From the IMG/VR virus record IMGVR_UViG_3300043426_000266, positions 62,001 through 126,000 of that record: a stretch of 64,000 bases of DNA; one strand, 5' to 3'. The notes under the pieces were generated by a model that saw only the letters and a list, made by a program, of their open reading frames with translations, ran no database searches and was not told the DNA's origin. Each line of letters starts with the position of its first letter. Positions within the stretch are counted from its first letter, which is position 1. The position numbers were made by a program, and so were the translations under genes. Below are positions 1-64,000 of this stretch, in pieces.

Positions 1-146
1 ACAGTTTTTGTATTATAAACATCATATTCCAACTCTTCAACCGAAATAACTTCAATTGCTTTAGCGGTTGGGGATAAGATATCTTTTAACCCCCGATTTT
101 TTACTGCGTCAGTTTTAATACTGTGTCGTAATTGCGGCATCAACAT
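1..146 (-). CDS. 5' part (truncated by window edge) of a putative tail-fibre/virion protein, paralogue of 19755..21191
   Basis: Manual translation MLMPQLRHSIKTDAVKNRGLKDILSPTAKAIEVISVEELEYDVYNTKTV aligns with the 19755 N-terminus (MPSLRRSIKADVSKNKSLKDILPSTVDALEVLSVEELDYHTYNTKTI). AGGAG RBS upstream. Confidence 0.8.
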   Translation of the reverse strand, partial: MLMPQLRHSIKTDAVKNRGLKDILSPTAKAIEVISVEELEYDVYNTKT

Positions 147-155
147 ATCGTACTC

Positions 156-677
156 CTAGTTTGAAAAAGCAACTACTGTAAAAGAGTAGTTACCATCTTG
201 GTCAAGAACGGGTCTTTTTACAGTCATTTTTAAATTACCCTTTTCGGCAACTCGAATAGATGAATAATTTTCTTCATCAGCCGTCCAAAGGATAAATTTA
301 AATTTATCCTTATACCACTCTAATGTCTGTAAAGCGATGCCTTGACCTCGAGCGTCTTCGCTCACGTAGATACCACTTAACCGATAATAATCGTTTAGCG
401 GAGATAGCATGTTAATATCATATTCTTCAGGTGTAACTTTTCTAGGAAAGCTTAGTGCAACTAATTTGTTGTCTTCATTATAAACTTTTAAGAATCCTAA
501 TAAATCAAAACCATTTTTATTTTTACTCTTGCTTGACTCATATAAACGATTACGAGTTTGCTCAATCGTATAAGATTTACCAATTGTTCTACCTTCATTA
601 GTAAACGTAGTAGATAACGAATCATGGTACATCTTTACTACGTCTTCATCATATTCAAAATCAATTTTAAATTCCAT
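156..677 (-). CDS. GNAT-family acetyltransferase
   Basis: Acetyl-CoA binding motif IYVSEDARGQGIA, followed by NYSSIRVAEKGN (N..S....EK.G motif B). Confidence 0.85.
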   Translation of the reverse strand: MEFKIDFEYDEDVVKMYHDSLSTTFTNEGRTIGKSYTIEQTRNRLYESSKSKNKNGFDLLGFLKVYNEDNKLVALSFPRKVTPEEYDINMLSPLNDYYRLSGIYVSEDARGQGIALQTLEWYKDKFKFILWTADEENYSSIRVAEKGNLKMTVKRPVLDQDGNYSFTVVAFSN

Positions 678-728
678 TCACGATGCTCCAGCGAGTTCAT
701 ATCTTAACGATTAATTTGTATTTAATTA

Positions 729-750
729 CAGATATATATTATTTAAATGA
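729..750 (+). promoter_or_regulatory. phage early (virion RNAP) promoter motif
   Basis: CAGATATATATTATTTAAATGA; one of 11 copies; contains the phiKZ-type TATATTA(C/T) core. Confidence 0.7.
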
Positions 751-779
751 GTACAACCCTTCTATTAAGGATTATCAGG

Positions 780-1391
780 ATGTCAACAAAACCGTCACTT
801 ATCAAATTACGTTCAATTGAAACATTATTGGATACTATTCTAAGCGGGAATATTTATAAACAAGCAGTTATCCCTCTGCTTTATGGTGAAGTAACTGGGG
901 TTAATGATTACACAATAACTGTTCAACATTTGAATAAAACATTTAAACTTCGTACTGATACTATTATTGGTACTGACATGGATAAATTCATTGAACTACT
1001 TCGGTCTCAAGTAGGTGCTTATGGCCGTGCCGGTGCAGATGTGTTTAAAGACCTAACCGACATCAATTCTTTAGAGCTTGCTTTGACGACTGAGAACACG
1101 TTTGCTCGTGGCGGCATTATCTGCACAAGTCGTAAGATTAGTAATGTAGGTGAAGACGGCACGCCAATGATCATGGAATACCGTTTAAATAGCAAGCTTG
1201 TTTTGGTGAATAAAGAAGTTGTGACGCGAGACCCTGACGAGATGTTTGTTTTCCTAGGTTCGTTAGCACGTCGATACTCAATCAACATGCAACGTCCAGA
1301 TGCAAACTGGCACAAAGATGAAGATGAACCAAAGAAAGAAGTTAAACTTAAATCAGGTAGTAACAGCACTCGCCTTACACTTTATGTGTGA
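780..1391 (+). CDS. hypothetical early protein
   Basis: ORF track 747..1391. The ATG at 747 lies inside the promoter motif; the ATG at 780 follows an ATTATCAGGA leader. Confidence 0.75.
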   Translation: MSTKPSLIKLRSIETLLDTILSGNIYKQAVIPLLYGEVTGVNDYTITVQHLNKTFKLRTDTIIGTDMDKFIELLRSQVGAYGRAGADVFKDLTDINSLELALTTENTFARGGIICTSRKISNVGEDGTPMIMEYRLNSKLVLVNKEVVTRDPDEMFVFLGSLARRYSINMQRPDANWHKDEDEPKKEVKLKSGSNSTRLTLYV

Positions 1392-1465
1392 ATACGGTCG
1401 CCGCCTTGGCAGCGGCAATGGTCGCAGGTTCGGCAACTGAGGCCGCTACAGCTAAAGAATAATCC

Positions 1466-1490
1466 AGAGGGGGCAATTGCCCCCTCTTTC
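1466..1490 (+). terminator. intrinsic terminator (perfect palindrome)
   Basis: AGAGGGGGC-AATT-GCCCCCTCT followed by TTC. Confidence 0.7.
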
Positions 1491-1520
1491 TCAACTTTAT
1501 ATTATCAAAAGGTATTCGTT

Positions 1521-1940
1521 ATGCAATTCGATAGAATAGTTATGTTCCCAAGTATTCCTAAGAAAAAGAAAGTTAACCTCGAAACAACACGTTTTAAACG
1601 GGAAAGCAAAACCAACTATGGTGACCGTCACCCAAAACAAATTGCTAATATACTTGCATCACGTTTACATGGTGATATCCTTAATCAGTTATATAAAGGC
1701 GAAGACCCCATTACATGTGAACCTGTTGTGCTTGGTGGCTGTATATCACGGGATGGGTTATTAAATTCTTTGCCAAAGGATAGTTATCAACGTAATGCAA
1801 TGTCAGGATGCTCTTTATCGAAAGATAAATGGTTTCATCACTACGCTGCATATATTGATTTACCTCAAACAATTCATCGACCAGAACCTTTAGTCAAATC
1901 TTGCGGTATCAAACCAGTTGAGTTTAAATATGACATCTAA
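1521..1940 (+). CDS. hypothetical protein
   Basis: 139-aa ORF with an ATTATCAAAAGGT leader; no recognisable motif. Confidence 0.7.
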   Translation: MQFDRIVMFPSIPKKKKVNLETTRFKRESKTNYGDRHPKQIANILASRLHGDILNQLYKGEDPITCEPVVLGGCISRDGLLNSLPKDSYQRNAMSGCSLSKDKWFHHYAAYIDLPQTIHRPEPLVKSCGIKPVEFKYDI

Positions 1941-2760
1941 GACTTTAGAAAATCTAGCAGAACTAATCCCACCTATTTACGAGGTGGGGTTTAGTAGCTT
2001 TGGGTTAGATAAACTCTTTCCCAAAGCACTTATTCAAAATGGGTGGAAAAGAACTCCGTTAACGGAGTTCAATCCAATGCTGTTACCGGATGGTCGTTAT
2101 GTGTTTAACTCCAAAGATACTGGCGCTAAACATAATGGTGAAGATGACTTCGGTATCCTTCTTTATAAACTCAATGGTATCTTCTTGTTTAGTGTCATAG
2201 TTTTTGAAACACCACATCAATATTCACGATATCAATCGAACCATTGGGAATGGTATAGCAATAGTATTGATGAAGAACAAATTCGTAATATCATTGCACA
2301 TTACTCTAACACTCCGGCGATTGATGGGTACACCCATTACAAAGCGTTAAAAACAACTTTCAATTTCTGTGTTAGACTTGAAAATAAACGTCGTTTTATT
2401 TACATGTTAGCTTGTAATGTTGATAGTGAAATTCGTAACAAACTACTAGAAGGTATCAAAACATTAGATGTTGTGACGATTAATGCGCGTGAAGATTATA
2501 CCCCAGGTATTTATAAACTAGAAACTGCTGAACAAGCATCAATCTGGTTTGTGGATAAGAATGATAAAGGGTTCGCTCTTGTTGTTCACCACGATAAACT
2601 TTATGATCAGCTTATTGCCGTCACAGGGGACTGTGACCATAAAGAACATTTTAAACAAACTATTGAGACGATAATCGAACGTCCTTTGACAGTTAATGAA
2701 AATGATATCATTAACTTGTTTAAACATATCAACCGTTTTCAACACATCACAAAGTTCTAA
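1918..2760 (+). CDS. hypothetical protein
   Basis: 280-aa ORF in operon; start may be ATG 1930. Confidence 0.75.
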   Translation: MSLNMTSKTLENLAELIPPIYEVGFSSFGLDKLFPKALIQNGWKRTPLTEFNPMLLPDGRYVFNSKDTGAKHNGEDDFGILLYKLNGIFLFSVIVFETPHQYSRYQSNHWEWYSNSIDEEQIRNIIAHYSNTPAIDGYTHYKALKTTFNFCVRLENKRRFIYMLACNVDSEIRNKLLEGIKTLDVVTINAREDYTPGIYKLETAEQASIWFVDKNDKGFALVVHHDKLYDQLIAVTGDCDHKEHFKQTIETIIERPLTVNENDIINLFKHINRFQHITKF

Positions 2761-2768
2761 GGAATGAC

Positions 2769-3806
2769 ATGAAACATTATTCATATCCATCCATACCTCA
2801 ACTAAATATTTTGTTGAGTGATATACGTCATCATACTCGCTATGTAGGTCAGAACCCTGATACAGGTAAAGCGATGTACGATAACAACAAACCTTTACCA
2901 AAGGTAATGTTAGAAGGTACAGTTAAGATCAACGGAGCGAACTGTTCTGTGGTCCTTGATAAAGAAGGTAACTGTTATCCACAATCTCGTGAGATAGTTC
3001 TCACAGAGGAAGATACCTGTTACGGTTTCTATCATTGGTTCCAAGAACATAAAGAAGTTCTTCGGGAACGTTTGGATAAATACCTGCGCGGTACTCGTGA
3101 TGGAGTCAAAGCCGTTGTAGTTTATGGTGAATGGTGTGGTGAAGAAATTGCGGGGAAGGTTGCGGTTCGACAATTGAGCAAACGTTGGGTTGTGTTTGAC
3201 GTTCGCCACATTGATGAAACCTATGAGAATGGTGGCACTGGATTCTTAGACTGTGATCTCAGTGAATTACTCCATCTTCCTGAAATTGACATGTACGACA
3301 TCAAAACCTTTGGTACTTACCATATTGAAGTTGATGTAGGTAATGCAGTCATGATTCAAAACCAACTGGTAGAATACACTCAGAAGGTTGAAGAAGAATG
3401 TCCTGTAGGTAAATACTTTGGGGTGAACGGGACAGGTGAAGGACTTGTCTGGTCAATCATGTATGGTGGTAAGAAGTTGCGTATGAAAGTTAAAGGTGCG
3501 AAACATTCTTCTACTAAAGTGAAAGTTCTAGCACCTGTCGATATGCAGAAAGTAAATTCGGTGAATGAGTTTATCGAATATGCATTTACTGACAACCGTA
3601 TGGAACAAGGTATCAATTGGATGCGTCAACACAACATTTCAATTAGTGTTGAAAACACTGGTAAATTTCTCGCCTGGGTCTTTAAGGATGTGCTTAAAGA
3701 AGAAACAGCAACAATGGAAAAGAACGGTCTTACTACCAAAGATATTCAATATCGTGGTAACTTGGTCGTTCGTGAATATTACATGAAACAAATTGGGGAA
3801 TACTAA
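2769..3806 (+). CDS. RNA ligase, Rnl2-like (ATP-dependent nucleotidyltransferase)
   Basis: Motif I KINGAN, III YGEWCG, IIIa VFDV, IV GEGLVW, V KVKG. Confidence 0.85.
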   Translation: MKHYSYPSIPQLNILLSDIRHHTRYVGQNPDTGKAMYDNNKPLPKVMLEGTVKINGANCSVVLDKEGNCYPQSREIVLTEEDTCYGFYHWFQEHKEVLRERLDKYLRGTRDGVKAVVVYGEWCGEEIAGKVAVRQLSKRWVVFDVRHIDETYENGGTGFLDCDLSELLHLPEIDMYDIKTFGTYHIEVDVGNAVMIQNQLVEYTQKVEEECPVGKYFGVNGTGEGLVWSIMYGGKKLRMKVKGAKHSSTKVKVLAPVDMQKVNSVNEFIEYAFTDNRMEQGINWMRQHNISISVENTGKFLAWVFKDVLKEETATMEKNGLTTKDIQYRGNLVVREYYMKQIGEY

Positions 3807-4315
3807 TGGAAGGTTTTATTCTAGTACAATTACACGAAACTGTTGTAGATAAATGTACCAATGTTGACGGTATGTATCTTGCCTATCCAGATGTCGAACT
3901 TGCCAACTTCTATGTTAATGCAGATGGAGAAGGTTATTGGGTAACACCTAAAGTATTAACTGCTCTCATTGGTCGTCGTATTAATGGTATTTCGATTGAT
4001 AATAAGTTGATTGTGCCGTGGTTACCTGAATATTTATTTAGTGTGCGACTAGAATCACTTATTCATGTTTTAGAAAGTGTACCTGGTTTCCTAGATTATA
4101 AAAAAGAATCCCATCAATTAAAATTGGATGTCGGACGAGGTTTGATTACACTCGGTAATTACGGAGTTTTGAAAACCACAACTGATACTGATCTAACTTG
4201 GCACAATGTTCCAACCCTCGCAGATACACAGTTTGCTATTGCTGGTAACACCAGTCAACTTCAGTATTCGTTAATTCGTCACGGTGATCGAATCTGGGAG
4301 TTAAAAGTTGTATAG
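3806..4315 (+). CDS. hypothetical protein
   Basis: 169-aa ORF translationally coupled to the ligase (TAATG overlap). Confidence 0.75.
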   Translation: MEGFILVQLHETVVDKCTNVDGMYLAYPDVELANFYVNADGEGYWVTPKVLTALIGRRINGISIDNKLIVPWLPEYLFSVRLESLIHVLESVPGFLDYKKESHQLKLDVGRGLITLGNYGVLKTTTDTDLTWHNVPTLADTQFAIAGNTSQLQYSLIRHGDRIWELKVV

Positions 4316-4502
4316 TGTTGAGAAAGAGAAAGAAATTAAATCCCTGTCTGTAAAGGATGCAGTGGAATATTTCGTTGGTCGAGACCTGCGTTTACACATG
4401 CTTAAACCTGAGGAACTTAATGCGCTGACTTATTGGAAAGCAAGACATTATGGTTTCTTAGAGATTGTGTTGCATCATAAGTCTCAGCAACACGAGCGTT
4501 AA
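4308..4502 (+). CDS. hypothetical small protein
   Basis: 64-aa ORF, TTG start, overlaps the upstream stop. Confidence 0.55.
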   Translation: MYSVEKEKEIKSLSVKDAVEYFVGRDLRLHMLKPEELNALTYWKARHYGFLEIVLHHKSQQHER

Positions 4503-4515
4503 TTCCAAATCCTTT

Positions 4516-4537
4516 CAAACATATATTATCAACATGT
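4516..4537 (+). promoter_or_regulatory. early promoter motif variant
   Basis: CAAACATATATTATCAACATGT matches the 22-nt consensus. Confidence 0.55.
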
Positions 4538-4599
4538 AGAGAGTGATAACTATATTACTCTCTCTATTAACTTTTATTTATCAAAATAGGATATACCTC

Positions 4600-5106
4600 A
4601 TGATCGCTTCTAACGCAAAATCAGATTTAACAATTAAGAACATAAACGAAAGCATCTTAACGAATGTTGATAAGCTATCATGTGCTGACATTCAAAATGC
4701 ACAACGTGTTTTGAGCCGCACACTACATCGCATTGAGCGTGTGGCTACATGGCAAACGGATGTTGCTAAATTAGTCAAAAGTTTTAAAAGCAGCAATGCA
4801 CGATCTCAGGCACAACAGCTAATCATTGAATTGGATATGGTGCTCACTGATAGTGGTCATCGTGATCTTCTATTTAAAGAAGGTATCGTTGAACGTTACA
4901 AAAATCTTGTCTCAGATATCTGTAAAGATGGTGATGCAGGGTTTAGTAAAGAAGCTGTACAAACTGCATTGGATGAAGTTGGTCTTCTACTCAAAGTAGA
5001 ATTACCACCTGAGCCAAATGCTTGGCAAATAACTAAAGCATGGTTCTCTAACCTATGGGCAAATGCTGCCGCAACAGGTGGCACAGACGGTTTAACATCA
5101 AAGTAA
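4600..5106 (+). CDS. hypothetical helical protein
   Basis: ORF track 4543..5106. The ATG at 4600 follows a TTATCAAAATAGGA leader. Confidence 0.75.
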   Translation: MIASNAKSDLTIKNINESILTNVDKLSCADIQNAQRVLSRTLHRIERVATWQTDVAKLVKSFKSSNARSQAQQLIIELDMVLTDSGHRDLLFKEGIVERYKNLVSDICKDGDAGFSKEAVQTALDEVGLLLKVELPPEPNAWQITKAWFSNLWANAAATGGTDGLTSK

Positions 5107-5141
5107 ATAAGAGGGGCTTAGCCCCTCTTATTTTTTTTTTT
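5107..5141 (+). terminator. intrinsic terminator
   Basis: ATAAGAGGGGC-TTA-GCCCCTCTTAT followed by a long T tract. Confidence 0.85.
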
Positions 5142-5177
5142 AGTTTTCTTATGAATAATTAATCCTGGTAGTATATA

Positions 5178-5756
5178 ATGAAATCAGCTTTTCAAATAGC
5201 GATGGAAGGTGCCTCACCCGATGGCGTTAAACACATCGAACGCGAAATAACACTGTATGTTCTGCTTCATGATATACAGGATATTAAAACCATTGCGGAG
5301 TCTCAAGAAACTCACGAACAATGGAACGTAAAAACCGATGACGACAACATTAGAATGAGAATTCGATTGACCGATGAAGTCGAGTACTCAGCAACCACAA
5401 AAGAAAAAACAAAGGATCAGTTTGCAGTAATTGAAACAGAACAACTGGTTAGTCGAGACTTCTTTGAAGCATTGAAAAAGATGTCTAAAGGGGGATACAA
5501 GAAAACTCGTTACAACATCCCAATTGAGGGTACTGATAATAAATTTGAAGTGGATGTTTTTAAAACATCGTCTGGTGAGAATAGTTTATGGGTCAAAGTT
5601 GATTATGAGTTTGATCGTAGTCAATCCAAGCTACCGGAGTTACCATTTGAATATAAGGAGATGATTGTTCCGGATTTACAAGATGGGTACAAAGAAGAAA
5701 TTGATCGCCTTTGGAATAAAGAATGGATGAAACTCGATGGCTATGAAGAAACCTAA
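5178..5756 (+). CDS. CYTH-like (triphosphate tunnel metalloenzyme) protein, with possible AME propeptide
   Basis: IERE N-terminal ExE, RMRIR, IETE, KTRY, FEVDVF, VDYEF follow the CYTH motif order. Begins MKSAFQIAME|G. Confidence 0.65.
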   Translation: MKSAFQIAMEGASPDGVKHIEREITLYVLLHDIQDIKTIAESQETHEQWNVKTDDDNIRMRIRLTDEVEYSATTKEKTKDQFAVIETEQLVSRDFFEALKKMSKGGYKKTRYNIPIEGTDNKFEVDVFKTSSGENSLWVKVDYEFDRSQSKLPELPFEYKEMIVPDLQDGYKEEIDRLWNKEWMKLDGYEET

Positions 5757-6165
5757 TGAGCTATACGCGATTACCGAACTTACCTATCGTGATAATGTTC
5801 ATCGGCCTAAACCTCGACCTGTGTTAGGTAGTTCGGAATTATTTAGTCGAATCACGTTTGCTGAAGATGCTCAAACCGCTTTGATGCTCACACTACCCAA
5901 CCTAAGGTTTCTTGAGTTTAAGAAGTTGAGGTTTCAAGTATGGAAACTTCAACTAGGTTTAAATTCCAAGGTACTAACACCAATGCAAGTTAGTCGGCGT
6001 TACAGTTTACCTCATGCGTTTAAGTATGGCGAGTGGGTTTCTTTTCGTAATCAGCGATTGGAGAAAGATGAGGTCATTACAATCACTCAATCAACTCCAT
6101 TCGAAGATATTGTTGAAACAGCTAATGGCGTTGAGAAGATCATTTCTAGAAAATACCTGTTTTAA
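5737..6165 (+). CDS. hypothetical protein
   Basis: 142-aa ORF overlapping the CYTH gene end. Confidence 0.7.
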   Translation: MAMKKPNELYAITELTYRDNVHRPKPRPVLGSSELFSRITFAEDAQTALMLTLPNLRFLEFKKLRFQVWKLQLGLNSKVLTPMQVSRRYSLPHAFKYGEWVSFRNQRLEKDEVITITQSTPFEDIVETANGVEKIISRKYLF

Positions 6166-6191
6166 AAAGGAGGGGCTAACCCCTCCTTTTT
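6164..6191. terminator. bidirectional terminator
   Basis: AAAAAGGAGGGG-CTAA-CCCCTCCTTTTT between convergent genes. Confidence 0.85.
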
Positions 6192-6192
6192 C

Positions 6193-6819
6193 TTACGGCA
6201 ATAAACCATGGACTTCTAATTTACTTACTAGTGCCTGAATCGTTTCTCTTTGTTTTAGATTTGCTGCTTTTAGTTTAGAGATTTCTTCGTTATTACTAAT
6301 TACATCGGGTCGAGATAGATGACGTGTGTTGATGTAGGTTTGATGGTCTGCTGCGGTTGGTTGCATTAACAATGGCGTGGTGTATGGTTTACCAATAGCC
6401 GACATTCCTGTTCTAGATTGTGCCAAGTCTGCTAGATCATCTGCCAAACTATCAAAGGTTTCGGTTTCTGGAAATTGCCCTATACTAACTGCAATAAACA
6501 CCCGATGGTATTTTACTGGAGATAAATCCGGATAACGTTCAATATAGGTATCAGGAACAATTAAACGATTCCCTTGAGTTCCGAGTAACGTTATGAAGAA
6601 GGGGTCTTGTTTCGATTCGATATCCCAATCGAAGCCATTGGTTCCATGGATTAAACCAACTTTAGCATAAATAGCCGTCTTTGCGTCAACCCCGGTTTTA
6701 GCAAGGTCTTGTAACGTTCTAATTGCGGTAACTTCATATTGCTCACCTTGTTCAGTAATCCAAGGGGTCTTTAAAACAAAAATACCTTTCGTTCCAATAG
6801 TTGGGGTTATTTTGGACAT
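6193..6819 (-). CDS. conserved phiKZ-like virion structural protein (gp157-like by synteny)
   Basis: P.IG.KG.F.LK.PW, AIRT..DL, ITL...IVPD.YI..YP pattern as recalled for the virion protein beside RNase H. ATG 6819 with GGAG RBS. Confidence 0.6.
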   Translation of the reverse strand: MSKITPTIGTKGIFVLKTPWITEQGEQYEVTAIRTLQDLAKTGVDAKTAIYAKVGLIHGTNGFDWDIESKQDPFFITLLGTQGNRLIVPDTYIERYPDLSPVKYHRVFIAVSIGQFPETETFDSLADDLADLAQSRTGMSAIGKPYTTPLLMQPTAADHQTYINTRHLSRPDVISNNEEISKLKAANLKQRETIQALVSKLEVHGLLP

Positions 6820-6866
6820 TATTTTCAACTCCTATAATTCATAGGAATAGTTTTAAGGAGAAGCAT

Positions 6867-7148
6867 GTGAATCCAAAGTTCTTAAAATGGGTTTTTCCTA
6901 TTATATTAGAGTTTTTCAAATCAGAAAATAGATTTAAGATTTATCTGAAACGTAACCTTACAATTGCAATTTTGTTTATCTCAATGATTTTAAGTTTATG
7001 TTTTAATTTTTATCTATTCGAACAAGCAACTGTTTACGGAGCAGCAGTAAAGGAAAGAGACATTAAACTTGTTGAGTTAAAAGAGAAAATGTCATCTTGT
7101 TCCAAAGACAGAGAAAAGAATGCAGCATTAGCAGCAACTTGCGGCTAA
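6867..7148 (+). CDS. membrane-anchored coiled-coil protein (gp156-like position)
   Basis: GTG after AAGGAG; one TM segment (LTIAILFISMILSLCFNFYLF) followed by a coiled coil. Confidence 0.6.
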   Translation: MNPKFLKWVFPIILEFFKSENRFKIYLKRNLTIAILFISMILSLCFNFYLFEQATVYGAAVKERDIKLVELKEKMSSCSKDREKNAALAATCG

Positions 7149-7196
7149 ATAAAACGATCATGCTTCTTATTATAGAAGAGAAACCTGGAGTACAAA

Positions 7197-8711
7197 GTGC
7201 GCGTAGCTGATTTTAATCAATTATTTGATGCCGCAGAATGGGAAGTTAGAATAGAAGAACTTCAAACATTAAATGTTAAAGGTGTTTGTTTTTATACCGA
7301 TGGCGGTTTTAGAAAGCAGCAACCTTTACCAAATACCTCATGGGGTATACACGCTTATTTCTACAATGATGAGAAAGCAACCAAAACCTCTCGTTACAAA
7401 CTACACTACCCAACCAAAGAAGGTTATTCTGATTTACCCAAAGAAAAATCTTCAATGGTGAATAGCGTTAAGGTTTGGGATGCTTCTGGGTTAATCTCTT
7501 ATAGTGATGCAACAAACAACATTGCAGAGTTACAAGGGGTAATCTCGGCACTTGAGCTGATTCTCAATACGTCATTAAAAACCATGCTTGAAACAGTTCG
7601 AATCTTTTCTGACTCTGAGTATGTTTTAAATATCAACCATCAGATGAAGAAATGGAAGACAAACGGCTGGAAAAAAAGCAACGGCTTATTGATCTCTAAC
7701 ATTGAGTATTGGAAACACCTTGATCGATTATTTGATCAGCTTGGTGAACATGATATGGAAGTAGTGTTTGAGTGGAGAAAAGGTCATCAGGATTTTGGTA
7801 ATTTAATCGCGGATAAGTTATGTACCTTAGCAATTGAATCTAAGATTGAAGTAAACAAGTTTGTCGATGAAAACTGGTACTTCTCTAACGAGGTTATTAT
7901 TCCGGCGTTGATGCTTGAACAGAAGTATCTTCACTTTCCTGGGTTGGTTGAAAAGTATGACAAATACATTCTTGGTTACTCGCTACTAGACGGTACTATC
8001 CCTGTTTCTATGTTGGGGTGTCGTTTAGCGGACATTTCTTTATCAATCATTGAAGTGGAAGATGAAACCTTTCTTGATAAGTTGAAAATTGTTCACAAAC
8101 AATGTTTAACATTAGAAGAGAGTATTAGCCCAGTGCCAATGGTGGTTGATATTAAAAATGTTCTATCCAATAGTTTTAGTGGGTATTTAGATTCCGGTCT
8201 TGTTGGTAAATTACCGCAGGTATCCGAAATTGATGTCGTAACCATTGAAGACCCTGCCAATGGTCGATCGGTATTTCAAGCGATCTACCCTGCCAGAAAT
8301 AGTTTTAAATTGTTAGATGAATTCGTTGCAGGAGTTCGAACATTAGAACGAGCTGAAGATTTAGAATCGACTCATATTCGTAAAACGGATATTACCGAAC
8401 ATTTCTTTGGGGATGTGACAAAGAAAGATAAAACGTCAAAAGCGTTCTTATTAGCAACTGAAGAGGCTGTTACCATTCCAGTTGATCATTGGGTTGGTGG
8501 TGAGCTAAAAACATCCCCTTGTACTTTAGCCTTTGGGTTAGATTTACCAAGAAAAAGAATATTCTTTAATTTAGTAGACCAGGACGCTACGATTTCCGTA
8601 GTAACAATGGAAACGGCTGACTATTCGTTTAAATACTTTGTGTTAGTCGAAACTGCTAAAGGGCGAGGGTTTTGGTTTAACCCTTATTCTAATAACTGTA
8701 TCTTTCGATAG
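7197..8711 (+). CDS. rnhA: ribonuclease HI with C-terminal extension (phiKZ gp155-like)
   Basis: YTDGG, TNNIAELQG, SDSEYV, WKTNGWKKSNG, WRKGHQDFGNLIADKL. Confidence 0.9.
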   Translation: MRVADFNQLFDAAEWEVRIEELQTLNVKGVCFYTDGGFRKQQPLPNTSWGIHAYFYNDEKATKTSRYKLHYPTKEGYSDLPKEKSSMVNSVKVWDASGLISYSDATNNIAELQGVISALELILNTSLKTMLETVRIFSDSEYVLNINHQMKKWKTNGWKKSNGLLISNIEYWKHLDRLFDQLGEHDMEVVFEWRKGHQDFGNLIADKLCTLAIESKIEVNKFVDENWYFSNEVIIPALMLEQKYLHFPGLVEKYDKYILGYSLLDGTIPVSMLGCRLADISLSIIEVEDETFLDKLKIVHKQCLTLEESISPVPMVVDIKNVLSNSFSGYLDSGLVGKLPQVSEIDVVTIEDPANGRSVFQAIYPARNSFKLLDEFVAGVRTLERAEDLESTHIRKTDITEHFFGDVTKKDKTSKAFLLATEEAVTIPVDHWVGGELKTSPCTLAFGLDLPRKRIFFNLVDQDATISVVTMETADYSFKYFVLVETAKGRGFWFNPYSNNCIFR

Positions 8712-8718
8712 AGGGTTT

Positions 8719-9153
8719 GTGATGAACACTCATTCTTTAATCACTTCAATGAAAGCTTTTTTTATCGCTTTCATTAATCGTTTAATCCCCGTTGGGTTTA
8801 AACGTTATATTTTACTTACTTTGATTTATTCAAAAGGAGTAAACGAAGATGTTTTTGCTGAACCGAGTTTAGAAGCTTTAAATGCTAAACTTTGTATTGC
8901 AACCAACGTAAAGGCGATGGAGCACATTAGCATGATCTCTGAGCGAGTTTGGACAGAGCTTGAGATTAAACAAATCATGCGCGATGCAATCCATTGTAAT
9001 CTCAATGGCGAATGTGTTTCTTACCGGGACGCTGATGGAATAGGGAAAAAGATTCTTGAAACAGTTCCGGCTTGGATTAAATACGACAATAACGCGATGC
9101 TTAAAGATATTGTTAGTTTACTTCGGGTTGAGAAAGTTAGAATTTTGGCATAA
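8719..9153 (+). CDS. hypothetical protein
   Basis: 144-aa ORF with GAGG RBS, downstream of RNase H. Confidence 0.7.
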   Translation: MMNTHSLITSMKAFFIAFINRLIPVGFKRYILLTLIYSKGVNEDVFAEPSLEALNAKLCIATNVKAMEHISMISERVWTELEIKQIMRDAIHCNLNGECVSYRDADGIGKKILETVPAWIKYDNNAMLKDIVSLLRVEKVRILA

Positions 9154-9157
9154 AAAC

Positions 9158-9193
9158 AATTAACCCTCTCCTTTTTAAAGGAGAGGGTTAATT
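9158..9193. terminator. bidirectional terminator/hairpin
   Basis: AATTAACCCTCTCCTTT-TT-AAAGGAGAGGGTTAATT between convergent genes. Confidence 0.8.
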
Positions 9194-9203
9194 CCTATGC
9201 AGC

Positions 9204-10130
9204 TTATTTGTTTACATAGTCTCGAAGAAACTCTTTGTTATCTTCCATGACTTTTAAGAAAGTATCACCCAAGTGAACGACAGCACCTAAGAAAGAAATC
9301 TCTTCGGCGATCTGTCTGGTTGCAACTCTAATTAAATTAACGTTGTTTTGAGAGATTAAGCCGCGGTCAGCAGCGGTCTTAACTTTGACAACCAGTTTGT
9401 CTAAAATAGCAGAGATTGTTTTAATATCTTTTTCTAAATCATATTTGGTAATATCATTTAGATTTTCAGAAATCGCTTTTGTAATTACCTGCGTATCTTC
9501 CCAATCTTTAAAACGTTTAAATTGATGACCGAATGTAGTAACCGGATTTTCATAAGCAGAATCTAACATCTTTGCTAACTTCTGTTTAGTTTCAGCAATT
9601 GGTTCTTCATTCAAGGACAAGAAGCTGTATGAGTCCACTGGACGTTGATTCATTAACTCATCATTAGAAACCAATTCAGAGAAAAAGATTTTTGCACCTG
9701 GTAGAACTTTACCAATAATTAATTTCGAAATTTCTGTTGCTGCTAATAGAGTACCTGCATAATCTAAAAGTGGAGCTCGTAAACCCATCGGGTTTAACAT
9801 CTCGATATCCATCAAAGATGAATACGGAATTTTAGATAAGCGTTTAGATAAAACCGAATCAAAGGTAATGATTTTTAAAACGTCGTTTTTCATTTCCTTT
9901 AAAACGAAACGTAAGGACTCCTGACGGTTTTTAAGTTCGTCACCTAGTCCAGAGTTCTTATTACTGAAATCTTCCATTGCAAGCGAATGAGACGCTTTAG
10001 GTTGATTAAATAACATTGCAGCGGCAGTGCGCACACTTGGAGAATAAGTTGAGATTTCCCCAATCGGTTTACGCTGACTAATAGTGTCTTCTAAAATACT
10101 CATAGTTTTAATCCGGTTTGATAACTTCAT
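9204..10130 (-). CDS. virion head protein (phiKZ gp153-like), with propeptide
   Basis: Position between RNase H and UvsX; SLAME|D head-protease cleavage motif at about aa 49-53. Confidence 0.6.
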   Translation of the reverse strand: MKLSNRIKTMSILEDTISQRKPIGEISTYSPSVRTAAAMLFNQPKASHSLAMEDFSNKNSGLGDELKNRQESLRFVLKEMKNDVLKIITFDSVLSKRLSKIPYSSLMDIEMLNPMGLRAPLLDYAGTLLAATEISKLIIGKVLPGAKIFFSELVSNDELMNQRPVDSYSFLSLNEEPIAETKQKLAKMLDSAYENPVTTFGHQFKRFKDWEDTQVITKAISENLNDITKYDLEKDIKTISAILDKLVVKVKTAADRGLISQNNVNLIRVATRQIAEEISFLGAVVHLGDTFLKVMEDNKEFLRDYVNK

Positions 10131-10163
10131 AAAATTAATCGTTTCATCGATTCCAAATCATTT

Positions 10164-10185
10164 CAGATACATATTACTTACATGA
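10164..10185 (+). promoter_or_regulatory. early promoter motif
   Basis: CAGATACATATTACTTACATGA. Confidence 0.7.
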
Positions 10186-10236
10186 ACAAAGAATCGTATT
10201 CTTTACAATTAACTTTTATTATCGAAGGATGTTATC

Positions 10237-10782
10237 ATGAAAAAAGTAGTCGCTAGTTTAATGTTATCAGGTCTAATGCTTACCTGCGCAACTTCCGTTT
10301 TTGCTGACTTTCCTAAAATTATCTTTGAAGGAAAAACAATTGGACCAACAGATACTCGCACCTCTTTAATTAAAAAATTTGGAAAACCAACTTCAGGTGA
10401 TAAGACATATAGTTATTGGGATAAACCAAATTTTTCCATGTCTGCTAGCTATGATCAATATGGTGTAAAAGAGTTTGGTATAGCTCAATTAAAGTCGGTT
10501 CCATCTAATGTTCAGTTAAAAGTGAATGAACAAACTATCACATTAGGTAAAGATACAATCAACTCAGCAGTAAAGAAATTTAAATACGGTTGTTTTGATA
10601 TTCTTGATACTAAGTTTAATAGTAATTATTCACTCACCATTGCTGCTGGAGAAGAAGGCGAAATGAATGTGGTGATGGATGCTGAGTATACTGGCAAAAA
10701 ATCAACATCTGCAAATAAACCAATCTTCGGCTTTAAATTTAATACAAACGAACCTGATAAAAGTGAAGGTTGTAATTATTAA
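10237..10782 (+). CDS. secreted/periplasmic protein with Sec signal peptide
   Basis: MKK + hydrophobic core + VFA|D signal peptidase I site; AAGGA RBS. Confidence 0.75.
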   Translation: MKKVVASLMLSGLMLTCATSVFADFPKIIFEGKTIGPTDTRTSLIKKFGKPTSGDKTYSYWDKPNFSMSASYDQYGVKEFGIAQLKSVPSNVQLKVNEQTITLGKDTINSAVKKFKYGCFDILDTKFNSNYSLTIAAGEEGEMNVVMDAEYTGKKSTSANKPIFGFKFNTNEPDKSEGCNY

Positions 10783-10863
10783 TTGAATCTGGCACGAAAA
10801 CTAGAATTGTATCATCCTAGTTTTCAGATTCACTCTTAAACTAATATATAATGTAGGTGCATA

Positions 10864-11079
10864 ATGAAGAAGTTCTCTACCTTTGGTTGGATGAACCAAG
10901 AGGCTCTAGCCTCAATGATTACCCCGGCTCAAATGGAATCATTAATTTCATGGATTGAATATCAGGGTTATGTTCCTGATGATCAAGCCATCAGAACTAA
11001 GAGATTAGACCAAAACACCATCATCCGTGCGTCGGAAGATGGTAAGAAGTTCAGACTACACCGACGCTTAGCTGCATAA
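10864..11079 (+). CDS. hypothetical small protein
   Basis: 71-aa ORF with AGGTG RBS. Confidence 0.7.
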   Translation: MKKFSTFGWMNQEALASMITPAQMESLISWIEYQGYVPDDQAIRTKRLDQNTIIRASEDGKKFRLHRRLAA

Positions 11080-11093
11080 CCTAGGTGTCGGTG

Positions 11094-11149
11094 AACCCCC
11101 TTAAGAGATTCTGGGTTAATGAATCCTTTGCCAGTCATGGTGAAAATAT
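11094..11149 (+). ncRNA. candidate structured RNA element (H-type pseudoknot + TGCC-N6-GGTGAAAATAT), copy 1
   Basis: AACCC/GGGTT and AGAGATTC/GAATCCTT pairings; ungapped alignment to the copy at 42158 with compensatory changes. Confidence 0.55.
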
Positions 11150-11185
11150 GAACAAACTAAACCTTCATTATCAAGAGTATTTAAA

Positions 11186-11311
11186 ATGAGTAATAAATTA
11201 ATTTTAATCATTACTACCTCAATAATCATTGTCCAAGCCATCGTTTTTGATGCCACCTGCTTTACCGATAATGGTAAGCGGATAGACAACTGTGAAATAA
11301 AGAGAGAATAA
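11186..11311 (+). CDS. 41-aa single-TM microprotein (not in ORF track)
   Basis: MSNKLILIITTSIIIVQAIVFDATCFTDNGKRIDNCEIKRE; CATTATCAAGAG leader; followed by a terminator. Confidence 0.55.
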   Translation: MSNKLILIITTSIIIVQAIVFDATCFTDNGKRIDNCEIKRE

Positions 11312-11336
11312 GCTCTCTTTATTTTTTATCGTCATA

Positions 11337-11368
11337 AAAAAGGGAGGGGTTGCACCCCCTCCCTTTTT
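11337..11368 (+). terminator. intrinsic terminator
   Basis: AAAAAGGGAGGGG...CCCCTCCCTTTTT. Confidence 0.8.
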
Positions 11369-11389
11369 GTTCAGCATGGAGTACTTTTT

Positions 11390-11617
11390 ATGATTCACCG
11401 TCATTCTGACCTAGGTCAGATACTCACATATAATGTGGGTAATATGGTAGAGGCTTACCAGATTGATGATCATGTAAAAATGGTAGAGATTAATGATGGG
11501 TATATTCAACCCCTTACATTTATAAGGGAGAAGATAGAACCCTACATTGAAAATTACCATTGGTATAAAAACGTCGGCAATAGGGTTTACTTTATCCTAA
11601 GGCATAAGACTAGTTAA
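11390..11617 (+). CDS. hypothetical small protein
   Basis: 75-aa ORF with GGAG RBS. Confidence 0.7.
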   Translation: MIHRHSDLGQILTYNVGNMVEAYQIDDHVKMVEINDGYIQPLTFIREKIEPYIENYHWYKNVGNRVYFILRHKTS

Positions 11618-11622
11618 AAAAT

Positions 11623-11657
11623 AAAGAAGGGGCGACTAACCCCTTTATTTTTTTTTT
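11623..11657 (+). terminator. intrinsic terminator
   Basis: AAGGGG...CCCCTT followed by a long T tract. Confidence 0.65.
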
Positions 11658-11703
11658 GTTTTTTACAATAACGTATAATTAGATGTACTCAAAGGAGAAT
11701 TTC

Positions 11704-13152
11704 ATGAACGCATTTTGTGGTGACATGGCTGAAGAATTAAATCATTACGCAATTCCAAAATTAAGCTGTAATGCAATTTTAGATTATGTGAGTTGCGGGG
11801 GTATTGCCCTAGAGGGAGAGAAGGGGGAGTCAATTGCTAATGGCGGATTGAATAACTTCTTTGCATTAACTGGTATTGCCAATGCTTCAAAAACATTAGT
11901 GTTGTCTCATTTCATCATGACTGCGTTAGTTCGTTATTTTGAACATGCTGATGGTCATTTGAATGATACCGAAAATACTTTAGAATTTACTCGGATTATT
12001 AACTTTATTAAACAAATTTGTATTAATGAAAAGATTGATTACGACTCTGCAATCCGACCACTTATTGTTAAAAAGTTTCCTCTTATTCCTGGTTCTGTTT
12101 TAAATGGAACAGCATGGGAAAAGAACATTAAAAGCATGGTTGACAATCGTTCTAAATTTAAACAAAAAGATAAGCTAAAAACACCTATTCTTGACCACAT
12201 GGGTGAGAACATCTGGATGGCACCGCCGCACTTAGCATTTATTGATAGCTTCACAAACTTTACTCAAGATGTTGCAGAAGCTGCTCAAGATAAAGGTGTA
12301 GCAGGTGGTAAAGAGCGTAACATGGAATTCATCTCTGATCAGAAGGGTAAATTTCAGCTTGTTCGTGAGTTACAGAACATCCTTCCACGTGGTGATATCT
12401 ACTTAACGACTTCTGCCCATTTGGCGGACAACCTACAATTGGATCCAAATGCTGAGAAGAAAGCAAAACTAGAAGTGCTTGGTCGTGACAATAAACTTCG
12501 TGGCTGCCCCTCTAACTTCTATGCTTATCCATGGTTGTTCTTATTCATTTACTCAACTAAATCATTATTGGGTGATGACAAACTTCCTCTATACCCAGAA
12601 ACAGGTGTAGATAAGGATATGAAGAAAGATGGTGAGTTATCTGTTTTGGATACCTTTACTTGTCGTAGTAAAGTAGGTCAGACAAAAATCAACTTTCCAT
12701 TGATTATCTCTCAGTCACTTGGGGTAATGCCGGCTTTAACAAACTTCCATTATATAAAAGACTATTGTCAACGTTTTGGAATTACAGGCAATGGTACTGA
12801 AACAAATACGCAGAATTATCATTTGGACCTACTGCCAGAACTAGCGTTATCTCGCACCACCATTCGTCGTAAGATTGACGAATCTCCTGCGCTTGTTCGT
12901 GCATTAGAAATCACTGCACAATTATATATCATTCAACGCTACTGGAAGTCATTTGATCAAAGTTTGATTTGCACACCGAAGGAATTGTATGAAGATATTA
13001 AGAAACTGGGTTACAACTGGGACGAGTTACTAAATGGTACTCGAGGTTGGTGGCATTTTGACCAGTATACACATCCACTTAAATTTCTTAGTACTGTGGA
13101 TTTATTAAAAATGCGTGCTGGGTTATATAGACCATTTTGGATGAAAGACTAG
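11704..13152 (+). CDS. uvsX: UvsX/RecA-like recombinase (phiKZ gp152-like)
   Basis: Divergent Walker A TGIANASKT, DTENT, Walker B AFIDSF, RSKVG. ATG 11704 after AAGGAG. Confidence 0.8.
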   Translation: MNAFCGDMAEELNHYAIPKLSCNAILDYVSCGGIALEGEKGESIANGGLNNFFALTGIANASKTLVLSHFIMTALVRYFEHADGHLNDTENTLEFTRIINFIKQICINEKIDYDSAIRPLIVKKFPLIPGSVLNGTAWEKNIKSMVDNRSKFKQKDKLKTPILDHMGENIWMAPPHLAFIDSFTNFTQDVAEAAQDKGVAGGKERNMEFISDQKGKFQLVRELQNILPRGDIYLTTSAHLADNLQLDPNAEKKAKLEVLGRDNKLRGCPSNFYAYPWLFLFIYSTKSLLGDDKLPLYPETGVDKDMKKDGELSVLDTFTCRSKVGQTKINFPLIISQSLGVMPALTNFHYIKDYCQRFGITGNGTETNTQNYHLDLLPELALSRTTIRRKIDESPALVRALEITAQLYIIQRYWKSFDQSLICTPKELYEDIKKLGYNWDELLNGTRGWWHFDQYTHPLKFLSTVDLLKMRAGLYRPFWMKD

Positions 13153-13223
13153 GTAATACTTTCAAGGGGTCGGGATTACTCGGCCCTGTCTTTTATGCAG
13201 AATAAAAGGTGAGGAACAATTCA

Positions 13224-13439
13224 ATGAAGAATTATCGGTTTTTTATATTCGTGTTAAGTTTTTTACTTACAACTTATGTTGGTTTATTAGTGAAATACTT
13301 TTATATTCATAAACATGAGAAAACAGCAATTATCGCAGTTGTAAAACCTTGTCTTGAATTAAGCGTCTGGAATACCAATCTAATCAATAACAAAACCCCA
13401 ATTTGTTCAAACGCTAAAGGAGAGGAAAATGAAAGGTAA
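13224..13439 (+). CDS. small membrane protein
   Basis: N-terminal TM helix; GAGG RBS before ATG 13224. Confidence 0.6.
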   Translation: MKNYRFFIFVLSFLLTTYVGLLVKYFYIHKHEKTAIIAVVKPCLELSVWNTNLINNKTPICSNAKGEENER

Positions 13440-14100
13440 TCGTAAAGCAGCAGAAGCAGAAGCACTCTCCTGGGTGAAAGATGTTGATAAAACAGGAAGA
13501 ACGGTAAAGTGGTATCAAGAACGTTTTGCTGAAATGACAGATGTTCAGTTTGAAAAATGGATTGGTGATCTAGAAAACGAGCGAGATTACCTTTGCATCA
13601 TTACCGATAACATGGGCGGTGAAAGTATTGATATTAAAAACAATTTAGAGGTTGCTAAAAAAAGAGGCGTTCCTATGTTTGAACGTCTTTGGTTGACTGA
13701 CCCTAAATCTGGGCAGCGGTATTTATCAAACGTACCTTACCCGATTGTTTATCTACCTATCAAACGACAAATCGAATCAATCGAAAATAAACGTTCTATT
13801 CCAAAAATTTCATCTAAAAAGAAAGATGATTTAACTGGGCAGGTTTCAGGGGATGGGGCAGCGATGGCATTATCTCAACCTGAAACACAGATCCTATATC
13901 CAATGGGTTTAGAAGCCGTTGTGGTTGAATCATTAAAATACAGGGGCGGGGATATTAAAGGAGGTGATGAGTTTGATCGTAGTCTTATTGAAAGCGGAGA
14001 AGTATCGATTAATAACCTTCTTCAAACCTCAACTAAGGTTAAATCAACTCAAACCTTAAAAGCCTTTTTAATAGGAATGAATTATGACAACAACCTATAA
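13429..14100 (+). CDS. rpoB: virion RNA polymerase beta subunit, C-terminal part (phiKZ gp149-like)
   Basis: LTGQVSG..A..LSQPETQIL..GL...E.LKYRGGD resembles the beta C-terminal switch region; syntenic with UvsX. Confidence 0.75.
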   Translation: MKGNRKAAEAEALSWVKDVDKTGRTVKWYQERFAEMTDVQFEKWIGDLENERDYLCIITDNMGGESIDIKNNLEVAKKRGVPMFERLWLTDPKSGQRYLSNVPYPIVYLPIKRQIESIENKRSIPKISSKKKDDLTGQVSGDGAAMALSQPETQILYPMGLEAVVVESLKYRGGDIKGGDEFDRSLIESGEVSINNLLQTSTKVKSTQTLKAFLIGMNYDNNL

Positions 14101-14620
14101 TACTCAAGAAATTCATGATACGTTTTGTGAGATTGCAAAACGTTTGGTTTTCTCGCGTTTAAAAACGTTATACCAACTCAACATGAATGTAAGTAAACAA
14201 CGTTATGAACGTTTGACTAAACTAATGACCATCTTTAGTTTCAATCCGATTATTACAATCCCTGATGGTAGCGGTGACACAACCACTGATTTGGAAACCC
14301 GTATCGTTAAATGTATTACTTCATTTGAGGATAAAGATGCTGATGCGATTGGGGTAACTGAACATGATTTACTCATGTATGAATTAAAAGAGTTAAGCTA
14401 TTCTTTTTTAGCACAAATTGATTCTGCCGCATTGAGTGTTTATTTCGAACACCTTTGTGGTGAGGAAAAAGAGGCCGCGCATTATAATCAAGGGTTCGAT
14501 AAAATCTATAAGTCTATGGTGGTTCTAGCGGTTATTATTAAAACATCCGAAATGTATTCGGAGTTTTTTGAAGCAATGAATCTTGGTAAAAACAAATCTA
14601 AGCGAGAACCTAATGTCTAG
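14084..14620 (+). CDS. hypothetical protein
   Basis: 178-aa ORF coupled to the upstream gene. Confidence 0.75.
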   Translation: MTTTYNTQEIHDTFCEIAKRLVFSRLKTLYQLNMNVSKQRYERLTKLMTIFSFNPIITIPDGSGDTTTDLETRIVKCITSFEDKDADAIGVTEHDLLMYELKELSYSFLAQIDSAALSVYFEHLCGEEKEAAHYNQGFDKIYKSMVVLAVIIKTSEMYSEFFEAMNLGKNKSKREPNV

Positions 14621-15908
14621 TGTCGGTATAATGTTCGATTTAGATGCGATACTAGACACACGTTTAGGAAACATCAAACTAAACTTACCGAAGATATTCG
14701 ATGAAATAAAAGAGTCTCCCAAGTATTATTTACGAAAGAATGATGATTGGGGCAACGTTCATCCGGATATTAATAACAATCTCTTAACTCTGAATTATCA
14801 AGGGCGGGATTTAGAAACAATTAAATCCTCCCAACTTACCGTTGTAATTCGCTCAATTATTGATACGGTCACTAGTTTAAAACAAGCAATTTTATCCGGT
14901 GATCCAGAAATAACTGATTTCTTTTTTGTGTTAAATATTCATCCCTATAAGATTGATGAAGACACATTAATTGAATTGGCGAGATATGCTGTTCATCAAA
15001 TTGGATATCCAGACGTAAAAGTAGGGTTTGTTGACCTACCCTTTGAAAAAATTACACTGGAGTATTTACGTGATAACAATATTCTTCATTGGTATTGCTA
15101 TCATTATCAACAATGGTTATATAGCCAGTTTGACGGGATTACCTCAGCAGAGGATGAAAAGAAAATTAAAGGGTTTGCTGAGTGTAAACTCTACTGTCCT
15201 AAAATTCTATTTAATCAAACCAAAATTGATGAGTTGATGGATTCAGTTTTAGAAGAGGTTGACATTGATCAGTTTGAGATGACGAAAATTGCTTTTTCGT
15301 CTATCATCAATATTAACTTTCTTCCAGTCTCTGTCTTTAGTCGATTGGATATTCAAAAACTCATTGTTACTGAGCAGGGTGAATCCGTGGAACGTTCTAA
15401 TGTAATTAATATTTTTTATAACGCTGTAGAGGAGATTAAATTCAGATTAGGGGAAGAGAAACTTATAGGGTCAAAGTTGGTTGACAATCGGCTAAAGGTA
15501 TTAGAAGGTCGAATTGCTGAGTTGCAAGGTTTAAATCAACCTGCAACCTTGAGTCTATTTAGAATGAAGCTTGCTGAGTTTATGATTGAAGCGGCTAATA
15601 TCTACAACGCAACCCCGTTTAATGCTGGCGAGGATTTAGAACAAACATTGAATCACATGAGTTTACAAATTGACGTTACAGTAGAAGAGTTCTTATTAAC
15701 TGAAAATCACTGGAATGCTCAGGGGTTTAGAACCATTCGACAAGAACATCGTTTACCTTCGGGAGAACTTATTTATCGCTGTTTAGATGCTGATACCGGA
15801 TTATTGTTATCGCCTTTTAAACAAATTAAATTAAAATTATCAGCAATTGACGATTTAATCTTGGGTAATTATCTACAGGTGAATTCTAATGGAACTAATG
15901 GCGCTTAG
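14613..15908 (+). CDS. HAD-like DxD protein (phiKZ gp147-like) with C-terminal degenerate MazG/PRA-PH-like domain
   Basis: N-terminal FDLDAILDTRLG; C-terminal LAEFM..AANIY...NHMS...HWNAQGFRT...DTGLLLSP. Confidence 0.55.
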   Translation: MSSVGIMFDLDAILDTRLGNIKLNLPKIFDEIKESPKYYLRKNDDWGNVHPDINNNLLTLNYQGRDLETIKSSQLTVVIRSIIDTVTSLKQAILSGDPEITDFFFVLNIHPYKIDEDTLIELARYAVHQIGYPDVKVGFVDLPFEKITLEYLRDNNILHWYCYHYQQWLYSQFDGITSAEDEKKIKGFAECKLYCPKILFNQTKIDELMDSVLEEVDIDQFEMTKIAFSSIININFLPVSVFSRLDIQKLIVTEQGESVERSNVINIFYNAVEEIKFRLGEEKLIGSKLVDNRLKVLEGRIAELQGLNQPATLSLFRMKLAEFMIEAANIYNATPFNAGEDLEQTLNHMSLQIDVTVEEFLLTENHWNAQGFRTIRQEHRLPSGELIYRCLDADTGLLLSPFKQIKLKLSAIDDLILGNYLQVNSNGTNGA

Positions 15909-16044
15909 TGTCTTAGGTATTTTTATATTGTTATTTCAAACTTTGATGGTTTGGATTTGTTATGAAGTCTTTAGTATCAGAAAACACAATAAGAAAATAC
16001 TTAACAATTTTATTCAAACGCATAAAAAGAAAGAGGAGGGGTAA
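15889..16044 (+). CDS. 51-aa single-TM microprotein (not in ORF track)
   Basis: MELMALSVLGIFILLFQTLMVWICYEVFSIRKHNKKILNNFIQTHKKKEEG; AGGTG RBS. Confidence 0.55.
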   Translation: MELMALSVLGIFILLFQTLMVWICYEVFSIRKHNKKILNNFIQTHKKKEEG

Positions 16045-16060
16045 CCCTCCTCCTTTTTCT
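16024..16060. terminator. bidirectional terminator
   Basis: GAGGAGGG-GTAA-CCCTCCTC flanked by A and T tracts, between convergent genes. Confidence 0.8.
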
Positions 16061-16564
16061 TTATGACCCCATGAGATCAAGATTACCACCACCTTGAAGC
16101 TGTAGAGTCTGCCCACCTTGCAAGAATAACATTGCAGATGATGGGGAACCACCATTGTTGATAGTTACTTCACCAATGTAACCTAGGGAGTTTAATTTAG
16201 CTCTTAATTTATTTTCAAATAACTCAACGTCATCAATTGTAATATCATAGAATTGAGAGTTTAAAAAGAAAACTACTTCCTCAATAGTGCCAGAGAGAAT
16301 ATCAGCGGTAGCTGGTGGTATAATATTTTCTAAACTATCTCTTAAGTAGAATATAACTCTATCCTCATAACGAGCAGCTGGAGCTGTTGTTGCTGAGCCA
16401 TTAATCCAATTATCCATCTTAAGAACTAACTCTGTGTTATGTATACCACTTTCAACTGGAGTTATGGATACTAAAGAGTGGGCTTTATTTACTAATGAGA
16501 AAATAGACCTTAGACCCTTATTGGAACTAATGGAAGGTTTAACTCTTTTTCTAAAGTTAGCCAT
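16061..16564 (-). CDS. short virion/tail-fibre-family protein sharing the N-terminal domain of 19755..21191
   Basis: DRVIFYLRDSL and LNSQFYDITIDDVELFENKLRAKLNSLGYIG versus DRVLLYDRMNL and LNSKGYDFTVDDLELVNNKIKAKATSLGYYNG. Confidence 0.7.
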   Translation of the reverse strand: MANFRKRVKPSISSNKGLRSIFSLVNKAHSLVSITPVESGIHNTELVLKMDNWINGSATTAPAARYEDRVIFYLRDSLENIIPPATADILSGTIEEVVFFLNSQFYDITIDDVELFENKLRAKLNSLGYIGEVTINNGGSPSSAMLFLQGGQTLQLQGGGNLDLMGS

Positions 16565-16973
16565 TTGAATCTCCAAGTAAAGCTTCAGCTGTTAAAGCCT
16601 CATCAGCGCCTTGCTCTAATTCGCCCTGATTAACTGATACTTTAATTGGCACAGTTTCTCTAGGCGCCGCAGCTGCATCAGGCGCGCCACGTACGGCGCT
16701 AGGGCCACCCATTGCTTGAATAACTTCTTTAGCTGCTTGTTGAATATTAGATACGACCCCGACGGCTTTTTCTTCAGTTCTATTGCGCTGTATAGCAATG
16801 GTTTGTTTATCTTGACCATCCAGCATCTTAATCAGAATAGTTGCTGAATCTTTATCAGCCAGGGTTTGTGATAAGGTGGTATCAGAACCAGCCAGTAACT
16901 CAATTACTTTATCTCGCACATCTGACGTTTTCTCATATCGACGTTCTATGATTACGTTAATATCTTCACTCAT
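16557..16973 (-). CDS. hypothetical protein
   Basis: 138-aa ORF coupled to the downstream gene. Confidence 0.75.
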   Translation of the reverse strand: MSEDINVIIERRYEKTSDVRDKVIELLAGSDTTLSQTLADKDSATILIKMLDGQDKQTIAIQRNRTEEKAVGVVSNIQQAAKEVIQAMGGPSAVRGAPDAAAAPRETVPIKVSVNQGELEQGADEALTAEALLGDSNG

Positions 16974-17017
16974 TTAGAGTTCTCCATTGCAGGTCTCATA
17001 TTAATTTTAAAAATATA

Positions 17018-17039
17018 TAGATATATATTATTTACGTGA
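17018..17039 (+). promoter_or_regulatory. early promoter motif
   Basis: TAGATATATATTATTTACGTGA. Confidence 0.7.
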
Positions 17040-17124
17040 TGCTAGTCTTTTATTTTCACAAAAGGATTTAACTTATGCAAAAACTTAACTTACAATTCTT
17101 ATGCCTTTAGATAGGAGCATAATA

Positions 17125-17700
17125 ATGTTAAGGGTAATTAAAAAGATTAGACGTTATTTTCAAAGACGTTATCTTTTTGAAACGATTCAAGCGTTGGAAG
17201 AATTCTCCACTGAAAGAAAACTATGGCGGGTGGGTTACATGATCACCATGCTTCATTGTGAACTCCTGATTAAGAATAAAGATGTATTGACTGAGCGTGA
17301 GTTTATCAAACGTTTGTCTACAACTCGTTTTTCTTCAAAGTTTAATAATCTATCAGAGGTTGAGGAATACGCTATTGATTTTATCAATCAAACAATCCCG
17401 TTTGTTAAGGGTGAAATTAAAAGTCGCCCTAAAATAAACAATGGAAAGTTAGAAAAAGACCCGGTTAGAAAAATGGGTTTACTTTACTTCCTCGAAGCAA
17501 AGAACGAGGTTGAGCTATTCGATTCGATTGTAAGGATAAGAAATATCTGTTTTGATGTAGACGCACATTGCTCAAGCGCATCTATTGCAAGGCAACAGAT
17601 ATTGGAAAGTATATGCAAAGATATTTTTTCACCCTTACTTACAGTTCTACAAGAAATCTTTGAGGTACTATATGCCAACCAAACTAGAAAGTCTTCTTGA
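17125..17700 (+). CDS. hypothetical protein
   Basis: ORF track 17101..17700; ATG 17125 follows AGGAG. Confidence 0.7.
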   Translation: MLRVIKKIRRYFQRRYLFETIQALEEFSTERKLWRVGYMITMLHCELLIKNKDVLTEREFIKRLSTTRFSSKFNNLSEVEEYAIDFINQTIPFVKGEIKSRPKINNGKLEKDPVRKMGLLYFLEAKNEVELFDSIVRIRNICFDVDAHCSSASIARQQILESICKDIFSPLLTVLQEIFEVLYANQTRKSS

Positions 17701-18172
17701 TGAAGATAATAAAGGCATGATGAACGCCGGGGTAAAAACACTCTCTAAAATGCTTCGTGGATTTTGGAGAGATATTGGCTTAAATCATGCACAAATTGCG
17801 CTGCTGATTCAACACTGGTTAGATGATCCTAATAACCAGTATGAAGATGATTTAACTAAAGTTAACAACGCTCGAGGGAATATTCGTAAAGACCTTGAGA
17901 AAGACGATATGACTTGGCGAATCTTTATTCGTAATCTTAGAATATTGCGCCCTGTTGAGATTCGTTTCCTGGTGCGTATTAAATTCCGTAATGATCGTAC
18001 TTTCCGTCAGGTTGCTGTTATGCGCCCTCCTGAGGTTAAGTTTGACAAGGAAGCAATGAAAGCTGTTGAGCTGGATGATCTATTTGATTTAGATGATCCT
18101 AATGACTACGATGATGAGGGTTATCATAAATCTGAATCTGACTTTAATAAATCTGTTTCTAAATCGAAATAA
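17672..18172 (+). CDS. conserved hypothetical protein (phiKZ gp171-like by synteny)
   Basis: ATG 17672 after GAGGT; NARGNIRK.L....MTW..F motif; acidic tail. Confidence 0.6.
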   Translation: MPTKLESLLDEDNKGMMNAGVKTLSKMLRGFWRDIGLNHAQIALLIQHWLDDPNNQYEDDLTKVNNARGNIRKDLEKDDMTWRIFIRNLRILRPVEIRFLVRIKFRNDRTFRQVAVMRPPEVKFDKEAMKAVELDDLFDLDDPNDYDDEGYHKSESDFNKSVSKSK

Positions 18173-18176
18173 AAGT

Positions 18177-18202
18177 AGAAGGGGCAATTGCCCCTTCTCT
18201 TT
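18177..18202 (+). terminator. intrinsic terminator (perfect palindrome)
   Basis: AGAAGGGGC-AATT-GCCCCTTCT followed by CTTT. Confidence 0.75.
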
Positions 18203-18240
18203 AATATGCCATTGGAGGTTTTATCGAAAACGTCATAAAC

Positions 18241-18275
18241 AAACAGCCGCTACTCCCGTAGAGTAGCGGCTGTTT
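18241..18275. other. 15-bp perfect GC-rich inverted repeat
   Basis: AAACAGCCGCTACTC-CCGTA-GAGTAGCGGCTGTTT. Confidence 0.7.
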
Positions 18276-18337
18276 CTCTAGTACTAGGTTGTGAGTTGTG
18301 TCTCTCAAACCAACACCCACTTTTACTGGAGATAATA

Positions 18338-18526
18338 ATGTACCATTTACTACCTATAAAAATATGCATATTCGTATTATTTGTATTAATGGCTTTAAAT
18401 CGTTGTAGATTTGAGAAAAGATTTCCTTCTAAGAAAGACTTATTTGATATAATCTTAGCAGGGGTTGAGATCCATCTTTTAGATAACTTAACTGGGATGC
18501 TTATCTTTATGCTTAGACTACGTTAA
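18338..18526 (+). CDS. small membrane protein
   Basis: 62 aa from ATG 18338 after GGAG; hydrophobic N- and C-termini. Confidence 0.6.
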   Translation: MYHLLPIKICIFVLFVLMALNRCRFEKRFPSKKDLFDIILAGVEIHLLDNLTGMLIFMLRLR

Positions 18527-18557
18527 AAGAAGGGGGTTAACCCCCTTCTTTTTTTTG
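18525..18557 (+). terminator. intrinsic terminator (perfect palindrome)
   Basis: AAAAGAAGGGGG-TTAA-CCCCCTTCTTTT followed by a T tract. Confidence 0.85.
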
Positions 18558-18588
18558 TTTTTCTATGAGATGAATACGGAGAAATAAA

Positions 18589-19743
18589 ATGGCTACGTCA
18601 GTTACCATTGCTAAACCAACATTTGTAACCGGTAAAACGAATCAGTCCCAGGTCGTGGACGTTTATAAAGGGTCTGCTGAATTAAGTTTAGCTCAAAATA
18701 ATATTGTATCTGTTTTATCAGGTATTGGAAGCGACCTTATTGAAGATACAAAGAACGGGGTATTATCAGTATTTAAAGGAGAGAAATTTGTTAAGAATGC
18801 TGGCGCATTATTAGACGATGTTCTTAAAGCTGGTTTAACAGGTAAGTCGGTGAGTGCTGTTTTAAAGAACTATAAAGAGGGTGCTTTAACTTCCGTACTT
18901 AATGCATCTGGTTTAAAAGACATTGAAAAGTTTGGGCGTAGTTTTACCGAAGGTTTAACGCATGGTGTTAAGGACATGGCGTTTGGTTCGGTTAAAGGTT
19001 TTGTTGATCAAGTCGCACCGGGCGTCTTAGATAAAGCTGGAATTAAAAATTATAAGGATGCAAAAACTCTATACGATTCAATCAATAATGAGATTGAAAA
19101 TGGTAAGAGTTTCTCCGAAATATTGATCGGTAATAAGAAGGTAACATTAGGTTTAAGTTCTTTCCTAATGGATACATCTTTGGATATTGTTTCTACTGCA
19201 CTGGGAATCGCTGAACCTTTAGAAAAAGCAAAGGACGTGGTTTTAGATAGCACCATCCTAACAATTGCCGCTAAGTCATTAATTGCTGAAAACGATCCCG
19301 ATATGGTTGATTATATTTTCTCATCCATTGGTGATCCAGAATTAAAGAAAATGTTTGTTGCCCAGAGCACAACAGATGCCGTCTCAAGCGGTAGTTTTAA
19401 TTACGTTAACGCTGCTGCCGATGCAACCTCTCCTAGTTTTGTAAAGGGGGCTAACCAAACCCCAGTTAGTGATTTTCTATCTAGTATTAAGATAAAGCTA
19501 CCTGGGACTAATCAAGAAATGTTATCAATAGCCGATCAGATAAACAAAGCCGTTGAAACATTAACTGGTAAAAAGGATGAAGATGTTCCGGTTGAAACTT
19601 TCTCTAAAATGTCTGAGGTTGCCTATGAGACAATGATTAGAGAAGGAAAGTATTTAGATCAAATAGCTATAGCAAAAGTTATCAATGTCGGGTTGCCAGA
19701 TGACCTACACAACCCAGCAATACCTTTCTTTGAAATCTACTAA
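18589..19743 (+). CDS. virion structural protein (phiKZ gp174-like by synteny)
   Basis: 384 aa; VDVY motif near the N-terminus; located just before the prohead protease block. Confidence 0.5.
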   Translation: MATSVTIAKPTFVTGKTNQSQVVDVYKGSAELSLAQNNIVSVLSGIGSDLIEDTKNGVLSVFKGEKFVKNAGALLDDVLKAGLTGKSVSAVLKNYKEGALTSVLNASGLKDIEKFGRSFTEGLTHGVKDMAFGSVKGFVDQVAPGVLDKAGIKNYKDAKTLYDSINNEIENGKSFSEILIGNKKVTLGLSSFLMDTSLDIVSTALGIAEPLEKAKDVVLDSTILTIAAKSLIAENDPDMVDYIFSSIGDPELKKMFVAQSTTDAVSSGSFNYVNAAADATSPSFVKGANQTPVSDFLSSIKIKLPGTNQEMLSIADQINKAVETLTGKKDEDVPVETFSKMSEVAYETMIREGKYLDQIAIAKVINVGLPDDLHNPAIPFFEIY

Positions 19744-19754
19744 GGAGAACCACA

Positions 19755-21191
19755 ATGGCTTTAACACCAATGCCAAGTTTACGTCGTAGTATTAAAGCAG
19801 ACGTAAGTAAGAACAAATCATTAAAAGATATTCTACCATCGACAGTTGATGCACTTGAAGTCCTTTCAGTTGAAGAGCTCGATTATCATACTTATAATAC
19901 GAAGACCATAGTCAAGGTTTTAGAAAATGGGGTTGAGAAAGATCGTGTACTTCTTTATGACCGCATGAACTTAAACACCTTGCTTGCAAATGTAACTGCA
20001 GTAGGTAACACTATTGGAGAAATGATTGAAGATCTTAATAGTAAAGGTTATGATTTCACGGTTGATGATTTAGAATTAGTCAATAATAAAATCAAAGCAA
20101 AAGCAACCTCACTGGGCTATTACAATGGCGATCTTCCTCCAACTGACTGTTCTGATAAACTTTACTTTACCCTTCGTGAGAGCAACACCGCACAAGGTAG
20201 CATTGATTATGGTTGTATCGAGGCTTATGCTGGTAAAGTGGTTTGTAATGGTTTCACGTGTAGTCCTGTTGCAGGAAACATGGGTGACCCAGGTATGTTA
20301 AGTTACCTAGGGAATACGGTCCGTGATGCGTTTGGAGGACCTTCTATTCAGCGCGGCTTTGAATTTTCTGTTCCAGGTGATCCAATGTCTGAAATAATTG
20401 ATATGCCGTATTTACAGAACTTCACCAACGACCATCAAATAATTAAGATGTATTACTATTACTACGAAGGTGATGTGTTCCGCGGTGAGGGCGGGGATCT
20501 CAATGAGTTAGTTATCGACGTATTAACTCGTGTATTAACTACAAACCAATTAAACACCACTTTACAGATTACGACGAAACAAGCAACAACTCCTCAAGAA
20601 ATTGAAGAGTGGGATACAGTTGATTCAGCCTCTTGGCGGGCAGTTCTTGGTGGGGTTGCATCTAATAACAAAATGATCACGGAAGTTGCATTCACATTGT
20701 GTCCAAATCCGATATGCATGCCAACCGAAATGGGTGTTCCAGATATTCTTAACAATTCGCGTCCGATCGACGACGGTTTCTGGAAGATGAAATTGCAATT
20801 GGTTAAACCATTAACCAATGAAGTAATTACTGAAACCTTAACCATTACTTCTTCTACTCCTGGTACCGACGAAACAACATTTGCACCTGCAACCGTGGCA
20901 GCAGAATGGTTAGAGAATAAAGGTTTCTCAATAAATTACGGTGGTGGAGGGAAACATCAGTTCTTGAAATACTCGAGAGGTTTCCGAGGTGCAGATGGGT
21001 CAGCCAACGGACCGGGGGATATCCCGGTTATTCTCCGTTTCTTACCAACTGATGATGTTGATCCGTCTAATGACGTATGGCGTAGTGCGCTTCATTTCAT
21101 TCGTAGTGAACAGGGGTTGTTGGTTAAACCTTCACGTGATCAAGGTGTTGAAATTAAGTCTTGTGGTAGTCAAGAATTCGAAGGGATGTAA
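19755..21191 (+). CDS. putative tail fibre/tail-associated protein (conserved N-terminal anchor + variable C-terminus)
   Basis: N-terminal ~125 aa shared with two paralogues in the window; unique C-terminal domain. Confidence 0.55.
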   Translation: MALTPMPSLRRSIKADVSKNKSLKDILPSTVDALEVLSVEELDYHTYNTKTIVKVLENGVEKDRVLLYDRMNLNTLLANVTAVGNTIGEMIEDLNSKGYDFTVDDLELVNNKIKAKATSLGYYNGDLPPTDCSDKLYFTLRESNTAQGSIDYGCIEAYAGKVVCNGFTCSPVAGNMGDPGMLSYLGNTVRDAFGGPSIQRGFEFSVPGDPMSEIIDMPYLQNFTNDHQIIKMYYYYYEGDVFRGEGGDLNELVIDVLTRVLTTNQLNTTLQITTKQATTPQEIEEWDTVDSASWRAVLGGVASNNKMITEVAFTLCPNPICMPTEMGVPDILNNSRPIDDGFWKMKLQLVKPLTNEVITETLTITSSTPGTDETTFAPATVAAEWLENKGFSINYGGGGKHQFLKYSRGFRGADGSANGPGDIPVILRFLPTDDVDPSNDVWRSALHFIRSEQGLLVKPSRDQGVEIKSCGSQEFEGM

Positions 21192-21198
21192 TAAGTTA

Positions 21199-21227
21199 AG
21201 AGGCTCCCCTAGGGGAGCCTTCTTTTT
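21199..21227. terminator. bidirectional terminator (perfect palindrome)
   Basis: AGGCTCCC-CTAG-GGGAGCCT between convergent genes. Confidence 0.8.
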
Positions 21228-22008
21228 ACCAGCCTAGTGAGGTTGGGCGTTGTTTTAAATAATTCGAGTTGTAAGTACGACGACGTTTTGGTGAATTAAG
21301 AATTTCGTTAATCACTGCCAATGCGCCAGCATCTTCCATTGCCATTGAATTAGAACAACGAATTTCAGTTCGCGCCATAATCAATTCTTTTTCTGAAACT
21401 TCAACCGAATCAAAAGACTCAAGTGCTGGGGATTTGTATTTCTGCGCAACTTTCAATCCAGGATAAACCACAAAGTCCCAAGTAATGATTGAGGTTAAAT
21501 TACGGTTTAATTTACCAGATGCATTCGGCACGTCATCCGTCGCAGCACGAATACTAAAGCATACGTTCTGATCAGGATTGGCTAACATCTTGTCAAACTC
21601 AGATGCCTTAGGACCAACACCTTTCACCCAACCAATTACTGAAACGACGGTGTTGCCGTCATCATCTTTCACTTCATTTTCAGAAATTTCAATTTTCTTA
21701 ATATGAAATGCGATGTTTGCCTCATCTACAATTGAACAACGTTTGATGTAGTTGGATAATACTTGCCCAGGTTGACGCTTAGGGTGCCCCCATTCACCGT
21801 ATAGATTACCTGAGGTGATATTACGCATCAATGTAGATGATTCGGTAAACAAGTGCTGAGCAGCTTTAAATGGGTATACATTTCCCTGCGGGTTTGGAAT
21901 ATCAAACCCACCAAGTACAACCTTGTAATAACCATTCTCGTCTGGTTCTAGTTTACCAACTTTATTCGATCCACTGAGTGCAGTGCACTGTAGCGTAAAA
22001 GTACGCAT
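21226..22008 (-). CDS. prohead (head maturation) serine protease, phiKZ gp175-like
   Basis: GEWGHP (His), CFSIR (Ser), TWDFV (Asp); C-terminal SPALE|S and SMAME|D autocleavage-type motifs. Confidence 0.88.
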   Translation of the reverse strand: MRTFTLQCTALSGSNKVGKLEPDENGYYKVVLGGFDIPNPQGNVYPFKAAQHLFTESSTLMRNITSGNLYGEWGHPKRQPGQVLSNYIKRCSIVDEANIAFHIKKIEISENEVKDDDGNTVVSVIGWVKGVGPKASEFDKMLANPDQNVCFSIRAATDDVPNASGKLNRNLTSIITWDFVVYPGLKVAQKYKSPALESFDSVEVSEKELIMARTEIRCSNSMAMEDAGALAVINEILNSPKRRRTYNSNYLKQRPTSLGW

Positions 22009-22020
22009 GAAGTTGTCCTC

Positions 22021-22773
22021 TTAAATTCGAAGTAAACGTTCGATGTCTTCTAACTTCTCTGATTCTTTCGCAAGAGAAGAAGTTACCCCCGTCTCAAAGT
22101 AAGAACCCATCATTTTAGACAGTGTGTTTGTCGCCCCTAATTGAATATTTCTTAGAGGGATAAAAGAGTAGTTACCGTCTGGATTTTCACGGTAATACTT
22201 AGTTCTATCCTGAGCTGACCTGGTGATAGATGAGATAATCATCTCCAGGGATACATTATTTTTACCGAGTGTTAAATCGGCAAAACTTGATGTTTCATCT
22301 AGATAAAATAAAAAATCCACATCGGAGAAATAAAATGGTACATTCCCTTTAGCGATTTCTTCGTTAAAGAGATTATAAACCAAGGTACTCTGTTGAAAAA
22401 GCCGAGTGTCTTCTAAAACAATTGAATTGGGTTCAAAGTAAAATTCGAAGTATTCCTCATCTCCTATTTTTACTCGTTTGCGGGAGTCAGGTCGAATCTC
22501 ACACATTGCAGGTAGATTCGCTACTGCGTAGCTATCTCCAGTCACAATCGCGTAATTCGACATTACCTTAACTGTATCCCCAACAATTGCCAACCCTACA
22601 GTAACAAAACGATAGGGGATGTAAAGATAGGCCTTAGTCTTTGTGGTGATTTTTGTTTTATCATCACTTTTTAATTGACCAAGCTGAGCATTTACTTTCC
22701 CCGCATCGCGTTTGATTTTATTACCGAAGCGGGTTTCTAACCAGGATTCGAATAATAAAACATTACCACCCAT
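22021..22773 (-). CDS. phiKZ gp176-like protein (virion RNAP-associated)
   Basis: Synteny between the protease and gp177-like gene; the ATG overlaps the upstream stop. Confidence 0.65.
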   Translation of the reverse strand: MGGNVLLFESWLETRFGNKIKRDAGKVNAQLGQLKSDDKTKITTKTKAYLYIPYRFVTVGLAIVGDTVKVMSNYAIVTGDSYAVANLPAMCEIRPDSRKRVKIGDEEYFEFYFEPNSIVLEDTRLFQQSTLVYNLFNEEIAKGNVPFYFSDVDFLFYLDETSSFADLTLGKNNVSLEMIISSITRSAQDRTKYYRENPDGNYSFIPLRNIQLGATNTLSKMMGSYFETGVTSSLAKESEKLEDIERLLRI

Positions 22774-24205
22774 TTGTAACCGTCGCAACAGTTACATTTT
22801 TAACTAACCATTGAGCAATGAGCTGACGAGTAACCTCAGCTGCAGCACGGCGATAAACCTCAGGGTCATCACCTACCTCCACCTCTTTTGCGTCCAATGT
22901 ATCAATAATGAACCGCGCATTTGTTTGTTCAGGATACAGTGTATCAAAAACAATTCGTTTGATGGATGTAGGTAACCGGTCTAAGTCTGTTAAATAGAAG
23001 TTAGAAGTCGTTCTGGTCAAACGTTTTTGCATTTCACCTTTTGTGCCTGCACCTTCTGGAATAACTTCCAATTCATCAATGATTTTAGAAATAGATTTAC
23101 GAATCGCTGATGTCATCAATGTGAGTTTGTTTACATTGTTTTTCGAATGAATATTTTCTAACTGAGTCTCCCAAATCTTTTCAAGCTTTGCCTTATTATC
23201 CAAAATTGAATTATAAGCAAACGATTGATTTGAAACGACTGCCGCTAGGACTGCCTCAGGAGAACCACCCTCATCAAGGAACTTATCATACACCGCACGG
23301 TTAACGTAGATCTTACGCTCTGAACCATAACCTAAAACGGTTTGAATAAGTTCTTTATCTTCAATTGAACGTTCAATTGAGCGAATGTGGCGGTAGATAA
23401 CGGCACCTAAACCACCACGTAATGTTTTCAGATGATTAACGACCACACCTACAGTTCCATTAACACCATCCGGTAGATCATTCTCTAAACCGAGGGTTAA
23501 GAAATACATAAGTAAATATGCAATCGTTTTGGTCTTTTCATAACCACGATCAGTAGTTAACGATAAATCTGAGAAACCATCTTTAGTGAAGTAATGCTTG
23601 TATGATTCAATAAGTATTTCCAAATCATTAACATCTGCAACTTCCGCAATAAGTTCATTCAGCTCATCATCGCCGGTGTTGATGCGCCGCCGAATTTCCG
23701 CCGGGGTTAATTCAGGGAAAACCAATAAAGTTTTGATGTTTGTGATCGGCGCAACCTTGTAACGTTCAAAGAGATTTTCAATTTTCTGATTTAACAAGAT
23801 TTTTGGAACATCACTCTGAACGAGTTCAAACCCGTGAGCAGCATCAGAAAAACATTTTTCCATATCACCCTGTAGTTCATCAAAGACGCGAGCAATAGTA
23901 GGTTTAATGATGTTCTTTGCTACTTCTAAATCTTTGGTAATACCCTTCAAAACCAAATCCGCAGTCCACTCCATCTTTTCGTCATGAAGCGACTCTGCGC
24001 CTTGTGCCCGACCAATAAGACGGCTTGCACCACCAATTACTTCTAGGTATTGATTTGGTTGTAGACCAACCTGGCTACTCACACCGTTAAAAGTAGAACT
24101 TAACAACCCAATAGGTGTGCCATCACGAGGTTCTAAAACAATGTTTGCTTGTTTGAGCTGATCAGCAACACGCGTTGCAATGAGAATGTGATTATCATTA
24201 ATCAT
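22763..24205 (-). CDS. phiKZ gp177-like virion head protein
   Basis: 480 aa; synteny in the protease-vRNAP operon. Confidence 0.6.
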   Translation of the reverse strand: MINDNHILIATRVADQLKQANIVLEPRDGTPIGLLSSTFNGVSSQVGLQPNQYLEVIGGASRLIGRAQGAESLHDEKMEWTADLVLKGITKDLEVAKNIIKPTIARVFDELQGDMEKCFSDAAHGFELVQSDVPKILLNQKIENLFERYKVAPITNIKTLLVFPELTPAEIRRRINTGDDELNELIAEVADVNDLEILIESYKHYFTKDGFSDLSLTTDRGYEKTKTIAYLLMYFLTLGLENDLPDGVNGTVGVVVNHLKTLRGGLGAVIYRHIRSIERSIEDKELIQTVLGYGSERKIYVNRAVYDKFLDEGGSPEAVLAAVVSNQSFAYNSILDNKAKLEKIWETQLENIHSKNNVNKLTLMTSAIRKSISKIIDELEVIPEGAGTKGEMQKRLTRTTSNFYLTDLDRLPTSIKRIVFDTLYPEQTNARFIIDTLDAKEVEVGDDPEVYRRAAAEVTRQLIAQWLVKNVTVATVTNGW

Positions 24206-24207
24206 GA

Positions 24208-24408
24208 TTATACTCCAGCTTCTTTAAAGATACTATTTAGAATATGGGCACCGATTGAATCCGCAAGTGCTTCTTTGGCATCTTGGTTCTGTTCAACATA
24301 GACGTAAGATGGGTCAATGCGCATCATGACTTCTACACCCAATTCGATCATATTCCCTACGATACACGTGTTTGTCGCATGGACATTTTGTTGATTTAAA
24401 TCACTCAT
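24208..24408 (-). CDS. hypothetical small protein
   Basis: 66-aa ORF coupled to both neighbours. Confidence 0.7.
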   Translation of the reverse strand: MSDLNQQNVHATNTCIVGNMIELGVEVMMRIDPSYVYVEQNQDAKEALADSIGAHILNSIFKEAGV

Positions 24409-27400
24409 TGTTTATTACCTCTAAAAATATTGACCACCGACTTAGACCCGGCAACCATGAGATTGTTCGTTGTTCCAATTTTTTCTGGGGATAAAATCAC
24501 ACGGTTTTGAACGGATTGGTAACCAAAGAGTACGTCAATTTCTTGACCTGTTTCAGTTGTTACTTCCTCATCCCAAACTCGCCCAGTAACAGACTTCATC
24601 TGATGACCTAAAACAATCTTAGAACCCGTTCTCATTGGCTGAGAGGTCTCAATTGCTACTCGTATGATACAGCTGTTTGACTCCATAATTACGCCATTAA
24701 CGCGGAATCCAGAATCTACTGAACCATCTTGTCTAGGTTTACCTTGTTCTTTTGCTGCGTTTGATTTTTCCCGGTCTGTCTTCTCCACAATAGCACGTAA
24801 AGATTCCGTCATCTCATCAGGATCACCCGCATAAATCGCTTCTATAGAAACGACCTTTCCTTTCACTTCCGCTGAAGGAGAAATTGAACTTATATCTGCT
24901 AAGATTTCACGAGAGTCGTGAGTGAATAAACGTTCACTTGAGGCTGTTGATAATGTATCCAACAGGCGGCAAAGTTTTGTTTCATACTCCACAGTCTGTC
25001 CAACCTTAATTAGATCTTCAACCTCCTGATTGAAATAAACCAAAATGGTTCTTTCTTCAATAATTGAGGTTTCTAATTTACTCGTAAACTTTGCAGACAT
25101 TTCAGATGAGTCTTCGTAGGTTCCTGAATTCTCAGTGAATGCAGTTCTAGCAAGTAAACCCTGTTTATAACATAATTCTCCAGATACCCAGTTGTATTGA
25201 AAGAACAATGGATTGTAAGTAATTGGCGTGCCTTCTTTAAATTTATCCCCGACTTTTAATTCGGTAATCAATTCATGAGGAACAATTTTACCTTGCCATT
25301 TACCAGAACGTTTACCTAAAGGAAGTCTCTCTTCCTTACCGGTTTTATATTTTATTACGATTACATTTTTCGTAATCTCCTTGACTATCCCTTCTTCTCT
25401 TGCAACAAACGCATAGAGTTTAGAAACTCGGTATGGAATAACTGCCTCATACCCCGTTCTAACAGGAAGTAAAGTTAAACCCACGCAGCTTGTAGTACGG
25501 CTGTTTTGAATTGAGGAGAAGTTTCTCCGTTTAGGGTCATCATATTCAATCCCAGGCGACAAAAGCTCAGTTGTTGCTAGAAGCTTTGTTGCTGGGATAT
25601 CTTTTCGATCTTTCTTATCAACCACGTTTGGTAAACCCAAAACAGATTTAAAATTAGGGTCTGCTGTTAGGTACAAAACCGTTCCCGCATCACCATTATC
25701 AACTGTAGCGTCAGATAAGATCCCTACTGAATTCTCATGATATTTACGAGATTCAGAATTCAGAGTCCGACCATCACGACCACCTGCACCACGGTAAACC
25801 ACAATCTCTTGTTCTTTCAAACTATGGATAGGGTTGGAGTCTTCTACCGGCGCTACTGATTGGTCTTGTAAAACGCTCATCCAAACTGCTTGTGGATTTA
25901 ATTCAATTTTGGAGTTTGCTTTACTTGGTTTGTTGTTGTGTGTACGTGTTGCTTTTACAAGCTCGGCATATGCCATTCCAGCAAAACGCTCATACCCACG
26001 TAAACGAAACCCTACCTCGTCAGTTTGGTCGTCATGCTGATCAATCGTTAGTTTGTCTAACGCTGAAAATAACAGCCCAACAAAGTCAGTGGGTTCACTC
26101 ATCCCAACCAAAACATCTTTAGTAATTGGATCAACCCAAAGGTCTTTGTAGGTATCTAAACCTTTTAGGTAACGCGCTGAGATTTTAAGGTCTAATAAAA
26201 CCGCTCCGTAAACTTCCGGTTTATCAAACTGATAAACCGAGTATTGTTTGATCGTCTCCTGAATCTTTCTTAATCCCCCAAAGATCAACATTGAACGATA
26301 ATCATCACGATTAAATACTAATGTTTCATCGTTGAACTTAATTGCATACTCTTGATCTAAGAGTGCAATCCGAGTACCTTTTGGATGTCTTGTGAACTTG
26401 ACTTTTGAGGTCTCTAGTAAATTACCTAAACCCAGGTAATACCCTAACACAAATGCAAGAGGTAACTCTTCACCTAGGATATTAACTTCAGCCATGTCGA
26501 TAGGGGATTTGGAAATTGGAAACCCAAGGATAGATTCCATTGTACCAATATTAATAAGATCGTTCAAAACAGATGTGTTTGCTTCAAACAACGTACCATC
26601 TTCAGCCATGATAATAATCGAACTACGAGATTTCGACTTACCCACAACGATTTGATTCTTTTTAGCTTGCGCCATTGTGTTAACTAAATCAGCACCATAG
26701 ATCTGATTCATTTTTTCAACATTGAAGTTAAACTCATAATCCCCGATTCCAATCTTAGAAACAATTCGACTTAAAATCGTGAATTTCAAAGGCGCTTTAA
26801 TTTTATTATCGTAGACGTTAGAGAAGTTAATACTAACATCACTACGATCATTCCCCAATCCGATGAGTTGTTTCTCTAACCAACGTTCCTGAGAGTATGC
26901 GGTAAACTCAGAACGACGAACAAAGAATTTAGCAACATACGAGGTCAGCGCAACTTCACGATAATTAATCTTTCTAATAGGAAGGTCAAATCGCTGGGCT
27001 CTCATGCGGGATTTTACACCACCAGCCATGAAGTTACCATCCTCGTCAACAATTGGGATTTTAATCTTCACCGTTGACTCTTGACCTTCAAGTGGAACTA
27101 GTTTAAAGCTATGGATTTCAAATGCGTCAAATGCATTTTCGAAACGAGTCACTTTATAATCAGTAACACAAACCCCGTTGCGTTGAAGGTTAATACCAAT
27201 GGACATCATGTGTCTTGGTAAAATCTCGGTGGTATATTTCTTTGTTAAAAGATCTAACGAGGAACATAACATTGATTTATCTAAAACGCTTTTAGAATTA
27301 GACATGAGTTGAGTTTGGTCAGGTAAGAGTAAGTCTACTGGATTGATGTTAATAATCTCTGGAGCACTCTTATTTCCACCGTACGGATCTTTTATACTTT

Positions 27401-28802
27401 CCCACTTACTGCCAATCATTTTAAAACGACGAAGCTCTGCTGCTGTGTAAACACCCTCTAATGCAAGTTTATCAACCCTCTTATTGATTGATGAAGTGAG
27501 GTCAACTTCTTCAGCCTGGTAAGGCTTATAACCCACGGCTTTTAGAATTTCATTTTTTTCTTCCTCAACTTCAACATCTTCATTTAAAGATTCGAGTAAC
27601 GCAAGAGAATCATCTTCGTCGAGTTCATCAACTGCTTCTGAGTTAAAAATGTTTTCCTCAGATGCCTTAATGGTTTGAAGTGTTGCGTTTCGGTCTAACC
27701 CAATCTTTAAAAGTTGTTCGACAGTGTTTACTGTGTTAGAAGAGGAGTTTCGATAAGCCTCTTCCGTTTGTTTGAATCGTTCTTGGCGTTGCCCAATACT
27801 GGAACTACCCAAATCGGATGGGCCAGTATCAGCGCTAAGATCATTATCGTCTTCGTAAGCATCTTCATCAGCATTGTCTTCCATTTGTTCTTGGGTTTCT
27901 TCGGTTGTTTCAATATTTAAATCAACTGAAGTATCACCCATTGTGATTTTCATTGTACCTAACAGAAACCATTTTCTAACATCAACAATGGTGAGTTCTT
28001 GAGTTTTTTGTGTTTTGCCAACTTCTGGAATAATCCAACTCTTAAGCAATCCTAGGTTAACAACAAAGTAGTTTAAACCAAAATAAAAAATAACGTTTAA
28101 ACGTTCTAACGCTTTTAAGTCTTGTGGAATAACTGATTCGGTGCTTCCCGTTAACCAAGAATAGAACTCAGTATAAAGGAACCGCTCTTCAGTTTTAAAC
28201 TTTTTCCAATTGACTTCTTTATTTTCGGTTTCCCATTTCATCAACTGCGAACGAGAAGGCACAATTGAAGGTAGGCGAATTGCAACAAAGTGATGTCGCT
28301 GGTCATTCACCTCTGTTGTTGCAATGTCTTGAAAAACTGATTTCCAGTAATTTCGTAAACGATCATATTCACTTAAGACAGTTTTAACATAAAAGAATTC
28401 TGCGCCAACTAGAGTATGATTCTTTACAAGCAGGTTACTGATGATTCCCACTTTTGAAGTGTCAACAAAGCCTTTAACAAACCCTGGGTGCAACCGATGA
28501 TAATCTTTAATCATCATCGGTTTTTGAAGTGTATCTCTGGTGACCCGAAAAGCGTTAATATCCACTGAATCAACATAACTGGTCTGGTGGAATAAAACAA
28601 CTTTTGCAGCTTTGTCTAAATTTGCTAAGAAACTATTATTCTCAGCAATCCCAACGTTAACCACATCTGGGTCTTGATCTGTGAAATGAAAATATGAATT
28701 CTTTGGAAATTCAAAATTCGCAATATTGTTTAGAATCGGATTTTTTAATTGCTTTGGGAATCTAACTCCAGTCTGTTTATAAAACTTAGGGTAAAGAATC
28801 AT
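24405..28802 (-). CDS. rpoB: virion RNA polymerase beta subunit, N-terminal/main part (phiKZ gp178-like)
   Basis: GDAGT, DDPKRRNFSSIQ, VRTGYE, YEDS, GHQMKS beta-like motifs; ATG 28802 (MILYPKF). Confidence 0.88.
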   Translation of the reverse strand: MILYPKFYKQTGVRFPKQLKNPILNNIANFEFPKNSYFHFTDQDPDVVNVGIAENNSFLANLDKAAKVVLFHQTSYVDSVDINAFRVTRDTLQKPMMIKDYHRLHPGFVKGFVDTSKVGIISNLLVKNHTLVGAEFFYVKTVLSEYDRLRNYWKSVFQDIATTEVNDQRHHFVAIRLPSIVPSRSQLMKWETENKEVNWKKFKTEERFLYTEFYSWLTGSTESVIPQDLKALERLNVIFYFGLNYFVVNLGLLKSWIIPEVGKTQKTQELTIVDVRKWFLLGTMKITMGDTSVDLNIETTEETQEQMEDNADEDAYEDDNDLSADTGPSDLGSSSIGQRQERFKQTEEAYRNSSSNTVNTVEQLLKIGLDRNATLQTIKASEENIFNSEAVDELDEDDSLALLESLNEDVEVEEEKNEILKAVGYKPYQAEEVDLTSSINKRVDKLALEGVYTAAELRRFKMIGSKWESIKDPYGGNKSAPEIININPVDLLLPDQTQLMSNSKSVLDKSMLCSSLDLLTKKYTTEILPRHMMSIGINLQRNGVCVTDYKVTRFENAFDAFEIHSFKLVPLEGQESTVKIKIPIVDEDGNFMAGGVKSRMRAQRFDLPIRKINYREVALTSYVAKFFVRRSEFTAYSQERWLEKQLIGLGNDRSDVSINFSNVYDNKIKAPLKFTILSRIVSKIGIGDYEFNFNVEKMNQIYGADLVNTMAQAKKNQIVVGKSKSRSSIIIMAEDGTLFEANTSVLNDLINIGTMESILGFPISKSPIDMAEVNILGEELPLAFVLGYYLGLGNLLETSKVKFTRHPKGTRIALLDQEYAIKFNDETLVFNRDDYRSMLIFGGLRKIQETIKQYSVYQFDKPEVYGAVLLDLKISARYLKGLDTYKDLWVDPITKDVLVGMSEPTDFVGLLFSALDKLTIDQHDDQTDEVGFRLRGYERFAGMAYAELVKATRTHNNKPSKANSKIELNPQAVWMSVLQDQSVAPVEDSNPIHSLKEQEIVVYRGAGGRDGRTLNSESRKYHENSVGILSDATVDNGDAGTVLYLTADPNFKSVLGLPNVVDKKDRKDIPATKLLATTELLSPGIEYDDPKRRNFSSIQNSRTTSCVGLTLLPVRTGYEAVIPYRVSKLYAFVAREEGIVKEITKNVIVIKYKTGKEERLPLGKRSGKWQGKIVPHELITELKVGDKFKEGTPITYNPLFFQYNWVSGELCYKQGLLARTAFTENSGTYEDSSEMSAKFTSKLETSIIEERTILVYFNQEVEDLIKVGQTVEYETKLCRLLDTLSTASSERLFTHDSREILADISSISPSAEVKGKVVSIEAIYAGDPDEMTESLRAIVEKTDREKSNAAKEQGKPRQDGSVDSGFRVNGVIMESNSCIIRVAIETSQPMRTGSKIVLGHQMKSVTGRVWDEEVTTETGQEIDVLFGYQSVQNRVILSPEKIGTTNNLMVAGSKSVVNIFRGNKQ

Positions 28803-30457
28803 TCTAGATCTCCGGATAATGACCATAATACTCGCGCAAGCACTTCTGCTGAGAATGGATCATTTAACAATTTACCAGAAGAATTTAAATAACTGGCTTC
28901 TGAGTTAATATATTTTTCTACTGCTGCAATCCCTTCATTACTTAGAACAGGGTTGTAGTTACACATATCTCCGTCAAAATCCCCAGCGATGCCAACGAGT
29001 CTTGTTTGATGCACCGCCATTGAGTCAAACCAATTATCATCATCGGTTCTTGGGTAGTGGTGTGCAACAAACTCCATGGGTGTAAATGTCTCATCTAACT
29101 CAATTAACTCCAAATCTTTATTCGTTGTTAAGACATGTGGATAGGTCGGGTAGATTGAGCGGTACCCGTTAATCGGATAACGAGTTACAGTCGCTGGGTA
29201 TTTTGGAAATAAACGATACCCATGGATATACATCAATTCGGCGTAGGTGACTGGATAGACGTTCTTAATGTCAATATCAATTCGACCCTCTACCTTTTCC
29301 CCTTCGATCGCAAGATCATTGATGTCATTAATTAATCTAAAATGTTTCTCATCTTTATAAACCAATCCTAGATAATAACCACCCAACATAATGTGGGTGT
29401 TTCTTAAATGGTTATCAGATAAAGAATCAATTGTTTTAGATAAACCCGTTGGTGTTAACCAACGGTCAATTAACTTGGGTTTAACTGTAACTTCTTCGCG
29501 TGTGAGTGTTTTAGGATTAATTAGATTTACTTTACCTGGGATTGGACTTTGTAGGTTTTGTAAGTAACCGTTGATAAGCTGATGAATTAACACGGGCGCG
29601 TAGACCGCAGCTGCTTGGTATAAACCAATTGCTGTCTCATTAAACTTTAATGATTTAGGATCATCAATAAACCGTGCGGTATTCTCATTAGACGTGATAA
29701 CGTTTCTTGAGCCATATTTGATTTTACGTGTTGCAAACTTACGACGCATAAACGATTTCTTTAAACGACCCACTAAGGTAGATAAATATTCGTAGAGCTC
29801 ACACCATGTGTTTTGTAACGCCATTCGAGGGCGATCGTTTAAGGCGGAATTCAAATCCCCAGAGTTGGGTAGAGAGTTTGAGATGCTTAGCAATTTAACA
29901 TAAAGATCATTTATCTCATGTTTAGTTACTTCACCTTCGTCATTCATCTCGATATCACGAAGACCAGCTGGGATAACCATTACTCGTTTACCTAATGCGG
30001 TTCCGAGTTTTTTAAACTTAAGGATATCGTCAATAGCTTCACGTCGAATGTCAGAGTCGTTTTTAACAAATACGATTTTTTCCCAATGAGTTAAGAAGAA
30101 ATGAAATCCAGTTTCCCCAGTGAGGTTTGTTGCTTTTACAAAGTCCTTTTCTTCATCACTCCAAACCGCATAGGTGGAACCAGACATAATTCCTTTATAT
30201 AGTTGCTTCACGGAACAAAGTAGGGCAAAAATCTTTGGATGGAAAACATTAATTCTAAGGTCAAGGTAAGAATGTCTTTCATCTCTATCCGAAGTACCAA
30301 TCTTGCCAAAGATGGACGTTGAAAAAAGACCTTCTTCATGAAAGTCTTTTGACATCCCCTGAAACGTATCAAGTGATGTCACGGGTTTAATATATTTAAA
30401 TCGATCGGTATTGGTATCCATAATACTGATATCGAATTTTACCATTTTTTCAGACAT
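28799..30457 (-). CDS. rpoC: virion RNA polymerase beta' subunit, catalytic part (phiKZ gp180-like)
   Basis: EGLFSTSIFG, PAGLRD, catalytic AGDFDGD. Confidence 0.92.
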   Translation of the reverse strand: MSEKMVKFDISIMDTNTDRFKYIKPVTSLDTFQGMSKDFHEEGLFSTSIFGKIGTSDRDERHSYLDLRINVFHPKIFALLCSVKQLYKGIMSGSTYAVWSDEEKDFVKATNLTGETGFHFFLTHWEKIVFVKNDSDIRREAIDDILKFKKLGTALGKRVMVIPAGLRDIEMNDEGEVTKHEINDLYVKLLSISNSLPNSGDLNSALNDRPRMALQNTWCELYEYLSTLVGRLKKSFMRRKFATRKIKYGSRNVITSNENTARFIDDPKSLKFNETAIGLYQAAAVYAPVLIHQLINGYLQNLQSPIPGKVNLINPKTLTREEVTVKPKLIDRWLTPTGLSKTIDSLSDNHLRNTHIMLGGYYLGLVYKDEKHFRLINDINDLAIEGEKVEGRIDIDIKNVYPVTYAELMYIHGYRLFPKYPATVTRYPINGYRSIYPTYPHVLTTNKDLELIELDETFTPMEFVAHHYPRTDDDNWFDSMAVHQTRLVGIAGDFDGDMCNYNPVLSNEGIAAVEKYINSEASYLNSSGKLLNDPFSAEVLARVLWSLSGDLE

Positions 30458-30510
30458 ACGACACCTTTCGCAAAATCATGTGTATAGGATAAATTAATGA
30501 GGTTATTATC

Positions 30511-33500
30511 ATGGCTAAACGTGATATAGATGACTTCGAGGAACTCGACCTCGGACTCGATGATGACATGGGGTACGAGGACAATAATCGGCCTTCCAGT
30601 GATCGTAAAGCATCCATTTTTTCAAGAAGTAAAAACTACGCTAAAAGCCATTATAAAGCAAAATTTGAAGATCGTAATGAACGTAAACGTTTATTAAAAC
30701 AAGCAATCCCTGGGTCTTATGGTAGCGCGGTAGACTTAGCGTTTGACATGAAAGACGATTATGATTCAATCAAATATGAAGTCTCTAAAGAATGGCAAAA
30801 AAGCAAAGGTCCTTTTAAAAAGCTTTTAAAATCTCAAGAGGGAACTTTACGCGCCTTACGTTTAAAGAAACTTGCCGATTGGGCAAATGAGGAAGATCGG
30901 GGTCGTTACGCTGAAGAAGCAGTAGATCAAGACGATGCGTTAACTGCGAACCTCATGGGTGATTTCACCAAATATAAAAACTCTCCGGCTGAAAAAGAGA
31001 AAGCTGCAACAGATAAAGTTGATCAAAAAGAAAAAGAAAGTGATCAAGAGTTTAAGTCAAAAACATTATCGGCTACTTTAAAAGGAACTGCAAATTTAAC
31101 TAGTATCCTTAAAGAGTTACAAAATCAAACCTCTTACCAAGACCAAATTACCTTTCAATATCAAAGAAAGAATTTGGAATTTAATATTCGTAACTTTATC
31201 GAGTCCAAGAAACAGACCGAGTTATTACGGACATATAAAGAAGAGGCTATTTCAGAGCTCAAAGAGATTCATAAAAATACCGCCCTACCTGACGCGGTTA
31301 AGATTAACCAGTCAGAATTGGCTGGACAAATCTTTAAAGAAAAAATGCTTGGAAATGTTGCGTCTTATTTCGATGGTAAGATGTCAACGATGCGCCGTAA
31401 AATTGTTTCTAGAGTCAAGGATCGTTTACTTGAATTAACTCGAGACATGGGTACAAACATCGAGGGGATGTTGGAGGCCGCAAGTAGTCAACAAGAATCT
31501 GGGGGCGGCTCTCTTCTCGGTATGTTCGGGCAGATGTTTGCCGACTCTAAGTTAGACAAACCTTACAACTATGTTACTGGTAAAGCGACCAAATATATTC
31601 GTAATAAGTTAGGTGCGAATACTAAAATTAATAAATTTGGTAAAGGGTTAAATTCTCTTATTGCCAATGCAGGTACCCTTGGTAATGAAGCTCTAATTAC
31701 CGGTAAGACAGGGAATAAACTCCTTGATGGTTTATCAAGCTTTCTAGGTTTAAATCAGGCGGCTACGACCCGATCAACTCGTTTACGAAATTCGTTATCC
31801 GATAACTTAGATACCGCTACCTATATGGACGTTAAGTTCAAACAAACCGTAGAGCGGGTTATTCCAGGTTGGTTAAGTTTAATTCACAAAGAAACTTATC
31901 TAACTCGAATTGGTAGCAACAGCGATAAAGACTATAAAAAGAAATCGTGGGATTGGGATAAAGAAGATTTCGATAACGATCAGAATGTAAAAGATCGCGC
32001 ATTTACCAAAGTCTTTAAAAAGGAAAACATTGAACAGTTTTCAATGGCAATGGAAAATGTATTAAGAGTCTATGACCCAATTGCCTTTTTAACTTTAGAT
32101 GCTCGAAATGAATTAAAGGACTGGATCTATAATAAAATCCAGTCCTCTCGTTCACCCTCGTTCTACAACCTTATGCTTGAAATTAATACTTTTAAAAATA
32201 AGGCTACTCGAGCACAACTTATTCAATTGGCAAACTTTGCCGCTGACATCCACGAAGAGGATTTAGAGTACGCTGAGGAAGGTTTACTAAGTGAAGGTAA
32301 ACTTATCATGCGTCGCCCTAAATACGCTGAGTGGGCTAAAAAAGCAAAACCTTATATTGATGAATTAGCGTCACGTCCTTTGTTTGACATCAACGAATTG
32401 ATGCGCATTGCCAATACTGAGCAAGGCAAAGTCTTTGAGGAGATGGGGTTAGTTACCCGTGATGGTTCTGGTAACCTAGACATGTCAGTTGACTACGAGA
32501 AGAAAATCGTACGGAAAATGACAAGTATGGATTACAAACAAATCGCGAAACTAAAAGAAGGGGAAGGTCAATCTTATCGCAATAACCGAGGTCAACAAGA
32601 AACACGTAACCGCATGGAACTCGATAATGAGAACATGCAGGATACAATTGATGACTGGTTAAATTCGGATGCGCGTATTGATGATAAGACGTATGCAATT
32701 TTACAAACGCTTCTTAACAATGATACGTTAGACGCTCGTTCTAAAAAAGCGAATGAGAAGAAGATCAAGAACATTCTCTCTTCTTTGATTTTCCAAACCA
32801 ATGACGAGATCAGAGAAGGGAAGAAATCTGGGCGTATCGCCACACGCGCTGCAGGTGGTATTATTCCTTCATTTGCTAAAGGCGGGAAGAACCGTAAGAA
32901 AAAAGGTAAAAAGTCTTACCTTGAAGCTTACAAGGGCGGTAGCACGGGGAATGCTCCGGTTGATGAAGGTCAACTAGCAATTGTTCATGGTCAAGAGTTC
33001 GTTACTGACGCAACCACGACTGAGAATAATGAAACCCTCCTTGAACTCATGAACAAGTTCAAAGCACCTGTCTTCCTACCAGATGGTAAAGTTAACCCTG
33101 TCTACTATAAGGCAATGGGGTACGAAGACGAGGAGGAGTTCCGTAAGGATCAATCCCAACAACTTCGTTTGGCTAAGAAGAAACTCCGTGCAGATAAGTT
33201 CTCTGCTGGAGCACGTACAGGTTCTGCTTGGGTTGCAAATAAGGTTAAAGGTTTAGAAGGTCGAGACAACTCTAAGACCAAAGAAAAGATTAAAGCTGCT
33301 GCTTCTGAAATCACTGAAGAAGGTAAACGCATTTTTGATGAAGCTTACAAAGCTTTAAATGGAATGAGTGAACAACAACTTCAATCTGTCTACTCTAAAT
33401 TGATGACTGCTACAGATAGCTCGATTTTCAATGCGTCAGAAAACGCGTTGATTGCAAGTGATGCATCTACCCACAAGAAAGTTTTAACGGTAATTAAAGC

Positions 33501-36500
33501 GAAACTTCGTGAAGAGAACCGTACTAAGATTGTGGCGGAGTTAGCCAAAGCGTTAGGATCACAGTTCTACAAAAAAGCTAAGGATCGTTTAAAGACATTC
33601 TTAAATGGTGGAACTGAAGATACAGCAACCACAGATAACTTAAAGCAGGTTTATAACTTTGGTAAAAACAAGGTTACTGGTGCTTACGGTGAAATTAAAA
33701 ACTTTGCTGGAGAGCAGTTTAACAAGACTGCTTTAAAAGGGCGTTATGACCAAGCCAAAGGTTTGATGCAAAAAGCGTGGAAAGAACTTGCGATTGACAT
33801 CTACCTGGTCGTGAATCCTGCATTGGTTCGTTTAAGTGCTGCTGGGTTTGAATCTGGTATGTACATTGACAAAGCCACTGGTCGTGTACTTGAATCTCAT
33901 CATGACATTAATGGTGAAGTTGTCAATACTCAAGGTAACATTGTTTTAACCGATGAAGAGTTAGGGAAAGGTTTACTGGATAAAGAAGGTAATCGAATTA
34001 ATCCTAGTTCTTTAGCACGTTATCGCAATATTGCTCGTAACAAAGCCGTTGAAGCGTATAACAAGTATGCCAAGAAACATGTTGATAAATACCTTAACAA
34101 AGGTGCAGATCTTCTTTTAACTGCTGCAGAACGTTGGCAGCGTATGTTTAAAGAAACTGTGATTGACGTCTATGTCACTGGGAAGGGTGATAAACCTATA
34201 TTGACCGCAGTTGGTTTTAGAGCAGGTGAATATCTCAGCACTGTGAGTAAGAAAGTACTTACGGATTACTTGGACATTGATGGTCCGGTAATGACGAAGA
34301 ATGGTCAATACCTTTTGCTTGCAGAAGACTTGGGTAACTTAATCGATAAAGATGGGAAACCAATTAAACCAACGAAGCTTGGTGGGATTGGACAACGTCT
34401 ATTCGGTATTGCTTCTGAAGCTTTGGGGTTAGGTCGAATCAAAACCTTCGGTAAGAAGATGTTTGATAAGGCTAAAGCGTTCTCTGCGAAGAAGATGGCT
34501 GAGAACTTCAGCAAAGCTGGAGCAGATGCTGTTGATGTTTACTTGGCAGACAAAATGGATACTCCTACGCTTTACGCAAAAGAGTTCCGCGAGGGTTTAT
34601 ACCTTGATCAGGCAACTGGTGAAAAACTTGCCAACCACTACATGATTAAAGGTCCAGTCATTAAAACATTGGACAATGGTTCTGTTGAAGTGGTGTTAAC
34701 TGCTGAAGATCTTCAAAAAGGTTTTGTTGATGCAGAAGGTAAACCGTTACCAGTTGTTAAAGTAGATTTCCTCCGTGGTTCATTCTTTAAAGGAATGTTG
34801 GGGAATAGACTGGATGGCGCTAAAGGACGAGTTAAAAACTTCTTGAACCGTTTCAAGAAAGAGAAAGCTGAGGAAGTAACTGAAGAAGCTCCTACCCAAA
34901 CAGGCAGCAACAAGGTGATCTACTATAAAGACCCACTTGATGGTGGATTGCTTCCTGCATTTGATTTAGATGCGATTAAGAACTGGGAACTTTACCAGGT
35001 TAATCTTGATACTGATAATCCAGATGCAACAGTGTCTCGTATCTCTGACCTCTCTGAGATCCAAAAAGGTTTTACTGTATACCGTCTGAAAACTGGCAAG
35101 TCAGCCCCTGCCGATAAACCAATGACCGTTGCTTTATTGAACAGTTTAGGTTTTATTGCTGTACGGAGTTCAGTGAACCAAGGTGTTTGGTTTGATGAGA
35201 AAGGGAAGAAGTTCAAAGCTGAGAAGAAGAAACCTGAACAACAAGGTGGACAAAGTAAGTTTTCGAAACTGAAAGGTAAACTTGGTTCTAAGCTTGGTGG
35301 ATTAAAAGACAAGTTGAAAGGTAAATTCACTGATGAAGAAGGTAACTTCCGAATTGGAAGTTGGCAGTGGAAACGCAAGAAGAAAGAGGAGGATGGTTGG
35401 TTTGGTCGTCTTGGTTCTGCGTTAGGTCTTGGGAAGAAGAAGGGGGATGAAAATCCTGCTAAACCTAGTTGGCTAAAAACCATGTTTGGTTGGTTTAGTA
35501 AAAAATTCATCTTCATGGGATTAGCCGCTGCTGGATTAGTTAAAGCCTTAGGTGCTAAAATTAGTTTAGGTTCAATGGCTGCTGGTTTATTAGCTGTTAA
35601 AGGAATTAGCTGGGCTCTTAAAAAGTCATTGACCGGTTTGGTGTTTAAACCACTAATGAACTTGATTCCATGGCTTGGTACTAAAATCATGGGCGCTGTA
35701 CGCGGTCGTGGTATGATGGGTAACGGCATAGGTGGTCTTGGTAAAGTTGCTCGTATTGGTGGTGCTGCTTTAGGCGCACATGCTATCTACAAGGGGCTAA
35801 AAGGCGAAGAGCAGTTTGATGAGAATGGTGATCCAATCGTAGATTCGGAAGGCAATGCTGTAGTTAAGAAAGACTACATGGGTGCTGCCTTGGGTGCCGT
35901 TGGTGTTGCTTCTATGATCCCTGGTGTTGGTGGCATGGCAATGTCCGCTGGGGCTGCCTTATTAACTAACCCAGTTGGTTGGGCTATTCTTGGTGGGGTT
36001 GCGGTTGGCGCTGCGAGTTATTGGCTAGGTAAGAAAGCATTAGGTTGGTGGAAAAAAGGGAACGCTTTAGAAGAAAGTCCTTTATCTGCTTTCCGTATGA
36101 TTCAATATGGTTTTAGCCCAATTGATGATAAAACAATGCAACCAATTCTTCAGTTAGAAGGATACTTATCTGGAATGCTTGTTAGTGGTAATGATGGTAT
36201 TAATATCAGTAATCAAGTTGACCCTAATGGGGTATTTGGTATTTTTGGTTTGAAATATGGAACTGGAGATGCTGAACGTAATAAGTCTTTCTTAGCGTGG
36301 TTCCTGGGTCGTTTTAAACCGGTTTACTTATCGTACGTCAAACAGATGAACGCGATTAAGAAAACTTACAAACTTGATGGCATTGATACTAGTGTTACTG
36401 CTGCTGATCGTCTGTCTATCTTAGAGAATGTACACTTTAAGAACCAGACTGACATGAACCCGTATAACATTCCAGTATCACCTTTTGAAGATCCGGATGA

Positions 36501-39396
36501 AACTGATTACGACTTTGATGATGTTTGTGATAAGTACGATGATGTTAAATCAATTCTTGGAGAACTTGTTCCTGCAAGTGATAAATCTAAGGAGGAAGCA
36601 AAAGCATCTGAGGAGAAGAAAGAAGGTGGTTTGCTTGATACGGCGAAGAAGGCATTAATGTTTGCTAGTCCACTAGGCGCTGCTGTCATGGGGCTTAAAT
36701 GGACAGCGAAGAAGATTGGTGATGTTTTTAACGTTAGTATTGGTGGAATGCAAAAATCCTTTTCTACAATGATGGATAAAGCATTTAAATCTTTAAGTGA
36801 AAAATGGGAAGGAGTGAAAGGTTGGGCGAAAAATGCATGGAACTCTATAACAAACTTAGATGCCGGTGGCATGGCAGATGCTGCTAAGGACGTCGTGATG
36901 AATGCCACTCCAGTTGGCTTAGCAGCACAGGCAGCTGGAGCAGTTGGGTCAGCAGTTGGGTCAGCAGTTGGTGGCGCTGGAGATGTAATCTCCAAGGGGT
37001 GGAGAAGTTTAACTGGTAAGACTGGTGAAATGCAAAAAGCAGTTTATGAGTCGTTCATCCGAGCTGGACTAACACCTAACCAAGCAAAAGCAATTACTGC
37101 TGAAGTTGGGCGAGAAAACGACTACAACCCGAGTACTATATTTGGTACCCACGTTGACCCTGCCTCCGGGGGTAAAGCGATTAATAACATCGGGATGATT
37201 TCTTGGAATGGTCCACGAGCTGAGAAATTAGCTGCGCTACTTAGAAATCAGGGGTTGTTAGACGCGAGTGGGAAGATGGTCCAAGGTCAAGCTGCTCTAG
37301 ATGTTCAGACTAAGTTTGCTGTTTCTGAAATGAAAGGACCTTATGCTAAAGGGTTAACTAATTTCTTAAACAATCCTAATGGTGATCCTGAGAGTTTTGC
37401 TCAAGAGTTGGGTAAAAAGTATATCGTTTGGGCTTATGGTCAGACTAAACTTAAGAATGGTAAAAGTTTTGATTGGAAAGCTCATGACGATAAACGTCGA
37501 AAATATCTACAGTCTATTAGTGCTTCCGTAGGCACATCACCGGCGGGTTCAACCGCAGCTGGAGCAATACCACCAACCATCGCTAAGCCGGGGATTATGT
37601 CTGGTGCAGCAACAGGTGTGGTGGCTGGAGCAAATGCTGCGGTAACCGGTAATGCTGGTAGTGTGAAAAATTCATCAGTACCGATGATTGGTATTGGTGG
37701 AACTGATCCTACTAAAGCAGCGGGGGCAAAAGCGCAAGCCATCTCTAAATCCACCCCAATAAATGCTAAGGATGCCCAGTGGGACTTGGATAAAATCGCT
37801 GAATTTGTTAGTAAAAAAACCAAAGGTACTTTTAAACCTGGTTTAAAAATCGGACAATGTGCCTTGTATGTTCGACAAGCTCTGCAAGCTGGAGATTTAC
37901 AGAAACAAATTCCTGCTGGTTTAGGCGATGCGTGGCAACTTGGTGCTAAATTAAAAACCATGGGCTGGGCTGTAGTTGGCAATATTAACACTATTAAGCC
38001 ATTAAAGGGTGATATTGGTTTCTTTGATAAAGGTTCTTATATGTCTGGAGGTAAACCTACACCGTATGGTCACGTATGTATCTTTACTGGAAGCGCTTGG
38101 ATTTCTGATTTTACTCAAGCCTCAATTTACCCAGGTAGCCAAATGGCGAAACAAGGAGTTAAACATGAAATTCTGCGTGCTGTAAAATCTATCAGCAATG
38201 GTAAACCGGCAATGGTAAACGTAGGTAGCGAAACTCAACCTAGTCAAAATCCTGAAGCCATGGGGACTACATCTGCACCACAGAAACCAGCTACCAACAC
38301 AGGTAATGCTTCTGCTCCTGCGGCTGGTGTGGTAGCTGGGGCTAAAGCAAGCGTTGCAGCTAAAGGCTCCTCAAGTGTACCGATGATTGGTATCGGAGGA
38401 AGTGATCCGACTAAAGCTTCAACATCTGCCACAGGCGCTGTTAAGGTAGCAGCCGCTGCTGCTGGTGGTGATCTAAAAGTCCTACTGGCTAAGGCCACTC
38501 CTGAACTTGTTGCTGCTGGCAAATTACACCATAGGCTTAAAGATAAAAAAGTTACATTGGCTGGAATGAATGAGACGTTTATGACTTTATTCTGGGCGAT
38601 GTTGGGTGAAGCTAGACAGAAGGGTTTAGGTGTTGTTCAGATTAATGAAGGTGTTCGTACATTGGCAGAGCAGAGAAGACTGTACGCGTTGTTTTGTGCT
38701 GGTAAAGGTCCGTTGGCCGCTAAGCCTGGTACGTCTCGTCATGGGTTCGGACAAGCAATGGATATCAATACTGTAAATGCTGATGAACTTGATAAAAAAG
38801 GCTTATTGGCAAAATGGGGTTTCAGTCGCCCTCTCATGAAGAGACTTGCAAGTGGGAAGTTGACAGAGACTTGGCACATCGAGAACAAATTTGTTAAACG
38901 GGATGGATGCCCTGCTCCTCAGATTGAAAAAGCCAAGGAAACCACTAGCGGCGCCATGGCGCCGACTGGAACCCCTTCCGCTAACACGTCAACCGCTAAC
39001 GCGCCAGCCGCTAACGCGCCAGCAGCCAACACGGGTAATGCTTCTGTTAACGCCGTGGTTAATGCTGCTGGCTATGGAATGACAAACACTGTTTCTAATC
39101 AACAACAAACCGACTCAATTAGTTCTTCGTCAGCTAATGATATTTTAACAAGACAGTTGGAGGTACAAACTCAGATTAGAAATGCGGTTGTTGAGTTAAA
39201 AGACTTTATTGTTAAACCCGTTTCTGCAGAAGAACGACAACGTTTAGAGGAGATGAAAAAACCTGCTGATATGCAATCTATTGGAGAGCAAATCGGCAAG
39301 TCAATTACTGAGGCAATTGGAAACAAGTTGTCTGGTAATAAAAGTAATTTAGATCTTCAAAAACCAAGGGCTCCAATTTCAGTGAGTAAGTTTTAA
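30511..39396 (+). CDS. tail tape-measure-like lysin (phiKZ gp181-like) with phage-tail lysozyme, CHAP-like and M15 peptidase domains
   Basis: 2961 aa, divergent from vRNAP beta'. Lysozyme-like AITAEVGRE...GMISW; CHAP-like GQCALYV...GHVCIF; M15 SRHGFGQAMD...ETWH. Confidence 0.85.
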   Translation: MAKRDIDDFEELDLGLDDDMGYEDNNRPSSDRKASIFSRSKNYAKSHYKAKFEDRNERKRLLKQAIPGSYGSAVDLAFDMKDDYDSIKYEVSKEWQKSKGPFKKLLKSQEGTLRALRLKKLADWANEEDRGRYAEEAVDQDDALTANLMGDFTKYKNSPAEKEKAATDKVDQKEKESDQEFKSKTLSATLKGTANLTSILKELQNQTSYQDQITFQYQRKNLEFNIRNFIESKKQTELLRTYKEEAISELKEIHKNTALPDAVKINQSELAGQIFKEKMLGNVASYFDGKMSTMRRKIVSRVKDRLLELTRDMGTNIEGMLEAASSQQESGGGSLLGMFGQMFADSKLDKPYNYVTGKATKYIRNKLGANTKINKFGKGLNSLIANAGTLGNEALITGKTGNKLLDGLSSFLGLNQAATTRSTRLRNSLSDNLDTATYMDVKFKQTVERVIPGWLSLIHKETYLTRIGSNSDKDYKKKSWDWDKEDFDNDQNVKDRAFTKVFKKENIEQFSMAMENVLRVYDPIAFLTLDARNELKDWIYNKIQSSRSPSFYNLMLEINTFKNKATRAQLIQLANFAADIHEEDLEYAEEGLLSEGKLIMRRPKYAEWAKKAKPYIDELASRPLFDINELMRIANTEQGKVFEEMGLVTRDGSGNLDMSVDYEKKIVRKMTSMDYKQIAKLKEGEGQSYRNNRGQQETRNRMELDNENMQDTIDDWLNSDARIDDKTYAILQTLLNNDTLDARSKKANEKKIKNILSSLIFQTNDEIREGKKSGRIATRAAGGIIPSFAKGGKNRKKKGKKSYLEAYKGGSTGNAPVDEGQLAIVHGQEFVTDATTTENNETLLELMNKFKAPVFLPDGKVNPVYYKAMGYEDEEEFRKDQSQQLRLAKKKLRADKFSAGARTGSAWVANKVKGLEGRDNSKTKEKIKAAASEITEEGKRIFDEAYKALNGMSEQQLQSVYSKLMTATDSSIFNASENALIASDASTHKKVLTVIKAKLREENRTKIVAELAKALGSQFYKKAKDRLKTFLNGGTEDTATTDNLKQVYNFGKNKVTGAYGEIKNFAGEQFNKTALKGRYDQAKGLMQKAWKELAIDIYLVVNPALVRLSAAGFESGMYIDKATGRVLESHHDINGEVVNTQGNIVLTDEELGKGLLDKEGNRINPSSLARYRNIARNKAVEAYNKYAKKHVDKYLNKGADLLLTAAERWQRMFKETVIDVYVTGKGDKPILTAVGFRAGEYLSTVSKKVLTDYLDIDGPVMTKNGQYLLLAEDLGNLIDKDGKPIKPTKLGGIGQRLFGIASEALGLGRIKTFGKKMFDKAKAFSAKKMAENFSKAGADAVDVYLADKMDTPTLYAKEFREGLYLDQATGEKLANHYMIKGPVIKTLDNGSVEVVLTAEDLQKGFVDAEGKPLPVVKVDFLRGSFFKGMLGNRLDGAKGRVKNFLNRFKKEKAEEVTEEAPTQTGSNKVIYYKDPLDGGLLPAFDLDAIKNWELYQVNLDTDNPDATVSRISDLSEIQKGFTVYRLKTGKSAPADKPMTVALLNSLGFIAVRSSVNQGVWFDEKGKKFKAEKKKPEQQGGQSKFSKLKGKLGSKLGGLKDKLKGKFTDEEGNFRIGSWQWKRKKKEEDGWFGRLGSALGLGKKKGDENPAKPSWLKTMFGWFSKKFIFMGLAAAGLVKALGAKISLGSMAAGLLAVKGISWALKKSLTGLVFKPLMNLIPWLGTKIMGAVRGRGMMGNGIGGLGKVARIGGAALGAHAIYKGLKGEEQFDENGDPIVDSEGNAVVKKDYMGAALGAVGVASMIPGVGGMAMSAGAALLTNPVGWAILGGVAVGAASYWLGKKALGWWKKGNALEESPLSAFRMIQYGFSPIDDKTMQPILQLEGYLSGMLVSGNDGINISNQVDPNGVFGIFGLKYGTGDAERNKSFLAWFLGRFKPVYLSYVKQMNAIKKTYKLDGIDTSVTAADRLSILENVHFKNQTDMNPYNIPVSPFEDPDETDYDFDDVCDKYDDVKSILGELVPASDKSKEEAKASEEKKEGGLLDTAKKALMFASPLGAAVMGLKWTAKKIGDVFNVSIGGMQKSFSTMMDKAFKSLSEKWEGVKGWAKNAWNSITNLDAGGMADAAKDVVMNATPVGLAAQAAGAVGSAVGSAVGGAGDVISKGWRSLTGKTGEMQKAVYESFIRAGLTPNQAKAITAEVGRENDYNPSTIFGTHVDPASGGKAINNIGMISWNGPRAEKLAALLRNQGLLDASGKMVQGQAALDVQTKFAVSEMKGPYAKGLTNFLNNPNGDPESFAQELGKKYIVWAYGQTKLKNGKSFDWKAHDDKRRKYLQSISASVGTSPAGSTAAGAIPPTIAKPGIMSGAATGVVAGANAAVTGNAGSVKNSSVPMIGIGGTDPTKAAGAKAQAISKSTPINAKDAQWDLDKIAEFVSKKTKGTFKPGLKIGQCALYVRQALQAGDLQKQIPAGLGDAWQLGAKLKTMGWAVVGNINTIKPLKGDIGFFDKGSYMSGGKPTPYGHVCIFTGSAWISDFTQASIYPGSQMAKQGVKHEILRAVKSISNGKPAMVNVGSETQPSQNPEAMGTTSAPQKPATNTGNASAPAAGVVAGAKASVAAKGSSSVPMIGIGGSDPTKASTSATGAVKVAAAAAGGDLKVLLAKATPELVAAGKLHHRLKDKKVTLAGMNETFMTLFWAMLGEARQKGLGVVQINEGVRTLAEQRRLYALFCAGKGPLAAKPGTSRHGFGQAMDINTVNADELDKKGLLAKWGFSRPLMKRLASGKLTETWHIENKFVKRDGCPAPQIEKAKETTSGAMAPTGTPSANTSTANAPAANAPAANTGNASVNAVVNAAGYGMTNTVSNQQQTDSISSSSANDILTRQLEVQTQIRNAVVELKDFIVKPVSAEERQRLEEMKKPADMQSIGEQIGKSITEAIGNKLSGNKSNLDLQKPRAPISVSKF
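33793..34760 (+). repeat. three internal protein repeats at exact 123-aa periodicity in the lysin
   Basis: IDIYL (33793), IDVYV (34162) and VDVYL (34531) are each 369 nt apart, with a shared G.Y...T....DI.G.V....L..E.L..G..D..G.. pattern. Confidence 0.75.
36940..36975 (+). repeat. 12-nt tandem repeat (AVGS) in linker
   Basis: GCAGTTGGGTCA x2 + GCAGTTGGTGGC. Confidence 0.7.
38978..39035 (+). repeat. 15-nt tandem repeat (ANAPA/ANTST) in linker
   Basis: CCGCTAACACGTCAA CCGCTAACGCGCCAG CCGCTAACGCGCCAG CAGCCAACACGGG. Confidence 0.7.
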
Positions 39397-39400
39397 ATTT

Positions 39401-39430
39401 AAAGAAGGGGGTGATGCCCCTTCTTTATTT
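39401..39430 (+). terminator. intrinsic terminator
   Basis: AAAGAAGGGG-GTGATG-CCCCTTCTTT followed by ATTT. Confidence 0.7.
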
Positions 39431-39444
39431 AACGAGGAGGCATT

Positions 39445-41694
39445 ATGACAATTTCTTTTTTGAACTTGTCCGGTAGTCCAAAAATTAAAGACAGTGATTG
39501 GTTATCAAATTGTTTTATGTTATCATCTAAAAACATTGACAAATCCGCTTATAGCGCAATGATGTTATCTAGCGCACATCGTAAGTTTACCGATACTCGA
39601 ATCGGTGGGAATGTAGCAATTAACATGCCGCCTGCTTATACGCGGTTTGCTGACCCTAGAGCAACGGGGTTGAATGTTAAAAACATTCGAGGAACCAGAC
39701 CTGCTGGATTGGGGATGTATTGGTCTGATCAGATTGATGAACCTGCACAGATCATTCACCTTCAATTTGGAGTTCCGACGTTTCGGGGGATGCTTTCATT
39801 CTTTACATCAGTTTCGAATGTAGAAGCTGGTATTTTGGCTCGTACTGGTCGTGTGCCTATTTCATTCTTTGTTGGGCAGATTGTTGGGTTTGTTGTTGGG
39901 TTACGCTTATTACCTTTTATTCTAGTTGGTAAAGTAATGAAATATTTACTCAACCGTCAGGGTTCTAAGTACTATAATTTTAAACCCGCAATGCATCCTT
40001 ATTGGAACCGAGTTAATTTTATTGCAAACTCATTTGCAGTATCTGAAGGGATTGTTGACCGTGGCTATGGTCCAACTTCTGAACGTACACTTGCAGATGG
40101 TGTGAAACAAAACGGTGCAAACTTTGAAAACAATTTAGAAGCCAATAATACTGCATTAGAACCGTCTAATGTTGCTTCTGATAAACGACTTATGCGTGCA
40201 GCACATGCAGCTTGTCCTGAGTTGTTTTTAGAAAACGGCGGGGTCGATGTCTATCGAATAGCAATGCGTTATCAAAGTCTTGCGAATGCTCGCCGTGAGT
40301 TTATTGAAACTTTGGCTAAAAACGATGACCCTAAGACCTTGGTCACTCGATTGATTGAGGCTATGTATGTTAAAAAATATAACGTTAACTCGGAGGAGAA
40401 TATTCACAAATTAAGAGAAATTCATCAAGGTGAATACGCCGGTAAAGATTACCATGATGGTAAAGCGGATGCAATTACATCCCAAGCTAATGGTGAAGCT
40501 GAAAAAGCGCTGAAGACAGCGATGGCAAGTAGTACAACTACTGCTGACCAAGCAAATGCCGGAACAACACCAAGCACGGCGCCGCCTGCAGCCACAGAAA
40601 CACCCGCTGCGACTGCGGCGAATGGGGAAGCGACCATAGATCGTGAAAAAGCATATGACACTTTTGACACGACACTAATTACTGACCCAACAACCAAAGA
40701 AGTCAAACCGAAAGATGGTTGGTTTAAAAGCTGGTGGAATGGATTAGCTGGTGATGCGAAAGCAGGGTACGCGGGGGCTTTTTCTTGGGTGAGCTTTAAG
40801 GTAAATGCGACTGGTCCTGTTTCTGCAAGCTTCAGTAACTCAACGTCAACTCCTGAGATTAAGTCATCAATCAATGGATTCTCATCAACCGCTTCTAAAA
40901 TGAGGTTTAACTTTTCACAGGGCGCCACAGGGATCCCAGGAGTTGATACTTTGGTGTCTGGTATTAAAAATGCGGCTCTAGGGTTTGCATCTGGTGTAGA
41001 GTTAATGGGTTTGGTGTCAATGGCGGGAACTTCGTTTATTGATATTCCAGATACTTGGGAGGATTCATCGGCTAACCTACCATCAGAGTCATACGACATT
41101 CATTTGCGTAGCCCGTATGGGAATGCGTTATCACGTTACATGAATTTGTATATTCCATTATCTATGTTGTTGGCTGGCGCGTTACCAATCTCAACTGGTC
41201 GTCAATCTTATGCTTCTCCGTTTATCTGTCAGCTATACTCAGTAGGTCGTTCGGCAACTAAACTAGGGATGATTGATAATTTACAGATTACACACGGGGT
41301 TGGTAATGTTGGATTTAACCATGAAAAAAAACCCCTAGGTATTGATGTTAACTTGACTATTAAGGATTTAAACCGTAGTGTTCATGCTCCAATTGATACA
41401 GGTGGGATGATCTTAAACCCTTTGAATGCATTGTCTATCTTTGACGACGATAACGCATTCAATGAATACTTAAATGTTTTAACTGCGATGAGTGTTGCAG
41501 ATATGACAATGAGTACTCGTAAACTTCATCGTTCAATGCAATTGAAAATGATGCAATATGACTCTTTCTTTAGCGCTGGCCATTTTACATTAGCAGCAGC
41601 GGAATCCGCCCCAGGGCGCGCATTGCGTTCAGTGGGGTCGGTTGCCGGATTGGTATTCCCAAGTGTTGCACCTGGAATGAACCGTATACAATAA
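39445..41694 (+). CDS. baseplate hub/tail-tip protein (phiKZ gp182-like)
   Basis: 749 aa directly after the lysin; DTRIGGN..IN.PP..T.FAD, I.L.FGVP, L.SPYGN, GMI..L.IT.G motifs. Confidence 0.7.
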   Translation: MTISFLNLSGSPKIKDSDWLSNCFMLSSKNIDKSAYSAMMLSSAHRKFTDTRIGGNVAINMPPAYTRFADPRATGLNVKNIRGTRPAGLGMYWSDQIDEPAQIIHLQFGVPTFRGMLSFFTSVSNVEAGILARTGRVPISFFVGQIVGFVVGLRLLPFILVGKVMKYLLNRQGSKYYNFKPAMHPYWNRVNFIANSFAVSEGIVDRGYGPTSERTLADGVKQNGANFENNLEANNTALEPSNVASDKRLMRAAHAACPELFLENGGVDVYRIAMRYQSLANARREFIETLAKNDDPKTLVTRLIEAMYVKKYNVNSEENIHKLREIHQGEYAGKDYHDGKADAITSQANGEAEKALKTAMASSTTTADQANAGTTPSTAPPAATETPAATAANGEATIDREKAYDTFDTTLITDPTTKEVKPKDGWFKSWWNGLAGDAKAGYAGAFSWVSFKVNATGPVSASFSNSTSTPEIKSSINGFSSTASKMRFNFSQGATGIPGVDTLVSGIKNAALGFASGVELMGLVSMAGTSFIDIPDTWEDSSANLPSESYDIHLRSPYGNALSRYMNLYIPLSMLLAGALPISTGRQSYASPFICQLYSVGRSATKLGMIDNLQITHGVGNVGFNHEKKPLGIDVNLTIKDLNRSVHAPIDTGGMILNPLNALSIFDDDNAFNEYLNVLTAMSVADMTMSTRKLHRSMQLKMMQYDSFFSAGHFTLAAAESAPGRALRSVGSVAGLVFPSVAPGMNRIQ

Positions 41695-41724
41695 AGAGAG
41701 GAGCCTAGGCTCCTCTCTTTTCTT
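41693..41724 (+). terminator. intrinsic terminator (28-bp perfect palindrome)
   Basis: AAAGAGAGGAGC-CTAG-GCTCCTCTCTTT. Confidence 0.85.
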
Positions 41725-41745
41725 TATGTTGATTCCATTTTATTT

Positions 41746-41767
41746 CAGATATATATTACTTACATGA
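41746..41767 (+). promoter_or_regulatory. early promoter motif
   Basis: CAGATATATATTACTTACATGA. Confidence 0.75.
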
Positions 41768-41811
41768 ATAAATCCATTTATTAAACTTTTATTTTCAAAA
41801 AGGAAATTACC

Positions 41812-42144
41812 ATGAATACTGTTTCTACCACTGTTGACACTGCTGAAACTATTGCTAAAATTCAAGCCAATATAGATGCAATCGCTGCGTCTAACTTTGG
41901 TATTCATTTTTGCTGCAAAACCGCAGCGACAGCGATTAAGTTTGCTACACACGTTATGAACGATGTTGGTAATCCGTTTTATGGTGACAAAGTAGAAGTC
42001 AACAACCGTGAGGTTGTTATCTGTCCACCTAATAGTAACACATCATACAACGTGTGCAAACTAGCAGAAATATTCTGCACCGAGTTTTCTAATCAGTTTG
42101 GGATTGATATTATCGACTTCACTGAAACTGTTCATTACAACTAA
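41812..42144 (+). CDS. hypothetical early protein
   Basis: 110 aa with AAGGA RBS. Confidence 0.75.
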   Translation: MNTVSTTVDTAETIAKIQANIDAIAASNFGIHFCCKTAATAIKFATHVMNDVGNPFYGDKVEVNNREVVICPPNSNTSYNVCKLAEIFCTEFSNQFGIDIIDFTETVHYN

Positions 42145-42157
42145 TGGATAATTTCAA

Positions 42158-42213
42158 AACCCGTATTGATAGTTTGGGGTTATAAAACTATCTGCCTGCT
42201 AAGGTGAAAATAT
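42158..42213 (+). ncRNA. candidate structured RNA element (H-type pseudoknot + TGCC-N6-GGTGAAAATAT), copy 2
   Basis: AACCC/GGGTT and GATAGTTT/AAACTATC pairings; same spacing as the copy at 11094. Confidence 0.55.
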
Positions 42214-42249
42214 ATAACTTCTTAATCAAAACCATTGGAGATAATACCA

Positions 42250-42354
42250 TGAACGTAATAATTGAAATTTCAGAAAGCAAAGTCAAAGAGCTTGATAAAA
42301 TTAGTTTTGAAGAACTTGTAAAGCAGGTTCTTCAGAACGTAGAAATAAAGTAAG
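42250..42354 (+). CDS. 34-aa microprotein (not in ORF track)
   Basis: MNVIIEISESKVKELDKISFEELVKQVLQNVEIK; GGAG RBS. Confidence 0.55.
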
Positions 42355-42394
42355 GGCAACCCCTACTTTATTTTTTGTTTAATCTAAATAATTA

Positions 42395-42416
42395 CAAATA
42401 TAAATTATATACATGA
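42395..42416 (+). promoter_or_regulatory. early promoter motif variant
   Basis: CAAATATAAATTATATACATGA. Confidence 0.6.
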
Positions 42417-42454
42417 CTCAAACGTCATAACCTTCATTATCAAGGAATTTAATC

Positions 42455-42706
42455 ATGCGTACTTTTACACTACAAGATCTTCTTCAAACCATTAAAAATA
42501 AACGGGCAGCTCTAAATGAGATTGCTGGTTATTATCCTAAAGTCTATTTGGATGAAAAGCCGAGTTTATTGGTACATGGTGTTGTTGACAATATTAATGC
42601 CTCCGTGGTTCGTTTTAGTTTAGAGCCTAAAGAAAATGTGGAGTACGTCGAATACCCCCGCTACTCCGGGATTATGGTGATTAAACCCCAACCCCTGGAG
42701 AGCTGA
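42455..42706 (+). CDS. hypothetical early protein
   Basis: 83 aa with a CATTATCAAGGA leader. Confidence 0.75.
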   Translation: MRTFTLQDLLQTIKNKRAALNEIAGYYPKVYLDEKPSLLVHGVVDNINASVVRFSLEPKENVEYVEYPRYSGIMVIKPQPLES

Positions 42707-42707
42707 T

Positions 42708-43334
42708 ATGTATTTGCGTTTACGATGTGTGGTTACCGGAGATATTGGCGATATTTGCCAGCCCTCGGATAACCGGCGGGCTCAAGCAAATCTAAAGCTC
42801 AAAAAATCTGTGAGGGGTGTGCAACTTATAAGTTCAACAAAGGGTTTAAATTTCCTTGCATACAACCGATGGTTCACACTTAGAGATATACGTGTTAATG
42901 TGTTGGATTTTGATTTTGTCTCTAACGACTATTCCTGGTTGAGTAGTTTAGAAATCCCTGGAGTGTTTGAGATTGGTGGATTAAAATTCGATTTATTTAA
43001 ACAGACGGTTGTGCTTAGACCTGGTCAAACCATTAGAGGTAGTCTAGTTGACTTAAACTTACCTTGTCGATTCTCTAATAGCATTACTAACCACGCTGTT
43101 AATGCAGGTAAACCTACTATTGAACTTCTTAGCGATACAGACCTTTTAACCTTATCTGTGTTTACTGAGCCGGTTTATCAAACCTCAATGATCACTATGG
43201 ATTATGTTAAAATAGCAAGAGATATACTGATATCGAAAGGGTTCGTTACTCAATCTGATTACGATACCCTTGACGAAGAATATAAGTTTACTTGTCGCGG
43301 GGAGTTGGTTAATGTCAATCTTTACAAAATCTGA
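42708..43334 (+). CDS. hypothetical protein
   Basis: 208 aa with GGAG RBS. Confidence 0.75.
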   Translation: MYLRLRCVVTGDIGDICQPSDNRRAQANLKLKKSVRGVQLISSTKGLNFLAYNRWFTLRDIRVNVLDFDFVSNDYSWLSSLEIPGVFEIGGLKFDLFKQTVVLRPGQTIRGSLVDLNLPCRFSNSITNHAVNAGKPTIELLSDTDLLTLSVFTEPVYQTSMITMDYVKIARDILISKGFVTQSDYDTLDEEYKFTCRGELVNVNLYKI

Positions 43335-44109
43335 ATTCGTCATTCAAACTGCTCCACAATTTGGAACTACATTTTACGCATTTCTAACTTATCTGGAATG
43401 TTTAAACAAAACTCAACCTAAAGGATTATCTCTTGATTTAGGCACCATTAATAAATCAGGTGTGATGGAATGGTTTAACACAGACTCGCCAGCGAAACTA
43501 TCTGAAGCCTTAGGTGATTTAAATGTTGCTGAAATAGGGAGCGATCTCGTTATGTTTAGTCTGAACCCAGATGCAGACTCAGCAGTTCGACTCGGTTTTA
43601 ATCTAGTAACCAATGAGCTTGTTTCCTTTTCTTACTCCTGCCCACCAGCTTTAGCGGAAAAAGAGGTTTACCGTATAGACGGGTTGTCTATTTTTAAAGT
43701 CACGAACTCGTTCGTTTTCACCAACGGTGAACCCAAGGAACATTGTTTTATCGTCACTCTGAATAATCATTTAACCCCCTTTATTGAAAGAGTAAAAGGG
43801 AAGGAATTAATAAAACCTATTATAGAGCGAACTACTGGTTTTAAGAAACTTGCTTGTAATGAGTTTTTAGAAGGGGTTCTTGGTGAGCCAGAACCTATTG
43901 TTGAACCAAGTGTTTTTAATCCACAGCCTGACGAAAACGCTGCCAATCTACAGTTTTTAAAACAAACTATTCCTAACATTAAAACCACTATTCCAGTGGA
44001 AACAATCATGGAACATGCTGACCAATACGGTGTATTCGTATTAGAATTTATCTACGAGGTAAAACAGAAAATGGAGCTTGATAATGAGCAACAACCCCCT
44101 ACTGTGTAA
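43312..44109 (+). CDS. hypothetical protein
   Basis: ORF track 43270..44109; ATG 43312 after GGAG. Confidence 0.75.
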   Translation: MSIFTKSEFVIQTAPQFGTTFYAFLTYLECLNKTQPKGLSLDLGTINKSGVMEWFNTDSPAKLSEALGDLNVAEIGSDLVMFSLNPDADSAVRLGFNLVTNELVSFSYSCPPALAEKEVYRIDGLSIFKVTNSFVFTNGEPKEHCFIVTLNNHLTPFIERVKGKELIKPIIERTTGFKKLACNEFLEGVLGEPEPIVEPSVFNPQPDENAANLQFLKQTIPNIKTTIPVETIMEHADQYGVFVLEFIYEVKQKMELDNEQQPPTV

Positions 44110-44971
44110 TCACACCAAGTATAAACGGGCAGTGTACTTCACAAACAAAGACCATGTATCTATGGTCTTAACAGCAAAACGCACTTATAGTGCTGACGGT
44201 GCTGAGGATGACGTTACAACATTACAGTCAAAGGAGCATGTGGTTGCCTACATGGTTGAGGCTGAACCTGTTATCCAATCTGGATTCTATGAAAATCGTT
44301 TGTCTTATCATGAACTTAAAAACATGAGAATGAACAAGGACATTCAATTAAATTATGCAAAGATCTGCGTTAATGAAGATTCTTGTGTTTATAAGTTTGA
44401 TGGTTTTGAAATTCGTTTTAAGGTTTATGTTGAAAAACCCAATGGTTATCTAAAAGGACTTTTAGTTCAAGAACGTCTTGAGGTTATTCCACCCGAAGTC
44501 TTGACGTACCTTGCAGGGTTTAATAATCCGCTTGAGCGTTATAACCTACTACCTTCCGGTTACGGATGGGATGGGGTTCGTACCGGACTTGAGTTAATCA
44601 CTGCCCGTAAAATTCAACAACTTATTATTGGTGACTATAAGTGGGAAGGAATTAGCGATGGATTTATTACTAAGATCCAAGACGCTTCCATCTTTACCCC
44701 GTCTAAAATGATCGAGTTGGATTGGTGTAATGCTATTTCTGTTGACCGTAAACTGGATCGCTCATTGCGTATCGGTGAGCGGAATCCAGAATCCGAAATT
44801 TTTATTATTGGACAAAACGCAGGGTTAAGTAAATTACTTAGTTCTGATTCAGATATTGCGAGATTTGACTTGCCGGATGAATTTGATCGTTGTGTGTTGA
44901 TTAAAACAAACATGATCAAGAACCCTAAATTAACTTATGGGGTAAACATCCAGTTGTTCAAATATACATAA
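44084..44971 (+). CDS. hypothetical protein
   Basis: ATG 44084 after GGAG. Confidence 0.75.
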   Translation: MSNNPLLCNHTKYKRAVYFTNKDHVSMVLTAKRTYSADGAEDDVTTLQSKEHVVAYMVEAEPVIQSGFYENRLSYHELKNMRMNKDIQLNYAKICVNEDSCVYKFDGFEIRFKVYVEKPNGYLKGLLVQERLEVIPPEVLTYLAGFNNPLERYNLLPSGYGWDGVRTGLELITARKIQQLIIGDYKWEGISDGFITKIQDASIFTPSKMIELDWCNAISVDRKLDRSLRIGERNPESEIFIIGQNAGLSKLLSSDSDIARFDLPDEFDRCVLIKTNMIKNPKLTYGVNIQLFKYT

Positions 44972-44983
44972 TTGGAGATTAAA

Positions 44984-45442
44984 ATGAGCCGACCAGAACT
45001 CTCTGTGAAAGCAGAAGCTCTCGGTCTAATTCGAGATATTGACCCCGAATGGAGTGAATACCTTAGTACGGCAATTGAGCTTACTGTAGCTAATAAAATT
45101 GCGTTAGACTGGACAAGTGCTAGACCCTTGCCTAAACAATTACGAAATCCATCTTGCTTGGCTAAAACCAAAGAAGGGGCTATTCTTTATTTGAGTACGC
45201 AGGTATGGCTTGCCATAGATGCTGCCGGAGATAAACAACTTATTACCCCAGAGGAAACCTCAGGAGTTTTAATTGAAGATTCGACGGGTAAGATTATTCA
45301 GAACTTTACTGGACTTCCTGAGGTTGTTCCAGAAAATACAAAACACTTAATTCGTATCTCAATTCGTTCTGATATGAATGAAGAAACCAAACAACGTCAA
45401 CCTGAAACAAAATGGACGTTATACTCCGAACTCTCTGTTTAA
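44984..45442 (+). CDS. hypothetical protein
   Basis: ATG 44984 after GGAG. Confidence 0.75.
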   Translation: MSRPELSVKAEALGLIRDIDPEWSEYLSTAIELTVANKIALDWTSARPLPKQLRNPSCLAKTKEGAILYLSTQVWLAIDAAGDKQLITPEETSGVLIEDSTGKIIQNFTGLPEVVPENTKHLIRISIRSDMNEETKQRQPETKWTLYSELSV

Positions 45443-45454
45443 TGTAAAGATTTT

Positions 45455-45476
45455 CAGATCTACACTATCTACGTGA
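45455..45476 (+). promoter_or_regulatory. early promoter motif variant
   Basis: CAGATCTACACTATCTACGTGA. Confidence 0.55.
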
Positions 45477-45518
45477 GTCAACCACTCAATTAACCATTCT
45501 TTTCAAAAGGACTACCCA

Positions 45519-45968
45519 ATGACTAACCGTTCTGATTTCTTAGTAGCAAACATTATCGACCGTATTCAAGACATCAGTGCTTCTGCCAAAGAACGTGACA
45601 ATTCAATCAGTTATGATGAACCGAGCTATACTGGCTCATTACGTCGAAGTGGTTTAGATCCAGAGCTTGCATCTAAATACAAAGAGCATGACGAGGAATA
45701 CTTAGCTGCAACTTTAGTCGATGTAACTGAACGCTCTCATCGCAAATTTGAAGATGACGAACAACTTCAAGAAGTAAACGCAAGTGTATACCTCGGTGAT
45801 CGCGAGCGTGTGCGTGCTGTAATTAGTCGCGGTTATGTAAATAATAACGGTGAAACGATCTACAACCACATTCTTGCTGAACATCAACGTGACAACACTC
45901 ACTTGGAAGGCGTGCAGCGTTTAGCTTCTAGCTATGCGAATTTGCGCATGACTGTTACAACCGAATAA
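45519..45968 (+). CDS. hypothetical acidic early protein
   Basis: 149 aa with AAAGGA RBS. Confidence 0.75.
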   Translation: MTNRSDFLVANIIDRIQDISASAKERDNSISYDEPSYTGSLRRSGLDPELASKYKEHDEEYLAATLVDVTERSHRKFEDDEQLQEVNASVYLGDRERVRAVISRGYVNNNGETIYNHILAEHQRDNTHLEGVQRLASSYANLRMTVTTE

Positions 45969-45971
45969 TTT

Positions 45972-46003
45972 AAAAGGGAGCCTAGGCTCCCTTTTATTTT
46001 TCT
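45972..46003 (+). terminator. intrinsic terminator (perfect palindrome)
   Basis: AAAAGGGAGC-CTAG-GCTCCCTTTT. Confidence 0.85.
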
Positions 46004-46033
46004 TAATTCTATGAAGAAGGATTGAGGTGAATC

Positions 46034-46636
46034 ATGAAATTAACTAAATTAAACCCCTATGAGTCAATTCTCGCTGATTTAGATACCTGGCTAATTGATC
46101 ACTATGATGCAATTAAAGCTTTAGCTTTACGCACCAGCACGACAGGTGGAAAGATTCGGGAACTTACATTATCAAAAGCAATTAAAGATACCAATGGCGC
46201 AATTATCGGTATCATTAGTGTGAATGTTTTAAATGAAAAATATGGTGCTAATAATTTAGTTACCGATATCTTGAGCAAACGAGATCCGTCGGATGATACC
46301 CCAGGGCGTTTATTAAACTCTGAATCATTTAAAGAAAAGTTTATAGATTCAACTGATCGTTTTATTCTAAGACTTAGTTTTAAACAGTATTTATCAGATG
46401 CAATGGGTTTAGCAAATGTAACCATGTCGTCAGTTCATCGTTTTACTGTTGGTGAAGATGATGAGTTGTTGCGTGGTCTTGCACGTCGTCAGGTCACTTC
46501 GCATATGTGGGAAGATCATGCCGTTGTGATTACAACTCGTGAGTACTTTACGAGTTTTGTTAAACCGGCATTAACAGCGTGGGTCCCGGATATTGTTGAC
46601 ATAGTAGTGCAAACGATTTATGAACCAACCGCATAA
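46034..46636 (+). CDS. hypothetical/virion protein (phiKZ gp32-like position)
   Basis: 200 aa, GAGGTG RBS, convergent with the tail tube gene. Confidence 0.6.
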   Translation: MKLTKLNPYESILADLDTWLIDHYDAIKALALRTSTTGGKIRELTLSKAIKDTNGAIIGIISVNVLNEKYGANNLVTDILSKRDPSDDTPGRLLNSESFKEKFIDSTDRFILRLSFKQYLSDAMGLANVTMSSVHRFTVGEDDELLRGLARRQVTSHMWEDHAVVITTREYFTSFVKPALTAWVPDIVDIVVQTIYEPTA

Positions 46637-46667
46637 AAAAGAGTCCCCTAGGGGACTCTTTTTTTTT
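46635..46667. terminator. bidirectional terminator (30-bp perfect palindrome)
   Basis: AAAAAAGAGTCCC-CTAG-GGGACTCTTTTTT. Confidence 0.85.
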
Positions 46668-47523
46668 ATGTTGATGAAATAGCCGCTCTAGCCATTTTAT
46701 TGATCCCATCCAAATAACCAGGATGTTTAGCAGCATCTGCATCCGCGCCTTCAAGAGGAGCTGGTTGCATTTGTGGATTCGCACCAGTGTAGTTCAAACG
46801 ATCTAAGATCATTTGCGCAACTGCTAATGTACCAAACGAAGTATCTTGAATACCCGTCATGGTAATTGAGATTTCGCGAATCTCACGTGCTGCAGACAAG
46901 TCACGACGATGTTCAATAGTCGGTAGTGTCTTTGGCGACATGTTTGCAATCATGTAAGCATCGACTGCTTTTGTTTGTGTGATGTCAGGTTCAATGAAGA
47001 TCATTACCCAAGAATAGAAATCGGCTAAGATCTTGTCTGGTTTTCCATCCATCGTGATAATCATTGGTGTTTTAGTTTGAGCATCAAAGATAAATGTGCG
47101 ATAGTAGAATTCCCATGCGCGTGAAATACATGCATTGTTGCGGTCATACATGGTAAATGTAACTTCAGACTGATCTTGTTTAACGTTCGAATGGTAATGC
47201 ATCACATGACCAGCGCCGCCAATCTCATATTCACCAACTTCAGGTTGATAAGAACGACGAAGACCTTCGATACGATGTGAGCCAACTTCGAGCAATGATT
47301 TAAAGGTTGCTGCTAATAAACCATCGTCATTGAGTAAACGAAAACCATCTGGATTACGAAGAACCAAAGGAATAATCTGCCCAGAGGTGTATGGGTGTTG
47401 GCTAAGATATTCTTGAATATCAATACCCCAACCATACTGTGCACCATAACGAGCGTCTTCCACTGGTGCTTTTAACCCGGCAATATGTGGTGCGCTCGGT
47501 AGAGCACGTTTAACAATAGCCAT
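46666..47523 (-). CDS. tail tube protein (phiKZ gp30-like)
   Basis: 285 aa directly downstream of the sheath; GAQYGW, IEGL..S, MIFIEPD motifs. Confidence 0.8.
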   Translation of the reverse strand: MAIVKRALPSAPHIAGLKAPVEDARYGAQYGWGIDIQEYLSQHPYTSGQIIPLVLRNPDGFRLLNDDGLLAATFKSLLEVGSHRIEGLRRSYQPEVGEYEIGGAGHVMHYHSNVKQDQSEVTFTMYDRNNACISRAWEFYYRTFIFDAQTKTPMIITMDGKPDKILADFYSWVMIFIEPDITQTKAVDAYMIANMSPKTLPTIEHRRDLSAAREIREISITMTGIQDTSFGTLAVAQMILDRLNYTGANPQMQPAPLEGADADAAKHPGYLDGINKMARAAISST

Positions 47524-47540
47524 TGTTTAAACTCCAAATT

Positions 47541-47565
47541 AGAAAGAAGGGGTTTTTAAACCCCT
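47541..47565 (-). terminator. hairpin between sheath and tube genes
   Basis: AGGGGTTT-TT-AAACCCCT with a short T-rich tail on the minus strand. Confidence 0.45.
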
Positions 47566-47580
47566 CAATGAATTGTTGAA

Positions 47581-49962
47581 TTACACCGTATTGCCAGTGT
47601 AGTCAGACATACGTTTTGCAATTACACCGTAGATGAACGCAGTTTTCATTACGTTACCATAGATGTGGTAATGGTTACGCCAAATGAAGCCTTTTTGTTT
47701 ATCCGCTTCTAGAATCTCTGGGTGAGATTCTACAACATATTTACCAGCGAATACGCCGTCTGCTAATTCTTCAGCGACACGTTTTGTTTCCTGAATAAAT
47801 TCATCGTCAGTTAAATCATCACGACCCACTAAACGAGTATGTGTAACGATGTTTAAGTATTCAAGATAACAACATGCCATCATCATTTTCGCAGAGTTCA
47901 ATACCGAGTCATCGTAAGGATAAACGGTTTGAACGGCTGGAGTGTAATAACGGAATTGGTCGAAGGATTGGTTATACGTGATACCCATACCCCAAGCTTT
48001 ACTGAATGAATCATTCTCACGATACGTGTGATTGATATCTTCCATGTACTTTGTGATGTTGTTCGGGTTGATCGTAAAGTCGTAGTTTGTACGCCAAATA
48101 CCATCAGAAGAACCACAGAAGTCAGACAACTGCATCGCATACTCGTAAGTGTACGGTAAGAAGCCATCCCAAACATCTGGTTCTACGACACGTGCAGAGT
48201 GTGCACGAATTACGCCACGAACGACTGGAGTTGAGTAGTAATCAGATTCTGGAATCGCACTAAAGCGAGCAAGGATTGCTTGTGCGTAACCTTCTTCGTC
48301 TTGAATAGACTGATGACCATCTGCCCAAATACCCCAATCCTCAACAAGACCGGCAACGTTTTCAGTATCAGTTACGTTACCGTCACGATAGATAGAACGA
48401 GCAGCTGGATCTAAGGTTTGTTCAATGTCATAAACGGCATAAGTTCCCGCAACGATATGAACATCTGGGCGTAGGCGAAGTAGACGCGGCATTTCCAACT
48501 TGGTTTCTAAAGAGAAACCTGAGTCAATGAAACAAGAGAAAGGATATTTTAAAGCATCCTTATACTTGTTATCACCCATACCGAAAGCTTTAAGACGAGC
48601 ACGAACGGCGTCATCAAACAACTTAGCATTCACTTCCTTAGCTGGACGACCATCAGAATAGTAGTACAAGCCATCTGCGCCACCACGTGCAAAATGAGCA
48701 ACGCCATTTTCAAAGGTAATACCACCCAGAGAAACTGAATCTTCTAAAGAGAAAGTTGCATAAGGAATTGCATTGTGGTCACGACCAGAAACAAAGTTTA
48801 GCAAATGAGTGTTTTCTGGATCAGACAACTTAGCCCAGTCTTCACGCGTTGCACCGATAGTCGGGTGATTGTCGTATTGGGCTTCACCTTCAATCTGAAT
48901 GTCCTGACCTTCGGCATTGACAATGTAACCCTGGTTCAACATACGAAGTAAAGTATCAAGTTCATTTTCATAAACTTTAACTCGACCCCACGGGCCAATA
49001 GTTGCTGCACCGGCAGGTGTTGCTTTTTTGCTATAAGCAGGAACCAAAGTACGATCGATTGAAATCGGATTTTTACTTAATTTAGAAAAGGTTTCTTTTT
49101 TAAAGGTTGCATCTAATGCAACATCACCAGTTAATAAATAAGTTGGTTCTGGAGAAGCATTACGGTCTTCCTTATTTACAGACATGACACGATAAAGCGC
49201 AGAGCGGTTTAACTTCATATCAGAAATTTGTGGACCATTATCATCACGTGTAGTTGGTGTGAAGATGCGAAGACCATTTAAGTTACCGTCACGACCATAG
49301 CTTGACAACTCAATATCCACCCAAGGATACATTGTTGTTTCAGCAGATAATGTATCTGGACCAACTGTTAAGCTAGATACCAGAGGGCTTAAAACGTCTT
49401 CTGGGTCGATACGATCGCCTGCTGCGCGATATTGATGAATACGGGCTTTACCGAACTCGCGTTGCTCACCTGCTGGATAAACATAGACACCGGCATGTAG
49501 AACCAACTTAGAACCATAAATGGTATCTTCGACAGTGCGGGCACCCAAGGCATTAACAGCCACATCACCTACAGTACCTAGGTTTTCATCACTAATACGA
49601 GTGTATACATCTAAATCTGTTGGAATAACTTCTACGCTCAAACGCAAAAATGCTTTGGTTGCTCCTGGTAATTTCACAGTTTCAACAATCATTTGGTTTG
49701 CTTTTTTAAGCAAACTTTTTACATAAGCATTTGCATGAGTGTAGTAAACTGAATCTTTGTTAAATGTTTCTGGTCCAAGTAGTTCAGAAGAAGCACCGTT
49801 TAAGGTAAAAGCTTCATCGTAGGTACGTTGTCCAAGAATGAAAAACAGTGGAAAAAATTGCGGTCTGCTAATTGGGGTTAAAATCTCTCGACCACGAGAA
49901 TCATCCTTAAATCCTAAAGGATAACCTCGTGGTTGAGCATTGGTGACAAGATATCCTGCCAT
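47581..49962 (-). CDS. tail sheath protein (phiKZ gp29-like)
   Basis: 793 aa; N-terminal P.G.KDDS, P...P.F, YPFS...DSGF...TK, QTV..YDDSVLN, ..YG.VMKT motifs. Confidence 0.85.
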   Translation of the reverse strand: MAGYLVTNAQPRGYPLGFKDDSRGREILTPISRPQFFPLFFILGQRTYDEAFTLNGASSELLGPETFNKDSVYYTHANAYVKSLLKKANQMIVETVKLPGATKAFLRLSVEVIPTDLDVYTRISDENLGTVGDVAVNALGARTVEDTIYGSKLVLHAGVYVYPAGEQREFGKARIHQYRAAGDRIDPEDVLSPLVSSLTVGPDTLSAETTMYPWVDIELSSYGRDGNLNGLRIFTPTTRDDNGPQISDMKLNRSALYRVMSVNKEDRNASPEPTYLLTGDVALDATFKKETFSKLSKNPISIDRTLVPAYSKKATPAGAATIGPWGRVKVYENELDTLLRMLNQGYIVNAEGQDIQIEGEAQYDNHPTIGATREDWAKLSDPENTHLLNFVSGRDHNAIPYATFSLEDSVSLGGITFENGVAHFARGGADGLYYYSDGRPAKEVNAKLFDDAVRARLKAFGMGDNKYKDALKYPFSCFIDSGFSLETKLEMPRLLRLRPDVHIVAGTYAVYDIEQTLDPAARSIYRDGNVTDTENVAGLVEDWGIWADGHQSIQDEEGYAQAILARFSAIPESDYYSTPVVRGVIRAHSARVVEPDVWDGFLPYTYEYAMQLSDFCGSSDGIWRTNYDFTINPNNITKYMEDINHTYRENDSFSKAWGMGITYNQSFDQFRYYTPAVQTVYPYDDSVLNSAKMMMACCYLEYLNIVTHTRLVGRDDLTDDEFIQETKRVAEELADGVFAGKYVVESHPEILEADKQKGFIWRNHYHIYGNVMKTAFIYGVIAKRMSDYTGNTV

Positions 49963-50063
49963 GTCTATTCTCCTAGGAGTAGGGTGTTTTTATGTGATGT
50001 TCGATCGTTTATACATCATCATATTAATATTTAAAATATTACAGCGTAGACTTAGAGGTTATC

Positions 50064-50996
50064 ATGAAACAGTCACCTTATCAAACATTCAGTTGCTCCG
50101 GTTATACTCTTGAAAAAATCATTCAGGAGCTTCAAGCAGAAGCAACTATAGATCTACACTCATCTATGCAAACCGCTAATAATGAACTGGGTAATCCGGT
50201 TCGTTTGTTATACACAAATTTAAAATTCAACCCGAAACCTTTTGCTCATCCATTAGACATTGTTGAACACACCGGGCAACGTCGTGATGAACAAAAAACT
50301 GTTGTTCAAGACATTAGACCTTTTACAAAATCATCTCAACAACACGGGGTGGTGGTTACAAATTATGCTGAACATGCTTTGGCAATGCGGCGAGCATTAC
50401 TACATTCAATCTGGGTAACTTCAGATTCTTATTTATTGCGAAATGTTTGTAGTCCGCTCATGTGTATTTTTGCTTCTTGGGTTTCTGAATCGATTGCAAA
50501 ACGTTTAGACATGGATGCAATCACTCAATTAAAAATAGCAAACATTGCAGCTTGGTGGTTTTGGTGTCAATACAACACCCCTGAAGATTTAACTCAGGAA
50601 ACCCGTTCTAAGATTTATAAACTCATCGCTGATTCTACTCGAGCGTCTTTTGATACCGTAGAAAGTGATTTAGAAGATTTAGAATACTTTGATGACATTG
50701 AAGGGTTTTGTGCGGCGGTTAAAGAAAGTACAGATAATCCTAGAATTAAACACTTAGATCCTGGCGCTCTAATTCAACTGACTTCGGGTGTGTGGATGGG
50801 TGTTCACTCTCGAGAAATCATGAGTGTTTGTTTGGAGTACCCTCCGTACCTAGCATCAGTTGTTTACTCAGCGCTCCATGATCGTGGGATGCGAAGTACA
50901 CCGTTTACTAAACTCGTTCAACGGTTTATCACTCGACCAGACATTAAAGGTTTTAAGACGTCAATTGATTATCTAGCAAAGGTTAACGTTGGGTAA
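50064..50996 (+). CDS. virion structural protein (phiKZ gp28-like)
   Basis: 310 aa, divergent from the sheath; F.HP, QD.R.F, LEYPP...A.VY motifs. Confidence 0.7.
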   Translation: MKQSPYQTFSCSGYTLEKIIQELQAEATIDLHSSMQTANNELGNPVRLLYTNLKFNPKPFAHPLDIVEHTGQRRDEQKTVVQDIRPFTKSSQQHGVVVTNYAEHALAMRRALLHSIWVTSDSYLLRNVCSPLMCIFASWVSESIAKRLDMDAITQLKIANIAAWWFWCQYNTPEDLTQETRSKIYKLIADSTRASFDTVESDLEDLEYFDDIEGFCAAVKESTDNPRIKHLDPGALIQLTSGVWMGVHSREIMSVCLEYPPYLASVVYSALHDRGMRSTPFTKLVQRFITRPDIKGFKTSIDYLAKVNVG

Positions 50997-51031
50997 TTAT
51001 TAAACATTATTTTGTCCACATAGAGGTTGTC

Positions 51032-53767
51032 ATGAATCCATTCGTATTGAATACTATTTTAGCAGACTCTTGGTTTGCAGCAGGGCTGGGGTATAATCAC
51101 ACTATTAAACCATCCCGTGTATCACCGCCGGGTGGATTCAAAGGAACTGCAAGGGTTGCTGGTCGGTACTATGAACCGCCAGCAACAAATGTCCGTAACG
51201 CTTCTTTTCATTATTATCACATTGGCCAGATGCCAACACACTTTCTAGGGATGTTTAATGTTATTCCTGGTAAGTGGTATAGTGTTGAGGATTTAATCAA
51301 TAAAGATAATCATCTCATTGATGCAGTACTTACAAACGGGGTTACCTTATCACCCCGCCATGTCTTTATTATGAAAAGTCCGATTGATTGTAACTTAATC
51401 GTTGCGACTTTAGTTGTTCCAGGTTTTGACTATGGTGAAACGGTTATTGCGTTAGCGCAAGAAGAATTTCCGGTTTTCCTAGTGACCTCTGAGGATGGTG
51501 GTTCAATACCGTTGGACGGAGGTAAACGAGTTACTGCTTCTATTAATATCGTAGAGCTTGTTCTACATTTTAGTTTTAATCACCGAGCTAATGCAGCTGA
51601 TATAAGACATCCAGCACAATGGGATTTTCTCTCGCATTCTAAGATTGTTCAGTATGATTGTGCAATGCTAGCTACAACCTCGGAAGTCACCAGTTTTTTA
51701 GACAAGTACACAGATCAATTATTCGCCGCTTGGGTTATTGCGAACGGGAAGATCATGACGGTTGCTTCTGCACTTGCTGCAGCGTCTACATTAGTGGGGA
51801 AAGAACTTTGTGTACATTATGACCGCACAATTAAGGTAAAACAATTTCATAATTTCGGATCAAGCGCCACAATGACGTCGAATGAAAATGGTGTTAGAAA
51901 ACACATCATTAACATTGGTGCTGCTTTGGAATCCCCGCATGATGTTTCATTGTTTCTAGGAATAGGTAACGACACAACATTTAAAGGACTCTCTTTAGAT
52001 AATAGACACATTGAGCTTGTTCAGCAAGTTACCAATCATCATCTTGCAATCAATGATGTTCAATTGAATGAATTAAGATTAAAACATGGTTTCTTAAATA
52101 CAGGGGAAGACCTTGTTATTTATGCCGTTATTCGAAAAAGCACACTCAGTAGAATGGGTGGTTCTCAGTACGCTCGGTTAGATGTTTTAACTGGATTAGG
52201 TACAACGCTTAAAAACAACTTCCTCTCTGACGCAGGGTTAATCCCTGAGTGGCAAGGTATATCGCTAGAACTTAATGAATATAATGTTTTGCGAAATAGT
52301 CCTGTCCGTTTATTTAACGAAAACAGAATTGTTGACGGTTATGGCTACGTTGGTTTGTCAAGATTGTTTACGCCAGCGTTAATTAAAGGTACTACATTTA
52401 CAAGACATGGTAATACTTACTCTAAGTTTAAGACCAGTATATTAAGTCGAGAACGTACTAAGAAATTACCGACCCGTTCCGAGGTTGAAGTTATCGCTTA
52501 TGGTTTAGATAATAAACTAGAAACCTCAAAATACCTTACGCAGAATATCGCAGGAATGGTTACTTTCAAAAATAAAGATTTAAAATACATTGAATCTAAT
52601 TTAGTTAGACAATTGTTTGGAACACTCAAAGGTAACCATAAACTTTACGGGAATCAAGTTTTAAACGCTGATGCTTTGTTTTATGGATGGCAATGTTACG
52701 TCTGTGAAAAAGAGAATGGTGTGGCTAACCAGGAATGGTTCCGTGCAGTAAAAGATCTTCATTACACCATTGCAACAATTGGAGTAAATAAAACCATTGT
52801 TTGGAATACAAGTGTTTTGAATTTAAATAACCTTGTGGGATGTTTTACCATTGGTGGGGATGTGAGTCACGTTGTGACGTATGTTCGATACATCAATCTT
52901 CGCAGAGGTTACATGAGTGTTAATTTTGTAACTGATGTTGACGGGCTAATGCCACTACCTTCTGAGCGGGTTGACGTATGGCTGGCTGGAGGTTTGTTAA
53001 TTGAAGGGATTGATTATTTGGTGGGTCGAGATCAAATCATTATCTTTAAGAAGTTTACTTCAATTAATGATGAAGTGAGAATACGTTTATCTGGGTTACC
53101 TCTAGATGGTTCTCATTCACAACCACTGGAGACTGGTTATGTTGACCGTGGTAAAATATCATTTGATCATAAGTCAAGAATATTTAGAGGTAAGGAAGTT
53201 CAAATAAACATTGGTGGAGAGATCCAACACGCTTCAACGATCTGTTATGGTCATGAAACTGAGAATGCTTTAACTGGGTATAATGGTAAACCCTATCAAA
53301 TCAAAGAACATATCCAACCGCTTGAAGGCTACACAGATGCAAACACCTTTGATGAAGTTGACCGAATGCATGTGATGGAAAATGTGATTGTAGATACGCT
53401 TAATACACTTGCGCCAATCAACTATGTTAGAGAAACGACAACACTGGCTTTGGGATTGCATCATCAGGTTGTTTCAGTTTTTCTCAACGAGATCATTTAT
53501 CAGATCTTAAATGAAGGTTTGATCGCAACACAAATATCTGGCACGTATACAAAAGCGATGACTGATGGTTGGTTTGCTCCGCTTTTATATTTGCTTGAGT
53601 ACGATGTTAGTCTGAACCCTATTTTGAACATAAACTTTATTACAGTTAATCCACATGAAAAAACAACCATAAATGTTAACACACATCAATTAAGATTATT
53701 TAATTTTGTAAACCAAAATTATCTTAATAGTAAAGTAACAATGACTGGGCGTTTCACTGTGGTGTGA
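51032..53767 (+). CDS. large virion/baseplate structural protein (phiKZ gp27-like)
   Basis: 911 aa between the gp28-like gene and the terminase; YHIGQ and LNGxxLIEGIDY-type motifs. Confidence 0.65.
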   Translation: MNPFVLNTILADSWFAAGLGYNHTIKPSRVSPPGGFKGTARVAGRYYEPPATNVRNASFHYYHIGQMPTHFLGMFNVIPGKWYSVEDLINKDNHLIDAVLTNGVTLSPRHVFIMKSPIDCNLIVATLVVPGFDYGETVIALAQEEFPVFLVTSEDGGSIPLDGGKRVTASINIVELVLHFSFNHRANAADIRHPAQWDFLSHSKIVQYDCAMLATTSEVTSFLDKYTDQLFAAWVIANGKIMTVASALAAASTLVGKELCVHYDRTIKVKQFHNFGSSATMTSNENGVRKHIINIGAALESPHDVSLFLGIGNDTTFKGLSLDNRHIELVQQVTNHHLAINDVQLNELRLKHGFLNTGEDLVIYAVIRKSTLSRMGGSQYARLDVLTGLGTTLKNNFLSDAGLIPEWQGISLELNEYNVLRNSPVRLFNENRIVDGYGYVGLSRLFTPALIKGTTFTRHGNTYSKFKTSILSRERTKKLPTRSEVEVIAYGLDNKLETSKYLTQNIAGMVTFKNKDLKYIESNLVRQLFGTLKGNHKLYGNQVLNADALFYGWQCYVCEKENGVANQEWFRAVKDLHYTIATIGVNKTIVWNTSVLNLNNLVGCFTIGGDVSHVVTYVRYINLRRGYMSVNFVTDVDGLMPLPSERVDVWLAGGLLIEGIDYLVGRDQIIIFKKFTSINDEVRIRLSGLPLDGSHSQPLETGYVDRGKISFDHKSRIFRGKEVQINIGGEIQHASTICYGHETENALTGYNGKPYQIKEHIQPLEGYTDANTFDEVDRMHVMENVIVDTLNTLAPINYVRETTTLALGLHHQVVSVFLNEIIYQILNEGLIATQISGTYTKAMTDGWFAPLLYLLEYDVSLNPILNINFITVNPHEKTTINVNTHQLRLFNFVNQNYLNSKVTMTGRFTVV

Positions 53768-53774
53768 GGTTGCG

Positions 53775-55940
53775 ATGAACGTTATTCTTTACGAAGAGGA
53801 TTGGGGTCGCTACCCTAGTGCTACAGTACATTATGAAACACAAAATAGATCATGGGTCGAGTTAGCCAAGAAGCTGGAAATACAAGGGGTTAAAAATAAT
53901 AAGTTTTTTTTAGCTCTTTTAAACCCGGCGCTACGTTACGTTGATCCATGGAATGAAGATTTAGACGAAATAACTAAAACAGCAGTTGCAACCGAGATTA
54001 AACTTAATCCCTGGTATTTCTTTAGGGAGATTGCTAGGTTTGATAAATACGAGTTTAATGGTAAAAGATATTATTTAAATGCTAACCGTGGCAACATTGC
54101 CGCATGGTGGTGTTTCTTTAACCACCAGGACTATAACTTAACCCAACCACGTCAGACGGGTAAATCAACATCATCTAACTGGTTAGTCGTTTGGTTACTG
54201 TTCTTCGCTTATGAGAACTCTGACATTATGTTGTTAACCAAAGACAACACACTAAGACAGAATAACGTTAGAGCAATTAAAACGTATCGTGATTTATTAC
54301 CTGACTATTTAAACCCCACAACGAAAAAGGATATTAACAACTTAATCTCCGTGAGTTGTGTCGCATTAAGTAATAAACTCTATACCGCGGTTTCTCAAAA
54401 CTCTAAAGCGGATGCAGATAAAGTCGGTCGTGGTTTCTCTTGTAAGACCTATATTATCGATGAAGGCCCCTATGTTGACTATCTAGAAGTTTCGCTTAAT
54501 GCGATGCTCCCAGGGGGCGATGCGAAGCAAGCGGAAGCGGCTGAGAAGTTTGAACCCTATGGGAACATCTACACGACGACGTCAGGGTCTAAATCCGATG
54601 ATTCTGGTGCTTACTACTATGACATGGTTACAAACTGTCTTCAGTGGTCTGAACACCTGTACGATCTGAAGAACATTGATGCATTAAAAATAGTGGTGGA
54701 TAAAGCTGCGATTAATAAGAATCTTATCAATATTGTCTTTAACCATCGCCAGTTAGGTTATACCGATCAGTGGCTAATTGAGAAGTTGAAAAAGAATGGT
54801 GCGACTGGTGCTAAGGCGAATAAGGATTACTTTAACATCTGGGATGATGGTGCAACTGAATCTCCATTAGATAAAGATCTGGCTAAGGTCATCAAGTCTT
54901 CTCGCAAAGAACCTTGTTTTATTGAATTTACCAAAGAAGGTTATGCCATTAATTGGTATGTTCCAAAGCGTGAAGTTGAAATGCGAATGGCTGTCGGTAC
55001 GTTTGTCCTTGGTCTAGATACTTCAGACGCGGTAGGTCGTGATGCAATTGCAGTGACTTTAACTGATGTAAGTAATTTAGAAAACGTAGCAACGTTATTG
55101 GTTAAGGAAACTAATCTGATTCATTTTGGATATTGGTTGGTCGACTTTTTAGTTAGATATAAAAAGGTGACCCTGGTACCTGAACGTAAAAACCAAATGG
55201 CAACATTGATTGACCTATTGTTAATTCGATTGACGATCAATGGGGAAGATCCTTTTAAACGAATCTTCAACCGAGTTGTTCATGAGGATAAGTGGAAAGA
55301 GAATCTGTACAAACCTTTTCACAATCGCATTCATCGTGATCTAGATGCTTATACTGAGGTGAAAGACCAATTCGGGTACTCGACTGCAGGTAATGGCGAA
55401 TACTCTCGTAACGCGCTTTATACACAAACGTTGATCCTTGCGTGTGAGTATGGTGGAACTGTAATCAATGACGATGGTACAATTAAGGAAATCTTGGGAC
55501 TACAACGTAAAGGAAATCGGATCGACCATGCGAATGGTTCTCATGATGACCGAGTAGTTTCCTGGTTACTTTGTAATTGGTTATTGATTCACAGTAAGAA
55601 TTTAAGTTATTACGGAATTGTTAATCCATTGTCTAAAACCATGGACTATCGTAATAAGTTAAAGTTAGAAAAAGGGGATAGTTCTCTTGCGTTTAAGATA
55701 AGAGAACAAGAAGAGCAGTCAAAACTTAAGGATGAGATTGAAAACTACTTAGTGTTATTAAAGTCTGTTAAAGATGATTTACTTAGCAGTCAATACGAAG
55801 CTAAACTTCGCAAGCTAGAATCCCAATACACTGGAACTGCATTTGGAGCCTTAACGGTAACTGATCTAGTGAAACAGGCGAAAACTGAGAAGTTTAAGCG
55901 GCGGGTGAATCACCGTCGCCAGATGGAGGGTGCTTATTAA
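53775..55940 (+). CDS. terL: terminase large subunit (phiKZ gp25-like)
   Basis: Walker A PRQTGKS, Walker B YIIDEG, nuclease LGLDTSDAVGRD and HDDRVV. Confidence 0.93.
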   Translation: MNVILYEEDWGRYPSATVHYETQNRSWVELAKKLEIQGVKNNKFFLALLNPALRYVDPWNEDLDEITKTAVATEIKLNPWYFFREIARFDKYEFNGKRYYLNANRGNIAAWWCFFNHQDYNLTQPRQTGKSTSSNWLVVWLLFFAYENSDIMLLTKDNTLRQNNVRAIKTYRDLLPDYLNPTTKKDINNLISVSCVALSNKLYTAVSQNSKADADKVGRGFSCKTYIIDEGPYVDYLEVSLNAMLPGGDAKQAEAAEKFEPYGNIYTTTSGSKSDDSGAYYYDMVTNCLQWSEHLYDLKNIDALKIVVDKAAINKNLINIVFNHRQLGYTDQWLIEKLKKNGATGAKANKDYFNIWDDGATESPLDKDLAKVIKSSRKEPCFIEFTKEGYAINWYVPKREVEMRMAVGTFVLGLDTSDAVGRDAIAVTLTDVSNLENVATLLVKETNLIHFGYWLVDFLVRYKKVTLVPERKNQMATLIDLLLIRLTINGEDPFKRIFNRVVHEDKWKENLYKPFHNRIHRDLDAYTEVKDQFGYSTAGNGEYSRNALYTQTLILACEYGGTVINDDGTIKEILGLQRKGNRIDHANGSHDDRVVSWLLCNWLLIHSKNLSYYGIVNPLSKTMDYRNKLKLEKGDSSLAFKIREQEEQSKLKDEIENYLVLLKSVKDDLLSSQYEAKLRKLESQYTGTAFGALTVTDLVKQAKTEKFKRRVNHRRQMEGAY

Positions 55941-55951
55941 GGGGAAGTGAA

Positions 55952-56335
55952 ATGTTTAACTTTGTTTATTTCATTTTAGAATTGTTTTGGAACACCACCG
56001 TTAAGTATCGCTATCCGATTGACTACCATGTAGAATTAACACGCAACAACTACATGGTAGTCAAACAAGTCCCGATTGGTAATAAAGCTAAGAGACTTGT
56101 TTTCATCTCCAAACAAGTTTCTTATACTCGGGTAGATCGATTAAGTTTAAAGAAGGTAAGAAGTTATCGGGTTGAGGTAATTGATTCATGGGTTGGTCCA
56201 GACATGAAATCTAAAATTTACATCATCCCTGAATTATGTAGTGGGATTTTTAGTAGAACGAAAATCCCTCACGTGTGTGCTATTAACTGTATTATTGCAA
56301 AATTCATAGAGGAAGATGTGAATGACCTCCGATAA
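55952..56335 (+). CDS. hypothetical protein
   Basis: 127 aa downstream of the terminase. Confidence 0.7.
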   Translation: MFNFVYFILELFWNTTVKYRYPIDYHVELTRNNYMVVKQVPIGNKAKRLVFISKQVSYTRVDRLSLKKVRSYRVEVIDSWVGPDMKSKIYIIPELCSGIFSRTKIPHVCAINCIIAKFIEEDVNDLR

Positions 56336-56936
56336 GATTGAGTATATACTTAGCCCAGTGAATGCGGTTGTGTTTACTGACTGGGATAATCTTTTGGGCT
56401 TTCCGGTAGAGAAGATCCTACCGGAATATTTTTTTATTGATCGAGCTAAAAATCTAGTTGGGGTAACAACTGTTCAAATAGCGATGATTGAGTTTGATAA
56501 GATCATGGGTTCAGTAAATGAACTATTGTCTTTAGAAAACATTCCTTCTGACGTCTTAGACGATTTACTTGCTGAAGGAGAGTCTATTCAACCTAAAACT
56601 TTCTTTGAGAGAGTTAATCCTTTATCTAAAATTAAAACAAAAGAGAAGGTGTTTGACCCTACTCGAATTCTAAAACTCATCTACGCGATTAATCGAGTAC
56701 GATTTGAATTATTCTCTTTTGTGATTGTACAGCTATCAAACTTACAAGCTAAACAAATTAAAGAGTTATATCAGCAAGATCGTATGAAGAATTATGAAGG
56801 GTTACATCTCGCTTATCGAGACTTACTTAACCGTACTTCTAAGAAGGATAAGGAAGCACATTACAAAGCGAATCCTAACTTCATTAGACACCTTCCCGAG
56901 GATGGGTTAGTGGTGCATGGCACAACAGTAAACTAA
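56322..56936 (+). CDS. hypothetical protein
   Basis: 204 aa, GTG start after GAGG. Confidence 0.7.
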   Translation: MTSDKIEYILSPVNAVVFTDWDNLLGFPVEKILPEYFFIDRAKNLVGVTTVQIAMIEFDKIMGSVNELLSLENIPSDVLDDLLAEGESIQPKTFFERVNPLSKIKTKEKVFDPTRILKLIYAINRVRFELFSFVIVQLSNLQAKQIKELYQQDRMKNYEGLHLAYRDLLNRTSKKDKEAHYKANPNFIRHLPEDGLVVHGTTVN

Positions 56937-56957
56937 GGGCAGGTTATCTGCCCTTTT
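56935..56957 (+). terminator. intrinsic terminator
   Basis: AAGGGCAG-GTTAT-CTGCCCTT followed by TT. Confidence 0.7.
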
Positions 56958-56963
56958 CACTTT

Positions 56964-57359
56964 ATGAAAAAGGATATAAACATGGATCTTAATAAAAATC
57001 AAATCATTGATACTTTAAAAACATTTTTAGGGGTTGATAGATTTCAACACTCTACTTTTTGGGTGGCTGGTAAGGTCTTTGAACTAGCGAATAGAGAAAG
57101 AGTTGTAGGTACGATTGATTATATTTCATTGTATGTTGATTCTAAAACATTTGACTCTTTGGTAGGTGAAGTAGGTTATACTTGTAACTTTAGTAAAGAA
57201 GTTACTTTATGGATTGATGTGGATGATTATCCTATTAAGTTATTTAAGGAAGAAATGAGTACACGTAACACGTATGTTAAGAATAGATTAAAATCTATTT
57301 CTTTATCTAACTTAGATACGTTATTTGTAAAAAGTTACGATGGTATACCTATATTATGA
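56964..57359 (+). CDS. hypothetical protein (possibly degenerate nucleotidyltransferase fold)
   Basis: 131 aa; FWVAG...TIDYISLYVD weakly resembles minimal NTases; catalytic pattern incomplete. Confidence 0.55.
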   Translation: MKKDINMDLNKNQIIDTLKTFLGVDRFQHSTFWVAGKVFELANRERVVGTIDYISLYVDSKTFDSLVGEVGYTCNFSKEVTLWIDVDDYPIKLFKEEMSTRNTYVKNRLKSISLSNLDTLFVKSYDGIPIL

Positions 57360-57860
57360 ATTACTTTATCAGATGATCGAAAGGTTGGCTGATAAACTGG
57401 GGTCGGGCAGGCGTGGTTGGTTTTGAAGCTTAAGAGACTTAGGATTATAATTATAGAATATAATTATCTACTAGAGATAAGGATAAGGGGTACACGTAGT
57501 AAGTACCCCGATATATTCTTTATTTCCGAAATTATAAATTAGAAACATATTAGACGTTTTTGTAAAGTTTTTACTTTCTCTTGTTTTGCTTTTATAAATG
57601 GGAAATATGCTTTGCTATTTCCCTTCCTTATAGAGAAGTAACCTTGTTGTTACTTCTCGGTTAGTTTAATTAGAATTGCTCAGTAAACAGCAATTCTAAT
57701 TAATAGAGTTTATTAAATTTAGAAAAGAATATATCCCTACTTACAGGGGATATATTCTTCTTTATGCTGATTGAGTTTATTTTGTGTTTATCCCCCTTGG
57801 GATAGGGTTGCGAAATTTTATATGAGTTTAAATTTATCTAATTAGATTGAGAGAAGAGTC
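57360..57860. other. 500-bp non-coding region with at least 7 hairpins
   Basis: Inverted repeats at 57365-57396, 57487-57509, 57600-57623, 57633-57658, 57666-57703, 57725-57759 and 57789-57804. Confidence 0.75.
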
Positions 57861-58607
57861 ATGAGTGAAACTGGGTTTGTTTATTACTATAGTACCAAGG
57901 AATTGAAACGTTTAAAGAGTGCAGTTGGAAAAGGGGTTACTAAAGAACAAGAAGAGGAAGGGGAGGAATTTGGAGATCGGAGTTTAGGGGGTAAGCTTGC
58001 AGGAGGAGGACGTTATATTCGAGACATTCTAACTTATGGGAGTTTACCTTTACGGTTCTTTGGGTTTGACCATAAACCTGAACGGGGTATTGCAATGAGT
58101 TTAGATCCTATCCCTTTAGACATTGCTAAACTTTATGGAGGGAAACATAAGTTCTGGAAGAGTGGAATAACCCTATACCAATACAAAGTTATTATTGGGA
58201 GTAGTAGCCTTGAGGGGATTAAAGGAAACATTCAATTACATAAAGACAATGGAATGCCTTATCGCATTGTTGGAAGTAAACCCGTTCGAGATTTGATTTA
58301 TGAAAAACAAGAATGGAATTTGGATGAAATTGACGAAAAGCAGATTAAAAAGAATGAAAAAGAAATTGTTGCTTTAGAGAAAAGCTTAGGGTTTTATGGG
58401 TTTTGGGGATTGGACTTAATTCATACGGTTGCAAAAGCCCGTAGAGACATTAAGAAGACCATTGAAGAGAACGTTAGTTTATTAACGAAACGAAAGCAGG
58501 AGAGTGTGCTTTATGGGGAGTTATATCCTTGGGTTCCACACCTTGTTTTGTATACTGGATTTGTAGGCATTGGATTTGATTCAGTTGAGGTTATTAAATT
58601 GAAATAG
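57861..58607 (+). CDS. hypothetical protein of a family recurrent in phiKZ-like phages
   Basis: YYYS...L.S, SLDPIP...H.FW..G..LYQY.V, VPHLVLY pattern (recalled family). Confidence 0.6.
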   Translation: MSETGFVYYYSTKELKRLKSAVGKGVTKEQEEEGEEFGDRSLGGKLAGGGRYIRDILTYGSLPLRFFGFDHKPERGIAMSLDPIPLDIAKLYGGKHKFWKSGITLYQYKVIIGSSSLEGIKGNIQLHKDNGMPYRIVGSKPVRDLIYEKQEWNLDEIDEKQIKKNEKEIVALEKSLGFYGFWGLDLIHTVAKARRDIKKTIEENVSLLTKRKQESVLYGELYPWVPHLVLYTGFVGIGFDSVEVIKLK

Positions 58608-58614
58608 AATTGAA

Positions 58615-58641
58615 CCTAAGTCCTTCTAACGAGGACTTAGG
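58615..58641 (+). terminator. hairpin/terminator
   Basis: CCTAAGTCCT-7nt-AGGACTTAGG. Confidence 0.6.
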
Positions 58642-58730
58642 GATTTTAGCAGCTAAGTTACCTTTTATTTAATTAAAGCTTAATACGACGCTTACAAACG
58701 CATTTAGAGATAGATAAATGTAATAACTTA

Positions 58731-58804
58731 CAGACATACATTATTTACATGTAAATCAAATCATTTTAGATTAAATTTATTTCAGATATACACTATCTAA
58801 TTGA
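58731..58804 (+). promoter_or_regulatory. two tandem early promoter motifs
   Basis: CAGACATACATTATTTACATGT (58731) and CAGATATACACTATCTAATTGA (58783). Confidence 0.6.
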
Positions 58805-58834
58805 ATTCAACCTTAATTATCAAAGGATTTTATT

Positions 58835-59284
58835 ATGTCAACCTGTAATCATAACGTACCACCACTTAATTTAACTGGGTTTTATACTCACCTAACTCAA
58901 TGGACATCAACCTACGGATTATGGACATCAACCTACGAATTGACATTTGATGACTTTAGTGTTTCCCACGGTGGTTCATTATTGTTAATGGGGTTAATTG
59001 AATATACCAACGACATCGATCTCACAGTCAGTCAAGAGTTATTTGATCGATTCAATGATGGCTCTTATCGCAAAGTACAATTGTCTAATGGTCGTTACTA
59101 TCTTCAAGTAAGTAGAAGAATTACATTACATACTTCTGAGATCCCATGTTTGCAACTTTCACAATGTTTGGTTAAACATCCAAATGGAATATGGTATCGA
59201 AATGAAGAACAAACACTTCTTGATTACCAGGCACTTAATCGACCTAGTGATAAGGAAAAGATCAAACTACTAAAAAAGAAATGA
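58835..59284 (+). CDS. hypothetical early protein
   Basis: 149 aa with an ATTATCAAAGGA leader. Confidence 0.75.
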   Translation: MSTCNHNVPPLNLTGFYTHLTQWTSTYGLWTSTYELTFDDFSVSHGGSLLLMGLIEYTNDIDLTVSQELFDRFNDGSYRKVQLSNGRYYLQVSRRITLHTSEIPCLQLSQCLVKHPNGIWYRNEEQTLLDYQALNRPSDKEKIKLLKKK

Positions 59285-59322
59285 TGTAGATTTGATCAAA
59301 TCATTTTAGATTAAAATATTTT

Positions 59323-59344
59323 TAGATATATATTATTTAAATGA
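59323..59344 (+). promoter_or_regulatory. early promoter motif
   Basis: TAGATATATATTATTTAAATGA. Confidence 0.7.
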
Positions 59345-59377
59345 AATAAACCCTCATTATCAAAAGGAAATTAAACT

Positions 59378-60220
59378 ATGTTAACGAATGAAGATTGTGT
59401 TAGCTACATTAAGAAAGTTAAAGAAGAAAACAAGTTTAAAACCCTCACTGTTTTCGCCAATGCGATTGGAGAACACAATAGTCGATTAAGTAGAGCGTTG
59501 CACGGTGACAACGAAACAACCATCATTCATGTCACTATGAAGGCAACTTTAGTTGACAAAGACCCAGAACGTTCTCGTTTAATGGTTGAAAAGTTACGAG
59601 AAAGAAAAACTGCTCGAACCATTCGTTTAAGAAAAGAATTAAGGGAAAAGAAACTTTCCCTTAAGGATGTAAACGAGGACTATAAAAAACTTTGTTACGT
59701 TAATCATGTCGTGGAAAACTCTACTGATTCAGTAAAATCAATTTCGATTAAACTGGGTTATAATGACGTATACGTTGGTTATGTCTTAGCCGGGACTCAA
59801 ACATTATCAGATAAGTTTATACGAAGTATTGAAAGCATCGCTGATATTAAATACAGTGACTTCTCTTTGCTATCCAATGCAGATGTCGAGCTTGTGTTAA
59901 AAAGAAAGAAATACAAAACGACAACTTCGATGACTTCAACAATTGAAGCGTTGAATCGTTTCAATCATAAGTTAGGCTATCTAGGAACATTAGTGTCCCC
60001 GGAACTTCAACTTGACTTAGGTCCAACTACGTTGACACCTAATCAACAAGCAGGATTAATTCTACCCCACATACCAGAGAATAGTTTAGAGTATGACGAA
60101 GTTGTCGATATTAAAATCATGTTGTTTACAATCATGGAACATATTGATATTTCCGATATAGATGCACACCCCGACGACTACGATGATTTAACTCGTCTTT
60201 ATCGTCGTGTGTATGGTTAA
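59378..60220 (+). CDS. putative DNA-binding protein with two XRE/Cro-like HTH segments
   Basis: TLTVFANAIGEHNSRLSRALHG and SVKSISIKLGYNDVYVGYVLAGTQTLS..FI..I. Confidence 0.55.
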   Translation: MLTNEDCVSYIKKVKEENKFKTLTVFANAIGEHNSRLSRALHGDNETTIIHVTMKATLVDKDPERSRLMVEKLRERKTARTIRLRKELREKKLSLKDVNEDYKKLCYVNHVVENSTDSVKSISIKLGYNDVYVGYVLAGTQTLSDKFIRSIESIADIKYSDFSLLSNADVELVLKRKKYKTTTSMTSTIEALNRFNHKLGYLGTLVSPELQLDLGPTTLTPNQQAGLILPHIPENSLEYDEVVDIKIMLFTIMEHIDISDIDAHPDDYDDLTRLYRRVYG

Positions 60221-60226
60221 AAGTTA

Positions 60227-60258
60227 AGGAGGGGTTAACCCCTCCTCTTTTATTTTTA
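60227..60258 (+). terminator. intrinsic terminator (perfect palindrome)
   Basis: AGGAGGGG-TTAA-CCCCTCCT followed by T tracts. Confidence 0.8.
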
Positions 60259-60411
60259 TTTAGTTTGTTTTACGAAGTAACCAAAGATCCACAAGTTAAT
60301 AGTTTCAAAATATAGACAACCAGATGCTTCTCATCTTGAGTCTAAAGTACCAATTTCATGGTTTTCTGGTGCTACAGAAACAAAACAACAAGTTAAATAA
60401 AATCTGCATAA

Positions 60412-60435
60412 AGAAAGGGGCGACTGCCCCTTTCT
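60412..60435 (-). terminator. terminator of the minus-strand 90-aa gene
   Basis: AGAAAGGGGC-GACT-GCCCCTTTCT. Confidence 0.75.
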
Positions 60436-60436
60436 A

Positions 60437-60709
60437 TTACTTATTGATTAAATCTTTTACAGTGTTGTACATTGTTTTGATTTTATCAATGAAGTTAGAT
60501 AGGATAGTTGCCCACTCATCCCAACCTTCTCCTTTTAGAATTTCATTTTTGATATAATCAAGTACCCAGACCTTTTTATCTTTACCAGCTAAAGTTGCTT
60601 GCTTTTCAATTGAATCCATCGCATCTACTGCAGCACGATAAATCTCTTGTCCAGTCTGGATGAGGCTGATAACGCCAGTCGCTACTGTTGCAATTTGTGT
60701 TGTGTTCAT
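60437..60709 (-). CDS. 90-aa amphipathic protein resembling Acinetobacter phage proteins annotated as holins
   Basis: GQ.IY..V..MD..E....G..KK.WVL.......W..W...I..FID..K..YN pattern recalled from Obolenskvirus-type putative holins. No strong TM helix. Confidence 0.5.
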   Translation of the reverse strand: MNTTQIATVATGVISLIQTGQEIYRAAVDAMDSIEKQATLAGKDKKVWVLDYIKNEILKGEGWDEWATILSNFIDKIKTMYNTVKDLINK

Positions 60710-60726
60710 CAGAAGTCACTCCTTAA

Positions 60727-60760
60727 TATATAGACTTAAACATCTTCTTAAGTCTATATA
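60727..60760. promoter_or_regulatory. 13-bp inverted repeat between divergent genes
   Basis: TATATAGACTTAA-ACATCTTC-TTAAGTCTATATA. Confidence 0.55.
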
Positions 60761-60791
60761 ATTTGTTTAACGTCTATTACCAGGAATAACA

Positions 60792-62045
60792 ATGGACTTT
60801 ATAGTTAGTTTTATAAAACTCTTTGTAAGTTTTATCCATGATTTAACCGGGGGTAATCAATGGTTAACCACTGCCGTCTTTGCGGGTTTAGCTATTGTGT
60901 TGAGAAAGATCCCTGGTCAGTTGTTTGAATTGATCCTTAGACAGCTGACCATCAACATGCGAGTTTCTGATCGAAATGTAAATGCACGTTCGGAAACAAT
61001 CGACGCAGTGTTGTTATATCTTCGTCGTAATTCTTCAACTAATTTTCAACGTACCTTCATGGTGAATGAATCTGCTCGCTTAAGAGACGAACGTTTAATC
61101 TCTGGGGAAGGTAATCACTGGGTGAAAGCTTTAGGTTGTTGGATTATTGTTAATCTAACCATAGCTAAAAATGAAAAAGGTGAGTTACGAATCCTAACGT
61201 TAAAGACGTGCTTTTGGAACCGAGCAAACCTTAAACATATTCTAAACGAGGTAAATCCTCAAGAATATGATTTACCTCTTATTTACGAAATGCGTGATAA
61301 TTGGCTATATCGTACAGGGATTGTGTCTAAAGTGTTTAGTACTCAAACCCAACTTATTGATGATCATCTTTACCAGAAAATTGATAGTATTTTTAATCGT
61401 TTCTGTAATGATGAAGATTATTACCTCAAACATCAAAAATTAAGGAAAGAAACTTTCTTACTTTATGGTCCTCCGGGTACAGGCAAAACAACATTGTTTA
61501 GACATCTTGCATCTAAATACAGTTTGTCCGTTGTTATACTGACTCCCGATAAATTAAGTGAAGGTATCCGTGAAATCGCTCGAGATCGACTTGGTAAGGT
61601 TTTAATTTTAATTGATGACGTGGTTATCCCTACTCCACTCACCGAATTATTTTCCCCCTCAACCAAGCCCGCTGCCGACAATTCGATAGATGAAGTAACA
61701 CGAGTTTTGTTAAATGAGTTAGATGGGATAAAACCATTACACGAAGTTATCGTTGCCGTTACAACCAATAACATTTCTAAACTACCTCCAGCGGTTTACC
61801 GACCAGGTCGGGTTGATCATTTAATTGAATTTGACTATCCAAATAAAGAAACAGTGATGAGGGCAATTGGTTTTGACAAACATGATGATCGTTATGTTTA
61901 CCTAAGCAATCTTAAGGTCAAAGATATCCCATTAGATAATATCGCAAGTCTTCGAAATGCCGAAACATTGTCTGATGTGATCAAGATTATCGATGCCAGA
62001 GATAATTATCTTAAACTGAGTTTACATGCAAACACAAACAAGTGA
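60792..62045 (+). CDS. membrane-anchored AAA+ ATPase (BCS1-like)
   Basis: N-terminal hydrophobic helix; Walker A GPPGTGKT; Walker B LIDD; sensor TTN; second region of homology AVYRPGRVD. Confidence 0.85.
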   Translation: MDFIVSFIKLFVSFIHDLTGGNQWLTTAVFAGLAIVLRKIPGQLFELILRQLTINMRVSDRNVNARSETIDAVLLYLRRNSSTNFQRTFMVNESARLRDERLISGEGNHWVKALGCWIIVNLTIAKNEKGELRILTLKTCFWNRANLKHILNEVNPQEYDLPLIYEMRDNWLYRTGIVSKVFSTQTQLIDDHLYQKIDSIFNRFCNDEDYYLKHQKLRKETFLLYGPPGTGKTTLFRHLASKYSLSVVILTPDKLSEGIREIARDRLGKVLILIDDVVIPTPLTELFSPSTKPAADNSIDEVTRVLLNELDGIKPLHEVIVAVTTNNISKLPPAVYRPGRVDHLIEFDYPNKETVMRAIGFDKHDDRYVYLSNLKVKDIPLDNIASLRNAETLSDVIKIIDARDNYLKLSLHANTNK

Positions 62046-62108
62046 TTAGGAATTTTCCCAACTCTTTTATTTTCATATGCCTTTACAAACAATAAACTGG
62101 AGAATTTA

Positions 62109-62531
62109 GTGGGTAAATTTCAAATCGCTTTTTATAAAGCAAAATATGGTGATGTGTTCGATAAGATCATTTCCAAATTCACCTTCTCTCCTTACTCCCA
62201 TTGCGAGTTAATCTTCAGTGATGGAATTTGCGCTTCTTCATCCCCTCGTGATGGGGGTGTACGTTTTGCAAACATTAATTTCGGTGAACATTGGGATGTA
62301 TTCGATCTAGATGAAAGTTTATCTGAACTAGACGCAAGACTTTGGTTCGGATTCTACGATGGGGAAGCATATGATTTTCTAGGCGCCATTGGTTCAGCAA
62401 TTGGGTTACCTTTTCATAGCGACAATAAAAAGTTTTGCTCTCTTGCCTGTGCTTCTGCTTTAAAGTTAAGAAAGATCAATCTCACCCCTGGCGGGTTGTA
62501 TAAAAAACTCAAACGTTTAAAACATATCTAA
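62109..62531 (+). CDS. permuted papain-like (NlpC/P60, YaeF/YiiX-type) enzyme
   Basis: N-terminal YSHCE (His), central YDF, C-terminal FCS (Cys). Confidence 0.75.
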   Translation: MGKFQIAFYKAKYGDVFDKIISKFTFSPYSHCELIFSDGICASSSPRDGGVRFANINFGEHWDVFDLDESLSELDARLWFGFYDGEAYDFLGAIGSAIGLPFHSDNKKFCSLACASALKLRKINLTPGGLYKKLKRLKHI

Positions 62532-62533
62532 AA

Positions 62534-62561
62534 AAATAGAGGGGCAATTGCCCCTCTATTT
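62534..62561 (+). terminator. intrinsic terminator (28-bp perfect palindrome)
   Basis: AAATAGAGGGGC-AATT-GCCCCTCTATTT. Confidence 0.8.
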
Positions 62562-62571
62562 CAATTTATTA

Positions 62572-62593
62572 CAAATATATATTATTTACATGA
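62572..62593 (+). promoter_or_regulatory. early promoter motif
   Basis: CAAATATATATTATTTACATGA. Confidence 0.7.
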
Positions 62594-62621
62594 TATTAAC
62601 TTATTTTATCAAGGTGAATAC

Positions 62622-62771
62622 ATGCCAACCATTTATTACGAAGGTATTTGCGAATGCTGTCATTGCTGGGTATCATTAAATGAGTCTGAGGTTGATGGAT
62701 ACATGTTATGCCAATTAAGATATTCCGTTTTATGCACAGGATGTGAAGATGAGCAACGATGTTTTAAATGA
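62622..62771 (+). CDS. 49-aa Cys-rich microprotein, putative zinc finger (not in ORF track)
   Basis: MPTIYYEGICECCHCWVSLNESEVDGYMLCQLRYSVLCTGCEDEQRCFK; AAGGTG RBS. Confidence 0.6.
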   Translation: MPTIYYEGICECCHCWVSLNESEVDGYMLCQLRYSVLCTGCEDEQRCFK

Positions 62772-63102
62772 TTTTAACAAACAGGCTAGGATTAAAAACT
62801 ATCTTGTTTTAATGCGAGCAAAAGCCTGTGACAAACGGTTAGAGCAGGTTAAGCTACTTCGCAGCGCAACAACCAAACAAATGAGGACTGATGTTTCTAA
62901 TAATATCAGGGTCTTAAATCATCTCATTGATTTAAGTTATAAACTCATTAATTCAAAACAAGTTGTTGATACCAATAAATCAAATCATTCCGATAAATTT
63001 ATTGATATGATCATTACTGGAAACTACAAAGGAGAGCAAATTATTTACGATGTAAAGAATGCACCAAGAATCAAAACAACGCGTACAGTTGAGTTAATGT
63101 AA
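62749..63102 (+). CDS. hypothetical protein
   Basis: ATG 62749 overlaps the end of the microprotein. Confidence 0.65.
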   Translation: MSNDVLNDFNKQARIKNYLVLMRAKACDKRLEQVKLLRSATTKQMRTDVSNNIRVLNHLIDLSYKLINSKQVVDTNKSNHSDKFIDMIITGNYKGEQIIYDVKNAPRIKTTRTVELM

Positions 63103-63113
63103 GGCAGGCCATT

Positions 63114-63578
63114 ATGGATTTATTAACCACTACCCTAGCAAGCTCTTGTGGGTTACCTCAATTGCGGAGAAGCGAAAAGTTGGCTTTGGTTGATTATGTT
63201 GAAAATTTTATTCGACATCGTAAACCAAAAATGTCGAACTATATTGAGAAAGACCTTGTTACGCAGATTATCGACCCAGGTAAAACTGCCGAACAAATCA
63301 AGAACGTTTTAGATAAAGTCATCTCATTCGATTTAACATTTTCTAAAACCCCGTATATTTATCAACTTGAGGTAACGTATTCAGAAAACAAATACCATCA
63401 TTTAAATGAATTGCTTAAAGTACTCTGTAATCGCAAAGGGGTTGTTTTACCAATGCGTGGCGAACGTACTCGAGGTAATTATCGCTTCTCGATTCTTATT
63501 GACGTCGCTAAAGGCGGGAATGTGACTGACGGTATCACCCGGGTGGCTAAGCTGGCTTATTACTTAAACACAATTTAG
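63114..63578 (+). CDS. hypothetical protein
   Basis: 154 aa in operon. Confidence 0.7.
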   Translation: MDLLTTTLASSCGLPQLRRSEKLALVDYVENFIRHRKPKMSNYIEKDLVTQIIDPGKTAEQIKNVLDKVISFDLTFSKTPYIYQLEVTYSENKYHHLNELLKVLCNRKGVVLPMRGERTRGNYRFSILIDVAKGGNVTDGITRVAKLAYYLNTI

Positions 63579-63588
63579 AGTATCGTAT

Positions 63589-64000
63589 ATGAAACTTGTA
63601 TTTCCAAACGTAAATGATCCAAAATTCATTGACTTTATTTATCAAGAAGAGTTACTGGATGTATGTATTCAAAGAGCCAAAAATGAACTGGGTATGGATA
63701 CTGAAATTAATTTGATTGATTTCTTTTTAAAGTGCGGTAAAGAAAATCGAATTACTCAACCATTAAAACTTCACCAATTCATAACACGATTCCCGGTGGC
63801 AGATGTAAACGAATCCATACTGTATGAAACAGTCAAAATTTGGCATGTTGCTCTCGGTCATGCTGCGTTGGTACAAACAGAGTATGAATTGGGTCTTAAG
63901 TTTTTCGAAACTGTTGTACTTCGTCGATTTAGGGTTTTAAACGATGATATCAAATATCATGTTTTAATCGGGCGTGTTAAACTTGGTGATTTAGCAGATC
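63589..64000 (+). CDS. hypothetical protein, truncated by window end
   Basis: MKLVFPNVNDPKFIDF..., open for 137 codons to the window edge. Confidence 0.7.
   Translation, partial: MKLVFPNVNDPKFIDFIYQEELLDVCIQRAKNELGMDTEINLIDFFLKCGKENRITQPLKLHQFITRFPVADVNESILYETVKIWHVALGHAALVQTEYELGLKFFETVVLRRFRVLNDDIKYHVLIGRVKLGDLAD

Follow-up and report, generated by a model that had tools for sequence, protein, structure and literature searches.

A 58-base element that sits twice between presumed early genes of an uncultured phiKZ-like jumbo phage belongs to an undescribed family of structured RNAs, predicted to fold into two back-to-back pseudoknots, which distantly related jumbo phages keep through compensating mutations. 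Across 16 sequences, 10 base pairs show double changes, no Rfam family matches, and the element always lies on the coding strand. Its possible functions are inferred only, and our preferred reading, a translation gate, is tentative.

Genomic setting of the two copies

The window, i.e. the whole 64,000-nt stretch analysed here, is identical where compared (both element loci and the 749-aa gene) to the 205-kb IMG/VR contig 3300043426_000266. Its phiKZ-like character is shown by two adjacent, separately encoded RNA polymerase beta-type subunit genes (24405-28826 and 28799-30457, - strand), a phiKZ gp29-type tail sheath (47581-49962), a DUF7193 protein and a large terminase. No close relative among cultured phages was found by megablast, and the best protein identity is about 37%. 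The DNA is found in freshwater and wastewater runs. No tRNA or tmRNA was detected.

A sequence-only reading had described two gapless 56-nt non-coding segments 31 kb apart, sharing an 8-position helix with compensatory swaps, a pseudoknot between its loop and an upstream AACCC, a mini-hairpin and an invariant tail, each just upstream of a tiny ORF. We confirm this observation. The gapped pattern AACCC-N14-GGGTT-N11-TGCC-N6-GGTGAAAATAT hits only 11094-11149 and 42158-42213 in the window, both on the + strand, with no hit in 100 dinucleotide shuffles. Between the copies, the helix shows four double swaps, and copy A has one G.T wobble and one A.C mismatch, as had been described. This two-copy covariation is not a chance effect: fourteen further copies in other contigs keep the same helices with new compensatory changes. 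No weaker copies were found in the window by pattern searches with mismatches or by the covariance model. Four points of the description need correction: (i) the element runs 2 nt further, to 11151 and 42215; (ii) the supposedly invariant GAAAATAT is not a passive tail, since its last bases pair with the hairpin loop; (iii) the fifth pair of AACCC/GGGTT exists only in the window-type copies; (iv) the link to a tiny ORF is not a family feature. The parts of the element and its neighbourhood are as follows.

11094..11151 (+), element copy A, the whole predicted double pseudoknot (58 nt); covariance model R1 scores 72.7 bits, E 1e-13
11094..11098 (+), copy A helix 1, 5' strand (AACCC), proposed to pair with 11113-11117 (GGGTT) to form pseudoknot A
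11104..11111 (+), copy A helix 2, 5' arm, pairing with 11121-11128
11121..11128 (+), copy A helix 2, 3' arm
11129..11142 (+), copy A helix 3 hairpin (UGCC+A / U+GGUG, 4-nt loop), whose 3' arm is the Shine-Dalgarno-like GGUG
11143..11151 (+), copy A A-rich linker AAAAUA (11143-11148), then 11149-11151, which pair with loop bases 11135-11137 to form pseudoknot B; the AUG is at 11148-11150
42158..42215 (+), element copy B (R1 score 87.3 bits), with helix 1 42158-42162/42177-42181, helix 2 42168-42175/42185-42192, helix 3 42193-42197/42202-42206, linker 42207-42212 and pseudoknot B 42199-42201/42213-42215
10864..11079 (+), upstream gene of copy A (71 aa, no family match), whose stop codon lies 14 nt before the element
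11186..11311 (+), tiny ORF after copy A (41 aa, hydrophobic N-terminus), followed by a terminator at about 11337-11369
41812..42144 (+), upstream gene of copy B (110 aa), whose stop codon lies 13 nt before the element
42249..42353 (+), tiny ORF after copy B (34 aa), followed by a terminator-like hairpin at about 42347-42376
10161..10184 (+), early-promoter-like motif heading the operon that contains copy A
41743..41766 (+), early-promoter-like motif heading the operon that contains copy B

Both copies share one layout: an early-promoter-like motif, one or two small genes, the element, a tiny ORF and a terminator. The two upstream genes are not paralogous, and none of the flanking proteins matches a family. 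The promoter-like motifs belong to a family of at least 11 AT-rich motifs in the window with consensus TTWCAGATATATATTAYTTACATGA (726-749, 4513-4536, 10161-10184, 17015-17038, 41743-41766, 42392-42415, 45452-45476, 58728-58751, 58780-58804, 59320-59343 and 62569-62592). They usually sit just after terminators, and each is followed by a conserved leader (AACYTTYATTATCRAAGGA) ending in the Shine-Dalgarno site. By analogy with the AT-rich motifs upstream of early operons in RNA-polymerase-encoding jumbo phages (PMC7598289), we infer that these are probably early promoters together with a shared 5' leader or translation enhancer; the designation of the operons as early rests only on this motif. 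Near copy A, the spacer between genes 10237-10782 and 10864-11079 (10783-10863) has a 9-bp hairpin (GAAAACTAG...CTAGTTTTC) that runs into a degenerate copy of the motif, which a sigma-70 scan also scores (TTCAGA-18-TATAAT). A 75-aa ORF (11390-11617) starts 21 nt after the terminator at 11337-11369 with no promoter motif between them, so that its expression would need terminator read-through or an unrecognised promoter.

Homologous copies in other phages

Pattern scans and synteny walks found 14 further copies in other freshwater and wastewater phage contigs (loci from other contigs carry L numbers below). A viral scan gave one copy in a second jumbo contig of 232 kb (L006), and a metagenome scan gave L020/L031, L023, L026 (a 286-kb contig), L027/L030 and L029. 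Walking from the 99-aa gene downstream of the L023 and L026 copies gave L114, L115/L116, L117/L118, L128/L132 and L129/L130, and also one orthologous locus with no element, L131. Walking from the 110-aa gene upstream of copy B gave L133, L134 and L135. All four orthologue loci fetched for that gene (L027, L133-L135; 61-89% aa identity) carry the element. L133 also carries an orthologue of at least 2,569 aa (cut by the locus end) of a 2,961-aa window ORF (30511-39396) that has an N-terminal tail-fibre-like region, a tail lysozyme and a VanY-type peptidase domain, plus internal DNA repeats (37678/38377, 38287/39019, 36726/37008). The 99-aa gene has no homologue in the window or in IMG/VR, and IMG/VR holds the element family in only two contigs. 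The phage carrying L114 has tail tube and sheath proteins only 30-41% identical to those of the window phage.

A covariance model built from eight sequences scores all true copies at 37-95 bits and everything else at 21 bits or less. Ten metagenome loci (L016-L019, L021, L022, L024, L025, L028, L032) match the spaced pattern by a conserved ...GTGCC-N6-GGTGAAAATCGATCAAGAAATGCGACCG... core (for example L018 1681-1748), but lack helix 2, have a shorter spacer, score only 14-20 bits and are followed by (GACA)n or (CA)n microsatellites. We rejected them as an unrelated multi-copy repeat, which looks eukaryotic and has no Rfam match. L127 (6553-6620, - strand, of IMGVR_UViG_643677422_000001, 7,048 bp, 63% GC) shares CTGCCTGCTA-GGTGAAAATATG with copy B but lacks helix 2 (21 bits); this is probably a chance match, and the acidic proteins of the contig suggest a haloarchaeal virus. 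Viral hits to CCCGTATTG-N8-GGGGTTA were chance matches with none of the element's 3' part. A strict-pattern scan of 185,579 bacterial and archaeal species genomes gave 78 hits, about the number expected by chance; the three with an upstream CCC are single copies in unrelated MAGs.

Covariation and predicted fold

On the 16-row alignment, 94.6% of cells are paired, against 82.5 +/- 1.1% in shuffles (0 of 500 reach the observed value) and 34-49% when the partners are slid. Helix 2 (8 bp) has double changes at 6 of 8 pairs and 98% of cells paired. In helix 3 (UGCC-N / N'-GGUG) the closing pair is AU in 8 sequences and UA in 7, one C-to-U change keeps a wobble, and the U.G and G.U pairs are invariant. 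RNAalifold recovers helices 2 and 3 without guidance. Helix 4, which the sequence-only reading had not seen, pairs loop positions 3-5 of hairpin 3 with the three bases that follow GGUG-AAAAUA, overlapping the 'AUG' after GGUGAAAAUA. All three of its pairs covary, with pair types GC6/CG4/UA2/AU1, CG10/UA5/AU1 and AU13/CG1/GC1, and 92% of cells are paired. Helix 1 (ACCC/GGGU), the pseudoknot originally proposed, is sterically plausible (5-nt loop 1, 3-4 nt loop 3) but is invariant in 16 of 16 sequences, so that covariation gives no evidence for it; the fifth pair is present in 6 of 16.

The predicted result is two H-type pseudoknots with no linker between them: PK-A, in which ACCC pairs with the GGGU in the loop of helix 2, and PK-B, a 5-bp hairpin whose loop pairs beyond the A-rich linker. 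An alternative pairing of GUAUU with AAUAU of the tail was rejected, being broken in copy A, L128 and L117 and showing only one-sided changes. Single-sequence folding energies are unremarkable on both strands (z from -0.8 to +0.5), which is uninformative for a pseudoknot.

Searches with Rfam 15 models gave no hit at gathering score in the whole window, nothing relevant at E<=10 around copy A or copy B, and nothing at E<=0.1 in 14 homologous loci. The sequence-only reading had inferred a functional cis-encoded RNA with covariation and without a recognised Rfam family, and had asked for further copies with covariation in related phages; these exist, and its interpretation is supported.

RNA or DNA

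The rival offered with that reading was a DNA promoter with its start site at AAAATAT. Several features lend it some support: 10 of 16 copies carry TATG, the phiKZ late-promoter core (PMC7598289); the bases after it (ATGAAYAAA) resemble those after the window's early-promoter motif (CATGAAYAAA); and the distance to the next start codon (36-47 nt) equals that of early 5' leaders. The latter two features remain unexplained and may reflect recombination at shared microhomology. However, TATG, strictly required at phiKZ late start sites (PMC7598289), is replaced in 6 of 16 copies by TATA, TAGT or TACG together with compensating changes in the hairpin loop. All 16 copies lie on the strand of the flanking ORFs, the pairings are non-nested and so cannot form as a DNA cruciform, and the two invariant G.U pairs exist only on the + strand. 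There are only two copies per 205 kb and none before structural genes, and five copies would drive only a 30-45 nt RNA into a terminator. The runs holding this phage are Logan contigs, and those labelled RNA-Seq behave like DNA, such that the RNA reading rests on sequence alone.

Conservation and mobility

In the 99-aa-gene series the element is 86-96% identical (66-72% in pairs with the divergent L117), while the third codon positions of the neighbouring gene are 56-72% identical (46-53% with L117) and the spacer 44-97%; the element is thus better conserved than the third codon positions and, in nearly all pairs, than the spacer. In this series the upstream genes differ while the element and the downstream gene stay together. 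In the copy-B series the element follows the same upstream gene in L133 (75% aa identity, with a 35-aa ORF kept) and in L027, L134 and L135, where the tiny ORF is precisely deleted and the element abuts the terminator. L020 has, about 40-60 nt upstream of a full copy (oriented strand), a remnant of the element's 5' half (GTCGTATTGTAGTTCG) and a 12-bp hairpin, suggesting a partial duplication or an insertion within an older copy. In wastewater relatives, contigs break at the two early-promoter motifs flanking the copy B cassette (110-aa gene, element, tiny ORF; about 41770-42367) and continue into unrelated sequence. The element is therefore a portable module in a recombining accessory region.

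Possible functions

Any model must explain about 35 invariant positions of 58, a stop codon 8-17 nt before ACCC in 15 of 16 copies although the upstream genes are unrelated, a next start codon 36-47 nt downstream in 10 of 11 lineages that have a downstream gene (68 nt in L128), survival in front of a terminator with no downstream gene, and only 1-2 copies per genome. What the analysis establishes is that the family exists, that helices 2, 3 and 4 are supported, and that strand and position are consistent; helix 1, the stacking of the two pseudoknots and every functional model, including ligand or protein binding, self-cleavage and transcription start, are inferences.

We tentatively favour a translational gate at a cistron junction of polycistronic messages of small accessory (probably early) genes. 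PK-B is built from a Shine-Dalgarno-like GGUGA and, in 10 of 16 copies, an AUG; GGUG followed by 4-5 nt and then AUG is the arrangement used by real genes of this phage, for example at 10864 and at the start of the 28799-30457 gene. In this view the folded RNA would hide a ribosome entry site, and unfolding, triggered by a ribosome finishing the upstream gene or by a bound protein or ligand, would load ribosomes about 40 nt ahead of the next gene. Several observations do not fit easily. The AUG is replaced by AUA, ACG or AGU in 6 of 16 copies (copy B reads AUA-UAA). The short ORF starting at this AUG reaches the next start codon in 8 of 11 lineages, but not significantly (each has 0.12-0.67 probability in shuffles), and we rejected a leader peptide on this ground. 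Four related copies (L027, L030, L134, L135) and L020 have no downstream ORF, only a terminator 10-12 nt away; L131 lacks the element; and the downstream genes are unrelated, so that no common regulatory logic is visible.

Only slightly less favoured, and likewise doubtful, is a binding site for a conserved protein or an aptamer for a small ligand, in which a phage or host factor would recognise the invariant loops, the RNA acting in cis as an operator or riboswitch, or in trans as a decoy, for example against an RNA-directed host defence. The invariant positions include unpaired ones (ACCC, GUAUU, GGGGUUA, AAAAUA) across phages with 30-41% identical tail proteins, the gene context varies, the element lies in cassettes between early promoters that differ among wastewater strains, and its persistence before a terminator resembles sRNA architecture. 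However, no candidate partner was found, no protein gene is consistently linked to the element, the bacterial genome scan indicates that it does not closely copy a host RNA, and PK-B has no loop between its helices in which a preQ1-type ligand pocket could sit.

An mRNA-fate element is unlikely but possible: a compact, triplex-braced double pseudoknot could block exonucleases or RNase E, or define a processing boundary, and so stabilise the upstream or downstream cistron. The position after a stop codon, intercistronic or in a 3'-UTR and in 5 copies directly before a terminator, would suit this, as would the geometry of mechanically strong H-type pseudoknots with an A-rich loop, such as BWYV-type knots. 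However, ordinary terminator hairpins already follow these units, a simple roadblock would not need this much loop conservation, and in the 99-aa-gene series the element tracks the downstream gene, not the upstream one.

A new class of small self-cleaving ribozyme is less likely still. The size, pseudoknot-rich fold, many invariant unpaired bases, sporadic intergenic distribution and few copies per genome resemble twister, pistol and hatchet, but no Rfam ribozyme model hits even at E=10, no cleavage-site motif is recognisable, and new ribozyme classes are rare among candidate motifs. A special class of DNA promoter, with its start at TATG as in phiKZ late promoters and possibly recognised as a hairpin as in N4, is very unlikely given the evidence above.

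More speculatively, and improbably on present evidence, the element could be an autonomous functional RNA rather than a cis regulator, either a new class of self-cleaving ribozyme or an RNA decoy made early in infection to neutralise an RNA-directed host defence. If this phage builds a phiKZ-type nucleus, RNA-directed defences would be the kind that can still reach it.

Comparison with known systems

Translational H-type pseudoknot riboswitches (preQ1-I, SAM-II) share a compact knot with a 5-bp stem, a 3-bp second stem and a 6-nt A-rich third loop, a Shine-Dalgarno-like sequence locked inside, and a location just upstream of coding sequence. PK-B agrees with preQ1-I in its 5-bp P1, A-rich tail and 3-4 bp P2 formed with the end of the tail, the minor-groove triplex being presumed only by analogy. 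It differs in having 0 nt between helix 4 and the 3' arm of helix 3, where preQ1-I has the loop carrying the ligand-pairing C. There is also no covariance-model match, a second pseudoknot is fused upstream, and the downstream genes are unrelated to each other and to any metabolite pathway; preQ1-I is associated with queuosine genes, whereas the flanking genes here have no family match. The pseudoknot operators of E. coli rpsO (S15), the alpha operon (S4) and T4 gene 32 likewise include or abut the ribosome binding site and are read by a protein to set translation, but they sit before the gene of the protein that binds them, whereas here no gene is constantly linked, and there is no sequence similarity.

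Luteovirus-type (BWYV) frameshift pseudoknots have nearly the dimensions of PK-B (5 bp, 1-2 nt, 3 bp, 6-7 nt A-rich loop; 1 nt and 6 nt in PK-B). However, the element lies after the stop codon rather than inside an ORF, its spacing from the stop varies from 8 to 17 nt instead of a fixed 5-9 nt, no slippery heptamer is shared, and in-frame stops follow within 5-20 codons. The small self-cleaving ribozymes found in phages (twister, pistol, hatchet, HDV-like) resemble it in size, pseudoknots, conserved unpaired bases and scattered intergenic occurrence, but none of their models matches, nor do those of hammerhead and twister-sister, and the pseudoknots here are tandem, not nested. PeSL mobile regulatory cassettes of T4-type phages are also conserved non-coding modules flanking small, rapidly exchanged early genes, and the replacement of the copy B cassette recalls PeSL-mediated shuffling; a PeSL, however, is a sigma-70 promoter plus a simple stem-loop, while this element is a predicted double pseudoknot with covariation and no promoter consensus. 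The phiKZ late promoter and N4 hairpin promoters share TATG (in most copies) and hairpins next to a possible start site, but here the TATG covaries with an RNA loop, two copies occur per genome and G.U pairs are present.

The element is not an intrinsic terminator: helix 2 is A/U-rich and followed by UGCC, helix 3 is followed by AAAAUA, and a terminator scan calls neither. Nor does it fit a type III toxin-antitoxin antitoxin RNA (ToxI-like), which has tandem repeats directly upstream of an endoribonuclease toxin gene, since the copies are single and 31 kb apart with neighbours of 34-110 aa that match no family. ACCC-N13-GGGGU-UAUAAAAC bears a resemblance to type VI CRISPR repeats, and a repeat mimic (RNA anti-CRISPR) would be nearly identical to a host CRISPR repeat; there was no Rfam CRISPR-DR hit, the species-genome hits of the 3'-part pattern look like chance, with no identified host whose repeats could be compared, and the resemblance is partly contradicted by the covariation of the 'AAAC' segment as a helix arm.

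Significance

Literature searches by topic and by sequence strings found no description of this element. Structured RNAs of nucleus-forming and related jumbo phages are almost unexplored, and the transcriptome papers we read report only promoters, terminators and a few putative sRNAs (PMC11512511, PMC7598289). The family described here has strong covariation support, a predicted fold of two tandem pseudoknots and extreme conservation across very divergent phages, which implies a conserved partner or an activity of its own, and at 58 nt it is small enough for direct tests. It sits in the fast-changing, presumed early accessory cassettes where host-takeover and anti-defence functions tend to be found. 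If it gates translation, it would be a compact, portable control part; if it is a ribozyme or a decoy, it would be a new class.

What the first reader, a model, noticed from the sequence alone, without database searches (positions are those of the whole stretch)
42158..42213. Second copy of the pseudoknot element, between a 110-aa early gene and a 34-aa microprotein
Seen: AACCC (42158-62) pairs with GGGTT (42177-81), and GATAGTTT (42168-75) pairs perfectly with AAACTATC (42185-92). TGCC lies at +35 and GGTGAAAATAT at +45, the same offsets as in copy 1. The flanking genes are unrelated to those at copy 1, so the element is retained or spread independently of its neighbours. Inference: a mobile or reusable regulatory cassette licensing expression of downstream microproteins.
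Basis: partly seen in the sequence, partly recalled or inferred. Interest (0 to 1): 0.7.

Follow-up and report, generated by a model that had tools for sequence, protein, structure and literature searches.

The report
Portable pseudoknot RNA in jumbo-phage early operons
A 57-59 nt folded RNA module (pseudoknot, hairpin and a fixed A-rich tail) sits between early genes of a small group of uncultivated giant phages; it is real, matches no Rfam family or paper I found, moves independently of its neighbour genes, and does not depend on the 34-aa gene behind it.

Summary
AACCC/GGGTT and GATAGTTT/AAACTATC pair as described. TGCC (+35) and GGTGAAAATAT (+45) lie at the same offsets as in copy 1 (11094-11152).

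The window comes from a 205-kb phiKZ-like jumbo phage. With a covariance model I found about 20 further copies in related uncultivated phages from freshwater and wastewater. I found none in three cultured relatives or in cellular genomes.

Fifteen distinct sequences are 94.5% paired, against 36-55% for slid controls. Six P2 pairs, one P3 pair and one P1 pair change on both sides. G-U pairs point to sense-strand RNA. There is no Rfam match.

The element lies 6-17 nt behind a stop codon inside early operons. It is followed by a 32-67 nt leader (mostly 35-40) plus a gene, or directly by a terminator. It is 95-100% identical where the adjacent gene is 57-92%, and recombination junctions sit at both of its borders.

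The 34-aa ORF is a real, conserved gene. It is deleted in close relatives that keep the element. Another downstream gene occurs with the element, with an early promoter instead, or with a plain spacer.

So "reusable cassette" is supported and "licensing microproteins" is not. My best guess (about 0.35) is a cis-acting junction or insulator RNA. A ribozyme, an aptamer or a decoy RNA remains possible.

The parts
41743..41766 (+). Early-type promoter TTTCAGATATATATTACTTACATG that starts the operon carrying copy 2
   Evidence: Member of the repeat family D1/D2, 9-11 copies in the window. Matches the predicted promoter consensus of related jumbo phages OBP/N1M2 (TTTCARRYAKATATTATYWAAGTG) and phiKZ TATATTAC (PMC7058600).
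41812..42144 (+). 110-aa ORFan gene upstream of copy 2 (stop TAA 42142-44)
   Evidence: ORF list. Homologues at 61-99% aa identity, always followed by the element. No Pfam or PHROG family.
42158..42216 (+). Whole element, copy 2 (the finding)
   Evidence: Covariance-model hit at 83.4 bits, E 1e-18. No Rfam family.
42158..42162 (+). P1 5' strand AACCC (pairs with 42177-81)
   Evidence: ACCC/GGGU is invariant, with one compensatory C-G to A-U change (L197) and one A-U to G-U change (L201).
42163..42167 (+). Loop L1 GUAUU (3-5 nt, U-rich, ends in UU in 14 of 15 sequences)
   Evidence: Alignment A10.
42168..42175 (+). P2 5' strand GAUAGUUU (pairs with 42185-92)
   Evidence: 98% of cells paired; 6 of 8 core pairs change on both sides across 15 sequences.
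42177..42181 (+). P1 3' strand GGGUU, lying in the loop of P2 (this makes the pseudoknot)
42185..42192 (+). P2 3' strand AAACUAUC
42193..42206 (+). P3 hairpin UGCCU-GCUA-AGGUG (U-G, G-U, C-G, C-G, U-A; variable tetraloop)
   Evidence: Predicted by folding in both copies. The loop-closing pair is A-U in 9 and U-A in 5 sequences; C-G becomes U-G once.
42207..42213 (+). 3' tail AAAAUAU; with the preceding G (42206) it reads GAAAAUA, which is invariant
   Evidence: GGUGAAAAUA is identical in the aligned instances that do not depend on the search pattern, the CM-found loci L275-L289. The pattern-found instances carry it by construction. After it come UG, CG, UA or GU.
42249..42353 (+). 34-aa microprotein gene (own RBS GGAG at 42236-39)
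   Evidence: Homologues of 35 and 36 aa in L281 and L284, with 13 invariant residues. Absent in L196/L206/L282/L283.
42347..42376 (+). Intrinsic terminator ending the operon; its 5' half overlaps the microprotein's last codons
   Evidence: Sequence; alignment with relatives.
42392..42415 (+). Next early-type promoter (start of the following cassette)
   Evidence: Repeat family D2.
11094..11152 (+). Copy 1 of the element: P1 11094-98/11113-17, P2 11104-11/11121-28, P3 11129-42, tail to 11149. It lies between a 71-aa gene (10864-11079) and a 41-aa membrane microprotein (11186-11311).
   Evidence: The orthologous locus in L142/L174 keeps the 76-aa upstream gene and the element, but has an extra 59-aa gene before the 40-aa microprotein.

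Best explanation
It is a 57-59 nt structured RNA module. Its parts are an H-type pseudoknot (P1 ACCC/GGGU, 4-5 bp, pairing the 5' end with the loop of P2; P2 8-10 bp of free sequence), a hairpin P3 that abuts P2, and an invariant single-stranded GAAAAUA tail. It is transcribed on the sense strand as part of early operons of a clade of phiKZ-like jumbo phages.

I think it acts in cis on the polycistronic early mRNA as a portable junction element. On this reading, a compact fold recognised by a conserved partner (an RNase, the ribosome or an RNA-binding protein) sets a defined boundary behind the stop codon of one cassette gene. That boundary would shield the upstream cistron's 3' end and give the downstream leader a constant, insulated context. 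Two early-gene cassettes could then be joined without the usual terminator-plus-promoter pair.

Shown: the structure, the strand, the location, the portability, conservation above that of the neighbours, and interchange with a promoter junction. Inferred: that it works post-transcriptionally in cis, and the boundary/insulation mechanism itself.
For: Structure: covariation in all three helices and 94.5% pairing, against 36-55% for slid controls.

RNA rather than duplex DNA: there are five independent G-U replacements in the stems (copy 1, L001, L201, L276, L288) and two invariant wobble pairs in P3. These would be A-C mismatches on the other strand. Every copy is on the coding strand of its neighbours.

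Early operon: an OBP/phiKZ-type early promoter lies upstream of the gene that precedes the element.

Junction position: the element starts 6-17 nt after a stop codon in most loci. It ends 32-67 nt before the next start (35-40 nt in most loci), which is the length of promoter-derived leaders. Otherwise it ends just before a terminator.

Interchange: the same 99-aa gene with the same proximal leader has the element in L278 and an early promoter in L280.

Selection: the element is 95-100% identical where the adjacent gene is 57-92%, and 86-97% where the downstream gene is 75-85%.

Not tied to one gene family: the flanking proteins are unrelated ORFans.

Copy 1's downstream leader carries the motif AACCTTCATTATCAAG, which is shared with early-promoter leaders (family D8).
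Against: No transcript ends, cleavage sites or binding partner are known. The public 'RNA' runs that hold this phage are assembled contigs and probably DNA.

A merely structural barrier would not need about 25 invariant unpaired or stem nucleotides.

Only 1-2 copies occur per genome of more than 200 kb, and many related phages have none. So it is not a general expression signal.

Where a terminator follows directly, a 3' shield looks redundant.

The 99-aa gene can sit inside an operon behind a plain spacer (L287). So insulation is not obligatory.
Confidence: 0.35

Rival explanations
1. One reading: a translational gate for the gene behind it. P3 sequesters an SD-like GGUGA. In about half of the copies an AUG follows at ideal spacing (GGUGAAAAUAUG). 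Folding, or a ligand or protein bound to the pseudoknot, would control a short upstream ORF that is coupled to the downstream gene.
For: GGUG is the 3' strand of P3 in every copy. In copy 1 and L001 the short ORF from this AUG ends in ATGA, overlapping the downstream start. In L183, L192 and L142 it is in frame with the downstream gene. RNAfold also proposes a helix CGUAUU/AAUAUG that would bury the AUG. Spacing to the downstream start is narrow, 35-40 nt in most loci.
Against: The AUG is not conserved among orthologous loci: L275 has UAUG, while L278 and L286 have UACG. It is absent in copy 2, the copy of this finding. Frame relations differ between the orthologues L142 and L174. The phage's normal ribosome sites are AGGA/GGAG 8-10 nt before ATG, and each downstream gene has its own. 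Four locus types have no downstream gene. The element persists after deletion of the microprotein. The flanking genes share no function that would point to a ligand.
Confidence: 0.17
2. A new small self-cleaving ribozyme acting as a natural insulator. It would cut near its 3' border, so that the downstream leader gets the same 5' end as a promoter-derived transcript.
For: It is small, pseudoknotted and has many invariant unpaired nucleotides. It is independent of gene family, sits in phage intergenic regions and occurs in a few copies per genome. By my own knowledge this is the typical profile of twister, pistol and hatchet ribozymes. The 3' border (AAAAUAUGAAC) resembles the start region of the early promoters (TTACATGAAC), and the leader lengths match.
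Against: No Rfam ribozyme family matches, even at E up to 10. Compared by hand, the order of helices fits neither pistol (no P2; the 3' tail does not covary with the linker), nor hammerhead (core A6-A9 missing), nor HDV-like folds. There is no cleavage data.
Confidence: 0.13
3. A trans-acting non-coding RNA carried in early transcripts. Examples would be a decoy or sponge for a host RNA-targeting defence or RNA-binding protein, or a 3'-UTR-derived small RNA whose seed is the invariant GGUGAAAAUA.
For: It is expressed early, lies in variable accessory cassettes and is independent of its neighbours. It is present or absent among related phages and has 1-2 copies. In L196, L176 and L179 the layout is structured domain, then conserved single strand, then terminator, as in 3'-UTR-derived small RNAs. 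By my own knowledge, nucleus-forming phages are mainly exposed to RNA-targeting defences.
Against: There are no tandem repeats and no adjacent toxin gene, unlike type III antitoxins. No CRISPR-like arrays of the P3-plus-tail motif were found in 401 sampled gammaproteobacterial genomes, and there is no CRISPR-DR hit in Rfam. No target is known. Most copies are followed by a gene, not a terminator.
Confidence: 0.15
4. A DNA-level signal: a special promoter (TGCC-N6-GGTGAAAATATG, with TATG as a phiKZ-type late start site) preceded by a hairpin.
For: phiKZ late promoters are TATG with G as +1 (PMC4666361). This phage shows T-rich TATG behind many terminators. The element takes the place of an early promoter upstream of the same gene in L278 versus L280. 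The distance to the next start equals a leader length.
Against: TATG is replaced by TACG, TATA or TAG in about half of the copies, including copy 2 and orthologues of TATG-bearing loci. In phiKZ any single change in TATG strongly reduces transcription. The upstream context is A-rich, not T-rich. Covariation with G-U pairs argues for RNA pairing, also within the supposed promoter part (P3). One or two copies per genome are too few for a promoter class. Some copies are followed only by a terminator.
Confidence: 0.08

Closest known systems
Classical H-type pseudoknots in phage and viral mRNAs (T4 gene 32 leader operator, preQ1-I and SAM-II aptamers, frameshift or readthrough stimulators)
   Same: Same topology: S1-5', S2-5', S1-3', S2-3'. 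Short loops whose lengths fit the stems: L1 of 3-5 nt across an 8-10 bp stem, L3 of 3-4 nt across a 4-5 bp stem. Location in an mRNA leader or intercistronic region.
   Different: No sequence or model match to any Rfam family. There is an extra flush hairpin and an invariant GAAAAUA tail. There is no slippery site and no conserved readthrough product. It is not linked to one gene, whereas the T4 operator always precedes gene 32 and riboswitches precede genes of one pathway.
PeSL (promoter-early stem-loop) mobile regulatory cassettes of T4-type phages (Arbiol et al. 2010; recalled, not re-read here)
   Same: A short, highly conserved non-coding module at the borders of shuffled early ORFan cassettes in a hyperplastic region. 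Recombination junctions lie at its edges. It is more conserved than the genes it flanks.
   Different: A PeSL is an early promoter plus a terminator-like stem-loop. This phage has its own analogue of that (terminator plus TTTCAGATATATATTAC promoter). The pseudoknot element lacks the promoter consensus, shows RNA-type covariation and is much rarer.
Intercistronic mRNA stabilisers and processing sites (REP hairpins in E. coli malE-malF, RNase III sites of T7 early mRNA; own knowledge)
   Same: Structured elements just behind a stop codon inside polycistronic messages. They are independent of gene identity and set segment boundaries and stability.
   Different: Those are simple or long hairpins present many times per genome. 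This one is a pseudoknot with many invariant nucleotides, and only 1-2 copies occur per genome.
Small self-cleaving ribozymes common in phages (pistol, twister, hammerhead, hatchet)
   Same: Similar size, pseudoknotting, invariant junction nucleotides, a gene-independent intergenic location and a few copies per phage genome.
   Different: No covariance-model match. The helix order and core nucleotides do not fit any of them. Catalysis is untested.

Membership tests
Any Rfam 15 family (riboswitches, ribozymes, CRISPR repeats, ToxI and others) | Covariance-model score at or near the family's gathering threshold | tested here: not met
   No hit in the whole window at gathering thresholds. Nothing overlaps the element at E up to 10 in the 201-nt region or in 9 other loci that carry it.
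Frameshift or readthrough-stimulating pseudoknot | A slippery heptamer 5-9 nt upstream, or a stop about 8 nt upstream with a conserved in-frame extension | tested here: not met
   No X XXY YYZ motif lies before P1 in copy 1 or copy 2. Readthrough frames stop after 20 codons (copy 2) and 4 codons (copy 1). The stop-to-P1 spacer varies from 6 to 17 nt.
preQ1-I type riboswitch | A pseudoknot of about 34 nt with an A-rich L3, a 3-4 bp P2 and the SD of a queuosine-related gene in P2 | tested here: not met
   P2 is 8-10 bp and L3 is 3-4 nt. The local AAAACUA of copy 2 is part of the covarying P2 and is not conserved. The downstream genes are unrelated ORFans. There is no RF00522 hit.
phiKZ-type late promoter | TATG with G as the transcription start, every position required | tested here: not met
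   9 of 15 distinct copies have UAUG. Copy 2 has UAUA and others have UACG or UAG. The requirement is taken from PMC4666361. Transcription starts were not testable.
Early promoter of the OBP/phiKZ group | TTTCARRYAKATATTAY consensus | tested here: not met
   The element has no such motif. The consensus search hits only the true promoters upstream of the preceding gene.
Type III antitoxin RNA (ToxI-like) | Tandem repeats of 34-45 nt directly upstream of a toxN-like endoribonuclease gene | tested here: not met
   The unit is single at every locus. Neighbouring proteins have no family hits.
RNA anti-CRISPR (solitary repeat unit) | Near identity to the repeat of a CRISPR array in hosts | tested here: inconclusive
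   No arrays of TGCC-N6-GGTGAAAATA were found in 401 sampled gammaproteobacterial genomes, with at most 2 chance hits per genome. There is no CRISPR-DR family hit. The host is unknown, so the right genomes may not have been searched.
Pistol, hammerhead or HDV-like self-cleaving ribozymes | Family-specific helix order and catalytic core; self-cleavage | tested here: not met
   No model hit. By inspection there is no pistol P2, because the linker and tail do not covary. There is no CUGANGA core and no nested double pseudoknot. Self-cleavage itself is not testable with these tools.
PeSL-like mobile regulatory cassette | A conserved non-coding module at the borders of shuffled early ORFs, containing an early promoter | tested here: inconclusive
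   The border position and shuffling are met. The promoter content is not met.

The most novel reading that the evidence does not exclude
The element founds a new class of small functional RNA peculiar to nucleus-forming jumbo phages. It could be a new self-cleaving ribozyme used as a natural cassette insulator. It could be a ligand-binding aptamer. Or it could be an early-expressed decoy RNA against RNA-targeting host defences. Its about 25 invariant nucleotides would form the active or recognition site.
Probability: 0.3. Interest if true: 0.85.

Novelty: new variant of a known kind. Interest (0 to 1): 0.58.

Why it matters
Little is known about post-transcriptional control in phiKZ-like phages, which transcribe with their own polymerases and separate transcription from translation. 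This compact RNA is strongly selected and has covariation support in all three helices. It can be moved between gene cassettes and can stand where a terminator-plus-promoter junction normally stands. That gives a concrete, 57-59 nt handle for experiments. If it insulates or processes early mRNAs, it would explain how these phages shuffle accessory genes without breaking their expression, and it would be a ready-made part for phage engineering. If it is catalytic, ligand-binding or an anti-defence decoy, it would be a new RNA class.

Tried and rejected
- **Rfam.** Searched at gathering and at permissive thresholds and found nothing.
- **Plain MFE folding of the region.** Not better than shuffles, and it cannot show a pseudoknot. 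On the isolated 59-mers it recovers P2 and P3 in 9 of 12 sequences. It also proposes a helix between L1 and the tail (CGUAUU/AAUAUG). That helix is absent in copy 1, L142 and L278 and would clash sterically with P1, so I treat it as unproven.
- **Short pattern TGCC-N6-GGTGAAAATAT in viral contigs.** 118 hits, all chance except L001. Relaxing the tail gave 28 hits, none genuine.
- **Genome collection scan.** 31 hits, all at or below 32 bits against at least 45 bits for true copies.
- **Repeat family from the metagenome scan.** About 50 copies in Ga0049105, Ga0209255 and others score only 17-26 bits, lack P2 and have a different enclosing helix. I judge them unrelated.
- **Close relatives via the 749-aa virion protein.** Only G001 (45% identity) and G002. 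The cultured phages pVp-JHP1101, Proteus phage 10 and Erwinia AH06 have no copy.
- **Translational bypass.** In copy 2 the take-off codon AAC before TAA matches an in-frame AAC right after the element. There are no matching codons in copy 1 or L001, so this is coincidence.
- **uORF coupling.** The AUG is not conserved (see the rival explanations).
- **CRISPR-repeat mimicry.** No arrays found. A Nitrincola hit turned out to be an unrelated MITE.
- **Public reads.** Only assembled contigs were available, and the 'RNA' libraries are probably DNA, so there is no transcript-end information.
- **Literature searches.** No description of this motif found.

Full report
**What the window is.** The window is bases 62001-126000 of a 205,063-bp virus record with 38% G+C. 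The 749-aa ORF just upstream of the finding (39445-41694) matches virion proteins of about 300 phiKZ-like jumbo phages at around 30% identity. A 24-nt repeat, TTTCAGATATATATTACTTACATG, occurs 9-11 times in front of genes. It matches the promoter consensus predicted for the related jumbo phages OBP and N1M2, and it contains the phiKZ early motif TATATTAC (PMC7058600). Public runs that hold the sequence come from freshwater and wastewater. So this is an uncultivated phiKZ-like (chimallivirus-type) phage, and the finding lies in an operon driven by an early-type promoter at 41743-41766.

**The observation.**
- AACCC 42158-62 pairs with GGGTT 42177-81.
- GATAGTTT 42168-75 pairs with AAACTATC 42185-92.
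- TGCC lies at +35 and GGTGAAAATAT at +45.

Copy 1 (11094-11152) has the same layout, with different letters in stem 2.

**Relatives.**
- A pattern scan of IMG/VR found one more copy, in a 233-kb contig (L001). Its virion protein is 45% identical to the window's.
- A metagenome scan plus a covariance model gave 11 more loci.
- Fetching contigs that encode homologues of the flanking proteins gave about ten more.
- The own genome has exactly two copies, G001 has one and G002 has none. Three cultured relatives have none.
- Hits in cellular genomes are chance: at most 32 bits against at least 45 for true copies.

**Structure.** On 15 distinct sequences (alignment A10):
- P2 (8-10 bp) is 98% paired, and six pairs change on both sides.
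- The closing pair of P3 is A-U in nine sequences and U-A in five. One C-G becomes U-G.
- P1 (ACCC/GGGU) is almost invariant, but it has one C-G to A-U double change (L197) and one A-U to G-U change.
- Overall pairing is 94.5%, against 36-55% when partners are slid. No shuffle out of 500 reaches the covariation score.
- G-U replacements (five independent ones, plus two fixed wobble pairs in P3) outnumber A-C mismatches (two).
- All copies lie on the coding strand of their neighbours.

Together these point to a sense-strand RNA rather than duplex DNA.

The loop lengths fit a classical H-type pseudoknot (inference from established pseudoknot geometry). L1 is 3-5 nt, and the longest form goes with the longest P2 (10 bp, L150). 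L3 is 3-4 nt. GGUGAAAAUA is identical in the copies found independently of the search pattern (the CM-found loci); the pattern-found copies carry it by construction. After it the sequences diverge.

MFE folding alone gives no support. On the isolated element it recovers P2 and P3, and it suggests an alternative helix between L1 and the tail. That helix is not universal.

**Context.**
- The element begins 6-17 nt after a stop codon, mostly UAA, in most loci.
- It is followed either by a 32-67 nt leader (35-40 nt in most loci) and a gene of 34-99 aa with its own AGGA/GGAG ribosome site, or by an intrinsic terminator. L196-type, L176 and L179 have the terminator directly behind it. L201 has it about 75 nt further on.
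- Flanking proteins are unrelated to each other and have no Pfam or PHROG family.

**Linkage.**
- The 110-aa gene and the element stay together in the window, L196, L206 and L281-L284, while what follows varies.
- The 71/76-aa gene and the element stay together in copy 1 and L142/L174.
- A 99-aa gene keeps the element in front of it while the upstream gene varies (132, 158, 92, 86, 242 or 130 aa).
- L202 and L286 share the upstream gene and the element but not the downstream gene.

So exchange points lie at both borders of the element.

**Conservation.** The element is 95-100% identical where the neighbouring 110-aa gene is 57-92% and the microprotein gene 66-72%. It is 86-97% identical where the 99-aa gene is 75-85%.

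**Variation in wastewater relatives.** In most of them the whole stretch 41767-42367, from promoter to terminator, is replaced by other sequence. A minor variant keeps the gene and the element exactly up to 42214 and then diverges.

- The 34-aa ORF is a genuine gene. L281 and L284 encode 35- and 36-aa homologues with 13 invariant residues.
- In L196/L206/L282/L283 the ORF is deleted. Only its last codons remain, and they form the 5' half of the terminator. The element is unchanged there.
- The 99-aa gene occurs behind the element, behind an early promoter with the same proximal leader (L280), and behind a plain 90-nt spacer that the model does not hit (L287).

So the element neither needs nor is needed by a particular downstream gene.

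The SD-like GGUGA in P3, together with an AUG at good spacing, exists in nine of 15 distinct sequences. It is not conserved between orthologous loci (UAUG against UACG), it is absent in copy 2, and it differs from this phage's usual ribosome sites.

The TATG at the 3' end resembles the phiKZ late start site (PMC4666361). That motif tolerates no substitution, and here it is often substituted.

**What it most likely is.** Settled:
- It is a conserved, portable RNA motif of three helices (a pseudoknot plus a hairpin) with an invariant tail.
- It is embedded in early mRNAs at cassette junctions.
- It matches no Rfam family, and I found no description in the papers I could search.

Its function is inferred. 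I favour a cis-acting junction or insulator element, at about 0.35. On this reading it marks a boundary in the polycistronic early mRNA and lets cassettes be joined without a terminator-plus-promoter pair. This reading accounts for four things: its position, its interchange with a promoter junction, its independence from gene identity, and the exchange points at its borders.

It does not explain well the many invariant nucleotides or the low copy number. Those features keep three more novel readings alive:
- a translational gate (0.17);
- a trans-acting decoy or small RNA (0.15);
- a self-cleaving ribozyme (0.13).

A DNA-level promoter is unlikely (0.08).

**Limits.**
- No transcript data exist for this clade.
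- The collections could be scanned only with exact patterns that require the invariant tail. More divergent members would therefore be missed, and for the pattern-found copies the invariance of the tail is partly by construction. The copies found through flanking proteins (L275-L289) did not depend on the pattern, and they keep GGUGAAAAUA.

Noticed in passing
window 726-749, 4513-4536, 10161-10184, 17015-17038, 41743-41766, 42392-42415, 45452-45476, 58728-58751, 58780-58804, 59320-59343, 62569-62592: A family of promoter-like repeats, TTtCAGATATATATTAyTTAcATGA, in front of small genes. It matches the predicted promoters of jumbo phages OBP/N1M2 and contains the phiKZ early motif TATATTAC.
   Followed up: partly
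window 41767-42367: In wastewater relatives of this phage, the whole early cassette (promoter, 110-aa gene, element, 34-aa gene, terminator) is replaced by other sequence between conserved flanks. This is modular shuffling at promoter and terminator repeats, like the PeSL cassettes of T4-type phages.
   Followed up: partly
window 11160-11192, 42429-42461, 58809-58841, 59349-59375 (repeat families D8/D9): A conserved leader motif, AACCTTCATTATCAAGG, just upstream of the ribosome sites of several early genes. It also lies behind copy 1 of the element.
   Followed up: no
window 5140-5150, 18555-18565, 41715-41722, 46000-46010 and many places in the rest of the genome: Terminator T-runs are often followed at once by TATG(A/C), for example tttttctATGag and ttctttATGttg. 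This looks like the phiKZ-type late promoter TATG fused to terminators.
   Followed up: partly
window 11186-11311: A 41-aa predicted membrane microprotein (MSNKLILIITTSIIIVQAIVF...CEIKRE) behind copy 1. It has 40-aa homologues ending in CEIKRE in L142 and L174, so it is a real small gene.
   Followed up: partly
L132-L209, many contigs of Ga0049105, Ga0209255, Ga0066192, Ga0209780 and Ga0209562: A repeat family of about 50 contig copies (...GGGTTCTTACGTCTGTGCCAATTTTGGTGAAAATAGATCAAGAAATGCGACCGTGAGAGTGCTCGCAGACGG...) was caught by the search pattern. It scores low with the model and has a different enclosing helix (CGTCTG/CAGACG). Its origin is unknown.
   Followed up: partly
G003 (Nitrincola MAG), e.g. 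L290-L297: A dispersed MITE-like repeat of more than 40 copies with inverted ends CCTCTGTGGTGAAAA...TTTTACCACAGAGG. It is unrelated to the element.
   Followed up: partly
L287:579-668: The spacer that replaces the element upstream of the 99-aa gene can be drawn as another H-type pseudoknot (UCUCU/AGAGA interleaved with GGUAAU/AUUACC). It is a single sequence with no covariation and an MFE z-score of +0.64, so this may be chance.
   Followed up: partly
window 37678-37718 / 38377-38417 and 38287-38314 / 39019-39046: Direct repeats at about 90% identity, spaced about 700 nt apart, inside the giant 2962-aa ORF that precedes the 749-aa virion protein gene. This suggests an internal domain duplication.
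   Followed up: no
window 10783-10863: The spacer before the 71-aa gene of the copy-1 operon has a hairpin (GAAAACTAG...CTAGTTTTC) and TATATAATG, but no early-promoter consensus. Its role is unknown.
   Followed up: no

What the first reader, a model, noticed from the sequence alone, without database searches (positions are those of the whole stretch)
57360..57860. Largest non-coding gap is a dense hairpin array with an alternative long-range pairing
Seen: 500 bp with no ORF and no early-promoter motif, holding at least 7 hairpins. These include a GAAA-tetraloop stem (57365-96), GGGGTAC/GTACCCC (57487-509), 8-bp (57600-23), 10-bp (57633-58), 15-bp perfect (57666-703) and 13-bp (57725-59) stems. 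In addition, GTAAGTA...ATATATTCTT (57499-57520) is complementary to AAGAATATAT...TACTTAC (57725-57744). That long-range helix is mutually exclusive with two of the local hairpins and would enclose the three middle ones. Inference: a large structured or switchable ncRNA, a replication origin (cruciforms in AT-rich DNA), or a packaging-related site, given its position just after the terminase operon.
Basis: partly seen in the sequence, partly recalled or inferred. Interest (0 to 1): 0.6.

Follow-up and report, generated by a model that had tools for sequence, protein, structure and literature searches.

The report
Conserved hairpin array after jumbo-phage terminase operon
The 500-base gap is a real, evolutionarily conserved string of independent RNA hairpins that separates the late packaging operon from the next genes of an uncultivated phiKZ-like giant phage. 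The proposed long-range "switch" helix is not conserved and is energetically disfavoured.

Summary
Window 57360-57860 has no ORF conserved across relatives, no tRNA, no Rfam family and no early-promoter motif. It holds at least 8 local hairpins and has the densest perfect-hairpin content of the whole 205-kb phage genome.

Three related phage lineages from metagenomes keep the array. Stems change by pair-preserving substitutions: 4 of 10 pairs in the 57633-58 stem, one C-G to A-T swap in 57725-59, and G-U intermediates in 57365-96 that pair only in plus-strand RNA. The core 57537-57703 is 98.8% identical to a relative whose flanking genes are only about 78% identical.

The claimed alternative helix (57499-521 with 57724-44) is absent in both other lineages. 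It is 12 kcal/mol worse than the local hairpins, with pairing probability at most 1e-4.

The last hairpin carries this phage's standard hairpin+TTATG tail, which resembles phiKZ's terminator motif and late-promoter TATG. The other hairpins are atypical, with 6-9 nt loops and AT-rich stems.

GC skew shows no origin signal. Genome termini and expression could not be tested.

Best reading: a plus-strand RNA boundary region for 3'-end formation, insulation and re-initiation. It may yield a stable short RNA. Its function is not demonstrated.

The parts
56935..56966 (+). Context: the phage's standard hairpin+TTATG module just upstream of the 125-aa gene, the last gene of the late terminase operon.
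   Evidence: The stem covaries (C-G to T-A in L009; other stem sequences in L011 and L004), while the tail with TTTATG and the AAGGA ribosome site is conserved.
57354..57359 (+). End of the 125/131-aa gene. A TATG overlaps the TGA stop codon.
   Evidence: The 16 nt around it are identical in all three lineages. Whether this TATG acts as a promoter was not tested.
57365..57396 (+). H1: 13-14 bp hairpin with a GAAA tetraloop, starting 6 nt after the stop codon.
   Evidence: 92.9% of cells paired, 4 one-sided changes through G-U and 1 double change. The G-U pairs form only in plus-strand RNA.
57398..57425 (+). G-rich, C-poor tract conserved in all lineages.
   Evidence: Function unknown.
57447..57467 (+). 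A/T-only hairpin: 9 bp here, 11 bp in the L004 lineage.
   Evidence: In the L004 lineage its loop is found in both orientations (AAA or TTT).
57487..57509 (+). GC-rich hairpin (7 bp, 8 bp in L011) followed by a T-rich tail.
   Evidence: Present in the window and L011 lineages, absent from the L004 lineage. Possible terminator of the 125-aa gene's transcript (inferred).
57537..57599 (+). Unstructured U-rich stretch, 96.8% identical to L011.
   Evidence: Unexplained; it could be a promoter or a protein-binding segment.
57600..57635 (+). H3 (8 bp, 8-nt loop, 57600-23) plus a 12-nt tail that is conserved in all lineages and contains TTAT.
   Evidence: Identical in L011.
57633..57658 (+). H4: 10-bp hairpin with the invariant loop CTTGTT.
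   Evidence: 100% paired, 4 of 10 pairs changed on both sides against the L004 lineage. Loop and flanks are conserved. Single copy in the genome.
57666..57703 (+). H5: 15-bp perfect hairpin whose loop ends in TAAAC.
   Evidence: The L004 lineage has a 14-bp stem of different sequence at the same place, also with a TAAAC-ending loop. Single copy.
57720..57766 (+). H6: 13-bp hairpin 57725-59 (extended by 4 pairs including one G-U) followed directly by CTTTATG (TATG at 57763-66). This is the phage's standard hairpin+TTATG tail.
   Evidence: One C-G to A-T compensatory change in L011 and a G-U variant in L132/L133. The same motifs are described for phiKZ in PMC10914365 and PMC4666361.
57789..57804 (+). 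H7: 6-bp hairpin in the leader of the 248-aa gene.
   Evidence: The loop changes in L011 while the stem is kept.
57499..57521 (+). 5' arm of the proposed long-range helix. It is not a conserved feature.
57861..58607 (+). Downstream 248-aa gene of unknown function, absent from lineage L011.
   Evidence: No match in Pfam, NCBIfam or PDB sequences; one weak PHROG of unknown function.

Best explanation
The gap is the non-coding boundary between the late head/packaging operon (vertex protein, DUF7193, large terminase and three small genes, 50064-57359) and the next transcription units, which include early genes.

It is transcribed on the plus strand together with its neighbours by the phage's own RNA polymerases. 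It works at the RNA level as a chain of independently folding hairpins:
- **Operon end.** A GAAA-loop hairpin lies right after the stop codon, followed by several terminator-like stems. Together they define and protect the 3' end of the late transcript and stop read-through.
- **Restart.** The last hairpin plus CTTTATG is the phage's standard hairpin+TTATG module, which stops transcription and restarts it for the 248-aa gene.

As with short RNAs ended by terminators inside 5'UTRs in phiKZ, the region may also release a stable short structured RNA.

Shown: the hairpins, their conservation, their plus-strand RNA signature, the canonical tail, and the absence of a switch. Inferred: termination, insulation and any RNA product.
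For: **Phage type.**
- It is phiKZ-like: gp28-type vertex protein, DUF7193 and a terminase about 40% identical to phiKZ gp25.
- It encodes its own RNA polymerase beta and beta' pieces.
- It has a strong early-promoter motif found only on the plus strand.

**Standard module of this phage.**
- 49 hairpins share a GC-rich top, a 4-nt loop in 41 of 49, and a following TTAT(G).
- These resemble phiKZ's terminator motif with TTAT (PMC10914365) and its late-promoter TATG, where the G is +1 (PMC4666361).
- H6 carries exactly this tail, and H3 has a conserved tail containing TTAT.

**Structure is conserved.**
- H4 has 4 of 10 pairs changed on both sides and stays 100% paired.
- H1 has 4 G-U-mediated changes plus one double change.
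- H6 has a C-G to A-T swap in L011 and a G-U variant in L132/L133.
- All 5 stem substitutions between the window and L011 keep pairing. Paired positions changed at 5.1%, unpaired at 12.7%.

**Sequence constraint.**
- The core 57600-57703 is 100% identical to L011, against 64-88% in the flanking genes.
- L009 differs from the window at 26 sites in 2850 nt, only 1 of them in the gap.
- L132 and L133 differ by 2 events in the 445-nt gap, against about 1.6% elsewhere.

**Non-coding and plus-strand.**
- No ORF is conserved across the lineages.
- All neighbouring genes are on the plus strand.
Against: - Most gap hairpins do not match the phage's own terminator type. Their loops are 6-9 nt, their tops are AT-rich, and there is no U/T tail after H1, H4 or H5.
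- A simple terminator stack does not explain the near-perfect identity of loops and of the unstructured 57537-99 segment.
- H3, H4 and H5 are perfect Watson-Crick palindromes with no G-U, so they are equally compatible with a DNA-level role.
- Loop inversions in the L004 lineage show that such palindromes also act at the DNA level.
- There is no expression data of any kind.
Confidence: 0.45

Rival explanations
1. An independent, single-copy structured non-coding RNA gene. One version runs from H3 to H6, about 165 nt, with H6 as its terminator. Another is a roughly 400-nt RNA starting at the TATG that overlaps the stop codon. It would act in trans or bind a phage protein.
For: - Nucleotide conservation exceeds that of the terminase gene.
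- The loops of H4 (CTTGTT) and H5 (ending TAAAC) are invariant while their stems covary.
- The elements are single copy in the genome.
- A conserved 63-nt segment upstream of H3 could be a promoter.
- L011 keeps the whole array although it lacks the downstream gene.
- phiKZ makes abundant short intergenic and 5'UTR RNAs (PMC10914365).
Against: - No recognisable promoter: no early motif and no conserved TATG in front of H3 or H4 across lineages.
- No Rfam match.
- The modules are ordered differently in the L004 lineage.
- No conserved long-range or tertiary pairing, which argues for separate hairpins rather than one fold.
- Three hairpins tolerate loop inversion.
Confidence: 0.25
2. A DNA-level cis-acting site, either a replication origin or a packaging-initiation (pac) site. 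Perfect palindromes would extrude as cruciforms or single-strand hairpins and be recognised by replication or terminase proteins.
For: - It is single copy, AT-rich at 31% GC and adjacent to the terminase operon.
- H3-H5 are perfect Watson-Crick palindromes.
- Loop flips in three hairpins of the L004 lineage show that these palindromes form in DNA.
- Sequence conservation is strong.
Against: - No GC- or AT-skew inflection near genome position 119.4-119.9 kb; skew simply follows the coding strand.
- No iteron-like direct repeats.
- The G-U-mediated changes in H1 and H6 make sense only in plus-strand RNA.
- The distant relative L003 has no comparable array after its terminase, and in phiKZ the terminase operon ends without a comparable long gap in the annotation (its hairpins were not analysed).
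- Known pac sites of double-stranded DNA phages are not hairpin arrays (general knowledge).
Confidence: 0.12
3. An evolutionary by-product. Hairpin modules would be left behind by repeated gene gain and loss at a plastic junction, and kept perfect by intra-strand template switching rather than by selection for a specific function.
For: - The 248-aa gene is present or absent between lineages, and gene content downstream varies.
- A roughly 150-nt segment lies before H4/H5 in the window but after them in the L004 lineage.
- Loop flips show active palindrome dynamics.
- Comparable composite promoter-terminator motifs are tied to gene shuffling in T4-like phages (PMC4122927).
Against: - In three independent close comparisons the gap evolves more slowly than the neighbouring genes.
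- Homologous hairpins persist between lineages whose proteins are only 54-70% identical.
- The L011 deletion junction lies at a short microhomology, not at a hairpin module.
Confidence: 0.1
4. An RNA switch. The long-range helix 57499-521 with 57724-44 would alternate with the local hairpins 57487-509 and 57725-59 to control read-through into the downstream gene.
For: The complementarity is real: 7 plus 12 nt. A 12-nt long-range repeat occurs in only about 3% of shuffles.
Against: - The 12-nt arm is not conserved in L011 although both local hairpins are.
- The longest long-range repeat is 9 nt in L011 and 8 nt in the L004 lineage.
- The forced conformer folds at -71.8 against -83.9 kcal/mol, with pair probability at most 1e-4.
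- No riboswitch family matches.
Confidence: 0.03

Closest known systems
phiKZ intrinsic terminators with a 3' TTAT motif, and the phiKZ late promoter TATG (PMC10914365; PMC4666361)
   Same: This phage has 49 hairpin+TTAT(G) modules. The gap's last hairpin (57725-59 plus CTTTATG) carries that tail, and H3 has a tail containing TTAT.
   Different: Canonical modules have GC-rich tops and loops of 3-6 nt (4 nt in 41 of 49). The gap hairpins have 6-9 nt loops and AT-rich stems, and H1, H4 and H5 have no such tail.
Short structured RNAs of phiKZ made by terminators inside 5'UTRs or intergenic regions, such as the 71-nt and 141-nt species (PMC10914365)
   Same: Hairpin-terminated non-coding stretches between genes of a phiKZ-type phage. 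This is a plausible source of a stable small RNA.
   Different: There is no transcript evidence here. The array is far longer (about 400-500 nt, at least 8 hairpins) and shows no sequence similarity to phiKZ.
PeSL composite promoter-terminator cassettes of T4-like phages (PMC2839356; PMC4122927)
   Same: Hairpin plus promoter modules at gene boundaries in a region where genes come and go between close relatives.
   Different: PeSLs are a repeated family that serves as recombination points. H1-H5 are single copy, and the gene-deletion junction in L011 is not at a module.
REP/BIME arrays in 3' untranslated regions of enterobacterial operons (general knowledge)
   Same: Clusters of palindromic units after operons. 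They are credited with stabilising mRNA and attenuating transcription.
   Different: REPs are high-copy families with a shared consensus. Each hairpin here is unique in the genome.
Intergenic region of Ff (f1/M13) phages, with hairpins A-E (general knowledge)
   Same: A roughly 500-nt gene-free region made of consecutive hairpins that carries a packaging signal and origins. This is the model behind the DNA-site rival.
   Different: Ff phages have single-stranded DNA genomes in which hairpins form naturally. This is a 205-kb double-stranded DNA phage, and its G-U covariation points to RNA.

Membership tests
phiKZ-type hairpin+TTAT(G) terminator/promoter module | TTAT(G) within about 5 nt after the stem | tested here: met
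   H6 is followed directly by CTTTATG. H3 is followed by a conserved tail with TTAT at +4. H1, H4 and H5 do not meet this feature.
phiKZ-type hairpin+TTAT(G) terminator/promoter module | GC-rich stem top and a 3-6 nt loop (4 nt in 41 of 49 canonical modules) | tested here: not met
   Gap hairpins have loops of 6-9 nt and a top-5-bp GC fraction of 0-0.6, against a mean of 0.76 in canonical modules.
phiKZ-type hairpin+TTAT(G) terminator/promoter module | Transcript 3' ends and 5' ends map to the module | not testable with these tools
Riboswitch or RNA switch | Both mutually exclusive helices are conserved or covary in relatives | tested here: not met
   The long-range arm is rewritten in L011 and absent from the L004 lineage.
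Riboswitch or RNA switch | The alternative conformers have comparable stability | tested here: not met
   -71.8 against -83.9 kcal/mol, with pair probability at most 1e-4.
Known RNA families (Rfam 15) and tRNA/tmRNA | Covariance-model or ARAGORN match | tested here: not met
   No hit at gathering scores, only chance-level hits at E of 0.1 or more. No tRNA in the window or the genome.
Replication origin | Strand-composition (GC/AT skew) inflection at the site | tested here: not met
   Cumulative skew rises steadily through 119-120 kb and follows the coding strand.
Replication origin | Iterons or repeated initiator boxes next to an AT-rich unwinding element | tested here: not met
   Only weak two-copy direct repeats of 8-19 nt. 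The AT-richness (31% GC) is ordinary for this genome's intergenic DNA.
Packaging (pac) site | Preferred genome termini or a coverage step in virion DNA | not testable with these tools
   Reads were unavailable. The record's ends overlap, so the assembly is circular and gives no fixed end.
PeSL-like or REP-like repeated cassette | Many copies of one consensus across the genome | tested here: not met
   Only a self-match for the gap in its own genome. The loop and flank motifs of H4 and H5 are unique.
Small protein gene | An open frame conserved across relatives | tested here: not met
   No short ORF is shared by the three lineages. The in-frame extension past the stop codon is cut short in L011.

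The most novel reading that the evidence does not exclude
The core of the gap (about 57537-57766: a conserved U-rich lead, H3, H4, H5 and H6) is a single-copy functional element under stronger purifying selection than the terminase gene. It would be either a new structured non-coding RNA of phiKZ-like phages or a hairpin-based cis signal for packaging or replication, which have never been defined for this phage group.
Probability: 0.25. Interest if true: 0.6.

Novelty: new member of a known kind. Interest (0 to 1): 0.4.

Why it matters
Transcript boundaries, non-coding RNAs, origins and packaging signals of phiKZ-like jumbo phages are poorly known. This locus gives a concrete case to test. It is non-coding yet more conserved than the neighbouring terminase gene, and it has clear structural covariation.

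The analysis also defines this uncultivated phage's regulatory vocabulary: an early-promoter motif and 49 hairpin+TTATG modules.

It also shows that hairpin loops flip orientation within a phage population. That is a DNA-level mutational process rarely noted in phages.

If the element is only a terminator and insulator stack, it is ordinary biology. If it is an RNA gene or a cis site, it would open an experimental handle on jumbo-phage gene expression or packaging.

Tried and rejected
**Searches for relatives**
- DNA searches of the phage collection, both near and distant, found nothing.
- Protein-anchored scans of viral contigs found no close relative: only one distant relative, L003, 36% identical in terminase.
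- The scan of genome contigs found nothing.
- A 16-nt pattern scan of viral contigs returned only chance hits, checked by BLAST. A structured pattern returned none.
- Only three lineages exist in everything searched.

**Expression and termini**

**Flanking proteins**
- AlphaFold models of the 125-aa and 204-aa upstream proteins had pLDDT 31 and 45, too poor for a fold search.
- Pfam, PHROGs, NCBIfam and PDB-sequence searches gave no function for the flanking small proteins or the 248-aa protein.

**Ideas rejected**
- Stop-codon read-through: the in-frame extension is cut short in L011.
- A small peptide gene.
- A CRISPR-repeat mimic or other known RNA family.
- A kissing interaction between the H4 and H5 loops: by eye, only 3-4 bp are possible.
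- A host-type sigma-70 promoter at 57423-51: its -35 box is lost in L011, and the phage has its own RNA polymerases.

**Not used**

Full report
**Context**

The window is bases 62001-126000 of a 205,063-bp IMG/VR virus record with 38% GC.

The phage is phiKZ-like:
- A gp28-type vertex protein lies at 50064-50996, a DUF7193 protein at 51032-53767, and a large terminase at 53775-55940 that is about 40% identical to phiKZ gp25.
- A gp29-type protein is encoded nearby.
- The genome has its own pieces of multisubunit RNA polymerase beta and beta'.

All genes around the gap are on the plus strand. Upstream lies the late operon 50064-57359. Downstream lie a 248-aa gene (57861-58607) and then genes preceded by early promoters.

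- The 501 nt fold better than dinucleotide shuffles on both strands, with z = -4.1 and -6.5.
- In a genome-wide census of perfect hairpins with stems of 8 bp or more, I found 164, against 26-47 in shuffled genomes. The gap is the densest 500-bp stretch, with 5.
- There is no tRNA and no Rfam family, even at permissive thresholds.
- No ORF is conserved across relatives.

**The phage's own regulatory signals**

- Intergenic k-mer enrichment revealed an extended AT-rich motif ending in TTATTTAC, with about 22 good copies, all on the plus strand and upstream of genes. I take this to be the early promoter, by analogy with the AT-rich early consensus of phiKZ. None lies in the gap. The nearest copies are at 58736 and 59328.
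- A second family of 49 modules is a hairpin with a GC-rich top and a 4-nt loop (41 of 49), followed within a few bases by TTAT(G).
- That family resembles the conserved phiKZ terminator motif with its TTAT tail (PMC10914365).
- It also resembles the phiKZ late-promoter TATG, whose G is the start site (PMC4666361).
- One such module sits before the 125-aa gene at 56935-66. Its stem covaries between lineages while its tail is conserved.

**Relatives**

Exhaustive look-ups found only three lineages:
- **Window type:** L007 and L008 are identical to the window, and L009 is 99.1% identical.
- **L011:** a single NCBI metagenome contig whose genes are about 78% identical in nucleotides.
- **L004 type:** L004, L005, L012, L132, L133 and L137-L144. 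Its proteins are 54-69% identical to the window's.

All three lineages have a long hairpin-rich gap after the 125-aa gene.

**Conservation of structure**

- **H1 (57365-96):** keeps 13 of 14 pairs in each lineage, with four one-sided changes through G-U and one double change. Its G-U pairs would be A-C mismatches on the other strand, so this is a plus-strand RNA structure.
- **H4 (57633-58):** keeps 10 of 10 pairs, although 4 pairs are changed on both sides in the L004 lineage. Its loop CTTGTT and both flanks are invariant.
- **H5 (57666-703):** faces a 14-bp stem of different sequence at the same position in L004, and both loops end in TAAAC.
- **H6 (57725-59):** has a C-G to A-T swap in L011 and a G-U variant in L132/L133.
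- **Window against L011 overall:** all five substitutions within stems preserve pairing. Paired positions changed at 5.1% and unpaired positions at 12.7%.

**Conservation of sequence**

Window against L011, the flanking genes are 64-88% identical per 100 nt. Within the gap:

| Segment | Identity to L011 |
|---|---|
| 57537-57599 | 96.8% |
| 57600-57703 | 100% |
| 57725-59 | 94% |
| 57760-826 | 91% |
| 57400-57536 | 79% |

Two closer comparisons agree:
- L009 differs from the window at 26 sites in 2850 nt, only one of them in the gap.
- L132 and L133 differ by two events in the 445-nt gap, against about 1.6% elsewhere.

So the gap is under constraint at least as strong as the genes. I cannot exclude that the window-L011 core identity partly reflects a past recombination patch.

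**Modularity and DNA-level dynamics**

- Local alignment shows two blocks shared with the L004 lineage: 57344-57466 and 57617-57721.
- A roughly 150-nt segment (57467-57616) lies before H4/H5 in the window. A weakly similar segment lies after them in L004.
- L011 lacks the 248-aa gene altogether. Its junction is at a short microhomology, and it keeps the whole array.
- Within the L004-type population, three hairpins occur with their loops in both orientations while their stems are unchanged. This is the signature of palindrome-mediated inversion in DNA.
- The loops of H4 and H5 never flip.
- These facts argue for a chain of independent hairpins rather than one integrated fold.

**The proposed switch**

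- The complementarity exists, as 7 plus 12 nt.
- The 12-nt arm at 57510-21 is rewritten in L011, even though both competing local hairpins are kept.
- The longest long-range inverted repeat is 9 nt in L011 and 8 nt in L004. A 12-nt one arises in about 3% of shuffles of the window gap.
- Forcing the long-range helix costs 12.1 kcal/mol, and its pair probabilities are at most 1e-4.
- I regard the switch as refuted.

**Origin or packaging site**

- Cumulative GC and AT skew show no inflection at the gap.
- There are no iterons.
- The distant relative L003 has no comparable array after its terminase. In phiKZ the annotated terminase operon ends after two tiny ORFs and convergent genes, without a comparable long gap; its hairpins were not analysed.
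- These are weak negatives.
- The element is single copy, and H3-H5 are perfect palindromes, so a DNA-level role remains possible.

**Interpretation**

The evidence best fits a plus-strand RNA boundary region with three parts:
- A hairpin at the stop codon.
- Terminator-like stems that end and protect the late transcript and insulate the downstream early module.
- A canonical hairpin+TTATG module that restarts transcription.

Most hairpins are atypical for this phage's terminators. The core is also conserved far beyond what structure alone needs. A dedicated stable RNA or a protein-binding element is therefore a serious rival. phiKZ is known to produce short structured RNAs from such regions.

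None of these functions is demonstrated. The mechanism is inferred from anatomy and comparative data.

**Limits**

- There are only three lineages, so covariation statistics are weak. The shuffle controls are not probabilities.
- Perfect palindromes can gain "compensatory" changes in one step by template switching.
- There are no expression or termini data.
- The flanking proteins remain of unknown function.
No alternative genetic code was used and no reads were laid.

Noticed in passing
G000 genome 1-152 and 204912-205063 (outside the window): The two ends of the virus record are the same sequence, apart from the length of a poly-C run (13 against 10 C) and one SNP. The record labelled 'linear, 70% complete' is therefore a circular assembly of about 204.9 kb and is probably complete.
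   Followed up: partly
window 734, 10169, 17023, 41751, 42400, 58736, 59328, 62577 (and about 14 more in the genome): A strongly conserved AT-rich motif ending in TTATTTAC, usually followed by (A/G)TGAA, has about 22 good copies. All are on the plus strand and upstream of genes. It is presumably the promoter for the virion RNA polymerase (early genes).
   Followed up: partly
genome-wide; in the window for example 5105-33, 9158-93, 41693-720, 46635-64, 56935-55, 60412-35: 49 hairpin modules (GC-rich top, 4-nt loop, often CTAG-type) are followed by TTAT(G). Several are symmetric and serve both strands. They mirror the phiKZ terminator motif and the late TATG promoter.
   Followed up: partly
L004 1266-1290, 1396-1413, 1551-1577 and the same places in L132, L133, L137-L143: Three hairpins have their loops in both orientations among phages more than 97% identical (AAA/TTT; TCTA/TAGA; a 7-nt loop and its near reverse complement). 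These small palindrome-mediated inversions are the commonest kind of variation in that gap.
   Followed up: partly
window 57861-58607 against L011 3620-3670: The 248-aa gene of unknown function is absent from lineage L011, with the junction at a short microhomology. Another window-type contig carries different genes downstream of it, so this is a gene-content hotspot.
   Followed up: partly
window 56940 and 56950: L009 differs from the window at both partners of one base pair (C-G to T-A) in the hairpin 56935-55. This is a compensatory change within a 99.1% identical pair of phages.
   Followed up: yes
window 56964 against 56982: The ATG at 56964 is part of the TTTATG module. Gene callers on related contigs start the protein at 56982 (125 aa), 16 nt after the presumed start site and behind an AAGGA ribosome site. 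The 131-aa reading is probably too long.
   Followed up: partly
window 30511-39396: A 2961-aa ORF has a phage tail lysozyme domain and a VanY-type peptidase domain near its C-terminus. It is probably a giant virion-associated cell-wall hydrolase.
   Followed up: no
window 24405-28826 (minus strand); genome 161039-161218 and 172678-173016: There are matches to RNA polymerase beta (Rpb2_6) and beta' (Rpb1_2) domains in separate ORFs. This is consistent with the split virion and non-virion polymerases of phiKZ-type phages.
   Followed up: partly
window 57398-57425: A G-rich, C-poor tract right after the first hairpin is conserved in all three lineages within an otherwise AT-rich gap. Its purpose is unknown.
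   Followed up: no
protein P0034 (L004-type lineage): One population variant of the 125-aa protein is 131 aa long. A frameshift near its end reads into the first hairpin region.
   Followed up: no
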